Below, in pieces: positions 1 through 64,000 of a stretch of DNA of 64,000 nt. The notes under the pieces were generated by a model. The model was not told where the DNA came from, did not search any database, and saw only the letters and a list, made by a program, of their open reading frames with translations. Position numbers and translations under genes: made by a program. The stretch's first letter is position 1; each line of letters begins with the position of its first letter. The stretch is from Dehalococcoidia bacterium (GTDB taxonomy: Bacteria; Chloroflexota; Dehalococcoidia; Bin125): assembly GCA_963663235.2 (NCBI GenBank), contig CAXXNO010000004.1:886830-950829 (forward strand), in the 5' to 3' direction.

Positions 1-1146
1 GCGGCCGGTCTCCCGACAACGTTCGGCTCAAGCGTTTTCCGCGACCACCGGGCCGAGCGCGACGATATCCATATCGAGCGGCTACGCAAGGCCGGCGCCA
101 TCGTGATCGGGAAGACGAATGCGCCCGAGTTCGGCTACACGGCGTTCACCGATAACGACCTCTTCGGCCCCACGCTCAACCCGTGGAATCCGGAACGCAC
201 GCCGGGCGGATCGAGCGGGGGGTCGGCGGCGGCGCTGGCGGCCGGGATGGTGCCGCTGGCGACGGCGTCCGACGGGGGCGGATCGATCCGGATTCCGGCC
301 TGCTACTGCGGGCTGTACGGGCTGAAGACATCGTTCGGGCGAGTGCCCATCGGGCCGCGCCCGTTGCGGGGTTGGCTGGATTTCGGGGTGTACGGGCCAT
401 TGACTCGCTGTGTGCGCGATGCCGCGCTGTACCTGGACCAGATTGCGGGTCCACACCCGGCCGATCCTGACTCGCTGCCCGCCCCGGAGGACTCATACCT
501 TCAACGTCTGGAGGAGCCGCTGCCGCGCTTGCGCATCGCGTTCAACCGCACTCTGGGGGTCACAGACCTGCAGCCCGACGTGGAGCGCGAAGTCGAGCGG
601 GCCGTCGACACGTTCCGCGACCTGGGTCACGAGGTCACGGAGAACGACGACACCATTCCGGAGACGGTCGGGCACTGGATCCGCATGGCGTCGTTCCAGG
701 CGCTGGCGACACTTTGGGAGGAGTACTCCACGCGGCACGACGAGTTCGGTAGCGAGTTCGTGCGCAACCTGGACGACGCGCTGGACACCGGCCCCACCGA
801 CTTCCGCGATTTCGCCCGGGCACGGGCTGAGTTGATCGAGTGGACCTGGCGGCTGTTCGAGCGATTCGACCTCCTGTTGACTCCGACCCTGCCCACGGAA
901 GCGTTCGCCGCGCCAGGCCCCGTCCCGATAGAACGCGACGGCGTCCCCTACAACCCGATCGCCTTCACCTATCCGTTCAACTTCACCGGCCATCCGGCCG
1001 CGTCCGTGCGGGCCGGCTTCACGGACAGCCGGCTGCCCTGCGGCCTGCAGATCGTGGGGCCGCGACACCGGGATGACCTTGTGCTGCAGGCGTCGTATGC
1101 GTACGAGCAGGAGCGAGTCTGGAGCGACTGCTGGCCGGCGCTCTAG
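1..1146 (+). CDS. Amidase (amidase-signature family), 5'-truncated by the window edge
   Basis: Frame is open from base 1 ([10 protein letters not shown]...[14 protein letters not shown]); [12 protein letters not shown] and [11 protein letters not shown] signature motifs. Confidence 0.93.
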
Positions 1147-1236
1147 CCGGAAGTGCCACCCGCTCAACCGACGGGACGCCCGCCGCTCTCTATACTGCGC
1201 CGGGCAACGAGCGGGACTCCAGCCAGAAAGCGCGCC

Positions 1237-3798
1237 ATGATCACCGACACGCAGCGGGACGGGCCCAACCGCCTCAGGCAGCGCGAGGCCGAGGCGCGCG
1301 CGGTGCAGATCCACGATGTCACGTACGCTCTGTCACTCTCCCTGCAAGACAGGGCGCCCGACTACGAGGGCAACGTGACGATCGAGTTTGGTCACCGCGA
1401 GCCGAAAGCGGGCACGTTCCTGGACTTCACGGGCCAAACGATCGAGCTCCTGGAGGTCAACGGCCAGCCGGTCGGCGATTCCGTCTGGCGATCCAACCGG
1501 ATCGAGCTCGAGGGCAGGCGGCTGCGCGATCAGAACACGGTTCGCATCGTCTACCGGAACGCGTACGACCACACGGGCGCCGGCTTCCACCAGTTCCAGG
1601 ATCCGGAAGACGGCAGCGAGTACGTCTATACGAACTTCGAGCCGTACGAGGCCCACCGTCTTTTCCCCTGCTTCGACCAGCCCGACATCCGAGCACGCCT
1701 ACAGCTCAGCGTCGCGGCACCCGACGACTGGACGGTCATCGCGAACGAGGCTGAGACGGGCCGGACCGCGACAGCGGACGGGCGCGCGCAGCGTCGGTTC
1801 ACCCAGACGCCGCCGCTCAGCACCTACCTCTTCGCCGTGGTGGCGGGGCCGTACGAGCGCTTCCAGGACCGGTATGAGGACACGCCGCTGGCGCTCTACT
1901 GTCGGCGGTCACTCAGCCAGTACCTGGACAGTGCGGAGGTGTTCACCATCACCAAGCAGGGGCTGGCGTTCTTTAGCGACTTCTTCGCCTGCCCTTACCC
2001 CTTCAGCAAGTACGACCAACTCTTCGTCCCGGAGTTCAACGCGGGCGCGATGGAGAACGCCGGCGCCGTGACCTTCTCCGAGCGGATGGTGTTCCGCGAC
2101 CCGCCTACGGAGATTCAGCGGATGAATCGCGCCGAGGTGGTGCTGCACGAAATGGCACACATGTGGTTCGGGGATCTGGTCACCATGCGCTGGTGGAACG
2201 ATCTCTGGCTCAACGAGAGCTTCGCCACGTACATGTCGTACCTGGCCATGAGCGAAGCCACTCGCTTCAGCCGTGGCTGGCAGGCGTTCAACTCCCGCAT
2301 GAAGGCGTGGGCCTATCACCAGGACCAACTGGTGACCACCCACCCGATCGCCGGGCCGGTGCCGGATACCGACGCCACCTTCCTCAACTTCGACGGCATC
2401 ACCTATGGCAAGGGCGCCTCGGTCCTGAAGCAGTTGGCCGCCGCCATCGGCAGCGATGGTTTCCGCGAGGGGATGCGGCACTACTTCCGGACCTACGCCT
2501 GGACGAACACCAACCTCAGCGACTTCCTCGGCGCGTTGGAGCACGGAGCACAACGGGACCTGCAGGAGTGGTCGCGGCTGTGGATCGAGACCGAAGGGCT
2601 GAACACTCTACGTCCCGCCTGGGAGACCCGCGACGGCCGGGTGGGCGCGTTCACGATCGCGCAGACGGCGCCCGCCGAGCACCCGACGCTGCGCCCGCAC
2701 CACCTGCAACTGGCGCTGATCGACGCCGACGCCTCGGGCGCGCCCGTCCTGCGCGACTCCATCCCCGTGCTAGTCGAGGGGGAGCGAACCGTAGTCGAGG
2801 CGGCCGCCGGCATGGAAGCGCCGGCCTGCGTCTTCGCCAACGACCAGGACCACGCCTACGCCAAGATCGCGCTGGACGAGCGCTCGGTGGCCTTCGTGCG
2901 GGAGCGGGTGGATCGCTTCGCCGACCCATTCTTGCGCCAACTGCTGTGGCGCACCCTCTGGGACATGGTGCGGGACCAGCAGTTCCGATCGACAGACTAC
3001 CTGGCGCTGGTGCGGGACAAGATCGGTGCCGAGCAAGAGCTAGAGCTGATCGAGAGCGCACTGGGCAACGTGCAGGCGGCCGTCGCCCGCTTCGTGCCCG
3101 AAAGCCGACGCGTGGACGAAGCGGAGGCGTTCTCCGACATCGCCTGGGAGCGGCTCTTCGTCGCACCGGACAAGGACCGGCGCATTGTCTGGGCGCGGGC
3201 GGCGATCACCGCCGCGCAGCGGCCCCAGAGCATCGCCCGGCTGCTGGAGCTCGTCGACAAGGGGACGGGGATCGAGGGATTCGATCTGGACCAAGACATG
3301 CGGTGGTCCCTGGTGACGAAGCAGATCGCCCACGGCCTCGCCGACGGGAGCGCCCGGCTGGAAGTGGAAGCAGAGCGCGACCCCAGCGACCGCGGCCGGC
3401 GCGCAGCGGCTCGCGCACGCAGCAGCGCACCCGACGCCGGGGTCAAGGCGGAGGAGTGGGAACGATTCACCAGCGACCGTGAGTCGTCGCTGCAGATGAT
3501 CGCGGCGGGTATGAGCGGCTTCGTCTGGCCGCACCAACGTGAGCTGCTGGCGCCGTACGTGGAGCGGTTCTTCGACGAGGTGCGCGACGTCTTTCGATCG
3601 CGCGACAAGGACTTCGCCCAAGCCTATTTCGGCGCGCTGTTCCCGCACTCCCGGCCCGAGGATGCCGTGATTGAGCGGGCAGAGGCGCTCCTGGCCTCGC
3701 TCGGCGACGACGAAGCGGTGCTGCGACGCACTACCCTGGAAGCGCTGGATGACCTGCGCCGCGCCCGGGCCTGTCGCGCCTTCGCGGCATCGGCCTAG
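1237..3798 (+). CDS. pepN: Aminopeptidase N (M1 zinc metallopeptidase)
   Basis: GAMEN motif, HEMAH-x18-E (WWNDLWLNESFA), FDGITYGKG; start placed at ATG 1237. Confidence 0.95.
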   Translation: MITDTQRDGPNRLRQREAEARAVQIHDVTYALSLSLQDRAPDYEGNVTIEFGHREPKAGTFLDFTGQTIELLEVNGQPVGDSVWRSNRIELEGRRLRDQNTVRIVYRNAYDHTGAGFHQFQDPEDGSEYVYTNFEPYEAHRLFPCFDQPDIRARLQLSVAAPDDWTVIANEAETGRTATADGRAQRRFTQTPPLSTYLFAVVAGPYERFQDRYEDTPLALYCRRSLSQYLDSAEVFTITKQGLAFFSDFFACPYPFSKYDQLFVPEFNAGAMENAGAVTFSERMVFRDPPTEIQRMNRAEVVLHEMAHMWFGDLVTMRWWNDLWLNESFATYMSYLAMSEATRFSRGWQAFNSRMKAWAYHQDQLVTTHPIAGPVPDTDATFLNFDGITYGKGASVLKQLAAAIGSDGFREGMRHYFRTYAWTNTNLSDFLGALEHGAQRDLQEWSRLWIETEGLNTLRPAWETRDGRVGAFTIAQTAPAEHPTLRPHHLQLALIDADASGAPVLRDSIPVLVEGERTVVEAAAGMEAPACVFANDQDHAYAKIALDERSVAFVRERVDRFADPFLRQLLWRTLWDMVRDQQFRSTDYLALVRDKIGAEQELELIESALGNVQAAVARFVPESRRVDEAEAFSDIAWERLFVAPDKDRRIVWARAAITAAQRPQSIARLLELVDKGTGIEGFDLDQDMRWSLVTKQIAHGLADGSARLEVEAERDPSDRGRRAAARARSSAPDAGVKAEEWERFTSDRESSLQMIAAGMSGFVWPHQRELLAPYVERFFDEVRDVFRSRDKDFAQAYFGALFPHSRPEDAVIERAEALLASLGDDEAVLRRTTLEALDDLRRARACRAFAASA

Positions 3799-3820
3799 CC
3801 CGGCGACGAGGGAGCGTCGA

Positions 3821-4633
3821 ATGGCTGAGATCGCCGCCTGCTATCTCCATCCGGTCAAGGGCATGCCGCCCGTGGCGATGCCCTCCCTGGAACTGGAACC
3901 GGGCCGCAGTCCCAAGGGGGACCGGGCGTTCGTGTTCGCCTTCGCCACAGCGCGTCCACAGGGCGAATACCGCTGGGTCAGCAAGCACGACTCGGTCACT
4001 ATGCTGAACACTCCTCATCTCGCCCGCCTGCTCGCGGCGTTCGATCCCAGCACGCGCCGACTCACCATCGAGGCCCGTGAGGGCAACGGCTGGGGGAACG
4101 GCCCGGAGGGAGACCGCAGCGCGAGCGCGAACGTCGATGATCCAGGAGAGCGGGAAGTGCTGGCGGCCTGGGTGGCGCGGGCGCTGAAGCGACTCCCGTC
4201 CAACCCGCTGGCGGTGATGCCAGCCGTGGAGCCGCTGCAACTGCTGGGCGATGGGCGGTCTGCGTTCACCGACCGCGGTCCAACCCAAGTCAGTCTGGGC
4301 ACCGTTGACAGCCTGCGATCGCTCTCGGAGCAGGCCGGAGTCGACATCGATATCCGGCGGTTTCGGCTGAACCTGATCATGAGCGGCGTGCCGCCGTGGG
4401 AGGAGCTGTCCTGGGGGCAGCAGCGGCTACGCATTGGGACGGTCGTCATGGTAGTGAGAGCGCCGCTGGTCCGGTGCAACTCCATCAACGCATCGCCGGA
4501 GGGCGCCGGGCGCGACGTGGAGGTGATGTCCGCGCTGCTGGCGGAGTTCGGACACGCATACTTCGGAGTGGAGGCAGAGGTGCTGGACGGCGGACGGGTC
4601 AGCGTGGGCGATGGCGTCGAGCTGATCGGCTAG
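3821..4633 (+). CDS. MOSC domain-containing protein
   Basis: N-terminal YLHPVKG, GDRAF, DIRRFRLNL, conserved Cys in VRCNSIN, GRVSVGD; GGAG before ATG 3821. Confidence 0.85.
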   Translation: MAEIAACYLHPVKGMPPVAMPSLELEPGRSPKGDRAFVFAFATARPQGEYRWVSKHDSVTMLNTPHLARLLAAFDPSTRRLTIEAREGNGWGNGPEGDRSASANVDDPGEREVLAAWVARALKRLPSNPLAVMPAVEPLQLLGDGRSAFTDRGPTQVSLGTVDSLRSLSEQAGVDIDIRRFRLNLIMSGVPPWEELSWGQQRLRIGTVVMVVRAPLVRCNSINASPEGAGRDVEVMSALLAEFGHAYFGVEAEVLDGGRVSVGDGVELIG

Positions 4634-4649
4634 CAGACGAAGCGGACCG

Positions 4650-5399
4650 ATGGATCGTTTCCCGCTGGAGTCGTGGGACCCAGACCGACCCGACATCGCG
4701 CCGCTGCTGGCCGAGTCGGCGCTGGTGGACAGCGGGCTGATCCCGTCGGCGTCGAACTACGTCTTCGTGCTGGCGCTGAAGAGTGCGGAGGCGGGACGCG
4801 GCCATGCGATCTACAAACCGAGCCGCGGGGAGGCGCCGCTGTGGGACTTCCCGCCGGACCTCTATCTGCGCGAGCAGGCCACCTATCTCCTGAGCGAGGC
4901 GCTGGGCTGGGGTATCGTGCCGCCGACGGTGATTCGTGAGGTGGGGCTAGAGCACGGCGTGGGCTCCGTGCAGCTGTACATCCCCCATGATCGTCGCTGC
5001 ACGTTCTTCGACCTGCGGGGGCGCTTCCCGGCGGAGATGCGTCGCTTCGCCACGTTCGACTGGCTCAGCAACAACGCCGATCGCAAGGGCGGGCACATCA
5101 TCCTAGACGGGCGGAACCGGCTCTGGGCCATCGACCACGGCCTCACGTTCCACGCGGAGGAGAAGCTGCGCACGGTGATCTGGGACTACGCCGAAGAGCC
5201 GGTGCCGGAGCCGCTGCTGGGCGACATCGAAGCGTTGCTGGGCCAGCTCGACGGGGGCGACCTTCCGGAACGGTTGGGCGCCTGCTTGGACAGGAGCGAG
5301 ATCGAGGCGCTGCGCGCTCGTGCGGCGATGATCCTGCGCGAGCCCCGCTTTCCCGTGCCGCCGAGCTCTCGGCGACCGTACCCCTGGCCGCTGGTCTAG
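4650..5399 (+). CDS. SCO1664-family PI3/4-kinase-like protein
   Basis: IYKPxRGEAPLWDFP, NNADRKGGH, AIDHGLTFH, KLRTVIWD, C-terminal PYPWP. Confidence 0.85.
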   Translation: MDRFPLESWDPDRPDIAPLLAESALVDSGLIPSASNYVFVLALKSAEAGRGHAIYKPSRGEAPLWDFPPDLYLREQATYLLSEALGWGIVPPTVIREVGLEHGVGSVQLYIPHDRRCTFFDLRGRFPAEMRRFATFDWLSNNADRKGGHIILDGRNRLWAIDHGLTFHAEEKLRTVIWDYAEEPVPEPLLGDIEALLGQLDGGDLPERLGACLDRSEIEALRARAAMILREPRFPVPPSSRRPYPWPLV

Positions 5400-6133
5400 G
5401 ACGACGCCTTAAAGCGGTTGCGCAGGCGGACCCGGCCGGGGCCGCCATCCGCAGGGATACGCTTGAGCGCGAGCGCGACGCGGTTGTCGGCGTCCAAGGC
5501 CTGCCAGTAGCGGTCCAGCAGCGACTCCTCGTCGCCGTCGAGGGGGAGCCAGAGGGGCTCGCCGCGGAAGCTGGGGAGCGGGTCGCCGTCGCCCTCGTAG
5601 GTGGTGAGGCCCAGGCCGAAGCCGGGGGGCGGCGGGGCGGGGCGGAAGGTGGTGTGATGGCTCAGGGCTGGGTCGTCGGGGTTGGCCTTGATGATGTTGA
5701 GCGCCAGGGCCGGCTCGTCGCTCAGCAGGTCCAGCATGGCGCTGATCCGCGGCGTGTAGTTGGGGGCGTCGGGCTCGCGCTCCCGCGTCGCCAGAGCCGC
5801 CTCGAACGTTTCCCCCTGGGCGAGGGCGCGGTGCAAGGTGCGGGTCTGGTCGCCGTTGCTCACCAGGTAGAGGCCCGGCAGCTCCAGCATCGCCTCGTAG
5901 ATGATCAGGCTCGGGTCTTTCACGAGCGAGGGATCCGCGGGAGCCGTACGCAGCGTCGAGCCTTCGGCGAGAAAGAGGCGGTTCCGGCTGTTGGCGCTGC
6001 GACCCATGATCCAGTAGAGTTGGAGCCAGGCGGCTCCGTCCGCCGATCGCCCCAGCACCAGACCCCGGCCGGGATACGGGTTGCGCAGCAGGCGGCTGTT
6101 GAAGTTGGCGTCGGCTTCGGCGCGCAGGTCCAT
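5396..6133 (-). CDS. Stand-alone IMP cyclohydrolase (PurO-like)
   Basis: NPYPGRG, YWIMGRSANSRNR, DPSLIIY, SNGDQT, EPDAPNYTPRIS; lies directly downstream of the AICAR transformylase gene. Confidence 0.85.
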   Translation of the reverse strand: MDLRAEADANFNSRLLRNPYPGRGLVLGRSADGAAWLQLYWIMGRSANSRNRLFLAEGSTLRTAPADPSLVKDPSLIIYEAMLELPGLYLVSNGDQTRTLHRALAQGETFEAALATREREPDAPNYTPRISAMLDLLSDEPALALNIIKANPDDPALSHHTTFRPAPPPPGFGLGLTTYEGDGDPLPSFRGEPLWLPLDGDEESLLDRYWQALDADNRVALALKRIPADGGPGRVRLRNRFKASS

Positions 6134-6140
6134 GGCGGCG

Positions 6141-7319
6141 CTAGTGATGAAAGAGGCGGAGGCTGGAGAAGGCCATCACCATGCCGTACTCGTCGGCGGC
6201 GGCGATGACCCCTTCGTCCGCGATGGAGCCGCCCGGCTGGAGGATGTAGCGCACGGCGCTGGCCTGCGCCCGGTCCACGTTGTCGCGGAAGGGCATGAAG
6301 GCATCGTGGCTGAGCGCGTTGGTGAACTGGGCGATCCAGTGACGCCGCTCCTCGGTCGTCAGGGGATCCACGGCGGCGGTCATCTGCGCGTGCAGATGCT
6401 CCCTCTCCGCCGGCGAGAGCTGGTCGAAGGAGATGAACTGCTCCCGGGCCGTGAAGCGCTCGGGCCGCTTGAGGTCCTCCCGGAGCGGGAGTTCGAGCAC
6501 CCGCGGGTGCTGCTGCAACATCCAGCGGTCCGCCTTGGAGCAGGCGATGCGCGAGCAGTGAATGCGCGACTGCTGTCCCGCGCCCAGCCCGATCACCTGA
6601 CCGTCGGCGGCCACGCAGACGGAGTTGGACTGCGTGTAGCGGAGAGCGACGGTGGCCACCAGCAGGTCGCGGGCCGCTTCCGGCGGGATGCTTTTCTCCT
6701 TGGTGACCACGTTGCCGAGCAGATCAGCGGTGATGGGAGTGGTATCGCGGGGCTGCTCCAAGACCAGGCCGAACAGGTCGCGCCGCTCGACCGGGGGCGG
6801 CTCGAAGTCGGGGTCGATCTGGAGGACCAGGTAGTTGCCGCCCTTCTTCTTGCGCAGGATCGCGAGCGCGTCGGCGTCGTAGCCGGGAGCGATGACGCCG
6901 TCCGAGACCTCGCGCCGCAGCGCCTCCGCGAGGGAGACATCCACCACATCGCTACAGGCGGCGAAATCGCCGTAGGAGGAGATGAGGTCGCCGCCGCGGG
7001 CACGGACGTAGGCGGCGGCGAGCGGCGAGAGGTCACGCTCCTCCACGGCGTAGGCGCGGCGCAGAACACCGGAGAGCGGCAGGCCGATGGCCGCGCCAGC
7101 CGGGCTGACGTGCTTGAACGAGGCGGCCGCGGGCAGGCCGGTCGCCTGGCGCAGCTCCCGCACCAGCGGCCAGCCGTTGAGGGCATCGAGGAGATTGATG
7201 TATCCCGGAGCACCGTTGAGCACCGAGATGGGGAGCGCCCCCTCAGCCCGGACCGCGCGCGCCGGCGTGCGATGCGGGTTCAATCCGTAGCGCAGGGGGA
7301 TCTCGGAACTCACAGCCAA
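6141..7319 (-). CDS. purH: AICAR transformylase (PurH lacking the IMP cyclohydrolase domain)
   Basis: Begins at LRYGLNPH; NGAPGYINLLDA, SFKHVSPAG, YTQSNS, GAGQQSRIHC, DAFMPFRDN, QPGGS, ends RLFHH. Confidence 0.92.
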   Translation of the reverse strand: MAVSSEIPLRYGLNPHRTPARAVRAEGALPISVLNGAPGYINLLDALNGWPLVRELRQATGLPAAASFKHVSPAGAAIGLPLSGVLRRAYAVEERDLSPLAAAYVRARGGDLISSYGDFAACSDVVDVSLAEALRREVSDGVIAPGYDADALAILRKKKGGNYLVLQIDPDFEPPPVERRDLFGLVLEQPRDTTPITADLLGNVVTKEKSIPPEAARDLLVATVALRYTQSNSVCVAADGQVIGLGAGQQSRIHCSRIACSKADRWMLQQHPRVLELPLREDLKRPERFTAREQFISFDQLSPAEREHLHAQMTAAVDPLTTEERRHWIAQFTNALSHDAFMPFRDNVDRAQASAVRYILQPGGSIADEGVIAAADEYGMVMAFSSLRLFHH

Positions 7320-7405
7320 CCGCCAGTGATCCGGAGTGCAACGTCTGCTCCCTGCCTACCGTTGCCATCAGGCGGGGTCAAGGGCGGGGTGGAAAAGGCC
7401 GCGCG

Positions 7406-8284
7406 CTAGCGGAGCAGGTCCGCGAGCGCTGCGTCAATGTCGCGGAAGCGGAACCGATACCCCAAGGCCTCAGTGCGCCGAGGAAGCACGCGTTGACCGC
7501 TGGTCAACACGGAAGCGCCCTCGCCCAGCTGCAGGCGAAACACGAACGGCGGCACCCACAGCAGTGCCGGGCGGCGGAGGGCGCCCCCCAAGGCCCGGGT
7601 GAAAGCCGCGTTGGTCAGCGGCTCCGGCGCGCACAGGTTGAGCGGCCCTTCGACGGTGTCTGAATCGATAGCGTGGATCATCGCGCCGGTGACGTCGGTG
7701 AAGTGGACCCAGGAGAGCCATTGGCGGCCCCGGCCGATCGACCCACCGAGACCGAGGCGGAAGGGGCGCAGCATCTTGGGGAGCGCCCCGCCCTCCCGAG
7801 TCAGCACAACGCCCATCCGGAACAGGACGGTGCGCACGCCACTCCCCTGCGCCGCCGCCTCCCAGTCACGGCAGAGCGTGGCCAGGAAGTCCGTGCCGGG
7901 CGGGGCGTCCTCGTCCAGTTCCTCGCTACCGTGCGGCCCGTAGTAGCCCACCGCCGACGCCGACACCAAGACGCGCGGCTTGCGCTCCGACGAGGCGATT
8001 GCCTCGACGAGGGTTCGGGCCGTATCGATGCGGCTGGCGCGCAGCTCCGCCTTGCGGGCGGCCGTCCAGCGCTTGGCAGTCACGTCGGCGCCGGCAAGGT
8101 GGACGACCGCGTCCGCTTCAGCGACGGCGGCCTTGACGCCGTCCCAGGCGACCCAGGTGATGGCGTCGTCGCGAGGGGCGGCGGGATCGCGCGTTACCCC
8201 GATCACGGAGTCGCCGCGGGCGGCCAGCGCCTCGCTCAAGGCCGCGCCGACGGTCCCGCCGGCGCCGGTGATCAAGACCCTCAT
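7406..8284 (-). CDS. TIGR01777-family NAD-dependent epimerase/oxidoreductase
   Basis: ITGAGGTVG, HLAG, SASAVGYYG, GRQWLSWVH, SGQRVLP; start at ATG 8284. Confidence 0.9.
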   Translation of the reverse strand: MRVLITGAGGTVGAALSEALAARGDSVIGVTRDPAAPRDDAITWVAWDGVKAAVAEADAVVHLAGADVTAKRWTAARKAELRASRIDTARTLVEAIASSERKPRVLVSASAVGYYGPHGSEELDEDAPPGTDFLATLCRDWEAAAQGSGVRTVLFRMGVVLTREGGALPKMLRPFRLGLGGSIGRGRQWLSWVHFTDVTGAMIHAIDSDTVEGPLNLCAPEPLTNAAFTRALGGALRRPALLWVPPFVFRLQLGEGASVLTSGQRVLPRRTEALGYRFRFRDIDAALADLLR

Positions 8285-8291
8285 CGAGCCG

Positions 8292-8822
8292 TCAGCCGCC
8301 CATCGTGGGCACGACCGGCTCCAACCCCTGGATGCCACGAAGGAGGTTGATCTCACCGCGATGCCCGTTGAGGTGCGTGACCAGGTGCAGGAGGATCGCT
8401 CCGCCGACGGTTTCGGTGCGCTCTCCGACTTTCACCTCGCGCTGGAGGTCGGCGTCGGTGGCAGCGGCGAGGAAGCCGTCGGTGGCGGCGGCCACGGCAT
8501 CGGCGTAGCCGGCGAAGGCGTCGACGTTGGCGAGGTGTACCTGCTGCGCTTCGTCGGTGGACTGCCCGGTGCCGATCCCCTTGGGCGGCAGGCCGGTCCG
8601 TTCCGCCCAGCCCCCCTCCCTCCAGATTGGGTCCTTGTCCTGCGCGATCCGCTGGATGATGGAATCCTCGATGCGGGCGGCGTGCCACAGCACCCAAGCG
8701 ATCGAGTGGCTGCCCTCCGGCGGCACGAAGTGCAGTTGCTCGTCCATCTGGCCGCTGCGGGCATCGCGGAAAGCGGCGTGGAGGAAGTCCATTCCCTGCC
8801 GGAGGTACTCCTGGTCGCTCAT
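8292..8822 (-). CDS. DinB family protein
   Basis: HSIAWVLWH...ED and HLNGHRGEI His motifs; GGAG RBS. Confidence 0.85.
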   Translation of the reverse strand: MSDQEYLRQGMDFLHAAFRDARSGQMDEQLHFVPPEGSHSIAWVLWHAARIEDSIIQRIAQDKDPIWREGGWAERTGLPPKGIGTGQSTDEAQQVHLANVDAFAGYADAVAAATDGFLAAATDADLQREVKVGERTETVGGAILLHLVTHLNGHRGEINLLRGIQGLEPVVPTMGG

Positions 8823-9244
8823 TCCGCGCTCCTTTCGTGGGGGGGCTGGTCATCAGGTGGCTGATCGGCGGGCGGCTGTTCGTCAGGCAGTTGATCGGCG
8901 GGCGGCTGCTCGTCCAGGGCGCCGAGTTCCCGGAGTTGGCGGGCGAGGTCTTCCAGTTGGTCCTCGTTGATGCCCATGCTCTGCATAGTCTCGCGCACCA
9001 GGCGGCGGACCTCATCCAGATTCTGGCGGATGAGAGCGTCGGCCAACTCCAGTTGGGTCTCGATGGCGCGGAAGCCGTGCCGCCGCTCGGTCTCGGTCAT
9101 GCCCAGGATGGTGGAAATCAGGCGGGTGAACAGGGTGGTGGTGCGGGCGATGCGGATGCGGTCATCGGGATGGGCCGGGAACTCGCCGGTGACGGTCACC
9201 TCGAGTCCCGTGCGCTTGTCGGTGGCGACGTACTGCTCCGGCAT
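8819..9244 (-). CDS. Hypothetical protein with C-terminal DEQPPADQ repeats
   Basis: Coding-like composition, GGGAG RBS, ATGA overlap with the DinB gene; 30-bp repeats at about 8845-8915. Confidence 0.75.
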   Translation of the reverse strand: MPEQYVATDKRTGLEVTVTGEFPAHPDDRIRIARTTTLFTRLISTILGMTETERRHGFRAIETQLELADALIRQNLDEVRRLVRETMQSMGINEDQLEDLARQLRELGALDEQPPADQLPDEQPPADQPPDDQPPHERSAE

Positions 9245-9340
9245 CGGCGCTGCTCCCTGCCCTCGGTATCGCTCCCCATCTTAGCGGCAGGAGGGGGGTG
9301 GCCCGCGCCGGCGGCGGCCGGGCGAGATATCCTGGAGTCG

Positions 9341-10132
9341 ATGGACAGCGACAACCGGAAGCGGCCCAACGACCGGCCCAAGGCTTACGAGGACCCGGAG
9401 TTCCTCAGCAGCCCGCAGGCCCGCACGCTGCGGGTCCTGGCGGAACTGCTGGAGCCGCGCTATCGCCTGGAGCGGGAGGGGATCGAAGACACGATCGTCT
9501 TTTTCGGGTCGTCGCGGATCCAGAGGCCGGCAGAGGGGAGCGCCCATGCGGGCTTGGCCTCGCTGGCGCCGATGTACGAGGCGGCGCGGGAGCTGGCGCA
9601 TCGGCTGACCGAGTGGGGCCGCGACTTCTCGGACGAACGCCGCTTCGTGATCTGCACGGGCGGGGGGCCGGGGGTGATGGAAGCCGCGAACCAGGGAGCG
9701 GCCGAGGCGGGGGGACGGTCGGTCGGGTTCGCCATCAGCCTGCCCCATGAAGAGCAGCTCAACCGATACGTCAGCGCCGAGCTGGCATTTGACTTTCACT
9801 ATTTCTTCATCCGCAAGTTCTGGTTTGTGTACAACGCCAAGGCGCTGGTCTTCTTCCCCGGCGGATTCGGCACCATGGATGAGCTGATGGAGGTGCTCAC
9901 CCTGGTGCAGACCGGCAAGGTGCGCAAGAAGATGGGGATCGTCCTGTACGGCCGCGAGTTCTGGCGGAAGGCGATCGACTTCGACGCGCTGACGGAGTAC
10001 GGGGTGATCTCGCCGGAAGACCGCGACTTGTTCGTCATCGTCGATGACGTGGACGAGGCCTTCGAGCAGGTGTGCAGTTTCTTGACGGCCAATTACGGTC
10101 CGAGCCTGCTGGAGGAAGAGCCGCCGATGTAG
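9341..10132 (+). CDS. LOG-family (TIGR00730) nucleotide monophosphate nucleosidase-like protein
   Basis: FFGSSR, TGGGPGVMEAAN, FHYFFIRKFWF, PGGFGTMDELME. Confidence 0.92.
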   Translation: MDSDNRKRPNDRPKAYEDPEFLSSPQARTLRVLAELLEPRYRLEREGIEDTIVFFGSSRIQRPAEGSAHAGLASLAPMYEAARELAHRLTEWGRDFSDERRFVICTGGGPGVMEAANQGAAEAGGRSVGFAISLPHEEQLNRYVSAELAFDFHYFFIRKFWFVYNAKALVFFPGGFGTMDELMEVLTLVQTGKVRKKMGIVLYGREFWRKAIDFDALTEYGVISPEDRDLFVIVDDVDEAFEQVCSFLTANYGPSLLEEEPPM

Positions 10133-10161
10133 GGAGCGTGCTCGCGCGGCGTCTCGCGCGA

Positions 10162-11112
10162 CTACAGCGCTTCCAGAAACTCACGCACGGCGGCGAGGAA
10201 CGCGAGCGTGTTCTGACTGTGCACGTTGTGGCCGCAGTGCGGCACGGTGACCAGGGCACCGTCCGGCAGCGCGGCCGCGAAGCGTTCAGCGGCGTCCGGC
10301 TCCAAGATTTCGGACTCGCCGCCGCGCACGACCAGGGTAGGGCAGGTGATTGCGGTGACATTGTCCAACGTGAAATCGCGCGCGCCGATCGGGAGGCGCC
10401 GCATGAAGTCGGAGTCGTGCAGCATGCGGTCCGACTTGGCGATGTAGCGGCCGTCGGCCCGGGCGACGAGGTTGTAGCGCACCGTGCGCTGGACGTGCTC
10501 GGCCGAGCGGTAGGGGTCGTAGGTAGTGACGCGGTCGACGAACTGGTCGATGCTGTCGAACTCCGCGTTGGCGGTGATGAAGTTGCGCACGGTCTGCGAC
10601 CCACTCTGCGAGGTCTCGGGCCCCGTATCGACGATGACCAAGGCGCGGGGCAGCGAGGGCGACTGCAAGGTCAAGGTGATGGTCGCGAGGCCGCCGAGCG
10701 AATGCGCGATGATGATGGGGTTCAGCATTCCCTGTTGCACGATGAAGGCGCGCAGGTCCGCGGCCAGCGTGTCGACGGCATAGTCGGCGTCGCGGGCCCA
10801 TTCACTGTCGCCGTGGCCGCGCTGGTCGAGGGCATAGACGTGGAAGCGGTCGGCCAGGTGCAGGCTGACGAGGTCCCAGGAATGCGCCGACTGGTTGCCG
10901 CCGTGCACCAAAAGGAGCGGCGGGGCGGCGGGGTCGCCCCACTCCAGGAAGTGGATGCGCAGGTTCTGAATCACGGTGTTGCGTGAGCGGTAGCGCACGT
11001 CCGGGCTGTGCGGGATCTCCAGGTCCTCGGCGCTGCGCAAGAGACTTTGGAACTCGTCGAACTGGGTCATATCGAGCGCCGTCAGGTCGGCGGCGTACTC
11101 GTTGAGGTACAT
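10162..11112 (-). CDS. Alpha/beta hydrolase
   Basis: LVHGG, DQRGHGDS, AHSLGG nucleophile elbow, CGHNVH; GGAG before ATG 11112. Confidence 0.9.
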   Translation of the reverse strand: MYLNEYAADLTALDMTQFDEFQSLLRSAEDLEIPHSPDVRYRSRNTVIQNLRIHFLEWGDPAAPPLLLVHGGNQSAHSWDLVSLHLADRFHVYALDQRGHGDSEWARDADYAVDTLAADLRAFIVQQGMLNPIIIAHSLGGLATITLTLQSPSLPRALVIVDTGPETSQSGSQTVRNFITANAEFDSIDQFVDRVTTYDPYRSAEHVQRTVRYNLVARADGRYIAKSDRMLHDSDFMRRLPIGARDFTLDNVTAITCPTLVVRGGESEILEPDAAERFAAALPDGALVTVPHCGHNVHSQNTLAFLAAVREFLEAL

Positions 11113-11371
11113 ATGCGCTCCAGCACCCCGGCGAAACGGGGCTTCCACGCGGCGCGAGGATTCCGCGGCGCGCGCCCTGTATAGCACTGCGGCGGCGTGA
11201 TCGCCGCAGCGAGCGACGGATTCGTCCTGTTCCTCCCGAGCAACGCCCAGACCGCCGTCAACGACGGCTCCCTTCAGGAACGGGCGGGAATGAGCATCCT
11301 GTCCAAGGAGCAGGGTTAGAGGCAGGCGCCGCGGGGCACTCTCGACGTAAGAGTTAATCTGCATATTCCCA

Positions 11372-11401
11372 TTGACATTTACGGGCCGTCCGGCGCATAG
11401 T
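11372..11401 (+). promoter_or_regulatory. Putative sigma70 promoter of the aquaporin gene
   Basis: TTGACA-N18-CATAGT in an AT-richer intergenic patch. Confidence 0.55.
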
Positions 11402-11482
11402 GCGCTCGATCGAGCTGCCGGGCCTCACGGTCCGCAGCGCGCGGCGATCCACTGGACGCAGTGGATCGAGGGGGAAGCAGTC

Positions 11483-12211
11483 ATGAACGAAGAGATGCTC
11501 GGGATGGAAGAGTTGACGACGCCCAAGAACATACGGGCGTACATCGCGGAATTCATCGGCACGATGCTGTTTGTGCTGATCGGGACCGGCGCGGTGATCG
11601 TCGTCGGCGGACAGGACATCGTGGCGATCGCGCTGGCGCACGGGATCGCGTACGCGGCGATGGTGTACGCCACGATGAAGATCTCCGGGGGGCACATCAA
11701 CCCGGCGGTCACGCTGGCCATGATGGTCACCGGGCGGATGAAGATCGCGCCCGGTGGCGTGTACATGGCAGCACAGGTCCTCGGTGGCATCATGGCCACG
11801 CTGCTGCTGTACGTCATACTCCGAAACGAGATCGGCAACCTCACCGAATTCGGGGCGCACGGGATCGGCAAGGAGGCGGTGGCAGGCGATGGCGGAGCGC
11901 TGCTCCTGGAGCTGATTCTCACGGCCGTGCTGATCATCGTGATCTATGCCGTCGCGGTGGCGAAGGACGGGTACGGCATCATGGCCCCGCTGGCGATCGG
12001 TCTGACGATCGTGGCGATCCACCTGATCGCATTTCCGCTGACGGGGGCGTCGGTGAACCCGGCCCGGTGGTTCGGGCCCGCGCTGATCTCCAACGCGTTC
12101 GACTCGTTCTGGGTCTACATCATCGGGCCGGCGCTCGGCGCGACGATCGGCGCGTTGCTGTACCACTACGTGTTCTTGCAGCCGGTGGAAGAGGAATCGT
12201 CGGGGGGCTAG
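11483..12211 (+). CDS. MIP family channel (aquaporin)
   Basis: SGGHINPAVT and GASVNPARWFGP (two NPA motifs), AEFIGT, several hydrophobic helices. Confidence 0.95.
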   Translation: MNEEMLGMEELTTPKNIRAYIAEFIGTMLFVLIGTGAVIVVGGQDIVAIALAHGIAYAAMVYATMKISGGHINPAVTLAMMVTGRMKIAPGGVYMAAQVLGGIMATLLLYVILRNEIGNLTEFGAHGIGKEAVAGDGGALLLELILTAVLIIVIYAVAVAKDGYGIMAPLAIGLTIVAIHLIAFPLTGASVNPARWFGPALISNAFDSFWVYIIGPALGATIGALLYHYVFLQPVEEESSGG

Positions 12212-12337
12212 CGGCCCGGCCAGACATCGACTTCGATCGGAGCCCGGCGCCAGGCGCGCCGGGCTCCTTGCGCGTCGGGCATGGAGGCCGTACGGTGCGG
12301 CGCGCCGGGGGAGCAAGTTTCCAGGAGGTGGAGCGCC

Positions 12338-12802
12338 GTGGCCAAGACGCCCGAAGTGACAGCGGCCTTCGCGCTGATCGGCCGGAACATCGATGACGTG
12401 CTCGACGCCTTGACCGGGCTCAGCGCCGCCGAGCTGAACTGGAAGCCGCCCGTCGAAGGCGGCAACAGCGCGATGGTCCTGGCGACCCATGTGATCGGCG
12501 CCTGCCAGGGGCATCTGCTGCAGACCCTCTGCGGCCAGTCGATCGAGCGGGTCCGCGAGGAGGAGTTCGAAGCCAGCGGCGACTCGGTGGGGCCGCTGCG
12601 CGAGCACTGGGCGACGGTTCGGGGCCGCATCGATGCCGCGCTGGAGGCGCTTGACCCGGCGGAGCTGGAGCGGACCCACGAGCACCCGATCCTGGGGCCG
12701 ATGAGCGGCCACGATCTGCTGATGTTGGCGGTACGGCACTCGGCCGAGCACCTGGGACACGCTAGCCTCACCCGCGACCTGCTCATAGCCCAACGCGGCT
12801 AA
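12338..12802 (+). CDS. DinB/DUF664-like protein
   Basis: LNWKP..GNS..LATH, RVREEEF, HSAEHLGH; AGGAGG RBS before GTG 12338. Confidence 0.8.
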   Translation: MAKTPEVTAAFALIGRNIDDVLDALTGLSAAELNWKPPVEGGNSAMVLATHVIGACQGHLLQTLCGQSIERVREEEFEASGDSVGPLREHWATVRGRIDAALEALDPAELERTHEHPILGPMSGHDLLMLAVRHSAEHLGHASLTRDLLIAQRG

Positions 12803-12901
12803 CCTCATCCGCCGCGGATTGCAGCGATCCGACCAGATCGCTAGTCTGCGGGCGATCCGCCGCGAGTCCGAACGCGGCGGACGGGCGCAGAGGAGAGAGC
12901 A

Positions 12902-13840
12902 ATGGCGGTACTCCCCGAGGTGCGGACCTTCCTGGACGAGATCGCGGCGGCGGACGCCAAACCGTGGAACCAGATGACGCCGGCGGAGGCCCGGGAGACC
13001 TGGAACACCGTGGTGGGGCTGTTTGCGGGGCCGGCGGAGCGTGTGGCGGCCATCGAGGACCGGCTGATCCCGGGACCGGGGGGCGACATTCCCCTGCGCG
13101 CGTACACGCCCGAAGGCGGTCCGCCGCTCCCGGCGCTGATCTATTTCCACGGGGGCGGCTGGGTGGTGGGGACCACGGACACGTACCACGTGTCCAGCCG
13201 CGCCCTGGCCAACGCCACGGGATGCAAGGTGATGTTCCCGACGTATCGCATGGCACCGGAGTACAAGTATCCGGCCGCCGTGGAGGACTGCTACGCAACG
13301 CTGAAGTGGGTAGCGGAGAACGCGGCCGCGATCGGCGTGGATGCGCAGCGGATCGTCGTGGCCGGGGATAGCGCGGGCGGCACCCTCGCCGCCGCCGTGG
13401 CGCAGATGGCGCGCGACCGCGGCGGCCCGGCGCTGGCGTTCCAGTTGCTGCTCTACCCCGCCACGGACGCCAGCACCGACACGCCGTCGTACCAGGAGTT
13501 CGCGGAGGGCTACCTGCTGCTGAAGGACGACATGCCCTGGTTCTGGGACCACTACCTTCCCAACACGAAGGCAGCCGACGAAGCGTACGCCTCCCCGCTG
13601 CGGGCGAAAGACTTCAGCGGGTTGCCGCCGGCGCTGGTGGTCACCGCCGAATACGACGTGCTGCGGGACGAGGGTGAAGACTACGCCGCGCGCCTCAAGA
13701 AGGCCGGCGTGCCGGTGACCCAGCGTCGCGTCGACGGGACGATTCACGGCTTCCTGCACCCGCTGGAGGGTCGGTTCGCGCACAGCAAGCCGGTGCTGGC
13801 GGAGATCGGCGCGGAAGTGAAGAAGGCGCTGGGCTCCTGA
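12902..13840 (+). CDS. HSL-family esterase/lipase
   Basis: HGGGW, GDSAGG, EYDVLRDEG, IHGF. Confidence 0.95.
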   Translation: MAVLPEVRTFLDEIAAADAKPWNQMTPAEARETWNTVVGLFAGPAERVAAIEDRLIPGPGGDIPLRAYTPEGGPPLPALIYFHGGGWVVGTTDTYHVSSRALANATGCKVMFPTYRMAPEYKYPAAVEDCYATLKWVAENAAAIGVDAQRIVVAGDSAGGTLAAAVAQMARDRGGPALAFQLLLYPATDASTDTPSYQEFAEGYLLLKDDMPWFWDHYLPNTKAADEAYASPLRAKDFSGLPPALVVTAEYDVLRDEGEDYAARLKKAGVPVTQRRVDGTIHGFLHPLEGRFAHSKPVLAEIGAEVKKALGS

Positions 13841-14176
13841 GGCAGCGGTCGACCCGAGGGTCGTGACCCGTCGCAGGCGCGAACCCGCAGTGGAGCGTCG
13901 GGCGGGGCTGTCCTTGCGGGCACGTTTCTGTCGCCTTTCCGGCGGGGGGCGGGGAAAAACGCTTTCGGGGCGTTCCAGACGGCCGGCCAGATGGGGGGCG
14001 GGGCCCAGAGGCCGCGAGGGCGACAGAAACCGGCACGGTTCAGAGAGGATCTTGCCAGGTTTCTGCCAGGTTTCTCGCCCGTTTCTGGCGCGCTTCCGGC
14101 ACCGATCGGAGGCCGCGCGGCCAGTCTTGGACCCGAGGCGGCAGGGTCGGGACAGGGAGTGGGCACGGGCAGATAG

Positions 14177-14190
14177 AGAACGTTCGTTCT
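14177..14190. promoter_or_regulatory. Putative LexA (SOS) box AGAAC-GTTC-GTTCT, next to a TATAAT on the minus strand (14191-14196)
   Basis: Matches the GAAC-N4-GTTC LexA consensus of Firmicutes/Actinobacteria/Chloroflexi; same form as the box at 40079. Confidence 0.6.
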
Positions 14191-14258
14191 ATTATAGCGG
14201 ATCCTCGGAGCGGCAGCGGCCGCGGCGAGGAGAGAGGCTAGAGCCTCGGTGGAGGGCC

Positions 14259-14897
14259 TCAGCGGAGCGTGACGCGGCCGTTGGGCGTGTCCAGGGTTGC
14301 GATAAGAGTGGGCTGCGGCCCCCGCTCGACGGGGAGGTCGACCGCGATCGCCCGGAGCATCGCCCGCACCGCCTCCGGCTGGGGGTGCGCAGCGCGCAGG
14401 TCGAGGAGGGTGCAGCCAGTGGGCGCGCCGGTGGCGGGATGGGGCGAGTCCCCCCAGTCGATGAGGAAGGGCACCAGTCCCTCCGCCGGGAGGGGATCGC
14501 GCAGGGTGGACATGCGCCAGGCGAGATGGACGCCGTCGGGGCGGTCGCGGGCGTAGGGGCCCACGGGGCCGGGGTCGTAGCCGGCGGCGCGGGCGGCCGC
14601 GACCCGCGCATCGAGATCGGGACCGGCAGCGGGGGCGGCCCAGGTCACGAGTTTCGGCTGGTCGAGCGCGTCCATGCCGAAGGATCGCGGGCGCTCGGGA
14701 GGGGGTTGGTCTGGGTCCGGACCAATCACCTCGAGATAGGTGCGGTCGTCCAAGGCCAGGAGCGCCATCTTCGTCCCGCGGCCGGGATGCGCCCCCCCGA
14801 TGACGGGCCGGAGGCCGAAGCGCGCGGCGACGTCGTCGATCGCGGCGGCGAGGTCCTGCACGACGTAGACGATGTGGTCGGGCTTCGTAAAGGTCAT
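14259..14897 (-). CDS. VOC/glyoxalase-like family protein
   Basis: DHIV, GGAHPGRGT, YLEVIGPDP, PFLIDWG..HP. Confidence 0.88.
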   Translation of the reverse strand: MTFTKPDHIVYVVQDLAAAIDDVAARFGLRPVIGGAHPGRGTKMALLALDDRTYLEVIGPDPDQPPPERPRSFGMDALDQPKLVTWAAPAAGPDLDARVAAARAAGYDPGPVGPYARDRPDGVHLAWRMSTLRDPLPAEGLVPFLIDWGDSPHPATGAPTGCTLLDLRAAHPQPEAVRAMLRAIAVDLPVERGPQPTLIATLDTPNGRVTLR

Positions 14898-14940
14898 TCG
14901 GGGGTGAAGGTCATTGGGGGGTGAAGGTCATTCGGGATGG
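14890..14940. repeat. 17-bp tandem repeat x3 (AAGGTCATTsGGG...) at the M20/VOC gene junction
   Basis: aaggtcattcgggggtg / aaggtcattggggggtg / aaggtcattcgggatgg. Confidence 0.9.
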
Positions 14941-16109
14941 TCCGCGCGGAAGGCATGACGGGCGGCGTTGAGCCGCTCCGGGTTGGCGTAGAGATCGAGG
15001 GCGGTCAATGCCAGAGCGGTGGCGGCGGTGAGCATGGCCGCGTGGGCCTCCGGCGTGGCCGCGGCCTGAGTGAACTCCGGTGAGTGATTACCGGCCGTGG
15101 TCTCGATGGCGAACATGGGATGGATCGAGGGGACCACGTGGCTGACGTTGCCGAAGTCGGTGCTGCCCGCCATGCGCCGCACCTCGGCGGCGGGCAGCAG
15201 GATCTTGCCCAGCGCGCGCGCGTTGGTGGCGTAGGCCTCCGCCATGGGCTCATTGGTGGCGAGGTTGCCGTAGCGTTTCCCGTGCCAGCGGTACTCCAGG
15301 CGGCAGCCCGTGGCCTCCGCGGCGCCGGAGAAACAGGCCAGCACCCGCTGCTTGAGCGCGTCCAACTTCTCGTCGTCGCGGGCGCGGAGGTAGAAATCGG
15401 CCGCCGTATGGTCGGGGATGATGTTGGGCTTTGCGCCGCCGTTGGTCACGATGCCGTGCACCCGCGTCTCCGGGGGCAACTGTTGACGGAGCACCGCGAT
15501 GCCGTTGTAGGCCAAGACGAACGCATCCAGCGCGTTCACGCCTTCCCAGGGGAAGGCGGCGGCGTGGGCGTTCTTGCCGAAAAACTCCACCTCCAACTCG
15601 TGGAGGGCCATGATGACGGGCCAGGCCGTGTCGGCGGGGGAAGGGTGGACCATCATGGCGGCGTCGACGCCATCGAATGCGCCCTGCTCGATCATGTCGA
15701 TTTTGCCGCCACCGCCCTCTTCCGCGGGCGTGCCGAGGACAACCACAGCGCCGTCTCCATCGCCCAGAGCGGCCTTCATCCCCAGCGCCGCCGCGACGCC
15801 GGAGGCGGCGATGAGGTTGTGCCCGCAGGCGTGGCCGATCTCGGGCAAGGCGTCGTATTCGCAGAGCACGGCGATGGTGGCCGGGCCGCTGCCGGCGGTG
15901 GCCGCGAAGGCCGTCTCCAGCCCGTAGGCGCTGCGCTCCACCGTGAAGCCTCGCTCCTCCAGGAAGGCAGTGAGGAGGTCGTGCGCGTGGTGCTCCTGGA
16001 AGTTGAGCTCCGGATGCGCGTGGATATCCAGGCTGAGGGCGCGGAGATCCTCTGAAGCTTCCTCGATCGCGCGGCGGGCCGTTGCTTTCTGTGCGCTCAG
16101 GTCGGTCAT
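14928..16109 (-). CDS. M20 family amidohydrolase (ACY1L2/PM20D2-like)
   Basis: HAHPEL, EYDALP, GHACGHN, GTPAEEGGGGK, GSTDFGNVS. Confidence 0.92.
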   Translation of the reverse strand: MTDLSAQKATARRAIEEASEDLRALSLDIHAHPELNFQEHHAHDLLTAFLEERGFTVERSAYGLETAFAATAGSGPATIAVLCEYDALPEIGHACGHNLIAASGVAAALGMKAALGDGDGAVVVLGTPAEEGGGGKIDMIEQGAFDGVDAAMMVHPSPADTAWPVIMALHELEVEFFGKNAHAAAFPWEGVNALDAFVLAYNGIAVLRQQLPPETRVHGIVTNGGAKPNIIPDHTAADFYLRARDDEKLDALKQRVLACFSGAAEATGCRLEYRWHGKRYGNLATNEPMAEAYATNARALGKILLPAAEVRRMAGSTDFGNVSHVVPSIHPMFAIETTAGNHSPEFTQAAATPEAHAAMLTAATALALTALDLYANPERLNAARHAFRADHPE

Positions 16110-16136
16110 GCGTTTCCTCCCACTCGGCGGTGGCGC

Positions 16137-16958
16137 CTAGCCGGTAAACATTCCGCCGTCCACGAAGAGGATCTCTCCCGTGACGTAGCTGGACTCGTCG
16201 CAGGCGAGGAAGAGCGCGGCGTCCGCCACCTCCTCGGGTTTAGCGGCGCGCTTCATGGGGGTGGCATCCATCGTGCGGCGGAGAACGCGATCGTCGGCCA
16301 TCAAGGGAGCGCTCATGGGCGTCTCCACCAAGCCCGGGCCGACGGCGTTAACGCGCACGCCATGTTGAGCCAGCTCGCGCGCCAGCACCTTAGTGAGCAT
16401 CCATACCCCGGCCTTGGAGACGGAGTAGTCGCCGATGCCCGGGAACGGCAAGAGCGCCGCCGTGGAGCTGATGTTGACGATGGAGCCGCGGACACCCTGA
16501 TCGATCATGCGCCGGGCGATGACGCGATCGGTGATCATGACCCCGGTGAGGTTCACGGCCAGCACTTTCTCCCAGGAGCGGAGCGACTTGTTGATGATCG
16601 CGCCGGCCTCCCAGTCGAAGGCGCTGCTACCGGGCCGGACCTTGGGGTCGACCCGGCTGACGTAGGCGGCATGGGAGATTCCGGCGGCGGCGAGGCCGAC
16701 ATCGATGCGGCCGAAGTGGTCCAGGGCGGCGTCGGCCATGGCCTCGGAGGCCTCCTCGGAGGAAGTGTCGGTCTCGACGAAGCGGGCGCGCCGGCCCATC
16801 GCCTCCACCTCCGCCACGACTTGCGCCCCGCGCTGCGGGTTCAGGTCGGCGATGAGGACGTCGGCGCCTTGTTCGGCGAAGCGCAGGGCGCAGGCGCGCC
16901 CGATGCCGCTGGCCCCGCCGGTCACTACCGCCACCTTGCCATGAAGCCGTCCGGCCAC
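16137..16958 (-). CDS. SDR family oxidoreductase
   Basis: TGGASGIG, YSVSK, VNAVGPG, VDGG; GGAGGAGG RBS before GTG 16958. Confidence 0.92.
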   Translation of the reverse strand: MAGRLHGKVAVVTGGASGIGRACALRFAEQGADVLIADLNPQRGAQVVAEVEAMGRRARFVETDTSSEEASEAMADAALDHFGRIDVGLAAAGISHAAYVSRVDPKVRPGSSAFDWEAGAIINKSLRSWEKVLAVNLTGVMITDRVIARRMIDQGVRGSIVNISSTAALLPFPGIGDYSVSKAGVWMLTKVLARELAQHGVRVNAVGPGLVETPMSAPLMADDRVLRRTMDATPMKRAAKPEEVADAALFLACDESSYVTGEILFVDGGMFTG

Positions 16959-17287
16959 GCGACCACCTCCTCCTCCGCACTGGCCGGATTCTAGCGACGT
17001 GGGGGCCGATGTGGGAGCCTCCTGGCCGTGGCCATCCGGCTCCGGTGTGGAGGGCGATACGGACGGTGACTCGCTGGGACGATCGATCGTGTCGCCCGGT
17101 GTTAACAAAACGTAACGCCGGGGAGCGCGGACGTTGCTACGATAGGACTCAAGGCCCTACGGTCGCAGCGCCCCGCTGAGCCCGCCGTCCGAGCCGCCCG
17201 GAGGCGCCGCGGCAGCCAGCGCGGCAGGGTCGATGATAAAGTATGCCGTGGTCCCGCCCCCAGCGGGCGCCGGGAAGGCTTGGGCGG

Positions 17288-19148
17288 ATGGTCGAATCTC
17301 CAGCGGCCGGCGTGCGGCCCGCAATCCGGGAGCGCGAGCGGGTCACAGTCCGCTTCGCGGGCGACTCCGGCGACGGGATGCAACTGGCCGGGAACCGCTT
17401 CACCGACGAAACGGCCCTCTACGGCAACGATTTCAGCACGCTGCCGGACTTCCCAGCGGAGATCCGCGCGCCGGCGGGGTCGCTGGCGGGCGTCAGCGCC
17501 TTCCAGATCAGTTTCTCCAAGCGCCAGATCTATACGCCGGGCGACGCGCCCGACGCGCTGGTCGCGATGAACCCGGCGGCGCTGAAGGTCAACCTGCGCG
17601 ACCTGACGCCGGGCGGCCTGCTGATCGTGAACGAAGATGCCTTCACCAGCGGCAACCTGAAGAAGGCCGGCTACACGAGCAACCCGCTCACGGACGGCAG
17701 CCTGAGCGCGTACCGGAAGATCACCGCCCCGCTAACGACGCTGGCCGTCAATGCGGCGAGCGAGACGGGCGTGAATGCACAGCAGGCCGAGCGCACGAAG
17801 AACTTCTGCGCGCTGGGCTTGGTGTACTGGCTCTACGATCGGCCGATGGAGACGACGCTGGGCTGGATCGCGGAGAAGTTCAAGAGCAACCCCGCGATCG
17901 CGGACGCGAACGTGCGATCGCTGCGCGCGGGCTACGACTACGGCGAAACGGCGGAGCTGGCCGACGAGCACGTGCGGGTGGCGCCAGCGGCGCTGCCCCC
18001 GGGCGAGTACCGTCACATCACCGGCAACGAAGCCACGGGGCTGGGGCTGCTGACGGCGGCGCACCTCTCGGGGCTGCCGCTCTTCTACGCCAGTTACCCC
18101 ATCACCCCCGCCAGCGACGTGCTGGAGCAGCTGGCGGGCTACCGTCGCTTCCGCGTGCGGACGTTCCAAGCAGAGGATGAGATCGCGGCCGCGGGCGCGG
18201 CGCTGGGGGCGTCGTTCGGCGGAGCGTTGAGCGTGACGGGGACCAGCGGCCCGGGATTGGCGCTCAAGGCCGAGACCGTCGGGCTGGCGGTGTCGACGGA
18301 GCTGCCGATGGTCATCCTGGACGTCCAGCGCGCCGGCCCCAGCACGGGCATGCCGACCAAGACGGAGCAGGGCGATCTGCTGCAAGCGCTTTTCGGCCGC
18401 AACAGCGAGAGCCCGGTGTGCGTCATCGCGCCGGCGACGGCGGGCGACTGCTTCTACATGGCGATTGAGGCAGTGCGTATCGCGCAGCAGTACATGACGC
18501 CGGTGATCTTCCTCTCGGACACCTACCTGGGGAACACGTCGGAGCCGTGGATCGTCCCGGACCTGGAGGCGTTGCCGCGCATCGAGGTGCAGCGCCGCAC
18601 GGATCCGGAGGGGTTTCAGCCGTTCAGCCGGGATCCGGAGACGCTGGCGCGCCCCTATGCCCTGCCGGGCACGCCCGGCCTCGAGCACCGCGTGGGCGGG
18701 CTGGAAAAGGCGGACGGCAGCGGCGAGATCTCCTACGACCCCGAGAACCACCAGCGCATGGTCGATCTGCGCGCCGAGAAGATCGAGCGGATCGCCCGCA
18801 CGATTCCAGACGTGGAGGTGGACGGGCCGCAGGCGGGGGATCTATTGGTGCTCTCCTGGGGGAGCACGCACGGTGCGATCCGCTCCGCCGCCGAACAGGC
18901 GCAGGCCGAAGGCGTGCCAGTGTCCACCGCGCACCTCCGCTACCTGAACCCGTTCCCCACCAACCTGGGCGAAGTCCTGGGGCGTTTCCAGCACGTCCTG
19001 ATTCCCGAGAACAACAGCGGGCACCTGCTGCTCTTGATCCGGGCGCGCTACCTGATCGACGCGCAGGGCCTGAACAAAGTCACGGGCAAGCCGTTCACGG
19101 CTGTAGAGATCGCGGAGGCGATCATGAAGCTGAGCGAGAAGATTTCCG

Positions 19149-19159
<11 letters not shown>
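17288..19159 (+). CDS. korA: 2-oxoacid:ferredoxin oxidoreductase subunit alpha
   Basis: FAGDSGDGMQL, YPITPAS, QAEDEIA, TSGPG, DVQRAGPSTGMPTKTEQ. Confidence 0.93.
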
Positions 19160-20177
<1,018 letters not shown>

Positions 20178-20309
20178 CGCCCTAGCCCACCGTTCCAGGT
20201 GCGATCCCTGGGGGCACCTGAGGGAAACCCCGATATCGACTCCACGGCGCGCCCGGCTACCGTCGTAAGAGGGTGAGCCGACGCCCCCGTGGTACGGAGC
20301 GGGTCCGAC

Positions 20310-20549
20310 ATGCTTACACTCGTCTGCGACCTCTGCGACCTCTGCGACCTCTGCGAGCGGTCCATCAAGGAAACCGGCTACGTCTGCGATCTGGTGGAGG
20401 CGAAGCTGGTGGTGTCCGACGAAGGGATGCCGCGCATGGCGGACCGGGGACGCATCCTCTCCCTCAGCATGTGCAGAAACTGCGCCGCCCAGGTCCAACG
20501 CCGCATCCACACCCTGCGAGCGCGCAGCGGCGCCGCGCGCCCGAGTTGA
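20310..20549 (+). CDS. Small Cys-rich (CxxC...CxxC) putative zinc-binding protein
   Basis: GGAG RBS; VCDLCDLCDLCE and MCRNC; contains a 9-bp tandem repeat. Confidence 0.65.
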   Translation: MLTLVCDLCDLCDLCERSIKETGYVCDLVEAKLVVSDEGMPRMADRGRILSLSMCRNCAAQVQRRIHTLRARSGAARPS

Positions 20550-20630
20550 ACGAGGGCCGGCGAGCGGCAGCGCGTCCGCGGCTACGCGGCCGGGTTTGAC
20601 GGCCCCCGGAGCCCACCGTAGGCTGCCGCC

Positions 20631-21509
20631 GTGAGAGAGAACTGGGAGCGCGAGTCCTACGTCGGCAAGCCGCAGGACACCGTCGAGATCGAGATCACGC
20701 CGGCGGTGATCCGCGACTACGTGAAGCGGACCGACGACGCCAACCCCTGGTACAGCGGCGGCTCCCCGTTCGGCGGGCCGGTGGCGCCCGCGATGCTGCT
20801 CTACAGCCACAGCTACCGCAACATCGACGATTGGTATCTCCCAAGCCGCTACGGCAACCTGCACGCCAAGCAGGAGTGGTGGTTTTACCAACCCGCACGG
20901 GTGGGCGAGACCATCGTCGCCACCACCTCGATCACGGACCGGTACCGCAAGCGCGATCGGGAGTTCCTGGTCAGCGAAGTGGTCATTACCGGCGCCGCCG
21001 GTGCGTTGCTGGCCCGGAGCCGTGCGCATCAGAGCTTCCTGGTGGACGGGGAAGCGAGCGGCCTGGTGGTGGACCAAGAGCGGGAGTGTCGGCCCGATCG
21101 GCGAATTGCAGTGAAGCCGGGCCCGGTGCTGGAAGAGTTCGGACCGGTGACGCGCTTCGTGGACGCGGAGGCCTGCGACCGGTTCGTGGGCGACAAGCAG
21201 AACTACCACAATGATCTCGCGGAGGCCGAGAAGCTGGGCTTTCCCCAGATCGTCGTGCAGGGGACGCTGCCCATCTGTCTGCTCAATCAGCTCATGACGG
21301 AGCGGTTCGGCGCGGGCTGGTGGGTGGGGGGCCGCCTGACCCTGAACCTGGTCAACGTGGTGTGGGTGGACGAGAACGTGCACGCCCGCGGGGTGGTGCG
21401 CGAGTGGACGGACGAAGGGCTGCGCCGGCGCGCGCACTGCGAGATCTGGACGGCGAAAGACGACGGCACGATCACCGTGATCGGCAGCGCGTCCGCGCCC
21501 CACGCCTGA
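20631..21509 (+). CDS. MaoC-like double hot-dog dehydratase
   Basis: DDANPWY...FGGPVAP, second domain NYHND..AEKLGF..IVVQG. Confidence 0.8.
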   Translation: MRENWERESYVGKPQDTVEIEITPAVIRDYVKRTDDANPWYSGGSPFGGPVAPAMLLYSHSYRNIDDWYLPSRYGNLHAKQEWWFYQPARVGETIVATTSITDRYRKRDREFLVSEVVITGAAGALLARSRAHQSFLVDGEASGLVVDQERECRPDRRIAVKPGPVLEEFGPVTRFVDAEACDRFVGDKQNYHNDLAEAEKLGFPQIVVQGTLPICLLNQLMTERFGAGWWVGGRLTLNLVNVVWVDENVHARGVVREWTDEGLRRRAHCEIWTAKDDGTITVIGSASAPHA

Positions 21510-21563
21510 GGGCCCGTTGCACCACACGCCCCCGCGGCTCCAGGGACCGGCCCACCTGCGCGC

Positions 21564-22763
21564 ATGAACGACATCGAGCGGGTGCGAGGGTGGTTCGACT
21601 CGGGCGCGTTGCTGCGCCCGGCGACAGCCGTGCCGAACAGCGTGGACCTTGCGCGCGCACTGGCCCACCTGGCGGGCGCTCCCGACATCGAGCGAGGGCC
21701 GGGCGTGAAGCGGATCATCGACGCGATCGGACCGTCGGAGCACTACGCCTTCATACTCATCGACGGATTGGGGCTACGGTTCCTGGAAGCAACGCCGGCG
21801 GCGGCGTTCATGCGCGAGCACGCGGCCCTAGAACTGCAATCGGTCTTTCCCGCGGCCACGGCGGCGGCGTTGACCTCCCTAGCGACGGGTCTCTGGCCGG
21901 CCCAGCACGGCGTGCCGGCCTGGTGGACGCATCTTCCCGAGCACGACCTCACTGCGACGATGCTCCCGTTCGTGGAGCGGTTCAGCCAGCGTCCGCTGGG
22001 CGCGCTCGGCGTCACGACCGGCGACGCGTTCGCCGCGCCGTCGCTGCCGGCGCGCTACCGCTACACCGTGCGGTCGTTCTTGCCCCGGTCCATCGTGGAT
22101 AGCGTCTACTCCAAATACGCCCGCGGGGGCACGCCGGCCACCGGGTACTCCAGCTTCGCCAAAAGCATCCGGGCCATGGCAAGGCACATCACCACCGCCG
22201 CGCCGCCCAGCTTCACGTACCTCTACAGCCCGATGGTCGACACCGTCGCGCACCGCGACGGACCCGACGCCCCCTCGGTGCGAGCGGCCGTGCGGGAGGT
22301 CGATCGCGAACTGGAGCGGCTGGCGGGCGCGGTCCAGGGGCGGGCGCGCATTGTGGTCAGCACCGACCACGGCTTCGTCGCCGTGCCGGAGAGCGCCAAG
22401 CACATCGTCCAGCCGGGCGACGCACTGCTGGAGCTGCTCGCCGTGCCGCCATCGGGCGAGCCGCGCGTGCCTTTCTTCCACGTCCGCTCCGGCCACGGCG
22501 AACGGTTCCGCGAGCACTTTCGAGCACGCTACGGTGAGCGGCTGGCGCTGCTGAGCATCGACGAGGCGGAGGAGCTCGCGCTCTTCGGACCCGGGCCGCT
22601 GCGTGCCGTCACACGACGCCGGATCGGCGACTTCCTAGCGCTGAGCCCAGAGCCGGACGTGCTGGTCTACCAAGCGGAAGGCGGAGCGGACGCGCGGGCT
22701 CCCCTGGGCCACCACGGCGGCCTGAGGCCGGACGAAGCGCGGATCCCGCTGATCGTCGCCTGA
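21564..22763 (+). CDS. Alkaline phosphatase superfamily / nucleotide pyrophosphatase-phosphodiesterase
   Basis: LIDGLG, SVFPAATAAALTS..TG, DTVAH, STDHG, GHHGG. Confidence 0.88.
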   Translation: MNDIERVRGWFDSGALLRPATAVPNSVDLARALAHLAGAPDIERGPGVKRIIDAIGPSEHYAFILIDGLGLRFLEATPAAAFMREHAALELQSVFPAATAAALTSLATGLWPAQHGVPAWWTHLPEHDLTATMLPFVERFSQRPLGALGVTTGDAFAAPSLPARYRYTVRSFLPRSIVDSVYSKYARGGTPATGYSSFAKSIRAMARHITTAAPPSFTYLYSPMVDTVAHRDGPDAPSVRAAVREVDRELERLAGAVQGRARIVVSTDHGFVAVPESAKHIVQPGDALLELLAVPPSGEPRVPFFHVRSGHGERFREHFRARYGERLALLSIDEAEELALFGPGPLRAVTRRRIGDFLALSPEPDVLVYQAEGGADARAPLGHHGGLRPDEARIPLIVA

Positions 22764-22806
22764 GCGCCGAGGCACCGCGCCAGTCGCCGGCTGCGAGGCG
22801 GAGCGG

Positions 22807-23745
22807 TCAGCCCGCCGTGACCTGGGCGCCGTGCACCGCCGGCAGGACCTCCTCGATGAGGCGCTGCGTCTGCGTGAAGATGTCCCGGTCGCCCTCGCCG
22901 ATGGGGCGGAGGACGAACTTGGAGACGCCGGCCGCGAGGTATTCGTGGACGCGGCCGGCGATGGCGTCGGCGTCGCCGACGGCAAAGTAGTTCCGTGGCT
23001 CCAAGTCGACGCCCTGACGCGTGTAGCCGGCGACGGTCTGTTGTACGGCGGGCTCGTCCCAGTCGCCGAAGCGGAAGGGGAAGCTGGCGCCGTAGTGGTC
23101 GTCATCGATAGTGCGGCCCGCCTCGGCGGCGGCGACCTTGATGGCCGCCACCACGCGAGCCGACTGCTCGGGCGTGTGCAGGCCGCCGAGCCAGCCGTTG
23201 CCAAGCCGCGCCGTGCGCCGGATCGCCGCCTCGCTTGCGCCGCCGATCCAGAGAGGGAGCGGCTGCTGAACCGGCCGCGGGGAGATGGCCGCGTCGGTGT
23301 ACTGGTAGTACTTGCCGTGGAAGGTCACCCGCTCTTCGGACCAGAGCCGGGTCATCAGCTCCAGCGCTTCGTTCGCCTGCGCTCCGCGACCCTTCGTCGA
23401 GCGACCGGTGGCCAGCCACTCCGGCGCCGCCTCGCCGCCCACGCCGAAGGCGGGGAGCATGCGGCCGTTGCTGAGGAAGTCGATGGTCGCGCACTGTTTG
23501 GCGAGCACGAGCGGGTCGCGAAAAGTGACGACCACGACGTTCATGCCGAACTTGAGCCGCTCGGTGCCGCCGGCGAGCGCGGCCATGACGCTCATCGATT
23601 CGAGGAACGGCTCGTCGGAGACGAGGCGGTCCGTCTGCCAGATCGAATCGATGTCGCTCTCTTCGCAGAGATCGACCCAGCGCCAGAACGTGCGCACGTC
23701 CGAGAAAGGGAAGGTCACCAAGTTCAGACCGATGCGGACGCTCAT
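22807..23745 (-). CDS. LLM class flavin-dependent oxidoreductase
   Basis: RDPLVLAKQCATID.LSNGR, FHGKYY, PRPVQQP.PLWIGG. Confidence 0.92.
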   Translation of the reverse strand: MSVRIGLNLVTFPFSDVRTFWRWVDLCEESDIDSIWQTDRLVSDEPFLESMSVMAALAGGTERLKFGMNVVVVTFRDPLVLAKQCATIDFLSNGRMLPAFGVGGEAAPEWLATGRSTKGRGAQANEALELMTRLWSEERVTFHGKYYQYTDAAISPRPVQQPLPLWIGGASEAAIRRTARLGNGWLGGLHTPEQSARVVAAIKVAAAEAGRTIDDDHYGASFPFRFGDWDEPAVQQTVAGYTRQGVDLEPRNYFAVGDADAIAGRVHEYLAAGVSKFVLRPIGEGDRDIFTQTQRLIEEVLPAVHGAQVTAG

Positions 23746-23822
23746 TCGTCTCCTCCACTCGCCCTCAGCGCCAATGCTGGCACAACCTTATCGGATCAGG
23801 AAGCGGCCGGCGGCCCGCCGTC

Positions 23823-26031
23823 CTACGACGGGAGGCGCAGCGTGACCAGGACGGTATCGGGCGCGCTGTCGAGCTCGCCGTCGTGGACGACGAGCCGGAA
23901 GACCAGCGTCGTGTCCTCCGTCACCGCCGGGGCAGTGAAGGCCGGGTCCGGGCCGGCGGCGTCCGAGAGCGTGACGGTGGGGCCGGCGGTCTGGGTCCAG
24001 GCGTAGGTCAGGGCATCGCCGTCGGGGTCGGCGGAGAGCGCGCCCGTGAGGGCCACGGATGCGCCGGGGCCGACCTCTTGATCCGGGCCGGCGTCCGCCG
24101 CGGGCTGGTGGTTGGGCCCGAGGCGGGAGGCCGCGTCGCCGAAGACCTGGAGCTCGGCCACAGAGATGAAATCGGCGAAGCCGCCCGGAGCGCCGTGGAG
24201 GCGGATGCCGTCGCCCAGGACAGGGTCGAAGGAGAGCACGTAGGTCTGGAAGGAGGCGCCCGGCTCGCCGGGGTAGGCGGGGCTGACGGAGAGGCCGGTG
24301 ACCTCGGTCCAGAGGCCGTCGCGGCGGACGTGGACCGTCAGGCTGTCGAACCAGCCGCCGTCCCAGAAGTACAATCCCTCCTGGAACACCAAACGGGTGA
24401 AAGAGTGATCAGCAGCATAGACGTAGCCGATCCAATCCTCGCCGGCGGCGTCGAAGCCGTCATAGGAGTCGTACTGGCGGGCGGCGTCGGCGCTGCCGAC
24501 GGGCGGGCGGGCGGTCGCCGTCGCGGATGCGCTCGATGTCGACTTCGACGCTGCTCCGCGGCTGCGTTACGCGGGCGGTGACGGCACCGAGGGCGGTCAG
24601 GTCGAGTCCCCTGCCGACGAGCACGGTCACAGCAACGATCGCTGGGGCGCTGGGCTGCTCGCCGTCATCGACGACGAGACGGAACGTCAGCGCGGTGTCC
24701 TGCGTCACGAGGGGCGCGGTGAAGCTCGGGCGCGGAGTCGAAGCGCCGGAGAGGGTCACCGAAGGGCCGCCGGCCTGGGTCCAGGCATAGGTCAGCGGGT
24801 TAGCGTTGGGGCCGGTGGAGGCGCGGGCGTCGAGGCGCACCGTGTCGCCGGAGAGGACCGACTGATCGGGGCCAGCGTCGGCGTCGGGCGCAGCGGACAG
24901 GTCGACGGCGGCGGTGAAGACGCGCGCGGCGATCTTGCCCTGCGGGCTGAACTCCGCGGTGCAGCCATCGCCGGCCGCGTCCGGCATCCAGGCCCACCAG
25001 AGCAGGCCGCGGAACCAGGGCACGTCTCGCCAGACGTCGAGCGTGGCGCTGTAGGCCCGCGCCTGGAGCGCCTCATCGGCCGGGCCGTCGAGGCGCCCGC
25101 AGTCATAGGGCGCAGCAGCGGAGCCGACGACGCTGCGCAGCCCGACCTCCGTGAGGAGCACCTCCTTGCCCCAAGCGCTGCGGACGGCGTCGATCTCGGC
25201 GAGCCAGTCGTGCGCGCCGCCGATGCCGTCGGGCGGCCCGGCGCTGCCGGTGAAGGAAGTCCAGGCGTCGCGGAGGGAGTCCAGGCCGGGGTCGCCGTCG
25301 AGGCTGAGGGGGAAGTAGGCATCGATGCCGATGTAATCGAGGGCGTCCCAGAAATCGACGGCGGCATACTCGTCCCAGTTGGCCGCGTAGGTCAAGGGAC
25401 CATCGAAATCGGCGCGCACGGCGGCGATCACCGCGGCCCAGTCGTCGGTGAAGGGGGACATCGAGACGAACTCCGTCCCGACGATGAAGAGGTCAACGCC
25501 GTGGGTTTGGGCGAGGCGGGCGTAGTGGGTAATGAAGTCGGTGTAGGCGCTGAACCAGGCGGCGGGATCGGCCGGCTGGATCGAGCCGCGAAAGCACGCC
25601 GGGGCGCCGAGGAGATCGACATGCGGCTTGAGCACGACGGCCAGTCCTTGGCCGCGCGCTGTCTCGATCGCGTGGGCGACCGCGTCGTCTGAGGGCGTCA
25701 GCGTCGTGGAGGGGAAGATGTCGTTGTCGGTGCAGGCCGCCATGTAGTGCGTCACGACGATGGAGACGGCGTTGGCCCCGGTGTCGCGCAGCGCGGCAAG
25801 GGAGGCGTCCGACGTCTCGCCCGCGTATTCATCGCGGAGCCAGGAGGGGAAATTGAAGCCGAGGTAGGGATCGGCCGCCGTCTCCTGAGGTGTCTGCGCG
25901 CCCGCGAAGGGAGAGAGCGTCGCGGTGGCGGCGGCGCCCAGCGCGGCGAGCAGGACGAAGGCAGCGAGGGCGGCGGCCCAGGGCCGCCCGCGCAGTCGTC
26001 CGAGGTTCGGCGTCCTACCGGCGATGCTCAC
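23823..26031 (-). pseudogene. Secreted GH113-like glycoside hydrolase with two PKD-like domains, frameshifted at a GGGC repeat (24501-24514)
   Basis: Signal peptide, LKPHVD, GTEF, TYAANWDEY, IGIDAYFPL, TEVG; two ADAGPDQ...YAWTQ domains; removing one 4-bp unit joins ORF 24460-26031 to ORF 23823-24392. Confidence 0.8.
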
Positions 26032-26187
26032 CCTTCCATCCTGAGCCGCCCTGGGACCAGGGTAAACCGGCCGGTAGCGGATCGATGGGTGATGCTAGAT
26101 TCGGCGGCGGGACGGTCGTGTGCACCTGGGCGCGCCTGGACAGACCTGGGCGGGCCGCGGCGGGCGGAGCGGCGAAGGGAGAGGGCC

Positions 26188-26670
26188 GTGCCAGATATGC
26201 AACCGCCGGAGCAGATCACGCCGACATCGGCGGGGGATTACCTAGAAGTGATGAGCAAGGCGGTGTTCCAGAGCGGCATGTCGTGGAAGGTGGTCGAGGC
26301 GAAGTGGCCCAGCACGCGGGAAGCGTTCCGCGACTTCGACGCCAGCGCCATCGCCGCGATGACGCCGGGGGACATCGACCAGCTGGCGCAGGACACCCGG
26401 GTCATCCGCAACCGGCGCAAGCTGGAGGCGGTGGCCGGGAACGCGCAGCGGCTGCTGGAACTGGAGGCGGAGCACGGGTCGGTGCGCAACTACCTGCGCT
26501 CCCACGCGGACTTCGAGGCCACCGTGGCCTCACTGCGCAAGGAGTTCAAGTTCCTGGGGGAGATGGGCTGCTACTACTGCCTCTACGTCGTCGGGGAAGA
26601 TGTGCCGCCGCACGAGGAGTGGGAAGCGTCGCGCCAGCGCTCGGGGCGGCGCAAGGGGAGGCGCGCCTAG
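26188..26670 (+). CDS. DNA-3-methyladenine glycosylase I-like protein
   Basis: VFQSGMSW..V..KW...REAF..FD, IRNRRKL, LRKEFKFLG. Confidence 0.85.
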   Translation: MPDMQPPEQITPTSAGDYLEVMSKAVFQSGMSWKVVEAKWPSTREAFRDFDASAIAAMTPGDIDQLAQDTRVIRNRRKLEAVAGNAQRLLELEAEHGSVRNYLRSHADFEATVASLRKEFKFLGEMGCYYCLYVVGEDVPPHEEWEASRQRSGRRKGRRA

Positions 26671-26775
26671 ACGAGGTCCGGATCGCTCCGGGCGAAGCGG
26701 GGCGCCCGGGTGGGGCGCCCCGCCGGTCTCGCCACGTCGGCTACCTCCGTCCTCACAAGCGAGGATGGTTGGATT

Positions 26776-27558
26776 TCACGCCTGGTCACACCAGCCGGCG
26801 GCGAGGGCCAGCAGCTGCCCGTGGTCGGCCCGAATCTCGTCGATGATCGGCCGAGTTTCCGGCAGGGCGGAGCGGAACACAACGCCCTCGCGCCAATTCT
26901 GAGAATCTCCCAGAGCGCCCGTCCGTCGGGCAACGTCGGCCACCAGAGGAGCCAGCTCGGCGAACTCGAGCGGCACTTCCAGCGCCGCCAGGGCAGCCCC
27001 GCTGTCTGAGAGCCCCAGAGCCGCTACCAGATCATCCAAGTCGAATTCGTCCTGGAGTAAGAATTGCTCCAGGGTGGGATCCAACTCGTTAAACAGATCG
27101 GGATCGGCTTCGTAGCGCGCGGCGAGATCCTCGAGCGCCGTCAGGTGGCTTTCCGCCGCCGCGAAGATGCCTTCGTAGCTGCGCATGAAGGGGCTATCGA
27201 CCGGCGAAACACACGGAGGCGGCAGTTCGGTAATGGTGAGCCGCAGCGACTGCTGCACGCCAATCCAATAGATCTTTCCCTTTTCCAGTGTGGTGAAGTC
27301 GGAAAGGATCGCCAGCGCCGGTGGAGGGCGGAAGGTGCGCCACTGCTGTACCGGACTGTCCCAGTGGAACACCACCGAGTAGAGCCCGTCGATCGAGGTC
27401 AGCGCCTCGGTCACCGGCGCGGTTTCGCCCGTGTAGACGAACTCGGTCAGCCCGGGCTGTAGTTGCACCTCCGTATCCGCCGACGCCTCGGGCGCCCAAG
27501 CCAGAGTTGCGCCGACCGCCACGACTATCGCGGCCAATGCCGCAAGAATTCGGTACAT
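26776..27558 (-). CDS. Secreted hypothetical protein
   Basis: GGAGGGG RBS, Sec signal peptide ending ASA; N-terminal LQPG..EFVYTG...SIDG.YSVVFHWD module. Confidence 0.8.
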   Translation of the reverse strand: MYRILAALAAIVVAVGATLAWAPEASADTEVQLQPGLTEFVYTGETAPVTEALTSIDGLYSVVFHWDSPVQQWRTFRPPPALAILSDFTTLEKGKIYWIGVQQSLRLTITELPPPCVSPVDSPFMRSYEGIFAAAESHLTALEDLAARYEADPDLFNELDPTLEQFLLQDEFDLDDLVAALGLSDSGAALAALEVPLEFAELAPLVADVARRTGALGDSQNWREGVVFRSALPETRPIIDEIRADHGQLLALAAGWCDQA

Positions 27559-27878
27559 CGTTCCCCTCCCATTTCTCGTATATGAAACCGACGATGCAGT
27601 GGTGACGCGTCTCTCCCGTGCTGACGCGCTGTCGCCCCGCCCCAGAGACGGCGAAGCGTAGCGAATATGACTGTCACTGCAACATTGTGTTGCTCTTCAC
27701 ATCTATTCGCCGGTAAGCCCCGCTGGCACTTCCCGGCGGGAGCTTGCCGTGCCATGCGTCACCACGCTGCCATGGCGGGTTCTGCGACTCGCGCTGGAAG
27801 GAGGGCTCCGCCGCGGCGGGTGGAGCCCGATGGGAGATGACTTCACTAGTTGCGTCTTGGCCGACTGCGTCCCGGTAG

Positions 27879-27980
27879 TGACCTGCCCCCCCAGAACCGG
27901 TCCAGATCCGGGTGCGAGGATTCGCCCCGCCGGTGCGAAGGGACGTCGGCTATGGCACGTCCTAAGCGGTACGCGAGCCG
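27879..27980 (+). mobile_element. IS3 left-end fragment (IRL plus start of orfA), indel-ridden
   Basis: TGACCTGCCCCCCCAGAACCGGTCCAGATCC is identical to the IS left ends at 48056 and 62939. Confidence 0.85.
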
Positions 27981-28804
27981 ATGGTTGGCTTTCACGCCTG
28001 GTCACACCTGCGGGAGGCGGAGGGCCAGCAGCTCGCGCGTGGTCGGCCCGAATCTCGTCGATGTCCGGTCGCGCTTCCGGAATCTCGAAGCGGAACACAA
28101 TGCCCTCGAGCCAATTCAGAGACTCTACCAGAGCGCCCGCCCGGCGGGCAACATCGGCCAGCAGAGGAGCCAGCTCCGCGAAGTCGGTCGGCACTTCCAG
28201 CGCCGCAAGCGGCTGCCCCGAACGTCCGTGAGCCCCACCGCCGCTACCAAAGTATCCATGTCGAATTCGAAGCGGACCATGAATGGCTCGATCAGTGCGA
28301 TCCGCCAACGCGATACAGTGCGGGATCGGCCTCGTAGCGGGCGGCGAAACTTCTCGAGCCGCGGCCAGGCGGCCCTCCGCCGCCGCGAACATGCCTTCGT
28401 AGCTGCGCACGGACCCGCTATCGACCGGTGACACGCACGGAGCGGCGGTGCCGGCACCGGCTCGACAATCGTGCCAGGCGCAGGGACTGACCCAGCGACG
28501 ATCCAGTAGATCTTCCCGGCCGTCCAGCGCGGATGCAGGCCGGCGCTGATCGCGGGCGCAGGCGGTCGACGGCTGGTCCGCCACCGCTGCGGCCGTGACA
28601 TCCCAGTGGAAGACCTCCGAGTAGAGCCCGTCGATCCCGGTCAGCGGCTGCTGCACAGGCGCCGGCTCACCCGGGTAGACGACCCATTCAAGCCGGGTCG
28701 CAGCGGCGCTTGGCTGTCAGGAAGCGCTGGCGCCGGTCCCCGAATAGCACGAGACTCAGCGCCACCACAGCAATTCCAATCAGTGGGCCGATACGGCGCA
28801 TCAT
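27980..28804 (-). pseudogene. Frameshifted paralog of the 26776-27558 secreted protein
   Basis: Collinear DNA similarity to about 26763-27460 (IDGLYSEVFHWD, PCVSPVDS, ALEVP.FAELAPL) with many indels and a different signal peptide. Confidence 0.8.
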
Positions 28805-29474
28805 CGATTCTCCTTTCGCGGCCGGCTCAGCCGGAGTGGCCGGAATCGGCGGGCCGCATGCTTGGCTCTTGTCCCACGTGCTGGTTCCGCGCGACTTCGT
28901 CTTCGACGCGGCACCGCCGATGGGCGCCCGGTGCGAACGATCCATCTGGGGCCGCGTCGTGTGATGCGTTGAATCCAGCGGTCGCGAGGGCCTGCCGTCG
29001 GCGACGTCGCAGGCGCGCCGAGTGGGACGCCGGCAGCGACCGCCGCAGCCTGGCGCGGTTGCGCCCAGCTAGACCTCGTCGGATACGCGAACGGGCGCGC
29101 CGACGCTAATCAAATGTCGGTCCATCAACGGTGCGCGGTTTCGCGCCCACGATCTCGCCACGATGGGTCAGTCGTCCTCCGGCCGATGACTGGTCTGCAC
29201 CTACGCAGCAGCGCCCCGGGGAGCGATCGTCACACCGTCTTCGATCAGAGGGAAGTACAACGGGCAGGCCTATCCCGAGGCGGATACGGCTGTCTGAGGG
29301 ACGATCGCGGCAACGGGGCTATTGCGATGAAGATCTGACTGAAGTGCTCAGGTGCAAATCGGAACGACAGCACGGCTTCGACACCCACTGCTGGTAAGCC
29401 CCAGATGCCTGCGGCATGTGCGGCGCTGACTGCGGGCCCGGCGCCACGGTTTGACAGGACCACGATCCGCTCCG

Positions 29475-30170
29475 ATGTCAGATGCCGTGCCGCAGGCAAG
29501 CGTCTCCCTCTGTCCCCACTGCCAGGGCCCGCCGGGGACCGGGCGCTTCTGCCTCACCTGCGGTGTCCTTCGGCGTGTTCTGGACACCGACCTGCAGCTG
29601 GCTTCTCACTGGCGATCGCTTGACTCGGCTTAACGACTGGTGGACGCGCAACTGATCGTGGGGCCAGCGCTCGTCCTCCTCTTCGGCCTTGTGGTGCTCC
29701 TCCTCTCACAGCTTTCTCGTAGCGGATTTTATCAATCACTGGCGGTGCTGCTGCTGCTCGTGGTGGGTACGTGGGTCGGCTGGCTGGTCTGGCTCGCGAT
29801 CGTGGCACGGCGGTCGCAGTCACCCGGCAAGTGGCTCCTGGGCATGTACATCCTGCGCGGAGACGGCACGCCCGCCTCCGCCAAACGGGTTTGGTTGCGC
29901 GAGGTCGTGATGAAGTGGCTGCTCTTCGGCGCGGCTGGTTGGTTGCTCGGGGGCGTGGGCGGCCTGGTCTTGGTCGCCGACGGTCTCTGGATCTTCGGGA
30001 ACCTAGACCGACAGACGCTGCACGACAAGCTGGCCGACACCATCGTGGTCTCGTCGCCGGGGGGCTTGGTGGCGGTCCAGCTCCTGCAAATCGAGGGCTT
30101 GCGCGACGAAGGGCTAATCACCCAATACGAATACGAGGAGCGTCGCTCGCGCCTGATGCGCCGCATGTAG
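29475..30170 (+). pseudogene. Zinc-ribbon + RDD + SHOCT-like protein, frameshifted near 29615-29640
   Basis: CPHC..FCLTCG then ASHWR in one frame; LVD...QSPGKWLLG...RQTLHDKLADT and LRDEGLITQYEYEERR in another frame. Confidence 0.75.
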
Positions 30171-30204
30171 GGCGCACCCCAGCGCGGATGCAGCCGCCGT
30201 CCGC

Positions 30205-30852
30205 TTAGCCGAGGAGGCCCACCTGCGCCGCGAAGGCGGCGGCCTCGGTGCGACGGTTCATCCCGAGCCGGTCCAGAATGTGGCTGACATGGTTGCGGGC
30301 GGTGGCATCGGCGATCACCAGGCGATCGGCGATCTGCTTGTTGGTGAGGCCCTGGGCGACGAGCGTCAGGACCTCGCGCTCCCGCGGGGACAGCACGGCG
30401 ATGCGTTCATCCTCCGCCTTGGCGGCCAGCTCCACGAGCTTCTCCGTCACGCCGGCGGTCACCGCCGGATCCAGCAGCGACTCACCAGCGGCGACGGAGC
30501 GCACGGCGCGGAGCAGGTCATCGCGGCCGGTGTTCTTGAGCAAGAAGCCGGAAGCGCCGGCCATGAGGGAGGCGAGCACCGCCTCCTCGGCGCCGAACGA
30601 GGTGAGCATCAAGACGCCGACGTTCGGCATCTCGCTCTTGATCTTGCGGCAGGCCTGAATCCCATCGGTGGGGCCCATGCGCACATCCATGAGGACGACC
30701 TGGGGCGTGGTGGCTTGGGCCTCCCGGAGGGCGGCGTCGCCGTCGGCGGCTTCGCCGACGACGTTGATGTCGGGCTCCATTTCGAGCAGCGTGCGCAAGC
30801 CGACACGCACGACCTCATGGTCATCGACCAGCAGTACGCGGATGCGAGCCAT
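30205..30852 (-). CDS. NarL/LuxR-family response regulator
   Basis: LLVDDHEVVR, LMDVRM, GASGFLLK, LSPREREVL..VAQG.TNKQIA. Confidence 0.95.
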   Translation of the reverse strand: MARIRVLLVDDHEVVRVGLRTLLEMEPDINVVGEAADGDAALREAQATTPQVVLMDVRMGPTDGIQACRKIKSEMPNVGVLMLTSFGAEEAVLASLMAGASGFLLKNTGRDDLLRAVRSVAAGESLLDPAVTAGVTEKLVELAAKAEDERIAVLSPREREVLTLVAQGLTNKQIADRLVIADATARNHVSHILDRLGMNRRTEAAAFAAQVGLLG

Positions 30853-32038
30853 CAACGTCCTCCCCACTGGGAATGGTGACGGTCAGCCGAGTGCCGTTCC
30901 CATTGGACGATTCTATAGAGAAGCGGCCGCCGAAGCGGGCCGCCCGCTCCTCCATGTTGGTCAAGCCGTGGCCGCGTCCGGCAGGCGCGTGGACGTCGAA
31001 GCCGATGCCGTTGTCGACGATTTGGAGGGTGGCGGCGTCCGGACCCCAGCGGAGGGCGATCGTCGCCTCGGTCGCCTGGGCGTGCTTGTAGACGTTGGCC
31101 AGCCCCTCCTGGACGACCCGGTAGATCTGGGCGATCGATTCCGGGGACAGGCTGAGGGGCTCGCCGTCGACGGTGACGCTCACCGGGACGCCGGTAACCG
31201 CCGAGAACTCCTGGGCCTGCGTCCGCAGCCGGTCCGCCAGGCGGCGGTCGCCCAGCATGACCGGCTGCAGGCTGGTGAGCAGCCCGCGCGTTTCGATGAG
31301 CGTCTCCTTGGCGAGCCGCACCATGGCGCCGATCCGCTCGGCGCGGCGCGCCTTCTCCGCCGGCTGGTTCTCCAGATCCGCCAGCGCTTCCAGGTTCATG
31401 GCGAGCATGTAGACGTTCTGGGAGACGCCGTCGTGGATCTCCTGCTGGATGCGCTCCCGCTCGGCGTTGGCGGCGCGTTCCGCGGCGACGGCACGGGCGC
31501 GGCGCTCGCGATCGATGCGGACGACGAGGTTGCCGATGATGACCGTGGCGATCATCGTCAGAAGGCGCAGGAGGATGCCCTTCACGTCGCTGGGTTCGTC
31601 CGCATCGAAGGCGGAGTGTGTGAGGACGCCGATGAAGCCGTAGGCCAGCATCGTGGCGGCGGCGTAGGAGAAGCTCAAGCGGCCGGGGAAGACCAGAGTG
31701 AAGGCGAGCAGCGCCGGGTAGTAGAGGACGAAGTTCGGGTTATCGAAGCCGTAGACGAGAAGGATGGCCCCGGTGAGCCCGACGAGGTCGTAGGCGCTGG
31801 CGAACAACGGCAGGCCGAGGGCGACGGGGCGGTTGCGCCACATGAGCCAGTGGAGGTCCGCGTTAATCAGCGTGGCGAGGATGAGGATGGCGTTCAGGCC
31901 GACGAAGTCGGAGGTCGTGGTGCCGGGGCTGTAGTTGACCACGACGAAGGTGGCGGCGAGCAGGAGCCAGCGCATCACGATGAGGATGCGCAGGCGCGCC
32001 TGTTGTTCGGCATCCAGCGGCGCGAGCAAACGCCTCAT
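30821..32038 (-). CDS. Membrane sensor histidine kinase (HisKA_3)
   Basis: N-terminal transmembrane segments, ERERIQQEIHDGVSQ, QEGLANVYKHA, DNGIGF, GHGL.NM.ERA. Confidence 0.93.
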   Translation of the reverse strand: MRRLLAPLDAEQQARLRILIVMRWLLLAATFVVVNYSPGTTTSDFVGLNAILILATLINADLHWLMWRNRPVALGLPLFASAYDLVGLTGAILLVYGFDNPNFVLYYPALLAFTLVFPGRLSFSYAAATMLAYGFIGVLTHSAFDADEPSDVKGILLRLLTMIATVIIGNLVVRIDRERRARAVAAERAANAERERIQQEIHDGVSQNVYMLAMNLEALADLENQPAEKARRAERIGAMVRLAKETLIETRGLLTSLQPVMLGDRRLADRLRTQAQEFSAVTGVPVSVTVDGEPLSLSPESIAQIYRVVQEGLANVYKHAQATEATIALRWGPDAATLQIVDNGIGFDVHAPAGRGHGLTNMEERAARFGGRFSIESSNGNGTRLTVTIPSGEDVDGSHPRTAGR

Positions 32039-32164
32039 TTGCCGGCATCATACTCGCCCGCCCGAGTCCCAGGCGGCCGTCCGGCACCAGGTCATCGTTG
32101 GCATGATCGGCCGCGCCTCGCCACAATAATCACCGCAGACGTGACGACGGTGGGCGGCGATCGC

Positions 32165-33313
32165 GTGACCGACACGACGAACCGACGAGTTTGGCGGCAG
32201 GCGCTCCTGGGCCTCGGAGGCGCGACTATCGCCAGCCTGGGCGCCTCGGGATGGTACGTCGCCGATCTCATCGGCAAAGGCGCTCTCGAGAGCGGAGGGG
32301 AGGCAGCGGCGTTCGACCTGGAGGTCATCGGCGTGGCCGACGGCGCGATCACTCTGCGTGCGGCGTCCGGCGACGGCGCCTGGCGGATCGAGGGGTTGTG
32401 GGGAGTGGAAAGCGCCAACGGCTACGGGCGAGTGGGGGCGATCCGCGAGATCGGTGACCGGACCGTGGTGCGGGAGTTCAGGCCGATGCAGGGCTCCCTG
32501 GCACCGCGCGATCGGGTGCGCCTGGACAACTTCGCCTTCCCTCCCGACCCGCAGCGGGCGTTCGGGCTCGCTTACGAGGAGACGCACGTCCGCACGAGCC
32601 TGGGCGCCTTCCCGGCCTGGTTCGTCAAGGGGCGGGAGGGGACGTGGCTGATCTTCGTGCACGGCAAGGGAGCGGAGCGCGCCGAGTCGCTGCGCATGCT
32701 GGGGGTCACAAGCGAGCTGGGCTATCCGTCGCTCAGCATTACCTATCGAAACGATCCCGGCGCGCCCGCCAGCGCCGACGGCCGGTACCGCTACGGCCGG
32801 GACGAATGGCAAGAGGTCGAAGGCGCCGTGCGCCACGCGCTGGCCCAGGGAGCGCGCGACGTCGTGCTCGTCGGATACTCGATGGGCGGCGGCATCGTGA
32901 CGAACTTCCTGTACCAATCACCCCTGGCCGCGACCGTCCGCGGCCTGGTCTTGGACTCACCTCTCCTGGACCTGGGGGCCACGTTCCGGCTTCGCGCGCA
33001 GGATCGAGGCCTGCCGCAGTTCATGGCGAGGATCGGGCAGCAGATCGCCCGCGCCCGCTTCGGGGTCGACTGGGGGGAGCTGGACTACCTGCGCCGGGCG
33101 GACGAGCTGCGGGTCCCGATCCTGCTGTTCCACGGAGACGCGGACCGGGTAGTGCCGGTGGCGACGAGCGAGGCGCTGGCCGCCGCCCGGCCCGACCTGG
33201 TGACCTATGTGCGGGTCGCCGGGGCCCAGCACGTGCGCGGCTGGAACCTGGCGCCGCAGCGGTACGAGGAGGCGGTGCGGGCGTTTCTGGGGCAGGTCGC
33301 GCCCTTGCGGTGA
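32165..33313 (+). CDS. Membrane-anchored/secreted alpha/beta hydrolase
   Basis: VHGKG, YRND, GYSMGG, LDSP, HGDADRVVP, HVRGWN. Confidence 0.85.
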   Translation: MTDTTNRRVWRQALLGLGGATIASLGASGWYVADLIGKGALESGGEAAAFDLEVIGVADGAITLRAASGDGAWRIEGLWGVESANGYGRVGAIREIGDRTVVREFRPMQGSLAPRDRVRLDNFAFPPDPQRAFGLAYEETHVRTSLGAFPAWFVKGREGTWLIFVHGKGAERAESLRMLGVTSELGYPSLSITYRNDPGAPASADGRYRYGRDEWQEVEGAVRHALAQGARDVVLVGYSMGGGIVTNFLYQSPLAATVRGLVLDSPLLDLGATFRLRAQDRGLPQFMARIGQQIARARFGVDWGELDYLRRADELRVPILLFHGDADRVVPVATSEALAAARPDLVTYVRVAGAQHVRGWNLAPQRYEEAVRAFLGQVAPLR

Positions 33314-33503
33314 AGCGCGAGCGCCGCGGTCGGGGGCGGGGGCTTGGGAGCCCGCGGCCGCGGCCTGCTGCCGCCAAGCGCCCACAAGCGCGCTAGGATA
33401 TCGCCGCCAGCCGAAACGGAGTGAGGCCGTCGATCGAGCAGGGGCGGCGTGCGCCGCGGCCGGGTTGGCGTGGCGGGCAGCGAACCGCGAAAGGTCCAGA
33501 CAC

Positions 33504-33860
33504 ATGGCGCAGCGTCGCGATAGTTCCGTGGGGGACTACGAGGTCCTCCAGCAGATCGATGGTCGCGGCGCGACGATCCGGGTCTTTCGAGCGGTGCGTG
33601 GGGCGGAGGCGCTGGACCGGCACCTGCATCGCCATTCGACGCAGTACTACGTAGCGCTGGAGGGCCGGATCGTGATCGAGCACGGGGAGGAGCGGGTCAC
33701 GCTGCAGCCGTACGAGGCAGTGACCGTCGAGCCGGGGACGACGCATCGGTCGTATCCGGCGGATGAAGCGGCCGTGGTGCTGACGGTCTACATGCCGCCG
33801 GAGCGGGCGGAGGATCACATCCCGGTGCCGGTCGCCGGGCAGCAGCTGGAGGGGGAGTAG
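33504..33860 (+). CDS. Cupin domain protein
   Basis: [13 protein letters not shown] and VEPGTTH cupin motifs. Confidence 0.8.
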
Positions 33861-33967
33861 GCGAGCGCACCGGGCCGGGCGGCAGGCACGGAACCACACT
33901 CGGCCAGCGGGATGAAGGGGAAGGAGGGGGGCGCCGCCGGGCACAGCGCATCGCCGGAGGCTGGAAA

Positions 33968-34044
33968 TGGTCGGGGAGAGAGGATTTGAACCTCCGGCCT
34001 CTTCGTCCCGAACGAAGCGCGCTACCGGACTGCGCCACTCCCCG
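33968..34044 (-). tRNA. tRNA-Pro (anticodon CGG)
   Basis: CGGGGAG acceptor stem, TGGCGCAGTCCGGTAGCGC D-arm, CTTCG-TT-CGG-GA-CGAAG anticodon arm, GGTTCAAATCC, encoded CCA; 77 nt. Confidence 0.97.
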
Positions 34045-34106
34045 ACAGATCGGCAGCGTACCGGCCCCGGCGGATGGGGGGCAAGCGCAGCGCCGGCCGA
34101 TGCGGC

Positions 34107-34673
34107 CTATTCGACGACTTCCAGCTGTCCCTCGGTTGGCTCGGGCTGCAACTCGCCCTCTGTGGGCGACTCAGCCTCGGCGGGTGCTTCGGCCTCGGCG
34201 GGCGCTTCGGCCTCTGCGGGTGCTTCGGCCTCGGGCGCCGCCGGCTCGGGCAGGACGAAATCCGCTGGGGGGACCTGCAACTCTTGGCCCACGCGCAGCG
34301 CGTTCGGGTCCAGAAGGTCATTGAGGAAGACGATCGCCGCCACCGTCGTGCCGTAGCGTTGCGCGAGGTTGCCCAGGGTATCGCCGGGCTGGACCACGTG
34401 GACGGTCGCCCGTAGCTCGATCTCCGGTTCCGGTTCCAGCTCCGGGAGCGCCACCTCGCCCTCATCGGAGGGGAAGGCGATCGGCTCGGCGGGCGAGTCA
34501 AAGTCGAACGCGAGGGGCTCGGTGGCGCCGGAGGCGTCGCCGTTGTCGGAGAAGACGTCCAACCGGAGGAGGACGACCCCAGCCACCACGACGGGGACGA
34601 TGATGACGAGCGAAGTCAGGAGCCCGAAGAGCCGACCGGAGGCCGCGGGAGAATACGGGCGCTTGACGGTCAT
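34107..34673 (-). CDS. Membrane-anchored LysM domain protein with acidic AEAEAP repeats
   Basis: Transmembrane helix; [18 protein letters not shown]...N.L.DPN.L.VGQ.L.VP; 18-bp repeats at about 34165-34235. Confidence 0.88.
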
Positions 34674-34739
34674 GCTGCCCTTCGCTGCCCCACCCGCGGG
34701 TCGATCATATATCGCGGCGATTGGCGGCGAAAGTGGGGC

Positions 34740-34949
34740 CTAGCCGCGCCCCCGGCCGCCGTGGACGCCGCTGAGGATCGGTTCGTCGATGTAGACGTCG
34801 CCGTTGCGGATCTTGATGTTGTAGCCGCAGTCGGGATTCGTACAGACCCACGCCTTGTAGTGGACCGCCGCGCCCTGCCCACCGAAATCGGACAAGGGCA
34901 CCAGACAGCCACTGTCGCAGCGCAAGCAAGGAGGGAAACCCTCCACCAT
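34740..34949 (-). CDS. Small conserved-looking zinc-ribbon protein
   Basis: CLRC..LVPLSDFG..YKAWVCTNPDCG; GGAAGG RBS. Confidence 0.75.
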   Translation of the reverse strand: MVEGFPPCLRCDSGCLVPLSDFGGQGAAVHYKAWVCTNPDCGYNIKIRNGDVYIDEPILSGVHGGRGRG

Positions 34950-35035
34950 GCCATCGCCTTCCACCCGCCACCCCCCTCTCGCCGACGCAGTCGGTGCGGG
35001 CCCGGCCGCCATCCGAGGCGGTCGCCCCGCGACTC

Positions 35036-35062
35036 ATTGTACCGCCTGAGCGCCCTTGTCAA
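35036..35062 (-). promoter_or_regulatory. Possible sigma70 promoter TTGACA-N15-TACAAT for the zinc-ribbon/LysM genes
   Basis: Near-consensus hexamers, but the spacer is short (15 bp). Confidence 0.45.
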
Positions 35063-35186
35063 CGTCGCAGCGGCCCCCGGGCCCACGTTGAGCGGGCGTT
35101 TACGCGCCGCTTACAGTGCCTTCACAAGGGGATGACGCTTGCCAGGCAGAATCGCAGAGAGCGAGCAGCGGAAACGAGGGTGGCGC

Positions 35187-36034
35187 ATGCAATCACAGCA
35201 GTGGATCGGACCGGCAGCGCTGGTGGGCGCCGTGGCGGCGATCGGCCTCGGGATCGCCGCGCTGATCCTGGCCCTGGACGATGACGATCCGAACTTGCCG
35301 CCGGTCCCGCGGATCGCTGCGGGTGTCGAGTTCGAAGGGGCAGGCGCCGGATCCGGCCCCGGGGCAATCCCGGATCTGATCCGTGGTGCGCTGGCGGGCT
35401 CCGACGAGGCCTGGCTGGGCATTCGCGCCGTCGATGGGGACGAGGGTCTCAGCGTAGGGCGGGTGGAGCCGGGGAGCCCGGCGGACCGGGCCGGCCTGGA
35501 GGCCGGAGACGTGATCCGCGAGTTCGCCGGCGACGACGTGGAGAACAGCGCGGAGCTGGCGGAAGCGATCGGCGAGCGCGAGCCGGGAGACGAGGTGGAG
35601 ATTGTGATCGAGCGCGACGGGAGCAGCGAGCGCGTGGAGGCGGAGCTGAGCGCGCGGCCGTCGCCGTTTACGGGTCGAAGGAGCGCCGGCGCTCCGCCCG
35701 GGATCGGAGGGCTGGCGGAGCTGCTCCCCGGAATCGCCGACTTTGGGCTGGAGCGCCTGACGGAACGGCTGATCTCGGCCGAGGTCCGCGTTGCAGGGGA
35801 GGAGGGCGAGGCCGTCACGCTCCGCGCCGTGAGCGGGGACGTGGTGGAGATCTCGGACGAGGCGATCACGATCGAGCAGGACGGCGACAAGGTGCGCTTC
35901 GCAATCGGCGAGGAGACGTCGATCGTGGCGACGGGGGGCGAGGTCGAGGCGGGGGAGCGGGTGATCGTCGTGAGCGAGGAGGGGACGGCGCGGTTCGTGG
36001 TGGAGGTGGGGGCGGGGTTTTCGCGGGGACGGCG

Positions 36035-36038
<4 letters not shown>
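35187..36038 (+). CDS. PDZ domain-containing membrane-anchored protein
   Basis: Transmembrane helix; AWLGI, VEPGSPADRAGLEAGDVI. Confidence 0.85.
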
Positions 36039-37642
<1,604 letters not shown>

Positions 37643-37929
37643 GGACGGTGTCCTTCAGAGATGAGGTATAGACGGTGGCGGTGGCGCTCGGGAGGGAACG
37701 GGAGCCCCGGGAAGCGCGGGGCTAGGGGCGCGGGATCGCATCCGCCGCGTGATGAACCGCGGCGGAAGGCCACCTCTCAGAACGTGCCCGCGCTAGGTGA
37801 TCGATCATCTTCGCCAGCCATCGGCCGCATCGCCGTCAGACGGGACAGCGCGCAGCGGTCCCGTCCACGTTAGCGCGGGCGGGCGGCGAGCGGCAATCGA
37901 GCCGGAGGCGCGGGGGGGCTCCAACTCGA

Positions 37930-39018
37930 CTACAGCGCCTCAGCGATGAGGGAGCCCATCTCGGCCGTGCCGGTGGGGGGAGCGCCCGTCGGGGCGAGGT
38001 CGGCGGTGCGGTGGCCCGCGCGGAGCACCTGCTCGACCACCGACTCGACGGCGGCCGCCTCTTTCTCCAAGCCCAGGGAGTGGCGGAGGAGGAGGGCGAC
38101 GCTGAGGATCATCGCAGTGGGGTTGGCGAGGCCCCGTCCGGCGATGTCCGGGGCGGTGCCGTGGATGGGCTCGTAAAGGCCGAGGCCGGTCCCGTCGCGG
38201 CGGCGGCGGCCCAGGCTGGCGCTGGGGAGCATGCCCATGGAGCCGCCCAGCATGGAGGCCTCGTCGGTGAGGATGTCACCGAAGAGGTTCTCGGTGACGA
38301 TGGTGTCGAAGTCGGCGGGGTGGCGGATGAGGTGCATGGCGCAGGCATCGACTAGGAGGTGATCGAGGGTGACGTCGGGGAAGCCGGCGGCGACCTCGGT
38401 GGCGATCTCGCGCCAGAGCCGGGAGCTCTCAAGGATGTTGGCCTTGTCGACGGAGGTGAGGCGCTTGCGACGGCCACGGGCGATCTCGAAGCCGAGGCGG
38501 ACGATGCGCTCGATCTCGCGCTCGCTGTACTTGAGGGTGTCGACGGCCTTGCGGCCGCGCTTGTCGGCCCAGCGCTTCTGCGGCTTGCCGAAGTAGATGC
38601 CGCCCGTGAGCTCGCGCAGGATCACCATGTCGACCGTGGCTACGACCTCGGGCTTGAGCGAGGTGGAGTCGGCGAGGAAGGGGTACATCTTGACCGGGCG
38701 GATGTTGGCGAAGAGGCCGAGGCCCTTGCGCAAGCCGAGGATGGCCTGCTCGGGGCGGACGGAGGCTCTGGGGTCGTCCCACTTGGGGCCGCCGACCGCA
38801 CCGAAGAGGACGGCGTCGCGGCCGCGGCACATCTGGAGATCCTGCGGGCGGAGGGCGACGCCGTAGGCATCGATGGCTGCGCCGCCGACGGTGGCCTCCG
38901 TATAGGTGAAGCGGTGGCCGAAGCGCCGGGCGACGGCGTCTAGGGTCTTGACGCCCTCGGCGATCACCTCGGGTCCGATGCCGTCGCCGGGGAGGAGGGC
39001 AATGTCGAAGGCGGGCAC
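37930..39018 (-). CDS. leuB: 3-isopropylmalate dehydrogenase
   Basis: [51 protein letters not shown]. Confidence 0.96.
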
Positions 39019-39116
39019 TGCGGCTCCGTTCTTACCGTCGGGGCGGGAGCGCGGCGATACTAACGGACGGCCGGCCGAGGTGCGACCGGAGACAGCGCGG
39101 GCCGGAGGAGGACACG

Positions 39117-39551
39117 ATGAGCATCGACGTGACGGCGGAGACGGTGATCGACCGAGCCAGAGAGGACGTGGCCCGCTACGCGATGGAGCCCGACAACGAC
39201 CCAACGTGGATCGGCGGCATCGTCGAAGCGAAACGGTTGAGCGAGGGGCCGATCGGCGAAGGCACGCGGGTGGCGCGGGTGGCCAAGTTCCTGGGCAAGC
39301 GCATCGAGTACGTCAATGAGGTGGTGGAGTACGACGCGCAGGGGCTGCTGGTGATGCGGTCGGTGTCGGGCCCGTTCCCGATGCAGATCCGCTACGAGTT
39401 CGAGGAGCGGGCGGGGGGCACGCTGGCGCGCATCCGGGTGCAGGGGGAGGGGAAGCGGTTCTTCCGCATGTGGGAGCCGCTGCTGAGGCGGATGGTCAAG
39501 CGGAACGTGTCGAAGGATCTCAAGCGGCTCAAGCGGCTGATGGAGGCGTGA
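39117..39551 (+). CDS. SRPBCC family protein
   Basis: GGAGGAGG RBS; [19 protein letters not shown]-terminal DLKRLK helix. Confidence 0.85.
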
Positions 39552-39625
39552 CGGGGGGGCGGGTCGGGAGACGGCGGAGTGCGTGGAGGGTCAAGGAAGA
39601 CGTCCACCGCATCGTGGAGCCATCG

Positions 39626-40015
39626 TTAGGTCCAATTCAGCGTCCCCCAGCCCTCGACGAGCTGACCGCGGTCGATGCGGAAGATGCAAACACCGTCGAC
39701 GGTGACTTCTTTGCCGGTGCCAGCGACACCGTGGAATTCAGCGATGTGCTTGCCGCGGGCGGTGAACTTCGCGGTCACGCGGTCGCCCTCGGTGGTCAGG
39801 TCACCGACGGTGAAGCGGACATCGGCGAAGGCGTCGTTGAAGATGCACCTTTCGACGGGCTCGGCGCCGCCGGCGTGGCTGTGCTCGACGCCGGGCGGTC
39901 CGTGGCAGACGAAGCCGGGTGCGTACAGATCGTTGAGGACGTGCTGGGGGTTGGGGGCGTTGCTGCCTTCGTGGAAGATGCGTCGGACGAGGGTTTCGTT
40001 CTCAGTGGTTGACAT
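39626..40015 (-). CDS. SnoaL-like ester cyclase
   Basis: STTENETLVRR, AFAD..FTV..EGDRV, G.H..EF.GVA.TGK. Confidence 0.85.
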   Translation of the reverse strand: MSTTENETLVRRIFHEGSNAPNPQHVLNDLYAPGFVCHGPPGVEHSHAGGAEPVERCIFNDAFADVRFTVGDLTTEGDRVTAKFTARGKHIAEFHGVAGTGKEVTVDGVCIFRIDRGQLVEGWGTLNWT

Positions 40016-40068
40016 CGGTCCCTCCCTGCGGCCTTGAGGCATCGGACAGCATAGCGGCCCAGAAGGGC

Positions 40069-40097
40069 TTCACGGATGAGAACACGTGTTCTATACT
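40069..40097 (+). promoter_or_regulatory. LexA-repressed promoter: TTCACG-N17-TATACT with SOS box AGAAC-ACGT-GTTCT (40079-40092)
   Basis: Perfect 14-bp palindrome in the spacer, upstream of a repair-type radical SAM gene. Confidence 0.8.
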
Positions 40098-40160
40098 GCG
40101 GCCCGCCGTGCGGCGGCGAGCGAGGAGGGATGGGGGTCGGGTAGGTGAACGGAGGGGCCG

Positions 40161-41060
40161 ATGGCCGAGGTCGAGTACCGGGAGATCACATGCAAGTCCG
40201 CGCTGAACCGAGTCCAGGGGATGCCGTTCCGCTGGTCGCTGAACCCGTACCGGGGCTGCGTGCACGGGTGCCATTACTGTTTCGCTCGGTCGACGCACCG
40301 GTATCTCGATCTCGGCGCCGGGGCGGACTTCTCGGGGATCGTCTTCGTCAAGACGAACCTCCCGGAGGTGCTGGCGGGGGAGCTGGGGCGGCGGGGTCGG
40401 CGCCGGGAGCAGGTGGCCGTGGGGACGGCGACCGACCCGTACCAAGTGGCGGAGGGGCGCTACCGTCTCACGCGGCAGAGCCTGGAGCTGTTCGCGCGCT
40501 TCCGCACGCCGGTCTCGATCGTGACGAAAGGCACCATGATTCTGCGCGACATCGACGTCCTGCAAGCGCTCAGCAAGGGTCCCGGCGTGACCGTCTGCTT
40601 CAGCGTTCCCACCGTCGATCGGGAGATCTGGAATCGGACCGAGCCGGGCACGCCGCCACCGGAGCAACGGCTCAAAGTGATGGAGCGACTGGTGTCCGCG
40701 GACATCCATTGCGGCGTGCTGGTCGCGCCGCTGCTGCCGGGCCTTTCGGCGAACCGGGACCAAGTGATCCGTACGGTCCGCGCGGCGGCCGATCACGGCG
40801 CGCGGTTCATCGGATCGAACGTGCTGCACCTGGGCCCCGACGTGCGCGAGCACTTCTTGGGGTTTCTCCAAGAGGAGTATCCCGATCTGCTGGCGGGCTA
40901 CCAGCGACTCTACGGGACGAAGCAGGCACCGAAGCGGTACCGGACGCGGGTGGAGGAGCGCGTCCGTGAGGTGAAGGGCGAGCTGGGCTACGCGGACCAG
41001 GATCACCGTCTCATCGAGAGGCCGCCGGAGCCGAAGCAACTGGCGCTGCGGATGCGCTAG
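40161..41060 (+). CDS. Rv2578c/SplB-like radical SAM protein (putative DNA repair)
   Basis: NPYRGCVHGCHYCFAR (CxxxCxxC), GTATDPYQ, TKG, RDID, EPGTPPP..RL. Confidence 0.9.
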   Translation: MAEVEYREITCKSALNRVQGMPFRWSLNPYRGCVHGCHYCFARSTHRYLDLGAGADFSGIVFVKTNLPEVLAGELGRRGRRREQVAVGTATDPYQVAEGRYRLTRQSLELFARFRTPVSIVTKGTMILRDIDVLQALSKGPGVTVCFSVPTVDREIWNRTEPGTPPPEQRLKVMERLVSADIHCGVLVAPLLPGLSANRDQVIRTVRAAADHGARFIGSNVLHLGPDVREHFLGFLQEEYPDLLAGYQRLYGTKQAPKRYRTRVEERVREVKGELGYADQDHRLIERPPEPKQLALRMR

Positions 41061-41128
41061 CCGTCTGGCGGGTGGTCCGCCTGATTTGGGGGGAGCCATC
41101 CGGCCCGGATGGCGCGGTCGCGGGTGAC

Positions 41129-41290
41129 TCAGCAGCCGGGATCGCCGTAGCGGCCGCAGCAGTTGGTCCGGGAGCGGGCTTTGCGCCAGGAGTTGGCGAA
41201 GAGGCCGCGGAGGGCGGCGAGGGGAGCGGCGGCGCGGAGATTGGCACAGGTGTCGCGGAGCGAGGGGCGAAGACGCCCGTCGGCGGGCAT
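41129..41290 (-). CDS. 53-aa small protein ending CCGRYGDPGC (below the ORF-track size cutoff)
   Basis: ATG immediately follows the leuD TAG; MPADGRLRPSLRDTCANLRAAAPLAALRGLFANSWRKARSRTNCCGRYGDPGC. Confidence 0.7.
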   Translation of the reverse strand: MPADGRLRPSLRDTCANLRAAAPLAALRGLFANSWRKARSRTNCCGRYGDPGC

Positions 41291-41887
41291 CTAGCGCTGG
41301 GTGAGGGGGAGGAGGCCGGAGCGCTGGGCCTCGAAGGCGGTGATGTCGTCCTCGTGCTCGAGAGTGAGGCCGATGGCGTCGAGGCCGTTGAGGAGGCAGT
41401 GCTTGACGAAGGGGTCGACGTCGAAGCGACGCTGCCAGCCGTCGGGGGTGGAGACGGACTGGGAGTCGAGGTCCACGGTGATGCGGGCATCGGCGGTGGC
41501 CTGAGCGCGGGCCATCAAGCGCCCGACATCGGCGGGGTCAAGGGTCGCGAGGAGCAGGCCCATCTTGGCGCTGTTGTTGCGGAAGATGTCGGCGAAGGAG
41601 GGGGCGATCACGGCCCGGACGCCCATCTGCTGCAAGGCCCAGACGGCGTGCTCGCGGGAGGAGCCGCAGCCGAAGTTAGCGCCGGCGATCAGGACGGGCG
41701 CGCCCTGGTACTGGGGCTTGTTGACGACGAAGTCGGGGTCCTTCTCGCGCCAGGCCTCAAAGCAGAACTCGCCGTAGCCGGTGCGCTCGATGCGCTTGAG
41801 GTAGCGGGCGGGGATGATCTGATCGGTGTCGACGTCGGCGTGGTCGAGGGGGATGGCGTGGCCGGTGACGATGGTGACGGGGTCCAT
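41291..41887 (-). CDS. leuD: 3-isopropylmalate dehydratase small subunit
   Basis: DVDTDQIIPARYL, NFGCGSSREHA, SFADIF.NN, LLNGLD.IG.TL. Confidence 0.96.
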   Translation of the reverse strand: MDPVTIVTGHAIPLDHADVDTDQIIPARYLKRIERTGYGEFCFEAWREKDPDFVVNKPQYQGAPVLIAGANFGCGSSREHAVWALQQMGVRAVIAPSFADIFRNNSAKMGLLLATLDPADVGRLMARAQATADARITVDLDSQSVSTPDGWQRRFDVDPFVKHCLLNGLDAIGLTLEHEDDITAFEAQRSGLLPLTQR

Positions 41888-41896
41888 CTCAGCGAC

Positions 41897-42148
41897 CTAA
41901 CCGGCGCGAACGAGATCGGCATCGCCGGTGCGGAACGACCACGTGAAGGCTGGGTTCGGCTCCGGCTCTTGACCCAACTCGTGGCGCGTCGCCTGGAAGG
42001 CCTCGATCGCCTCGGCAAGCGCCTTTCTGAGCCCATCGAGTGTTTCCGCCTGCGCGACGCAGCCTGGGAGGTCAAGGACCTCGGCCCAGTATCCGCCCTC
42101 CTCGGCTTCGTAGACGGCCACAGTGTGGACCGGCGATTCCTTGGGCAT
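41897..42148 (-). CDS. hicB: HicB family antitoxin
   Basis: EEGGYWAEVLDLPGCVAQAET...L.EAI. Confidence 0.85.
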   Translation of the reverse strand: MPKESPVHTVAVYEAEEGGYWAEVLDLPGCVAQAETLDGLRKALAEAIEAFQATRHELGQEPEPNPAFTWSFRTGDADLVRAG

Positions 42149-42213
42149 CAAAGCGCCTCCTCAAATTGCGCCACCGTGAAGCCGGCGCGGCGGATCAACC
42201 GGTGCGGGAGCTC
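42148..42213 (-). pseudogene. C-terminal remnant of a HicA toxin
   Basis: ...LIRRAGFTVAQFEEAL* with TGATG overlap onto hicB; the N-terminal half is missing. Confidence 0.6.
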
Positions 42214-42310
42214 AATGTTATGGTAACGATTGGGTAATGATATAGTCTGACTCACCTTGTTCGGGGGGGCTTACTTTTGAGTTCAGGAGCCAATATAATT
42301 ATCGAGCGTG

Positions 42311-42379
42311 AAACTTGGAGCGCTGGCCGAGGGTTTGGGCATTGCCCGATCGCCGCTGACAGCCAGCCCATCCAAGTTT
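42311..42379 (-). ncRNA. Candidate DUF3800-associated structured RNA
   Basis: AAACTTGGA/TCCAAGTTT and GCTGGCTG/CGGCCAGC stems enclosing GCGGCGATCGGGCAATGCCCAAACCC; starts about 20 nt after the DUF3800 stop. Confidence 0.55.
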
Positions 42380-42400
42380 TGCGTGCTTCTGGGGAGGGAT

Positions 42401-43228
42401 TCACCCCCGCCTCTTTCTTCCGGCTCGGCCGCTCCGCTTGTTGGCTTGTCCCGTAGGCTGCCAGAACCATGCGCTGAACTTCGGAAAGTGATTTCGAAGC
42501 GTAGACGGATCGTACCCACGCCAGAATCCCGCATCCAGCCGAGTAACCCCGACTGGTCGGAGTACATGTTCGAGATATCGCCGAGCAGCCTGCTTCGTTG
42601 CGCTCTCGGCCGGTTTCAGCGTCTGATAGATGCCCCCCGTCAGCAGATCGCACAGCTGTAGGCACTGGTTCGCATCTCTCCAGGAGTCCGTGTGCTGGAA
42701 CTTCGAGATGTACGGCGATGCGCCCTCGTAGTTCTCGGTAAATCGCTCACGGAGATGGTCGATCACGTCATAGCCATACGCGATGCGTAGCCGGTCCAAG
42801 TACAGTTCCGCACCTCGGATCGACCGTCCGTCTAGTGGATCGTTCAGTTCGGGGTGAAGCAGCATCTCAGCCCACTTCTTGTAGGCCTTTCGCTTCTTCA
42901 AAGCGTCGGGTTGAAACGGATCACCGAAGTAGCTGCCGTCCCAGATCGACCAGTCGATGACGACGCTCCGGAAATAACATGTGTGCCTGATGAACTCATC
43001 AAGCCACCCTTTCGCTACTTCGACATCCCGTTCGGACTTAAAGCCCGTGAGGTGCGTTTCCTTATACCGCGCATTACGTCTCGGGCTCTTGTTGAAGTAG
43101 GACTTGTTCTCCTTGACCCGGCAAAGATCGGAATGCAGTCGCCCGTGGTCTGGCACGAACAGCATCCCGATCACCAGCCACTCATCAGAATGAGTGCCCG
43201 ATTCGTCAACGTATATTCGGAAGGCCAT
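42401..43228 (-). CDS. DUF3800 domain-containing protein
   Basis: N-terminal IYVDESG and C-terminal LQLCDLLTG; lower GC than flanks; GAGAGG RBS before ATG 43228. Confidence 0.85.
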   Translation of the reverse strand: MAFRIYVDESGTHSDEWLVIGMLFVPDHGRLHSDLCRVKENKSYFNKSPRRNARYKETHLTGFKSERDVEVAKGWLDEFIRHTCYFRSVVIDWSIWDGSYFGDPFQPDALKKRKAYKKWAEMLLHPELNDPLDGRSIRGAELYLDRLRIAYGYDVIDHLRERFTENYEGASPYISKFQHTDSWRDANQCLQLCDLLTGGIYQTLKPAESATKQAARRYLEHVLRPVGVTRLDAGFWRGYDPSTLRNHFPKFSAWFWQPTGQANKRSGRAGRKRRG

Positions 43229-43528
43229 CGTCCGCCTCTCGCCCGGGGCCTCCACCGGTAGACTCCGCGACGATGGCCTTGGCCAAGGCGTTGATGTCGC
43301 GGGGCTTCCTGCGTGGTCACTCAGGTATACCTCTACTGTGGCACACCGCCGCCTAGTCGTGGATAAAAGGCCAACCCTCAAACTGACCCGCTACGCCCGT
43401 TCGACATCGTAACCATGCGGTAGTTCCTCTTGGACGACCGTTCAACGCCGCCCAACTTGACGAACGTCCTCGTCGCCTGATCTTGCGTGATGTTGCGAAG
43501 ACGGGCCACTTGCGTGTCGGTGAGACGA

Positions 43529-44935
43529 TCAGGCCCAGTCGCGGATGTCGACGAAGTGGCCGGCGACGGCGGCGGCGGCGGCCATGGGCGGGCTGACGAG
43601 GTGGGTGCGGCCGCCGGGGCCCTGGCGGCCCTCGAAGTTGCGGTTGGAGGTGGAAGCGCAGCGCTCGCCGGGCTGGAGGATGTCGGGGTTCATGCCGAGG
43701 CACATGGAGCAGCCGGCCTCGCGCCACTCGAAGCCGGCGTCGCGGAAGATCTCCGCGAGGCCCTCCTCCTCGGCCTGAGCTTTGATGAGGCCGGAGCCGG
43801 GGACGACCATCGCGCTGACGCTGGACGCGACTTGCTTCCCCTCGACGACCGCAGCCGCCGCGCGCAGGTCTTCGATGCGCGAGTTCGTGCAGGATCCGAT
43901 GAAGACGCGGTCGAGCGGGATGTCGACCATGCGCGTGCCCGGCGCGAGGTCGTGGTAGGCCAAGGCGCGGGCGGCGGTCTCCTGGGCGGCGCGGTCTGGC
44001 AGGGACTTGGGTTCGGGGATGACGCCGGTGACGGGGACGCTCTGCGCGGGGGTCGTGCCCCAAGTGACGTAGGGCTCGATGCGAGAGCCGTCGATGACGA
44101 CGTTCTTGTCGAACGTCGCGCCGGGGTCGGTGGTCAAGGTGCGCCAGTGGGCCAGGGCCCGGTCCCAGGCGTCGCCGGTGGGGGCGAAGGCGCGGCCCTC
44201 GACGTAGGCGAAGGTGGCGTCGTCGGGCGCGACGAGGCCAGCGCGGGCACCGCCTTCGATCGTCATGTTGCAGACCGTCAGGCGGCCTTCCATGGACATG
44301 TCGCGGATCACATCGCCGCGGAACTCGATCACGTGGCCGACGCCGCCGCTGACGCCGATGCGGTTGATGATGGTGAGGATGACGTCCTTGGGCGTGCCCC
44401 ACGCGGGCAGCGAGCCCGTGACTTCCACCGACATTTGCTTGAGGGGCTGCTGGGACAGCGTCTGCGTGGCGAAGACGTGCTCCACCTCCGAGGTCCCGAT
44501 GCCGAAGGCAAGGGCGCCGAAAGCGCCGTGGGTGGAAGTGTGGGAGTCGCCGCAGACGATGGTCATGCCGGGCTGGGTGAGGCCCTGCTCCGGGCCGACG
44601 ATGTGCACGATGCCCTGGCGCCGGTCCAGCACATCGAAGAGGGGGATGCCGAACTCGTCGCAGTTGCGGCGCAAGGCGTCCACCTGCCGCCGGGAGAGGG
44701 GGTCGGGGAAAGGCTTGTCGCGGTCCACGGTGGGCACATTGTGATCGGGCGTGGCGATGGTGAGGTCGGGCCGGCGGAGGGGGCGGCCGTTTTCGCGAAG
44801 GCCGTCGAAGGCCTGGGGGGAGGTGACCTCATGGATGAGGTGGAGGTCGATGTAGAGGAGGTCGGGCCGGCCTTCCTCCCGTCGGACCAAGTGCGCGTCC
44901 CAGATCTTTTGGGCGAGCGTGCGCGGCTCAGGCAT
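43529..44935 (-). CDS. leuC: 3-isopropylmalate dehydratase large subunit
   Basis: [62 protein letters not shown]. Confidence 0.97.
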
Positions 44936-45057
44936 CGGCCGGCCCTTCCGTCCCGTCACTTAACGGGCGCGGCCATTGTAGCGACGTGGGGTGGCCGATT
45001 TGCGGTCCGGCCGGGGGTGGCCGTCCGGCCTGGGTGTGGAGCGGGCGGCGGGCGGGC

Positions 45058-46191
45058 TCAGGCGAGAAGAGCGATGCCGCCGATGGCGACGAATGCGCCG
45101 AGGACGCCCCAGATCGTGACCCGCTCGTGCAGGAAGATGGCCGCGAGGGGCAGGGCAAAGATGGAGGAGGTGGCGAAAAGGACAGCGGTGGGCCCAGCGC
45201 CGATCTTCTGCACGGCGAAGACGATGAGGATGGTGCCGAGGCCCGTGGTGAAAGCGCCGGTCAACCCGATCAAGCCGGCGATGCGCGGCGTGAAGCCGGC
45301 GGTGAAGAGGCGGCCACGGCGGCCGAGCAGCAGGGAGGTGCCCATCAGGATCGCGGCAGGCGAGAGATGGACGACGGCGACGGCGGAGGCGTCGAAGCCG
45401 GGGGCGACGCTGCGAAGCCAGGTGGTGTCGCCGGCCCAGGCGAGGCCGGTGGCGAGGGCGAAGAGCGCGCCGAGGAGCAGGCGGGGCAACGCGATGCCGA
45501 GGACCGGGATGCGGACGGCCGTGGACGGCGCAGCGATCCCGCTGCCGCCCGCAATGGGCGGGCGTCGGCGCCAGCGCCAGCGCCGGCCGGTTGCGGAGGC
45601 CGGGGGCTTGAGGGGGAGACGGAGGCCGACATCGGCGGAGGCGTCGGTGCGGTTCGATCCCAAGAAGAGCGTGGGCGGCAGCTGCCCGAGACCGGCCGCC
45701 GGTAGGTCGAAGCCAGCGGCGGCGGTCTGCATCGTCGGGCGGGCGCGGCCGTAGACGGCGACGGTGTAGACGCCGACGAGGATGAGGACGGCGCCCGCGG
45801 AGGCCCGCAAGGTCACGGGTTCGTCGAGGAGGATGGCGGGGAGGATGAAGGCGCCGAGACTGAAGAGGCCGATCACGGCGGTGTAGCCGCGGGTGAGGCC
45901 GAGAAAGGCGAGGGTGAGGACGTAGGTGGGCTCGCCGATGGCGAAGATGAGCAAGCCCGCGACGGTGAGCTGCCACATGGTATCGAAGTCCATGCGCCAG
46001 AGGTCACCCTGGCCGCCGAGGACGAAGACGGCGGCCCAGACGAAGGCCGCGGCGAAGACGGTGCGGACAGTGGCGACGGAGATCGAATCGATGTGGGCGA
46101 GCTTGGAGGTGATGAACGTGCCGGCGATGGCCCAGCTGAGGGCGTCGCCGAGGGCGGCTAGGGCACCCATACGCGCCCAGCGTGTCCGCAT
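45058..46191 (-). CDS. DMT/EamA family transporter with a long central loop
   Basis: Two five-helix halves ending LLDEPVT and FLHERVT; start uncertain (46191 or 46170). Confidence 0.8.
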   Translation of the reverse strand: MRTRWARMGALAALGDALSWAIAGTFITSKLAHIDSISVATVRTVFAAAFVWAAVFVLGGQGDLWRMDFDTMWQLTVAGLLIFAIGEPTYVLTLAFLGLTRGYTAVIGLFSLGAFILPAILLDEPVTLRASAGAVLILVGVYTVAVYGRARPTMQTAAAGFDLPAAGLGQLPPTLFLGSNRTDASADVGLRLPLKPPASATGRRWRWRRRPPIAGGSGIAAPSTAVRIPVLGIALPRLLLGALFALATGLAWAGDTTWLRSVAPGFDASAVAVVHLSPAAILMGTSLLLGRRGRLFTAGFTPRIAGLIGLTGAFTTGLGTILIVFAVQKIGAGPTAVLFATSSIFALPLAAIFLHERVTIWGVLGAFVAIGGIALLA

Positions 46192-46319
46192 GAGGGCTGA
46201 TGGAACATGGGCACCAATGTAGAGGAGCGAGCGCGGGTCGCGTTGACGGGGCACGGGGGCGGGGCTATGGAGGAAGCCTGCACGGTGACGGCCGTGCAGA
46301 GGAGACGACGGAGGCGCTC

Positions 46320-47249
46320 ATGGGATCCGTGGAGTTCGGCGCGCAGGTGCGACTGATCGGGACGACGTGGGACGAGGTGGAGGCGGTGGGGCGGGCGATC
46401 GACGCGGGGCCGTGGCGGAGCCTATGGACGGGCGACCACCTGGTTGCGGTGCTGGGCGACGAGGGCGAGGCGGTGCTGGAAGCGTGGGTCGCGCTGGCGG
46501 GGCTGGCGACGGTGACGAATCGGGTGCGGCTGGGCGTGCTGGTATCGGCGAACACGCTGCGGCACCCGGCGGTGGTGGCGAAGATGGCGGCGACGATCGA
46601 CCAGATGAGCAGGGGGCGGCTGGAGTTGGGCATCGGGGCGGGCTACCACCGTCGGGAGCACGAGGCGTACGGGTTCGAGTTCCCATCGATCAAGAAGCGG
46701 TTCGACATGCTGGACGAGGCGTGCGAGGTGCTGAAGCGGCTGCTGACGGCGGAGGGGCCGGTGGACTATCGGGGGGAGCACTACCAGTTGGTGCGTGCGC
46801 CGTTCGCGCCGCGGTGCCTGCAGAAGCCGCACCCGCCGATCGTGGTGGCGGGGGGCGGGGAGCAGCGGACGTTCCGCACGGTGGCGCGCTACGGGGACGT
46901 GATGAACGTGGTGGGGATCACACCGGCGGAGTTGCGGCGGAAGATCGGGGTGCTGGAGGAGCGCTGCGCGGAGGTGGGGCGGGACCCGGCGGAGATCCGC
47001 AAGACGGTGCTGACGTTTGTGCAGGTGACGGAGGATGCGGCGGAGGCGGAACGGCTGCGGGATCGGTACCGGGTGTTCGTGCAGACGGAGGAGGCGATGC
47101 GGGCGCTGCCGGTGGGGCCGGCGGGGGAGGTGGCGGAGAAGCTGCGGGCGTTCGCGGAGGCGGGGGCGGAGGAGATTATCGTGACGGACCTGCCGAACGA
47201 GGTGGGGGCGTACGAGCGGTTGGGGGAGGTGGTGGGAAGAGTGGGGTAG
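46320..47249 (+). CDS. LLM class (probably F420-dependent) oxidoreductase
   Basis: WTGDHL, RHPAVVAKMAATID.MS.GRLELGIGAG, LQKPHPPIVVAGGGE. Confidence 0.92.
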   Translation: MGSVEFGAQVRLIGTTWDEVEAVGRAIDAGPWRSLWTGDHLVAVLGDEGEAVLEAWVALAGLATVTNRVRLGVLVSANTLRHPAVVAKMAATIDQMSRGRLELGIGAGYHRREHEAYGFEFPSIKKRFDMLDEACEVLKRLLTAEGPVDYRGEHYQLVRAPFAPRCLQKPHPPIVVAGGGEQRTFRTVARYGDVMNVVGITPAELRRKIGVLEERCAEVGRDPAEIRKTVLTFVQVTEDAAEAERLRDRYRVFVQTEEAMRALPVGPAGEVAEKLRAFAEAGAEEIIVTDLPNEVGAYERLGEVVGRVG

Positions 47250-47390
47250 GGGGGCGGAGGCGTCGGCGGCGCCGTTGCCTTGCATCGCGGCTCTCCGTGG
47301 CGGCGGATCCGCTTGGAGGGGACGGTGGCGGGGTATTGGCGTTGGTGATGTAAATGGGGGCTATCGATAGAGGAGTTCTATTTCTGGTTT

Positions 47391-47433
47391 GGGGAGGGGG
47401 AGGGGGGAGGGAGAGGAGGGAGGGGAGGCGAGG
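47391..47433 (+). repeat. Polypurine G/A tract
   Basis: GGGGAGGGGGAGGGGGGAGGGAGAGGAGGGAGGGGAGG. Confidence 0.85.
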
Positions 47434-47533
47434 TAGCGAACGACCCCCATGCCGGTAGAGTTAGCATCATTATTATCGTGATGGCATGAAGCCTCATAGC
47501 TCCGAGTGGGTGCCATCACTGCGGAACGCAAGT

Positions 47534-48058
47534 ATGGCTGCTCAAAAGCGGAAGCGAATTACAAGAGGGAGCCGGACGGCTCCATCCTTCCGCGGACTCA
47601 CGCCTGCATCCGAAGCGAGTTCGCGGGCGAAGCGTGCGAACGGCGCGGGAGACACGAAGCCGGAACTGATGCTGCGGCGCCGACTTTGGGCTATAGGGCT
47701 TCGCTACCGTGTGAAGAACCACAGCTTCCCGGGGAGACCCGATCTCGTTTTCCGGCGAGCAAGGGTTGTCGTCTTCTGTGACGGCGATTTCTGGCACGGG
47801 CGGGACTGGCCAAAGCTCAGAGATAAACTGCAGAAGGGGACTAATGGCGAGTACTGGGTAGCAAAGATCGCTCGGAATCGCGAGCGCGACCGCGAGAATA
47901 ATCAGCGGCTTTCCCCAACCGGCTGGCATGTCATCCGCATCTGGGAGGGCGAGATAAGACGGGATCCAGATGCTGCCGCGGAGTGCGTCAGAGATGTGGT
48001 GCATGCACGGCTGCACTCGGGGAGCGAGAGACACCAATTAGAGGTGCCGTGCCACTGA
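47534..48058 (+). CDS. vsr: Very-short-patch repair endonuclease
   Basis: DTKPE..LRR.L...G.RYR, PGRPD.VF, FCDGDFWHG, YW..KI.RN.ERD, IRIWE. Confidence 0.92.
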   Translation: MAAQKRKRITRGSRTAPSFRGLTPASEASSRAKRANGAGDTKPELMLRRRLWAIGLRYRVKNHSFPGRPDLVFRRARVVVFCDGDFWHGRDWPKLRDKLQKGTNGEYWVAKIARNRERDRENNQRLSPTGWHVIRIWEGEIRRDPDAAAECVRDVVHARLHSGSERHQLEVPCH

Positions 48059-49298
48059 CCTGCCCCCCCAGAACCGGTCCAGATCCTGTGCGAGGATTCG
48101 GGCCGGTGCGAAGGGAGTCGGCATGGCACGCAAGCGGTACGCGGCCGAGGAGATCATCGGCCACCTGCGGGAGGCGGAGGGGGTGCTCGCGCCGGGGGAA
48201 TCGGTCGCGCCGGTCGCGCGCCGCCTCGGCGTGGCCGAGCCAACGTATTACCGCTGGCGGCGGGAGGACGGGGGGCTGCGGGTCGACCAGGCCAAGCGGC
48301 TGAAAGAACGGGAGCGCGAGAACAGTCGGCTGAAGCGGGTGGTGGCCGATCAGGCGCGGGCCAACGCGATGGTGCGGGACGTCGCAGCGGGAAACTTCTG
48401 AGCCCGGCCAAGCGGCGCCGGGCGACATCCTACCGCACGGACCCGTACGCGGTGTCGGAGCGGCGGGCCTGCCCGGTCACCGGCCAGGCGCGGGCGACCC
48501 AGCGCGACGTGCCCCGGCCGTCCCCGGATGCGCCGGCGCTGATCGCGCGCAGCGTCGCGCTGGCCCCCCGCTGCGGCCGCTACGGCTCCCGTCGCATCCC
48601 GGCCCGGCTGCGCCAGGCGGGCTGGCGGGTGAACCCCAAGCGGGTCGAGCGGCGCTGGCGTCAGGAAGGCTGGCGGGTCCCCGGGAAGCACCCCCAACGG
48701 GGCCGCCGCTGGCTCGCGGCCGGCTCGCTGGTGCGGCGGCGGGCCGAGCGGCCGTCCCACGTCTGGTCCGACGCCTTCGTCTTCGACCGCACCGCCGAGG
48801 GGCGCCCGGTGCGGATCCTCGCCATCGTGGATGAGGACCACCCGCGAGGGCCTGCGTCTCGACGTCGCCCGCCGACGGCGCCGCGACGTCGGCCTGGCGC
48901 GGTTGGCCCAGCTGTTCGTCGAGCGCGGGCCGCCGCCGTTTCTGCGGTCCGCCAACGGCCCGGCGTGCACCGCCACCGCGGTGCGGGACTGGCTGCACCG
49001 GGTCGGGGGCACGACCCGCTTCATCGAACCGGGCAGGCCTTGGGCGAACGGCTCTGGGGAATCGTTCAACGGCAAGCTGCGCGACGCGTGCCTCAATCGC
49101 GAGCGCTTCGACACCCTGCTGGAAGCCCAGATCCTCATCGCGGGCTGGCGGCGGGAGGACAACCCGATCCGCCCCCACCGTGCCCTCGGCTACCGCCCCC
49201 CCGCCCCGGAAACGCAGCAACCCCGGGAACCGTCCCATGACGCGCGTCCCGGCGATCGGACTCACTTAACGACTGGTACAACGATCGGGGGCAGGTCA
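48056..49298 (+). mobile_element. IS3-family insertion sequence (1243 bp), degenerate; orfA 48123-48401, orfB frameshifted
   Basis: Inverted repeats TGACCTGCCCCC.../...GGGGGCAGGTCA; OrfA YYRWRRE.GG; GGGAAAC at the orfA/orfB junction; ESFNGKLRD.CLN; no target-site duplication. Confidence 0.93.
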
Positions 49299-50171
49299 TT
49301 CGGAGACCGGCGCCGCGTGGTCAACGCCTACGAAGATCACGCCCACGTCTACCAGCACCTGCGGGAGCACGGCGGCACCGTCATCCTCCGAGGTCGGGGC
49401 ATTGTCGCCTCCCGGATCATCCAACGGCTCTGGGAAGAGCGCGCTCACAACGCGAATATTCAGATCATTCATCTTCACCGCTCCCGCCTGGCCGCGGGCC
49501 ACCGGTTCGGCATCGCCCGGCGGCCGGTCAAGGACGAGTTCGAATTGCAATCGTTCAACTGGCCCAAGGGGTGCTGGGGTGGCGAGCCGCGCAGGCTCTT
49601 GGAGCGCGCCTCCGACGAGCGACGAAAGCAGCTCCTCGACGTATGGGGCGGCACCACCACCGCCCGCCGGCGGGACTGGCTCCAAATGATCCAGGACGGG
49701 CTGCGGGAGGGGTGGTACCGGCCGGAATACGGGGTGGTCCGCGAGGTAGAGCTGGCCGACGACGGGGTCGTCACCCGGATCTCGAGCAAACTCGGCGGCG
49801 GCGGCACGCTGGAACTGAAGGTGGACTTCGTCATCGATTGCACGGGCCTCATCGCGGGCCTAGAGCGCAGCCCGCTCCTCACGGACCTGTTGGAGACCTA
49901 TCAACTGCCCCGCAACAAGCTCGGGCGGGTGCAGGTGAGCAATGATTTTGAAGTCGAAGGGATGCGACACGCTCAGGCGCGCCTCTATGCCGCCGGGGCG
50001 ATCACGCTGGGCGGACCGTTCGCCGCCGTCGACAGCTTCCTGGGCCTGCAGTTCGCCGCCTTGCGGGCGGTGGATTCCATCTACTCCCAGCGGCCCGCTG
50101 GGCTGCGCCGCCTCAACGGCCTCTATTCCCTCTGGCAGTGGACGAAGTGGGCGCGGGGAGTTTCGCCGTGA
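49299..50171 (+). pseudogene. 5'-truncated FAD/NAD(P)-binding-like protein of the FHA cluster
   Basis: Coding frame begins exactly at the IS end (FGDRRRVVNAYE); VILRGRGIVASR Rossmann-like motif, VDFVIDCTG, VDSFLGLQ. Confidence 0.75.
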
Positions 50172-50584
50172 CGCCTACGATCAGCGGGCGCTGGCAGACC
50201 CGCGTGGCCACCCTCGGCACGGTCGGTGCCATCGTGACCTCGCTCTTCGCCGCGGGCTATTGGGACGCGACGTTCTTCGTGGTCCTCGGCTACGTCGCGG
50301 CCTTCGGAATCGCTTGGGACGTCCTCTATATCCTTCTGCAACGGCTGCGGTGGGATCGCGACTGGCCGACGTCCTTCCAGGTGGCCAACGGAGTCATCGA
50401 GGGCATCCTGGTCTACGCGCTGATCGACGCCACCGGGCTCCCCGGCATCGAGGAGGGATCCGTAGGAGTGGGCCTCTTCGTCGCCCACTACGGGTTCACA
50501 TGGCTCAGCGCTTTTATCTTGGTGCAAGGGCCAATGCGGGCCGTCTTCCCTCGCTGGCGATTTCTGGGAGGCCGCATCCTCTGA
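50168..50584 (+). CDS. Small four-helix membrane protein (TPTxxGRWQTR / RWDRDWP type)
   Basis: GTGA overlap with the upstream gene; MTPTISGRWQTR, LQRLRWDRDWP, GPMR..FPRWRF.GGR. Confidence 0.8.
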   Translation: MTPTISGRWQTRVATLGTVGAIVTSLFAAGYWDATFFVVLGYVAAFGIAWDVLYILLQRLRWDRDWPTSFQVANGVIEGILVYALIDATGLPGIEEGSVGVGLFVAHYGFTWLSAFILVQGPMRAVFPRWRFLGGRIL

Positions 50585-50603
50585 ACAGTCGGATGAAACG
50601 AAA

Positions 50604-51314
50604 TCAGCGGACGACGACGAGGAAGTTCGCCTCACCGATGCTGATCTCGTCGCCAGTTTCCAACGCCCCCCCCGGAGCAGGTTCGGCGCTCCGAAGGCGT
50701 ACCTTCGTGTCGGTCGGCGACGCGATAACCGGTCTTCCGTCCCTGATCTCGATAGCCGCTTGGGCGGCCGCGGTTCGGTCCGTGGCCTGCACTTCGCCCT
50801 TGCCGCCGGCACTGACGAGAAAGCATTCGCCGGACAGGAGATCGAACGTTTCGACATCGGCGGCAATGAGGCGACAAGCGGTCTCACGCCGCTCAAGGAT
50901 CGTGGTCGGCGCATTGACGAGCAATGTTCCGCAGTACCAACATTCCTTGTCCGTGGCTATGTTTTCGCGAGAGCAGTGGCTACAGATCGGGCCGGAGAGG
51001 CGGTCCCCCGCCGCCAAGTCGTGAAAGGTCAGCTGCACGCTGCCCAGCTGAATGCGGTCGCCGTCGGAAAGCGGGACCGGGCGGTCGACCGGGGCGCCGT
51101 TGACCCTCGCCGGATTGGTCGTGCTGAGGTTCTCGATGAGAAATAGGCCAGCTTCGCCACGCAGCATGGCGTGGGAGCGAGACACGGTCGGGTCGTCCAG
51201 GCGCACCTGCACCTCCCCGGTCCGGCCGATCCGGGTGTCGCCGCGCTCCAGGAGATCGGCCGCGTGGAGCTGCCCGCCCTCCGGCCAGACAAGGACTGCT
51301 CGCGCCATTTCCAT
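50604..51314 (-). CDS. FHA domain + zinc ribbon + degenerate FHA-like domain protein
   Basis: IGR, VSRSHA, STTN..VNG, LSDGDRI.LG; CSHC-x10-CWYCG; C-terminal LETGDEISIG. Confidence 0.85.
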   Translation of the reverse strand: MEMARAVLVWPEGGQLHAADLLERGDTRIGRTGEVQVRLDDPTVSRSHAMLRGEAGLFLIENLSTTNPARVNGAPVDRPVPLSDGDRIQLGSVQLTFHDLAAGDRLSGPICSHCSRENIATDKECWYCGTLLVNAPTTILERRETACRLIAADVETFDLLSGECFLVSAGGKGEVQATDRTAAAQAAIEIRDGRPVIASPTDTKVRLRSAEPAPGGALETGDEISIGEANFLVVVR

Positions 51315-51519
51315 TTCCCTAGATGCCGATGGCATCTGACCTGCAAGGAGTTGAACGTGGGAGTCGGCGGAAAGCCTAGCACGCTGGTGGCGCGGACGGC
51401 GCTATCGCAGAGGAGGCCACCGCGAAGCGCGGCGGCGACCTCGGCAGGCGCTGTCCGCCCCATCACGATGCCCAAGGCGCCGATAACGGTCGCAGGCATC
51501 GTCGGGCCCTCGCTGGATA

Positions 51520-53400
51520 ATGATCCGCTCTACTCGGAAAGATCCAACTGCTGTGCCCGGCGCTGAGCCACTCCCAGAAGCGACGCTGCGCCTCCTGGAA
51601 TCGGGCGAGGTCCATCGTCTCTCCAGCGAGGCCGAGCTCACCATCGGCCGAGCCGGCGACAACGACGTGGTGCTCGATCGCGAGGCCGTCAGCCGGTATC
51701 AGGCCCGCATCCAATTCCGATCCGGCGAGTACACGGTCGAAGATCTGCACAGCGCCAACGGAACCTTCGTCGACCGCGACGGCGAGCTGCTTCGGGTCAC
51801 GGAATCCGCAGCGCTTCGTGCCGGCGACATCCTGCAGGTCGGTCCCTTCCGCCTCCTCTTCCAGGACGGCAGCGCCGCCCAACCCGATCCGGCGCACGGT
51901 CAACCGTGGGGCCGCAGCATTCACGTGCCCACGGTGGCCGCGGGATTCAGTCACTTCTTTGCGGGCTTTCTCGTCTGGGCGCTGCCTGCGGTGCTCGCCG
52001 CTGATATCGCCGCCGACCACGGGCTGTCCGCGGTCGAGGCGAAGATTCTTCCGGCGACCGCGATCATGCTGGGCGCCGGCGCCCGGCTGTTCTTTGGCTT
52101 CATGACGGACTCCCGCGGTCCCTTGCGGTCCGGCGCCTGGTCGCTCGGCCTTGCCGTGGTCGCCCTGGCTGTCCTGGGCGCTTTCGGCAACGAACAGGCG
52201 GTCCTTTGGCCGGCCGTTGCCCTCCTGGGAGTGGGCTTGGCTTCCCTCCCGGTCGCCTTGCCGCTGGCCAGCCAGCGGACCGCGCCGGAACGGCGCGGTC
52301 TGGCGCTCGGCGTGGTGGCCGCCGGAAGCGTGGGCATCGCCTTTGCCGCGTTGATCGGTCCGCCGCTGGCGGACGCCCTCGACTGGCAGTCGGTCTTTGC
52401 GCTGGCCATCGTGCCCACGCTGGCGGCGCTCGGCGTCTTCATCTACGGCGCCCGCGGAGTCTGGTCAGCGCCTCCGCGGGGCGCCTGGCGGCCCATGGCG
52501 CGGGGAAGTGGGCTCCGCGTGGTCGCGCTGATCTTCGGAATCACGTTTGGCTCCTTCGCCGGGCTGTATACCGTGCTGCCCGCCGTCCTGCGGGCCAAGG
52601 ACTTCGAGTTGAGCGTCTCCGAGGCCGTGCTGGTGGTGGCGCTCGGGGCCCTCGCGGGAAGCGTGGCGCGTGTCATCGGCGGCACCCTGGCCGATCGTGT
52701 TGGTTCCAGCCGAGTCCTGCTGTGGGTCATGATCGCGACGACGGCCCTGCTGATCGTCGCCGGGAACCTCCCGCTGGCGCTGGCGCTGGTGGCATTCGTA
52801 GCCACGATGGCCGTCTTCGACGCCGGCACTGCGGCCGTCCTGAAGATGGCGGCCCAACAGTTTGGCCGCACCGTTGGCGTGGGCGTCGGACTCGTGAGCG
52901 CCGTGGGCGGCTTGTTCGGCTTCGCCATCTCCATTCTGATCACGAGCCTGTTCGAGAGCACGGGGTCCGCGGCGCTCGCCTTTGGCGTCCTGGCCGCGGC
53001 GCCCGCCGCCGGCGGCGCCTGGCTGCTGATTGCCGCCCACCGCCGCCCGGCCGGCGTTCGCGCGCCGGCCCTGCCCCCAGGGCCGCAACTGCAACGGCTC
53101 GATCCCTATGGCAAGCCGGTCGAGGGCGTCGCGATCGGACGCGAGCTCTCCATCGGCCGCGCGCCCGGCAACTGCCTCCTCCTGTCCGACGACGACTACG
53201 TCAGCCGCATGCACGCACAGCTCACGGTCGACGAGGGGCAAATCCGTCTCCGCGACCTCGCCAGCACCAACGGCACCATGCTCTGGCGCAATCAGCGCTG
53301 GCAACCCATCGAGACGGAGGAGTTGCGCGACGGAGACATCATCGTGATTGGTGCTAACGTGCTGCGGTACGCAGCGGGATCAATGGAGAGTGAGACGTGA
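51520..53400 (+). CDS. FHA - NarK/NNP-like MFS transporter - FHA fusion protein
   Basis: FHA1 (IGR, VSR, SANGT); MFS core with F.VW, GAGARLFFG..TD, GSVARVIGG.LADRVG; FHA2 (IGR, VSRMH, STNGT). Confidence 0.85.
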   Translation: MIRSTRKDPTAVPGAEPLPEATLRLLESGEVHRLSSEAELTIGRAGDNDVVLDREAVSRYQARIQFRSGEYTVEDLHSANGTFVDRDGELLRVTESAALRAGDILQVGPFRLLFQDGSAAQPDPAHGQPWGRSIHVPTVAAGFSHFFAGFLVWALPAVLAADIAADHGLSAVEAKILPATAIMLGAGARLFFGFMTDSRGPLRSGAWSLGLAVVALAVLGAFGNEQAVLWPAVALLGVGLASLPVALPLASQRTAPERRGLALGVVAAGSVGIAFAALIGPPLADALDWQSVFALAIVPTLAALGVFIYGARGVWSAPPRGAWRPMARGSGLRVVALIFGITFGSFAGLYTVLPAVLRAKDFELSVSEAVLVVALGALAGSVARVIGGTLADRVGSSRVLLWVMIATTALLIVAGNLPLALALVAFVATMAVFDAGTAAVLKMAAQQFGRTVGVGVGLVSAVGGLFGFAISILITSLFESTGSAALAFGVLAAAPAAGGAWLLIAAHRRPAGVRAPALPPGPQLQRLDPYGKPVEGVAIGRELSIGRAPGNCLLLSDDDYVSRMHAQLTVDEGQIRLRDLASTNGTMLWRNQRWQPIETEELRDGDIIVIGANVLRYAAGSMESET

Positions 53401-53885
53401 GTCGCATCGGCTATACGTCAGCCGCCGGCGAGCGGACCTTCCATCTGACCGACTCGTTCTCCGTTGGCCGGGATCCCGACAATGATCTCGTCCTCATGAA
53501 CGACGCCGCGGTGAGTCGCCGCCATGCTCGCCTCCGGCGCGGCGAAAGCGGCTACGAGCTCGCCGACTTGGGCAGTCAGAACGGGACGTTCCTCGCGCGG
53601 CGAGGCGAGGAAACGCGTGTGACGGGCTCTCTCCTCCTGCAACACGGGGATGTCATCCGCGTGGGTCAAAGTCGGTTGATCTTCCAAGACGACGCGCCGA
53701 CCGACTCCACATCAAAAACCGTGATAGCGGACCCGCACCTAACCAGCGTCCCCGGCGTGACGAAGGTAGGAAGATTTCTCCCTACGCCCCCCCTCGATCG
53801 CTCAGAGTCGCCGGCGTCTCGTCCGGCCCAACGGCCCACCCCCTGGCCCTCGCGCTGGCCGCGGCCACGGCGGCGGCGCTCATAG
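53397..53885 (+). CDS. FHA domain protein with Thr/Pro-rich tail
   Basis: VGRDPDNDL, VSRRHA, DLGSQNGT, LQHGDVI.VG; GTGA overlap with the upstream gene. Confidence 0.9.
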   Translation: MSRIGYTSAAGERTFHLTDSFSVGRDPDNDLVLMNDAAVSRRHARLRRGESGYELADLGSQNGTFLARRGEETRVTGSLLLQHGDVIRVGQSRLIFQDDAPTDSTSKTVIADPHLTSVPGVTKVGRFLPTPPLDRSESPASRPAQRPTPWPSRWPRPRRRRS

Positions 53886-53949
53886 CCATGTGACGCCCAC
53901 CGGATCGACCGCGTCCACAATCTCGACCGCGCTATTGGGAGACCCTCGC

Positions 53950-54062
53950 ATGTCTGATTCCACCATCGCCTCAGCGGATGGAGGTCTCATCGGCCTGGCC
54001 GTGATGGGGCGGAGTTCTCCACTCAATTTGGCCGACCACGGCAATCGCGTCGCGGTCTACAA
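53950..54062 (+). pseudogene. gnd: N-terminal fragment of 6-phosphogluconate dehydrogenase
   Basis: AD.GLIGLAVMG...LNLADHG..VAVYN; cut at an IS end. Confidence 0.75.
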
Positions 54063-54330
54063 CCTGGGGGGCGCCAAAACCTCGTCCGCGCATCAGCCAG
54101 CCCAGTCGTAGACGTGGTGGAGCCAACCGAGCACAGGGCGCGCGACGATCGATGACAACGGTCGGCCGCCACGTCGTGGTCCGGCCGGTGGCTCCAGCTC
54201 GAGCGTTCGATGCGGGCGCGCTTCGTTGTAGCACCGCACGTACTTGCAGAGGACGGAGCGGAGATGCCGCTCGTTCACCACTACGAGGTGGTCGAGGCAC
54301 TGCCGCCGGATGGTGCCGACGACTCGCTTC
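54063..54330 (-). mobile_element. Remnant of an integrase-core (rve) transposase and its right end
   Basis: GTIRRQCLDHL.V.NERHL..VL..YV..YN.ARPHR...PVLG.LHHVY; terminal GCGCGGACGAGGTTTTGGCGCCCCCCAGG. Confidence 0.75.
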
Positions 54331-54525
54331 CGCCACACCTTCGCCACCTGGGCGATCGGGAACCACGCCCGCGAGCTGGACGTGCAGTATCTCCTCGGGC
54401 ACTCGACCCCGGCGATGGTGCGGCGCTATTCGGCGACCTACGACGTGGCCAAGGCGGCCGCCGCGGACGCCGCCTTCAGCCCCGCCGCCCGCTTATTCGC
54501 AACCGAAGCCAGCGCGGCCGGCTAA
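54325..54525 (+). pseudogene. C-terminal fragment of a tyrosine recombinase
   Basis: FRHTFAT...VQYLLGHS...MVRRY (box II and catalytic Tyr). Confidence 0.8.
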
Positions 54526-54542
54526 GCGCCTGCTTCCCAAGC
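54447..54542 (+). repeat. 96-bp direct repeat, copy 1 (copy 2 at 56585-56680)
   Basis: 95/96 identical by eye. Confidence 0.95.
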
Positions 54543-54664
54543 CGTTGATCTCGGACCTTCTGACTCCCGCAGGCACCGTACTGCAGATTCGGGAGCAACC
54601 CGCGCGATCCGGTCAAGCCTTCCCACTCCAGCACAGAGGGGGCGAACGAGACCAGGGCCGCCCC

Positions 54665-55348
54665 TCAGGCAGGCCGTGCGTGCTCCGCGAAGACGTTGAG
54701 GCGAAGCCACTGCGGGAACGCCCGAACCAGCGTCCGTGGCCCTTCCACAGTGATGTCACCGCCCCGCAGTGCATCGCCGATGGCCATGTGCCCCATCCAC
54801 ACGTCGACCAGGGTACGGACATCCGAGTGGATGTGGAGATCCACGTCCCGGCCCGGGTCGGTGAGACAGAGGTCGACGTCACCGCCCTTCGCGACGAGCC
54901 ACCAGTTGCGCTTGCCGGCCGGCCCATCCGAGAAGGCGAAGTGGATCACCGTTTGCCCCTCCGGCATCCGGTCCCCGTCCAGACCGCGGCGGATGTCCCA
55001 CATGAGCAGGCTCGCGTCAAGATCGTCGCGGGAGAGGTCGTGGGTAATCCAGCGCTGCCCCCAGACCCCAAGCAGCTCGACGATGGGACGGAGTTCGCGG
55101 CCGGCCTCGGTCAGGACGTACTCCGTGGAGCGAGGGCGGTCGCCCTGCAGGCGATCGATGATGCCGGCTTGCTCGAGCTCGCGGAGGCGACGCGATAGCA
55201 GGGAGGACGACATCAGGGGCACGCCGCGCTGAATCTCGCTGAAGCGCCGGCTGCCGGCGATCATTTCCCGGATCACGAGCGGCGTCCACCGCTCCGCCAC
55301 GACTTCCGCCGCCTTTGCCACCGGGCAGAACTGGCCGTATCCGCGCAT
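54665..55348 (-). CDS. HxlR-family winged-helix regulator with C-terminal SCP2-like domain
   Basis: YGQFCPVAKAAE...ERWT.L..RE, RFSEI.RG.P, EY.LT.AG.EL, DLC..DPG. Confidence 0.9.
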   Translation of the reverse strand: MRGYGQFCPVAKAAEVVAERWTPLVIREMIAGSRRFSEIQRGVPLMSSSLLSRRLRELEQAGIIDRLQGDRPRSTEYVLTEAGRELRPIVELLGVWGQRWITHDLSRDDLDASLLMWDIRRGLDGDRMPEGQTVIHFAFSDGPAGKRNWWLVAKGGDVDLCLTDPGRDVDLHIHSDVRTLVDVWMGHMAIGDALRGGDITVEGPRTLVRAFPQWLRLNVFAEHARPA

Positions 55349-55466
55349 CGGTTACTCCTCTCCGTGTTGCTGCACATTTTGCACTAGAATCCCTCCTCTG
55401 TCTCGGGCATCGTAACGGCAACGGAAACAACGGACTCCGCCGAGGGGTGCTGAGGAGGGAAAACTG

Positions 55467-56663
55467 ATGACGGATGTGATCACGATTACCGAGGGCTTGG
55501 CCGAGGACTTTCGCAAGCGCGCGGCCGAGGTCGACCGGGAGGGGCGTTTCCCCCACGAGAACTACGAGAAGATGCGCCGCGTCGGGTACCTGGCCGCCCT
55601 CGTGCCCGAAGAGCTGGGCGGCTTGGGCGCGACGTTGGGAGAGATGAGCCGAGCGCAGCAGGCGCTCGCGCGGGGCTGCGCCTCGACGGCCTTGGCGGTG
55701 AACATGCATCACTTCCAGGTCGGCGCGGCGGCCGACGCCTACCGCGCAGGCGCGGCCACCGAGGCGACTCTGCGCAGGGTCGTGAGCGAAGGCATCGTCC
55801 TGGGATCGACCGGGGCGGAGTTCATCGTTGCGGGCGACTGGACGACCTCCACCACCGCCGAGCGCGACGGGGACCACTACGTCCTCAACGGGCGCAAGTT
55901 CTTCTGCTCCCAGGCCGACGGCATGGACGTGGTGCGGGTGAATGCCTGCGAGGCGGGTAGCGGCGATCTCCTCATCCTACCGGTGCCGGCCGACGGCCCG
56001 GGGGTCACCGTCGTGCCGACCTGGGACACCACTGGGATGCGGGGCACCGCGAGCCATGACTTGGTCTTGGAGAACGTGCGCGTACCGGCCGCTGCCGCGA
56101 CCCGGCTAAATGGGCCAGCGCCCATGCGCGACCCGAAAGCCACCAACTTGGTTCGGTGGTTCCTGGTACTGGTCTCCGGGGTCTATATCGGCGTGGCCGA
56201 GAAGGCTCGGGCCGAGGCGCTCCGCGCGATCGGCGGCGGTCGCAACAGCGCGTTCCGGGCGGAGCCGCTGACGGACGTGCTGCTAGGCGAGATGGAGGCG
56301 GCGTTTCTGACCGCCACCTCAGTGCGGGACGCGGTGGCGGAGCGCCTGGCCACCCCCCAGCCGGACGCCGACACGGTCGTCGCCCAGGCCGCCCTCTGCA
56401 AGGAGGTCGTAACGAGCGCGGTACAGACCGTGATGGACCGGGCGCTCGCGATCACGGGCGGCCGCGCGTTCTTCCGGCGATCGGCGCTGGAGCGGCTCAA
56501 TCGCGACATGCTCGCTGCGCGCTTCCACCCGCCGTCCGCGCCGGTCTCCTTCCAGATCGCCGGGGCCGGGACCCGGCGCGCCGCGGCCAAGGCGGCCGCC
56601 GCGGACGCCGCCTTCAGCCCCGCCGCCCACTTATTCGCAACCGAAGCCAGCGCGGCCGGCTAA
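55467..56663 (+). CDS. Acyl-CoA dehydrogenase family protein
   Basis: VPEELGGLG, STALAVNMH, LNGRKFFCS, WDTTGMRGTASHD, LERL.RD; C-terminal ~26 residues come from the integrase-tail repeat. Confidence 0.9.
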   Translation: MTDVITITEGLAEDFRKRAAEVDREGRFPHENYEKMRRVGYLAALVPEELGGLGATLGEMSRAQQALARGCASTALAVNMHHFQVGAAADAYRAGAATEATLRRVVSEGIVLGSTGAEFIVAGDWTTSTTAERDGDHYVLNGRKFFCSQADGMDVVRVNACEAGSGDLLILPVPADGPGVTVVPTWDTTGMRGTASHDLVLENVRVPAAAATRLNGPAPMRDPKATNLVRWFLVLVSGVYIGVAEKARAEALRAIGGGRNSAFRAEPLTDVLLGEMEAAFLTATSVRDAVAERLATPQPDADTVVAQAALCKEVVTSAVQTVMDRALAITGGRAFFRRSALERLNRDMLAARFHPPSAPVSFQIAGAGTRRAAAKAAAADAAFSPAAHLFATEASAAG

Positions 56664-56680
56664 GCGCCTGCTTCCCAAGC
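56585..56680 (+). repeat. 96-bp direct repeat, copy 2
   Basis: Matches 54447-54542 with one mismatch. Confidence 0.95.
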
Positions 56681-57032
56681 AGTCGGTCGCGGACCGCGAT
56701 TCGCAACCCAAAAGCAGGTATATGGAATATTGGGCCACTACCGCCTACAATTCCGTCCCTGGTAGCCGGATCGAGTTTTCCCCTCTCACGATCGGGGTAA
56801 GAAACCGGTCCCTGCCCTCGTCGATAAATCAGGACCGCCATCCAGCCAACCTCACGAAGGTTGGACCTCATGAGTCGTAAGGCAATCGTAAGGTGCACGA
56901 GATATCAAGAGGGGGAAGGGACGGGCGACCGTCGCGATTGTGCACTGGACCGCCGCCGGCTCACGCGGCGAGCAAGCTCACGGCGACTGCTGACGAAGCC
57001 ACTTGGCCTTCAGCAAGGCAGGTAGGAAGACC

Positions 57033-58205
57033 ATGAATTCCAATCCGGTTCTCACCCCCCAACGAGTGGAAGCGGTGCGACATCTCCTGCTGGCACTCGC
57101 CGCGCTCGCGGGTTTCGCCGCATCCGGCTACGTGCTCAGCTCGCAGGTCGCCGCCGACTTCTTGCGGGAGGGACCTGTTCGCATCACCGGCCTTGAGGGC
57201 GAAACGCTTCGCGTGGTGCTTGGCTTGGGCGCTCTCGCCGCCACGGTCATCGCCGTCGGGGCCGTCTGGCAGCGGGTGCACGCGGTCCGTCTGCTGATCG
57301 CCGCCGTGGCGCTCGGCGGTGGGCTCTTTCTCGCTCATGCGCTGCTGATTCCTGCCGTGACCCTCGTGACGGTGGCTGTGTTCGCGGACTTCTCGGGGCA
57401 CGTGCCGCGGGCGCGTCTCGAGAAGGTGAGGCGCTCACCGCCTGCCTGGGTCGCTGGGGCGCTCGTGGCGGGAGCAGCCGTGGCGGGCCTCGTGTGGGTA
57501 TCGATTTGGCTGCTGGGACCGCTGGTCGATGAGGGGGAGAGTCTCAACGAGACACTGGACTTCCAAGTGTCCGGTCTCGTGCAGCCGGACGTGGTCGAGC
57601 CTGCAGCGGCGACGGAAGAGGCCGACGCTATGACTGCGATGCCCGCGTCTCCCGACACGACGGCCTCCGACGAGGTCGCCATGGCGAGCGATTCGATGCC
57701 CGCCGACATGGGTGCCGTCGGCGACGAAGCCTCTGCGGCCGGAGATCCGACGTCGGCCGACACGGGCCTGCCGAACGACGCGCCTGCCACGGCGAGCGAG
57801 CCAGCGCCGGCTGACACGGACACGGTCGCCGAAGGTGATGCCGCGCCCGCTGCCACACCTCCCGCACGCACCGGCGCCCTGATCGCTCGCGGGGAGCTGA
57901 TGGGGACGGATGCGTTCCACACGGGGAGCGGCGAGGTGCTGCTCGTGAGCGATCCGGACGGAAACCTGGTCTTGCGCTTCCAGGATTACGAGGTGCGAAA
58001 CGGACCGGACCTGTTCGTCTTCCTGACGCCGGACACGGCGGGCGATGTACACGCGGAGGGCGCCGTTAGCCTCGGCGGGATCAGAGCCACCAACGGCTCC
58101 GTGAACTACGAGGTGCCGGCCGATGTCGACCCCACTACGTTTCGCGCCGCGGTGATCTACTGCCAGGCCTTCTCCGTTACATTCGCCGTAGCATCGTTCA
58201 ACTAG
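57033..58205 (+). CDS. Membrane-anchored DM13 domain protein
   Basis: N-terminal hydrophobic helices, acidic Ala/Asp/Pro linker, DM13 motifs H.GSG, NGPDLFVFL, NYEVP, IYC.AFSV.F. Confidence 0.85.
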   Translation: MNSNPVLTPQRVEAVRHLLLALAALAGFAASGYVLSSQVAADFLREGPVRITGLEGETLRVVLGLGALAATVIAVGAVWQRVHAVRLLIAAVALGGGLFLAHALLIPAVTLVTVAVFADFSGHVPRARLEKVRRSPPAWVAGALVAGAAVAGLVWVSIWLLGPLVDEGESLNETLDFQVSGLVQPDVVEPAAATEEADAMTAMPASPDTTASDEVAMASDSMPADMGAVGDEASAAGDPTSADTGLPNDAPATASEPAPADTDTVAEGDAAPAATPPARTGALIARGELMGTDAFHTGSGEVLLVSDPDGNLVLRFQDYEVRNGPDLFVFLTPDTAGDVHAEGAVSLGGIRATNGSVNYEVPADVDPTTFRAAVIYCQAFSVTFAVASFN

Positions 58206-58330
58206 CAGACGGCACGGGCGGCCGTCGCCGGCGCTGGTGACGTGAGAGTAAGGCGCCGGGCGGCATCGGCTGCCCCTCAGCCGTCGCGCGATGGGGTGTG
58301 GCCGTCGCCAAGTTCGGGACCTTCTTCGCC

Positions 58331-60160
58331 ATGCTAAACGCCTCGTCCTCTTTGCGCCGTGAGATCGCGGCCGCCTCCGTCGCGGGTCTGGTGGGCGGCC
58401 TGATCATCGCGGCGGCAATGCAGGAGCGGGGCCTGACGGTGGAAGTGACGGGACTGCTGGGGCTTTCCTCCAGCGCGGGCGGCCTGAGCCTACATATGCT
58501 GCTCGCGGCGCTGGCCGGGGCGGCCTTCGGGGCTATCTTTCGCTATCAGCCGCACAGCTACGCGACCACGATCACCTCTGGCGTGATCTTCGGCCTCCTC
58601 GTTTGGATCATTGGGCCGCTAACTCTGCGGCCGCTCCTCGATGGCGCTAGCCCCACCTGGTCGACGACCGAAGCCGCCGCCGCCTTCCCGAGCCTCATCG
58701 GGCACCTCCTCTACGGTGGCGTCACCGGGCTGGGCTTTCACCTCCTCGTGACGCTCGATCGTCGTGTCCATCCCACGCGGCCCGCGCCAGCTGTCGAGAC
58801 CCAGCCGCTCAAACGCATCGTTATCCTCGGCGGCGGCTTTGGTGGGCTGGGCGCCGCGCAGCGGCTGGAACAGCTCGATATGCGGCAGGCCGGACTGAAG
58901 ATCACACTCGTCAGCCAAAGCAACTACCTGCTGTTCACACCCATGCTCGCAGAGGTGGCCTCGAGCAGCCTCGAGGCGCAGCACATCAGCGCGCCCGTCC
59001 GGGCGGCGTGTCGGCGAACGCATTTCCGTCAGGCTGCAGTCGACTCCATCGACGCCACCGCGAAAGTCGTACGGGTGCGCACGAACGACTCGACGACCGT
59101 CGCTTCTCTCCACTACGACCACCTTGTCGTGGCCCTCGGCGCGATACCGAATTTCTACGGCCTACCCGGGCTAGAGGAGCACTCGTTCACGCTGAAAACC
59201 CTGGACGACGCCACTCGCATTCGCAGCCGGGTGCTCTCTGCGCTGGAGCGCGCCGAAATCGAGCCGGATCCTGCGGAGCGCCGCCGCCTCCTGACCTTCG
59301 TCGTTGCTGGGGGAGGATTCGCTGGCACGGAGACGGTTGCCGAACTGTTCGACCTCGCGCGCAGTGTGCGGCGCTACTATCCGCACCTGGAGCGCCAAGA
59401 CTTCCGCTTCCTCCTGGTCCACGGGGGCGACCGCATCCTCCCGGAGCTCGGCGCGGAGCTCGGCGCTTACGCCCTGGAGAAACTGCGGAGACGGGGGATC
59501 GAGTTCTTGCTCGGCAGGCGAGTGGCGGGAGCGACGTCCGATGCCGTGCTGCTTGACGACGGCAGCGAGGTGCCCACTCGCACCTTCGTCTGGACCGCCG
59601 GAAATCAGCCGAATCCGCTCCTGAAGACGCTCCCCTGCGAGCAAAATCGCGGCGGCCAAGTGGTCGTCGACGGTACCCTGCGCGTCCAAGGACTCGACGA
59701 CGTCTGGGCGGTCGGTGATTGTGCACAGATCCCAGATCCCTACAACGAGGGGCAGTTCTATCCACCCACCGCTCAGCACGCACTCCGAGAAGGAAAGGTA
59801 GTCGCCGAGAACATCGTCGCGGCCCTTCGTGGAGAGTCCTTGAAGGAGTTCCGCTTCCGCACCATTGGGACCCTCGTTGCGCTTGGGCACCGCACAGCCG
59901 TGGCGGAGATTTACGGCGTCAGGTTCTCCGGCCTGGTGGCCTGGCTCATGTGGCGCAGCATCTATCTCAGCAAGCTGCCCGGCATGGAGCGAAAGGTGCG
60001 CGTGACACTCGACTGGGCACTCGATCTCTTCTTCCCCCGCGACATCGCTCTGACGTCCAGCGTCTCGCCGCCGGCCGAATCGGCGGGTCCGAAACGTCTC
60101 GATGACCGATCGACGCGGGAGCCGGCAACGACCAGCGGTGAGGAGCGCATGAAGACGTGA
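58331..60160 (+). CDS. Type II NADH dehydrogenase-like flavoprotein with N-terminal four-helix His-containing membrane domain
   Basis: ILGGGFGG, FTPML.EVAS, YDHLVVALG, VAGGGFAGTE, WTAG, WAVGD, PPTAQHA, WLMWR.IYL.KLPG. Confidence 0.9.
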   Translation: MLNASSSLRREIAAASVAGLVGGLIIAAAMQERGLTVEVTGLLGLSSSAGGLSLHMLLAALAGAAFGAIFRYQPHSYATTITSGVIFGLLVWIIGPLTLRPLLDGASPTWSTTEAAAAFPSLIGHLLYGGVTGLGFHLLVTLDRRVHPTRPAPAVETQPLKRIVILGGGFGGLGAAQRLEQLDMRQAGLKITLVSQSNYLLFTPMLAEVASSSLEAQHISAPVRAACRRTHFRQAAVDSIDATAKVVRVRTNDSTTVASLHYDHLVVALGAIPNFYGLPGLEEHSFTLKTLDDATRIRSRVLSALERAEIEPDPAERRRLLTFVVAGGGFAGTETVAELFDLARSVRRYYPHLERQDFRFLLVHGGDRILPELGAELGAYALEKLRRRGIEFLLGRRVAGATSDAVLLDDGSEVPTRTFVWTAGNQPNPLLKTLPCEQNRGGQVVVDGTLRVQGLDDVWAVGDCAQIPDPYNEGQFYPPTAQHALREGKVVAENIVAALRGESLKEFRFRTIGTLVALGHRTAVAEIYGVRFSGLVAWLMWRSIYLSKLPGMERKVRVTLDWALDLFFPRDIALTSSVSPPAESAGPKRLDDRSTREPATTSGEERMKT

Positions 60161-61650
60161 TCCGGTCGGACAGCCTTCTCGGCTGCATGCTGCTCGGCGC
60201 GCTGGCGGGCCAGTTCGGGGGCCTCATCTTCGGCCTCGCCATGCTGGAGCTCGGCGACCTCGATTCTGTCGCGTCAGTGCTTCGCATCGACGACTCATTC
60301 TTCGTCGGTGTGCCCCTGCACGTGGCGATCGCGGCGGTCGTCGGAGCGGGTTTCGGAGCGCTCGTCTGGCATCAACGTAGCGGTGCTGGCGACACGTTGC
60401 TCTGGGGCCTCACCTACGGCGCTTTATGGTGGTTCGTCGGCCCGCTCACCTTGCGACCGCTGTTCGAGGGCGGCGGGTTGGCATGGGATGTGCCTTCAGC
60501 GCAGGCGGCGTTCGCCCCCCTGCTCGGGCACCTGTTGTACGGCGCGGCCACGGGCGTGGGCCTGCTGGCGCTGCGGCGGCAACGGATCCGGTGGCCGGCT
60601 CGCGGGGAACTGACGCGCGGCGTACTGGCCGGACTCGTCGCCGGGTGCATCGTCGGGGCGGTGCTCAGCAGCCAGGCCCGGCTCCATCTCTTCGCCGCCA
60701 TGTCGGAAGAGGACGCGACCGCGATCACGTGGCTGGTCCTGCTCTCGATCAGCGGCCTCAGCGGAATGGGGTTTGCGCTGCTCGTCCCACGGCCCTCGGA
60801 TAGCGCCGGCGCTGGTCTAGTCCGGGGGAGCATGTACGGATTCCTGCTCTGGGCCCTCCTCAATCGGACAATCCTCCCACTGATCGCCGGCGATGGATTG
60901 CCCTGGTCGGCGAACGACGCCCGGGGTGACTTCGCTGCTCTGTTCGCCTACCTCCTGTTCGGTGGCATCCTGGGGCTCGGATACCAGTGGCTCGACGCGC
61001 TGTGGCGAATCCTCTTCGCCGACGATATCGGAGAGGACGACGAGGAAGGGGCCGGAACGCGGGGCTTGCGCGCCATCGGTCGCGGCGTAATCGCCGGGTT
61101 GGTCGGCGGGCTCCTCTTCACGTACGTCATGGTGGAGATCCGCGGGCTAGAAGACGTCGCGGACCTGGTCCGGACCGACTCCGCAACTGCGGGCCTGGCC
61201 GTGCACTTCCTCATCGCCGTCACCTGGGGCGTCACCTATGGCTTGCTCTTCCGGCGCCAAGCGCACGACCGCGGCTCTGCGATCGGATGGGGCGTTTCCT
61301 ACGGGTTCTTCGTGTGGGTCGTGGGTCCCAACACGCTGATGCCGATCTTGCTCGGCTCCACGCCAGACTGGACGGCCGACAGCGCCGCCGGTCTGACCGC
61401 CAGTCTCGTCGGTCACCTGGTGTACGGCGCGGGCCTGGGGATCACGTTCCACCACTTCGAAGCGAAGTACAGCCCGTGGTGGATGCCACACGGGATGGCG
61501 GCAGCCGCCCGCGCGACGCGGCGACGAGAGCAGGTGCTGACTTCGGCGCCCGCACTCTGGGCGCTCGTGGTGGTCATTGGGATCACGCTTCCGGTTGTGC
61601 TCGCGACCGCAGCCGCGACTTCGTCATCGGGCTACGGAGGTGGTCCCTAA
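60157..61650 (+). CDS. Polytopic membrane protein built from three copies of the same four-helix repeat
   Basis: Repeats with H...G..YG..W..GP.TL.P...W...GHL.YG; GTGA overlap with the NDH-2 gene. Confidence 0.85.
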   Translation: MIRSDSLLGCMLLGALAGQFGGLIFGLAMLELGDLDSVASVLRIDDSFFVGVPLHVAIAAVVGAGFGALVWHQRSGAGDTLLWGLTYGALWWFVGPLTLRPLFEGGGLAWDVPSAQAAFAPLLGHLLYGAATGVGLLALRRQRIRWPARGELTRGVLAGLVAGCIVGAVLSSQARLHLFAAMSEEDATAITWLVLLSISGLSGMGFALLVPRPSDSAGAGLVRGSMYGFLLWALLNRTILPLIAGDGLPWSANDARGDFAALFAYLLFGGILGLGYQWLDALWRILFADDIGEDDEEGAGTRGLRAIGRGVIAGLVGGLLFTYVMVEIRGLEDVADLVRTDSATAGLAVHFLIAVTWGVTYGLLFRRQAHDRGSAIGWGVSYGFFVWVVGPNTLMPILLGSTPDWTADSAAGLTASLVGHLVYGAGLGITFHHFEAKYSPWWMPHGMAAAARATRRREQVLTSAPALWALVVVIGITLPVVLATAAATSSSGYGGGP

Positions 61651-61707
61651 GTGTGGGGCTCTCTGTTTTCCTGATTCGATCGACTGTTTTCGCACGTAAG
61701 ACCGGAT

Positions 61708-62276
61708 GTGGAGCTTCAACGATCCCGTGAAGCTGGAGGTCGAGATATAACGGCGAAGGAACAGCAGGCCTCGATTCCGGGAATCCAGGATCGCTCCGAT
61801 TGGCGCCTCTACAGGCCTATCGAAGGCTACGGAGTCATCGGGGATCTGCATACTGCCGCACTGGTCGGCAAAGACGGTTCAATTGACTGGTGCTGTCTCC
61901 CGCATTTCGACTCGCCGAGTGTGTTCGCTTCGATCTTGGACGCGAAGAAAGGGGGTTCTTCAAGATCGCCCCCCTTGAGTCGGCTGTCCAAAAACAGATG
62001 TACCTCCCTGAGACCAACGTCCTGGTCACCCGATTCCCGAGTCCCGGGAGTGTCGCCGAAGTCATCGATTTCATGCCCATCGATGTCGCGGCCGCTGAGC
62101 CCGATCACCGCCACCAGATCGTACGGCAACTATGCGTAGTGCGAGGCTCCGCCCGGTTCAAAGGCGAGTGCTTTCCAACCTTCGATTACGCCCGGGCACG
62201 GCACGTGCTGGTGATCGGACCGGACAGCGCGATCTTCTCGTCGCGCGGGGAACGCCTCGGCCTAACGGCTCCCGTA
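61708..62276 (+). pseudogene. GH15 (glucoamylase/trehalase-like) N-terminal fragment, frameshifted and truncated
   Basis: [36 protein letters not shown]; frameshift at the G run near 61951; [14 protein letters not shown]. Confidence 0.85.
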
Positions 62277-62335
62277 CCTGTAGTGCCTCAGAATCCCATC
62301 CGCGCTCACGCGGCCAGCCAGTAATACTCGTGATG
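62277..62335 (-). mobile_element. Right-end remnant of an rve-type IS
   Basis: HHEYYWLAA* followed by GCGCGGATGGGATTCTGAGGCACTACAGG, similar to the end at 54063. Confidence 0.6.
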
Positions 62336-62938
62336 GTTCGTCGGACCTTCGTCTGGCCATCGACGAAGATCAGCTGAAAGACGGGGAGCGCCGTCTCAAG
62401 GGTGAGCAGGTCGCATACCTCGTCTTCGATGCCGTTCCCTAGGCATAGCCTGTCCTGGCCCGCGAGTTGCGATCAGACTGCGGGGGTGCGGCAACGGCGC
62501 ACGGATCTTCCATCCGCGTGAATCCAACTCGCTGTTCGCGAGTCCTGGTGACAATCTGAACCCCAGTCCGTAGCCGCTTGAAGCGAGGAGTCCCTAGTAC
62601 CTACCGGCCTCAGATGGGGGAGAGAGAGCCCGCGCGCCGTGCGGCGTGCGAGTCGACCCAGCGCAAGTCGGCCCCGCCGTAGGGAATGCGCTGGCCAGCG
62701 TCGACCAGAACTGCCCTTCCGCGTGCTACTGGTGCGGCAGCGGCGGAAAGAGCGCATCGACGGCGAACTGGTGGCGTAGGGTAGAGCCCTTGAGAATGGG
62801 CTACCTCTGCGACCAAGCTCGAAGCTGTCAGATTGGTGGGCACAGCCCGAAGTGGAGCCCCATCGGCGGAGACTCCTCACCGATGGAAGGCTTGCTACGG
62901 TCCGTAAGAGACCAACGCCCTTGGGAGGTAGAAGTCTG

Positions 62939-64000
62939 TGACCTGCCCCCCCAGAACCGGTCCAGATCCTGTGCGAGGATTCGGGCCGGTGCGAAGGGAG
63001 TCGGCATGGCACGCAAGCGGTACGCGGCCGAGGAGATCATCGGCAAACTGCGGGAGGCGGAGGTGGTGCTCGCGCAGGGGGAATCGGTCGCGCCGGTCGC
63101 GCGCCGCCTCGGCGTGGCCGAGCCAACGTATTACCGCTGGCGGCGGGAGTACGGGGGGCTGCGGGTCAACCAGGCCAAGCGGCTGAAAGAACGGGAGCGC
63201 GAGAACAGTCGGCTGAAGCGGGTGGTGGCCGATCAGGCGCGGGACAACGCGATGTTGGGGGACGTCGCAGCGGGAAACTTCTGCGCCCGGCCCAGCGGCG
63301 CCGGGCGACATCCTACCGCACGGACCCGTACGCGGTGTCGGAGCGGCGGGCCGGCCAGGTCACCGGCCAGGCGCGGGCGACACCGCGCTACGTGCCCCGG
63401 CCGTCCCCGGATGAGCCGGCGCTGATCGCGCGCAGCGTCGCGCTGGCCACCCGCTTCGGCCGCTACGGCTCCCGTCGCATCCCGGCCCGGCTGCGCCAGG
63501 CGGGCTGGCGGGTGAACCCCAAGCGGGTCGAGCGGCTCTGGCGTCAGGAAGGCTGGCGGGTCCCCGGGAAGCACCCCAAACGGGGCCGCCTCTGGCTCGC
63601 GGCCGGCGCGCTGGTGCGGCGGCGGGCCGAGCGGCCGTCCCACGGCTGGTCCGACGCCTTCGGCCTCGACCGCACCGCCGATGGGCGCCCGGTGCGGATC
63701 CTCGCCATCGTGGATGAGGACCACCCGCGAGGGCCTGCGTCTCGACGTCGCCCGCCGACGGCGCAGCGACGACGGCCTGGCGCGGTTGGCCCAGCTGTTC
63801 GTCGAGCGCGGGCCGCCGACGTTTCTGCGGTCCGCCAACGGCCCGGAGTTCACCGCCACCGCGGTACGGGACTGGCTGCACCGGGTCGGGGGCACGACCC
63901 TCTTCATCGAACCGGGCAGGCCTTGGGCGAACGGCTCTGGGGAATCGTTCAACGGCAAGCTGCGCGACGCGTGCCTCAATCGCGAGCGCTTCGACACCCT
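62939..64000 (+). mobile_element. IS3-family insertion sequence, second degenerate copy, runs off the window
   Basis: Same left inverted repeat as 48056; orfA starts at 63006 with its stop mutated TGA>TGC; about 97% identical to copy 1 by manual count. Confidence 0.93.

Follow-up and report, generated by a model that had tools for sequence, protein, structure and literature searches.

The locus and its genes

The window, by which we mean the whole 64,000-nt stretch of Dehalococcoidia DNA analysed here (genome G000), holds a gene for a protein with an FHA domain at either end of an MFS core, which we call FMF for FHA-MFS-FHA. FMF, its parts and its neighbours are laid out as follows, L007 being a related locus and A1 an alignment of 10 FMF-family sequences on which all residue counts out of 10 are based.

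48056..49298, + strand: IS3-family element abutting a truncated flavoprotein gene (HTH_Tnp_1, HTH_21 and rve_3 matches)
49299..50171, + strand: FHA-flavoprotein remnant, the C-terminal 290 aa, 68% identical to residues 358-647 of the L007 protein
50138..50584, + strand: membrane protein of 148 aa, conserved in the module, with homologues 57-69% identical in every locus reaching there
50604..51335, - strand: 243-aa protein with an FHA domain and a four-Cys zinc ribbon, divergent from FMF, a conserved neighbour (Pfam FHA 57.1 bits)
51520..53400, + strand: FMF, 626 aa, single ORF with ATG start (two Pfam FHA matches and MFS_1; orthologues; contigs)
51577..51864, + strand: N-terminal FHA, residues about 20-115 (Pfam best stretch 41-108; AF2 strands E21-E115; invariant residues)
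51865..51924, + strand: N-linker, residues 116-135, with a D123-P124..Q128-P129-W130 motif whose columns are invariant or nearly so in A1
51925..53043, + strand: NarK-derived 12-helix MFS core, residues 136-508 (AF2 helices H136-H508; TIGR00886; Foldseek; residue map; tree)
53044..53085, + strand: C-linker, residues 509-522, ahead of a conserved L-x-R-L-D-x-Y-G motif at the entry to the C-terminal FHA (A1)
53086..53373, + strand: C-terminal FHA, residues 523-618 (AF2 strands E523-E618; invariant residues; C-FHA clade)
53397..53885, + strand: small FHA protein, 162 aa, its start overlapping the FMF stop by 4 nt (ORF list, Pfam)
54096-54347, - strand: rve_3 transposase fragment of the right flank (domain matches)
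54244-54525, + strand: phage-integrase fragment of the right flank (domain matches)

The uninterrupted 626-aa frame with an FHA domain on each side of the MFS core, as an earlier note on this DNA had read it from the letters, is borne out by the ORF list, Pfam and an AF2 model together. Pfam returned MFS_1 at 82.1 bits (cut-off 33.4) and FHA at 119.2 (cut-off 20.7), the latter in two stretches. In the model, whose mean pLDDT is 82.1, residues 136-508 fold into twelve long helices, with one beta-sandwich before them (21-115) and another after them (523-618). A chimeric join, which that note had asked to be checked, was looked for at both domain junctions, and each is spanned by single contigs from three studies: contig X1 (5085 nt) and contig X2 (4510 nt) carry 1 difference each, and contig X8 (5253 nt) carries 162 differences across 4.7 kb, the sole indel listed within FMF being one of 3 bases. 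The same architecture was found in five further distinct loci, orthologues at 49-62% identity keep it, and a protein database search returned nine other full-length protein clusters which have it whole. The FMF ORF is real and is no assembly chimera. That the architecture arose by chance is excluded through homology, since the nine other full-length clusters share it, and an artefact of assembly or gene calling is, with contigs of three studies across both junctions and the architecture shared by five loci and nine clusters, so improbable that we give it no further weight.

FMF is nevertheless rare. Full-length representatives number three among 1.84 billion, a sample of 400 further genomes of the phylum searched at E 1e-60 gave no other copy, and an Atlas search, which covers only clusters of at least 50 members, gave no large named cluster of FHA plus MFS_1. 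Searches for loci with the single FMF protein returned none in genome or metagenome contigs, and those with the alignment as query returned 2 and 5 loci. A look-up of RNA runs gave none with the locus. The earlier note knew of no description of the architecture; our literature search likewise found no paper describing it (PMC8195603 mentions the two terms, but at places that have nothing to do with each other). Such proteins already sit in the databases under the sole label 'MFS transporter'.

FHA domains and linkers

In FHA domains the loop residues which touch phosphothreonine are those of the G-R, S-R/x-x-H and N-G-T motifs. Both FMF domains qualify as FHA (PF00498) by an HMM score above the cut-off and by a sandwich fold at either end, most pLDDT values there lying between 73 and 91. 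G43, R44, S58, R59, S78, N80, G81 and T82 are invariant over the 10 sequences in the N-terminal domain, as are G546, R547, S562, R563, H565, S582, T583, N584, G585 and T586 in the C-terminal one. The earlier reading of two intact FHA domains thus stands, their contact residues being conserved in both barring the motif His of the N-terminal domain, which is His in 8 of the 10 sequences and Gln (Q61) in the window. To judge from these residues, both domains look competent for phosphothreonine reading. Between the N-terminal domain and the core, residues 119-131 of the linker have pLDDT below 50, and on the other side L524, L527, D528 and G531 at the entry of the C-terminal domain are invariant (10 sequences). 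A complex prediction of N-terminal FHA, core and C-terminal FHA as three chains, run without controls, scored 0.00, which weighs neither for nor against contact between them.

Descent of the MFS core from NarK-type porters

The best NCBIfam match of FMF is TIGR00886 (NarK) at E 1.3e-35, its 123.2 bits standing against a curated NNP cut-off of 311.7. Among 121 genomes of the class no protein passed that cut-off, the best reaching 311.2; FHA-less relatives scored 150-311 and FMF gave the lowest full-length match in this sample. Foldseek placed E. coli NarK (4u4v) at the top for the core with E 1.7e-11. In PDB sequence searches, phmmer with the single FMF protein found FHA chains only, and the family profile gave PiPT at 7e-6 and NarK at no better than E 0.006; because these searches reach NarK only weakly, it is TIGR00886, Foldseek and the tree that carry the link to NarK. 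In the tree of cores, rooted on E. coli NarK, the FMF cores form one clade (support 100) nested within a clade of 39 rows (support 99) of FHA-less NarK-like proteins, on a stem of 1.36 substitutions per column, the window's FMF having a short end branch of 0.12. An FHA-less sister locus, L029, adjoins a gene for an Fe4S4-molybdopterin oxidoreductase, and other FHA-less relatives occur as tandem NarK pairs. By the profile match, the fold and the tree, the FMF core is descended from within the NNP/NarK-type porters.

Transport pocket and substrate

Residues were mapped onto NarK by a MAFFT alignment, without structural superposition, the comparison set comprising the 10 FMF sequences and 54 others. 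The landmarks on which the earlier note had relied, F.VW in helix 1 and two arginines, match NarK: F150 corresponds to F49, W153 to W52, R189 to R89, R384 to R305 and, further on, F343 to F267. NarK F49, G85, R89, G141, G164, G174, G177, F267, G268 and G309 are kept in all 10 sequences, and G168 and R305 in 9, R305 being present in the window. The two pocket arginines, R89 of TM2 and R305 of TM8, are thus found as R189 in 10 of 10 and as R384 in 9 of 10. The two motif-A loops (D197/R199 and D392/R393) are retained, which argues for a moving transporter; also retained are the helix-bending glycines G268, G365, G408 and G414 and, in the window's FMF, G344.

Several other positions have changed throughout or nearly throughout the family. 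NarK G144 is L or V in every FMF sequence (Leu in the window), F147 is L, M or P (L243) and N175 is Ser (S270). Y263 is Phe in 7 of 10, including the window (F339), and Tyr in the remaining 3 as well as in 52 of the 54 other sequences, which means that the pocket change is in part not family-wide. In TM10, G363 has become Asp or Glu in 10 of 10 (D434 in the window) against Gly in 51 of 54, and in cytoplasmic loop 4-5 the aromatic residue Y/F158, present in 52 of the 54 relatives, is T254 in all 10. Nitrate signature 1 (TM5) keeps G164, G168, G174 and G177 and has lost G171 and G172, with Ser for N175; signature 2 (TM11) keeps G408, G414 and G418, with F, L or V for G417. The stretch GVGLASLP, which the earlier note took for a drifted form of the Gly-rich nitrate signature, is actually the TM4 motif (NarK G141..G144..F147), signature 1 lying in TM5. 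Its suggestion of a possibly altered substrate is strengthened all the same by the clade-specific changes at G144, F147, N175, Y263 and G363, and its NNP-like core can be retained as a statement of descent (tree, TIGR00886 and Foldseek) but not of membership, given the HMM cut-off and the residues at Y263, N175 and F147.

As regards function, one NarK study reports that Y263F and R305K abolish transport (PMC4432589). NarG, NirK and a sirohaem nitrite reductase (NIR_SIR) were sought in G000 and not found, and its only molybdopterin matches are two weak ones. Because of the pocket changes, the NNP score below the cut-off and a genome where NarG, NirK and NIR_SIR were not found, the substrate is likely to be altered; nitrate or nitrite has probably been given up, and another small anion or a changed coupling may be considered. 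As R89 and R305 are kept, an anion, even nitrite, would still be compatible with the pocket. In G000 it would be unwise to label FMF a nitrate/nitrite transporter.

A kinase and multi-FHA module in relatives and its disruption in G000

In relatives FMF belongs to a module which comprises a Ser/Thr kinase with a PD40 propeller, an FHA-flavoprotein, a small membrane protein, the FHA-zinc-ribbon protein, FMF and the small FHA protein. The Pkinase+PD40 gene adjoins the FHA-flavoprotein gene in both loci which reach that far (L007 and L013). In each of the six loci compared, FMF is followed immediately by the small FHA gene, with the 4-nt overlap seen in the window, L007/L008 and L009/L013, and its protein has a tail of the form T116-x-V-P-x-x-T122, in which T116, V118, P119, T122, G125 and P129 are invariant in 6/6. 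C118, C121, C132 and C135 of the zinc-ribbon protein are invariant, and the 148-aa membrane protein gave no match in Pfam or NCBIfam. Full-length flavoproteins of the module have 647-738 aa with an N-terminal FHA; their AF2 model is poor (pLDDT 52.8) and Foldseek matched it to Lys/Orn N-hydroxylases and dihydrolipoamide dehydrogenase at TM 0.2-0.35, so that Foldseek and an Atlas lead only suggest a two-dinucleotide-binding type. A Kef-type exchanger bearing a Usp domain can take the place of the transporter in the same module, and this protein (P0167) ends in the same linker and C-terminal FHA, at about 60% identity to the FMF tail; its FHA tail nests within the C-FHA clade (support 99). Glutamate dehydrogenase, whose gene stands beside the module in L007 and L013, was considered as a further member, but the link found no support, its G000 orthologue (69% identity) lying about 243 kb off, in surroundings where no IS or module remnant was found. 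The FMF module is a rare, conserved one of uncultured Chloroflexota.

In G000 the module is cut. The IS3 element meets the flavoprotein remnant at 49298/49299, and a second copy, 96.8% identical, lies at the contig end (62939-64000). Metagenome contigs break at 49269-49298, where the depth rises from about 7 to hundreds or thousands; contig X8 has 537 nt to the left of 49298. The first 357 aa of the flavoprotein, searched with the L007 protein as query, matched nowhere in G000; the module kinase, likewise sought with the L007 protein, was not found, and neither was any Pkinase domain across the genome (91.9% complete). The only PP2C_2 match lies about 115 kb from the FMF cluster, and the four FHA matches of the genome are all inside it. 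By comparison with its relatives, the IS3 element here is seen to have replaced the module's kinase end together with 357 aa of the flavoprotein. With that end replaced and no Pkinase found in G000, phospho-gating by a Hanks kinase cannot be shown in this genome; the phosphothreonine gating put forward in the earlier note gains from the Ser/Thr kinase gene in the relatives' cluster and loses from the G000 search.

Interpretation and alternatives

We consider it somewhat better than an even chance that FMF is a NarK-descended MFS transporter with a rebuilt pocket and an FHA domain on each cytoplasmic end, serving as the phospho-gated membrane output of the module. Its phospho-sites, the mechanics of the clamp and the change of substrate are the parts which we infer. 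Linkers of 15-20 residues would attach each of the two bundles, N and C, to an FHA domain of its own. The PD40-propeller kinase would phosphorylate Thr on module proteins, candidate sites being T254 in loop 4-5 of FMF itself and, in the small FHA protein whose translation is coupled to that of FMF, T116 and T122, and the two FHA domains of FMF would bind those sites. Because the domains are anchored on opposite halves of a rocker-switch, such binding may restrain or release alternating access and so turn transport on or off. In G000, where the module is cut by the IS3 element and the kinase is gone, FMF would either rest in the default, unphosphorylated state or be in the course of being lost. 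The more specific proposal, namely a two-point FHA phospho-clamp on the rocker-switch within a module of interchangeable outputs, either NarK-derived (with the TM10 Asp and a new substrate) or a Kef-type exchanger, we put forward tentatively and rate as doubtful.

Other readings have to be weighed against a phospho-gated transporter with a rebuilt pocket. FMF may still be an NNP nitrate/nitrite porter whose FHA ends are merely regulatory. Its best NCBIfam match at E 1.3e-35, the E. coli NarK chains at the top of the structural matches, its nesting among NarK-like sequences, the retention of R89, R305, F49, F267 and G268, and the company kept by its FHA-less relatives (an oxidoreductase gene beside L029, tandem NarK pairs elsewhere) all speak for it. 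We nonetheless find this quite improbable in view of a score of 123 bits against 311.7, the lowest full-length match in the class sample, a family profile which reaches PDB NarK at E 0.006 only, the search of G000 that left two weak molybdopterin matches and no NarG, NirK or NIR_SIR, and the replacements N175S, F147L, G144L, the new TM10 Asp/Glu and Y263F, the last abolishing NarK transport according to PMC4432589. Alternatively, FMF may not transport at all and may act as a membrane scaffold or transceptor, presenting its FHA domains or sensing a ligand, which would agree with the long stem branch after the fusion, the loss of residues essential in NarK and a module slot able to hold another membrane protein. 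But a dead scaffold would have no need of G268, G365, G408, G414 and both pocket arginines, nor would both motif-A loops be expected to persist across orthologues only 49-62% identical, and we regard this alternative as unlikely.

A comparably low probability attaches to the view that FMF in G000 is a stranded, decaying remnant of an IS-disrupted island, without working regulation. The IS3 copy abutting the truncated flavoprotein gene, its second copy at the contig end, the mobile fragments of the right flank, a genome search without Pkinase and the confinement of all four FHA matches to this cluster point that way. On the other hand, no signature residue is missing from the intact ORF, the branch ending in it is short (0.12), the strain of contig X8 still covers FMF after 162 differences with one 3-base indel listed inside it, and 8% of the genome is unassembled. 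For G000 itself the regulatory partner of FMF is missing, which calls for caution.

Direct control of bacterial secondary (MFS) transporters by Ser/Thr phosphorylation is, to our knowledge, barely documented, and the one studied FHA-bearing transporter that we know of is Rv1747, an ABC pump. With a putative reader on each moving half, the FMF family is therefore suited by nature to testing whether alternating access can be gated by phospho-dependent tethering, and if the phospho-clamp is true, bacteria would have in it a modular means, not described before, of subjecting secondary transport to Ser/Thr phosphorylation. Its NarK-type pocket is rebuilt in that five positions which the relatives conserve change together (four lining the pocket and one TM10 glycine) while two Arg stay, and these changes can help to explain how NNP porters evolve their substrate specificity.

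Comparison with known systems

With NarK/NarU of the NNP family (TC 2.A.1.8; TIGR00886) FMF shares the 12-helix fold, F49/R89/F267/G268/R305 and most signature glycines; it differs in scoring below the cut-off, in the replacement of G144, F147, N175 and (in 7 of 10) Y263, in its acidic TM10 residue, in its added FHA domains and in lacking a nitrate or nitrite reductase context. In the eukaryotic nitrate transporters NRT2.1, NRT1.1 (T101) and yeast Ynt1, Ser/Thr phosphorylation governs transport activity or signalling; there the transporter itself is the phospho-substrate, without a fused phospho-reader, whereas FMF carries FHA readers.

GarA and OdhI, the single-FHA regulators of Actinobacteria, gave the FMF FHA domains their best sequence matches in the PDB. 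GarA is a self-binding switch in which the FHA domain binds a Thr peptide of the same chain. The small FHA protein likewise has an FHA domain and a short Thr-bearing peptide on one chain, but its Thr motif is C-terminal to the FHA, not N-terminal as in GarA/OdhI, and against the OdhI model it scores 61 bits, below the cut-off of 200. No tie to 2-oxoglutarate enzymes emerged: a glutamate dehydrogenase gene stands beside the module in L007 and L013, and far from it in G000.

The closest design is that of Rv1747 of M. tuberculosis, which also has two FHA domains on the transporter chain and a partner kinase, PknF, encoded in its locus, as FMF relatives have a kinase gene in theirs. Its FHA-1 chain (6cah) matches the N-terminal FHA of FMF at E 1.1e-8. 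Two studies report that phosphorylation on two Thr positively regulates Rv1747 function (PMC3138270) and that a universal stress protein binds its FHA I (PMC5549992); the latter recalls the Usp domain borne by the Kef-type alternative in the FMF module. For FMF the phospho-acceptor candidates, judged by conservation, would be T254 (10/10) and T116/T122 of the small FHA protein (6/6). A kinase in the locus, as in Rv1747, was not found in the window or elsewhere in the 91.9%-complete G000 and is present in the relatives L007 and L013. Rv1747 is an ATP-driven ABC exporter with tandem N-terminal FHA domains, whereas FMF is a secondary MFS carrier with one at each end, so that its FHA domains, unlike those of Rv1747, sit on two moving halves, and its module has three further FHA proteins. 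Thus, taken together, FMF is best described as a variant of the Rv1747-type design.

Domain architecture and occurrence of FMF

The FHA-MFS-FHA gene (FMF) is a single ORF without interruption (51520..53400, plus strand, 626 aa). Pfam matches FHA over two stretches with 119.2 bits against a cut-off of 20.7, and MFS_1 with 82.1 bits against one of 33.4. In the AF2 model, made with ten orthologues as input (mean pLDDT 82.1, pTM 0.68), beta-sandwiches occupy residues 21-115 and 523-618, twelve long helices span residues 136-508, and the linkers 119-131 and 509-514 are of low confidence. Across the alignment of ten FMF sequences, G43, R44, S58, R59, S78, N80, G81 and T82 of the N-terminal FHA and G546, R547, S562, R563, H565, S582, T583, N584, G585 and T586 of the C-terminal FHA are invariant; these residues belong to the phosphothreonine-contacting loops of FHA domains. 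Judged by sequence, both domains look competent as phospho-readers, on short tethers at both cytoplasmic ends. The Pfam matches, the model and the loop residues thus bear out the earlier note, which had read FHA, MFS and FHA in one ORF. Its description is correct apart from two small points: position 61 of the N-terminal FHA, commonly His, is Gln in the window, and the 'GVGLASLP' that it took for a drifted nitrate signature is actually the TM4 motif.

A chimeric join, which would have undone that note, did not hold. Logan contigs from three metagenome runs of separate studies each run unbroken across both domain junctions: X1 (5085 nt over 49269-54300, 1 difference), X2 (4510 nt over 49269-53778, 1 difference) and X8 (5253 nt over 49298-54013, 162 differences), and the sole indel that they list within the ORF is of 3 bases, at 53195. 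Nine more full-length protein clusters carry the same three Pfam domains (49-62% identity, 607-621 aa), one named 'MFS transporter [Chloroflexota bacterium]' and another 'NNP family nitrate/nitrite transporter-like'. Together, the junction-spanning contigs and these clusters rule out an assembly artefact. When 1.84 billion representatives were searched with the family profile, three full-length FMF representatives and some fragments came out, followed by multi-FHA proteins and by FHA-less MFS proteins that are ~400 aa long and score near 200 bits. FMF is present in 1/24 same-family relatives of the window's own genome (G000), and no copy at E 1e-60 was found in the 400 further phylum genomes searched. 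Pattern scans gave two loci in genome contigs and five in metagenome contigs, several of them duplicates of one another; the distinct lineages with context are five (the window, L004/L012, L007/L008, L009/L013 and L010), with an extra fragment, L011. Full-text searches of literature mostly outside subscription journals gave no relevant description of an FHA + MFS architecture. The FMF architecture is thus real, and suggestive as to mechanism, but rare and from uncultured bacteria.

Origin of the MFS core

The best NCBIfam match of FMF was TIGR00886 (NarK family) at 123.2 bits, far below the cut-off of 311.7. Foldseek placed E. coli NarK chains first in the PDB (4u4v, E 1.7e-11, TM 0.74 on target, 20% identity), followed by FLVCR1 and NarU at ~2e-9; sequence alone ties it only weakly to the PDB, as the family profile reaches NarK at just E 0.006. 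A core alignment of 64 sequences (ten FMF cores, E. coli narK from its annotated record, 23 NarK-like ORFs from same-class genomes and 30 FHA-less hits) was used for an IQ-TREE phylogeny, with 406 columns and E. coli NarK as the root. All ten FHA-flanked cores fall in a single clade (support 100), the stem of which measures 1.36 substitutions per column, and they lie inside a clade of 39 rows (support 99) whose remaining members are FHA-less proteins of ~400-475 aa. This nesting upholds the proposed grouping of the core with NarK-type porters. Since the FMF cores are monophyletic, nested and long-stemmed, the FHA fusion arose once, from a NarK-like ancestor, with fast divergence afterwards. 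The FHA-less sisters look like real nitrate carriers; that of L029 overlaps the gene for an 839-aa Fe4S4-molybdopterin oxidoreductase, and L028 and L034 show a tandem arrangement with an E. coli-NarK-like paralogue.

Binding pocket and substrate

According to Fukuda et al. 2015 (PMC4432589), the NarK nitrate site consists of F49, R89, F147, N175, Y263, F267 and R305, transport is abolished by Y263F and by R305K, and S366 hydrogen-bonds R305. The corresponding positions of FMF are listed below.

Pocket positions in the FMF clade (n=10) and in the other sequences (n=54) of the same alignment
NarK F49, window F150; clade kept; others F 48/54
NarK R89, window R189; clade kept 10/10; others R 53/54
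NarK F267, window F343; clade kept; others F 51/54
NarK G268, window G344; clade kept; others G 54/54
NarK R305, window R384; clade kept 9/10; others R 51/54
NarK G144, window L240; clade L/V 10/10; others G 50/54
NarK F147, window L243; clade L/M/P 10/10; others F 52/54
NarK N175, window S270; clade S 10/10; others N 43/54
NarK Y263, window F339; clade F 7/10, Y 3/10; others Y 52/54
NarK G363, window D434; clade D 7/10, E 3/10; others G 51/54
NarK S366, window T437; clade T 9/10; others N 38/54
NarK G417, window F466; clade F/L/V 10/10; others G 50/54

D434 is separated by one helical turn from the position of the NarK residue touching R305 and, going by helix geometry rather than a measured distance, could pair with R384. 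Both motif-A loops are retained in the clade (D197/R199, D392/R393). No NarG, copper nitrite reductase or NIR_SIR domain was found in G000 (91.9% complete), and its two molybdopterin-oxidoreductase matches are both weak. Because the score is below cut-off, the pocket is altered and G000 yielded no nitrate or nitrite reductases, FMF probably carries a substrate other than nitrate; and because the arginines, gating glycines and motif A are conserved, we argue that it still cycles as a transporter. By these sequence comparisons FMF is a NarK descendant which fails NNP membership on its score and on three pocket residues. Of the suggested NNP-like core with an altered substrate, the NarK descent, the kept arginines and the changed pocket stand, but NNP membership (123.2 vs 311.7 bits) does not.

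A conserved kinase and multi-FHA module

Cross-locus ORF comparison and a Pfam scan of those ORFs defined the module around FMF.

Genes of the module, in their conserved order
1, minus strand, Ser/Thr kinase carrying PD40 repeats (beta-propeller), 941-1076 aa
2, FHA, then ~550 aa without Pfam family, 647-738 aa
3, membrane protein without family, 148 aa
4, minus strand, FHA + four-Cys zinc-ribbon protein, invariant C118, C121, C132, C135
5, FHA-MFS-FHA gene (FMF)
6, window 53397-53885, small FHA protein

The kinase gene is present in both loci reaching far enough (L007, L013). For gene 2, Atlas and Foldseek on a poor model do no more than suggest a Lys/Orn-monooxygenase-like flavoprotein. The small FHA gene is translationally coupled to FMF; it lies directly downstream in 6/6 loci, with an overlap of 4 nt in the window, L007/L008 and L009/L013. 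Behind its FHA domain the tail motif T116-x-V118-P119-x-x-T122-x-x-G125 is invariant in all six aligned proteins, and that of L010 has a terminal hydrophobic, membrane-anchor-like stretch. The FHA-domain tree contains five orthologous types, the N-terminal, C-terminal and small-protein FHA domains falling in one group (support 99) and the zinc-ribbon and flavoprotein FHA domains in a second. Window 57003-60160 encodes a DM13-domain protein (400 aa) and then an NDH-2-like pyridine-nucleotide-disulphide oxidoreductase with NDH2_C (620 aa); a homologue of the DM13 protein (48% identity) is likewise downstream of the cluster in L012.

P0167, an 873-aa Na_H_Exchanger + Usp + FHA protein which JGI names Kef-type, has a tail ~60% identical to the last ~110 FMF residues (linker included), and this FHA tail nests within the FMF C-terminal clade of the FHA tree. 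A 733-aa exchanger-Usp gene adjoins FHA-zinc-ribbon and FHA-flavoprotein genes in genome G094 (L065 8934-11135), and one of 739 aa adjoins a kinase of the module type in G025 (L064 12486-14705), both copies being without an FHA tail. The transporter of the kinase/multi-FHA module thus appears interchangeable, being FMF or a Kef-type Na+/H+-exchanger with Usp. The associated genome tally (13/301) includes one unpublished genome, G263, and no claim depends on it.

The disrupted copy in G000

The flavoprotein gene of the module is truncated in G000: homology begins at window 49299, residue 358 of 647, and a search of that genome did not find the first 357 aa. Immediately to its left is an IS3-family element (48056-49298; HTH_Tnp_1, HTH_21 and rve_3 matches), the transposase frame of which is split over two frames (48452.. 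and 48831..). A second copy in the same orientation (62939-64000, 96.8% identical over 1062 nt) reaches the contig end, and the two, bracketing a 13.6-kb segment with the FHA cluster, possibly form a composite mobile segment. Metagenome contigs end at 49269-49298, the depth being hundreds to thousands over the IS against ~7 over the cluster. In the X8 contig, 537 nt left of 49298 have no place on the window at 95% likeness; its strain may lack the insertion or carry a diverged IS copy. Fragments of rve_3 and phage-integrase type lie on the right flank. A direct repeat of 117 nt (54441-54557 and 56579-56695, 2138 nt apart, 94% identical) brackets HxlR regulator and acyl-CoA dehydrogenase genes; owing to it, the acyl-CoA dehydrogenase ORF (55467-56663) and the ORF of the phage-integrase fragment have a near-identical C-terminal peptide. 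Elsewhere in the window, the 755-aa ORF 43487-45754 belongs to no Pfam family, is atypical in its GC content by codon position (gc1 0.82, gc3 0.75) and may not be a real gene.

A search of G000 with the L007 protein matched PD40 repeats alone and not the kinase domain of the module, and Pfam Pkinase gave no match there, the control genomes being positive. All four FHA matches of G000 fall in the FMF cluster, and its one PP2C_2 match is ~115 kb away. Few members of this bacterial family have Hanks-type kinases (matches in 6/31 genomes); the other member with an FMF-type transporter has 5 kinase matches.

Proposed mechanism and comparison with Rv1747

T254, in loop 4-5, is an invariant Thr in the FMF clade alone (Tyr or Phe in 52/54 relatives), with new residues, R253 and R259, to either side of it, and in relatives FMF is surrounded by the kinase-containing multi-FHA module. 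We propose that the module kinase would write phosphothreonines on T254 and/or the candidate sites T116/T122 of the small FHA protein, that the FHA domains of FMF would bind them and, being anchored on opposite bundles, could thereby restrain or free the rocker-switch. For the family as a whole we lean, with some reserve, towards such a phospho-gated FMF with an altered substrate. That FMF is an ordinary nitrate/nitrite porter seems very unlikely to us, with TIGR00886 scoring far under its cut-off, three pocket residues changed and neither NarG, copper nitrite reductase nor NIR_SIR found in G000. A non-transporting scaffold or transceptor is improbable too, as the retention of motif A, of the pocket arginines and of the gating glycines points to cycling. 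For the copy in G000 there is a comparably small chance that it is a stranded remnant, for which the IS3 abutting the truncated flavoprotein gene and the absence of a Pkinase match from that genome speak; this is compatible with phospho-gating at the family level.

Among studied systems, M. tuberculosis Rv1747 comes closest; it has two FHA domains and an operon kinase, PknF, and Rv1747 is activated, according to PMC3138270, by phosphorylation of two Thr residues. Rv1747 is an ABC exporter with both FHA domains N-terminal, whereas FMF has an MFS body flanked by FHA, and the FMF module includes three more FHA proteins besides the transporter. In principle the FMF design would work like Rv1747, without being a member of that system.
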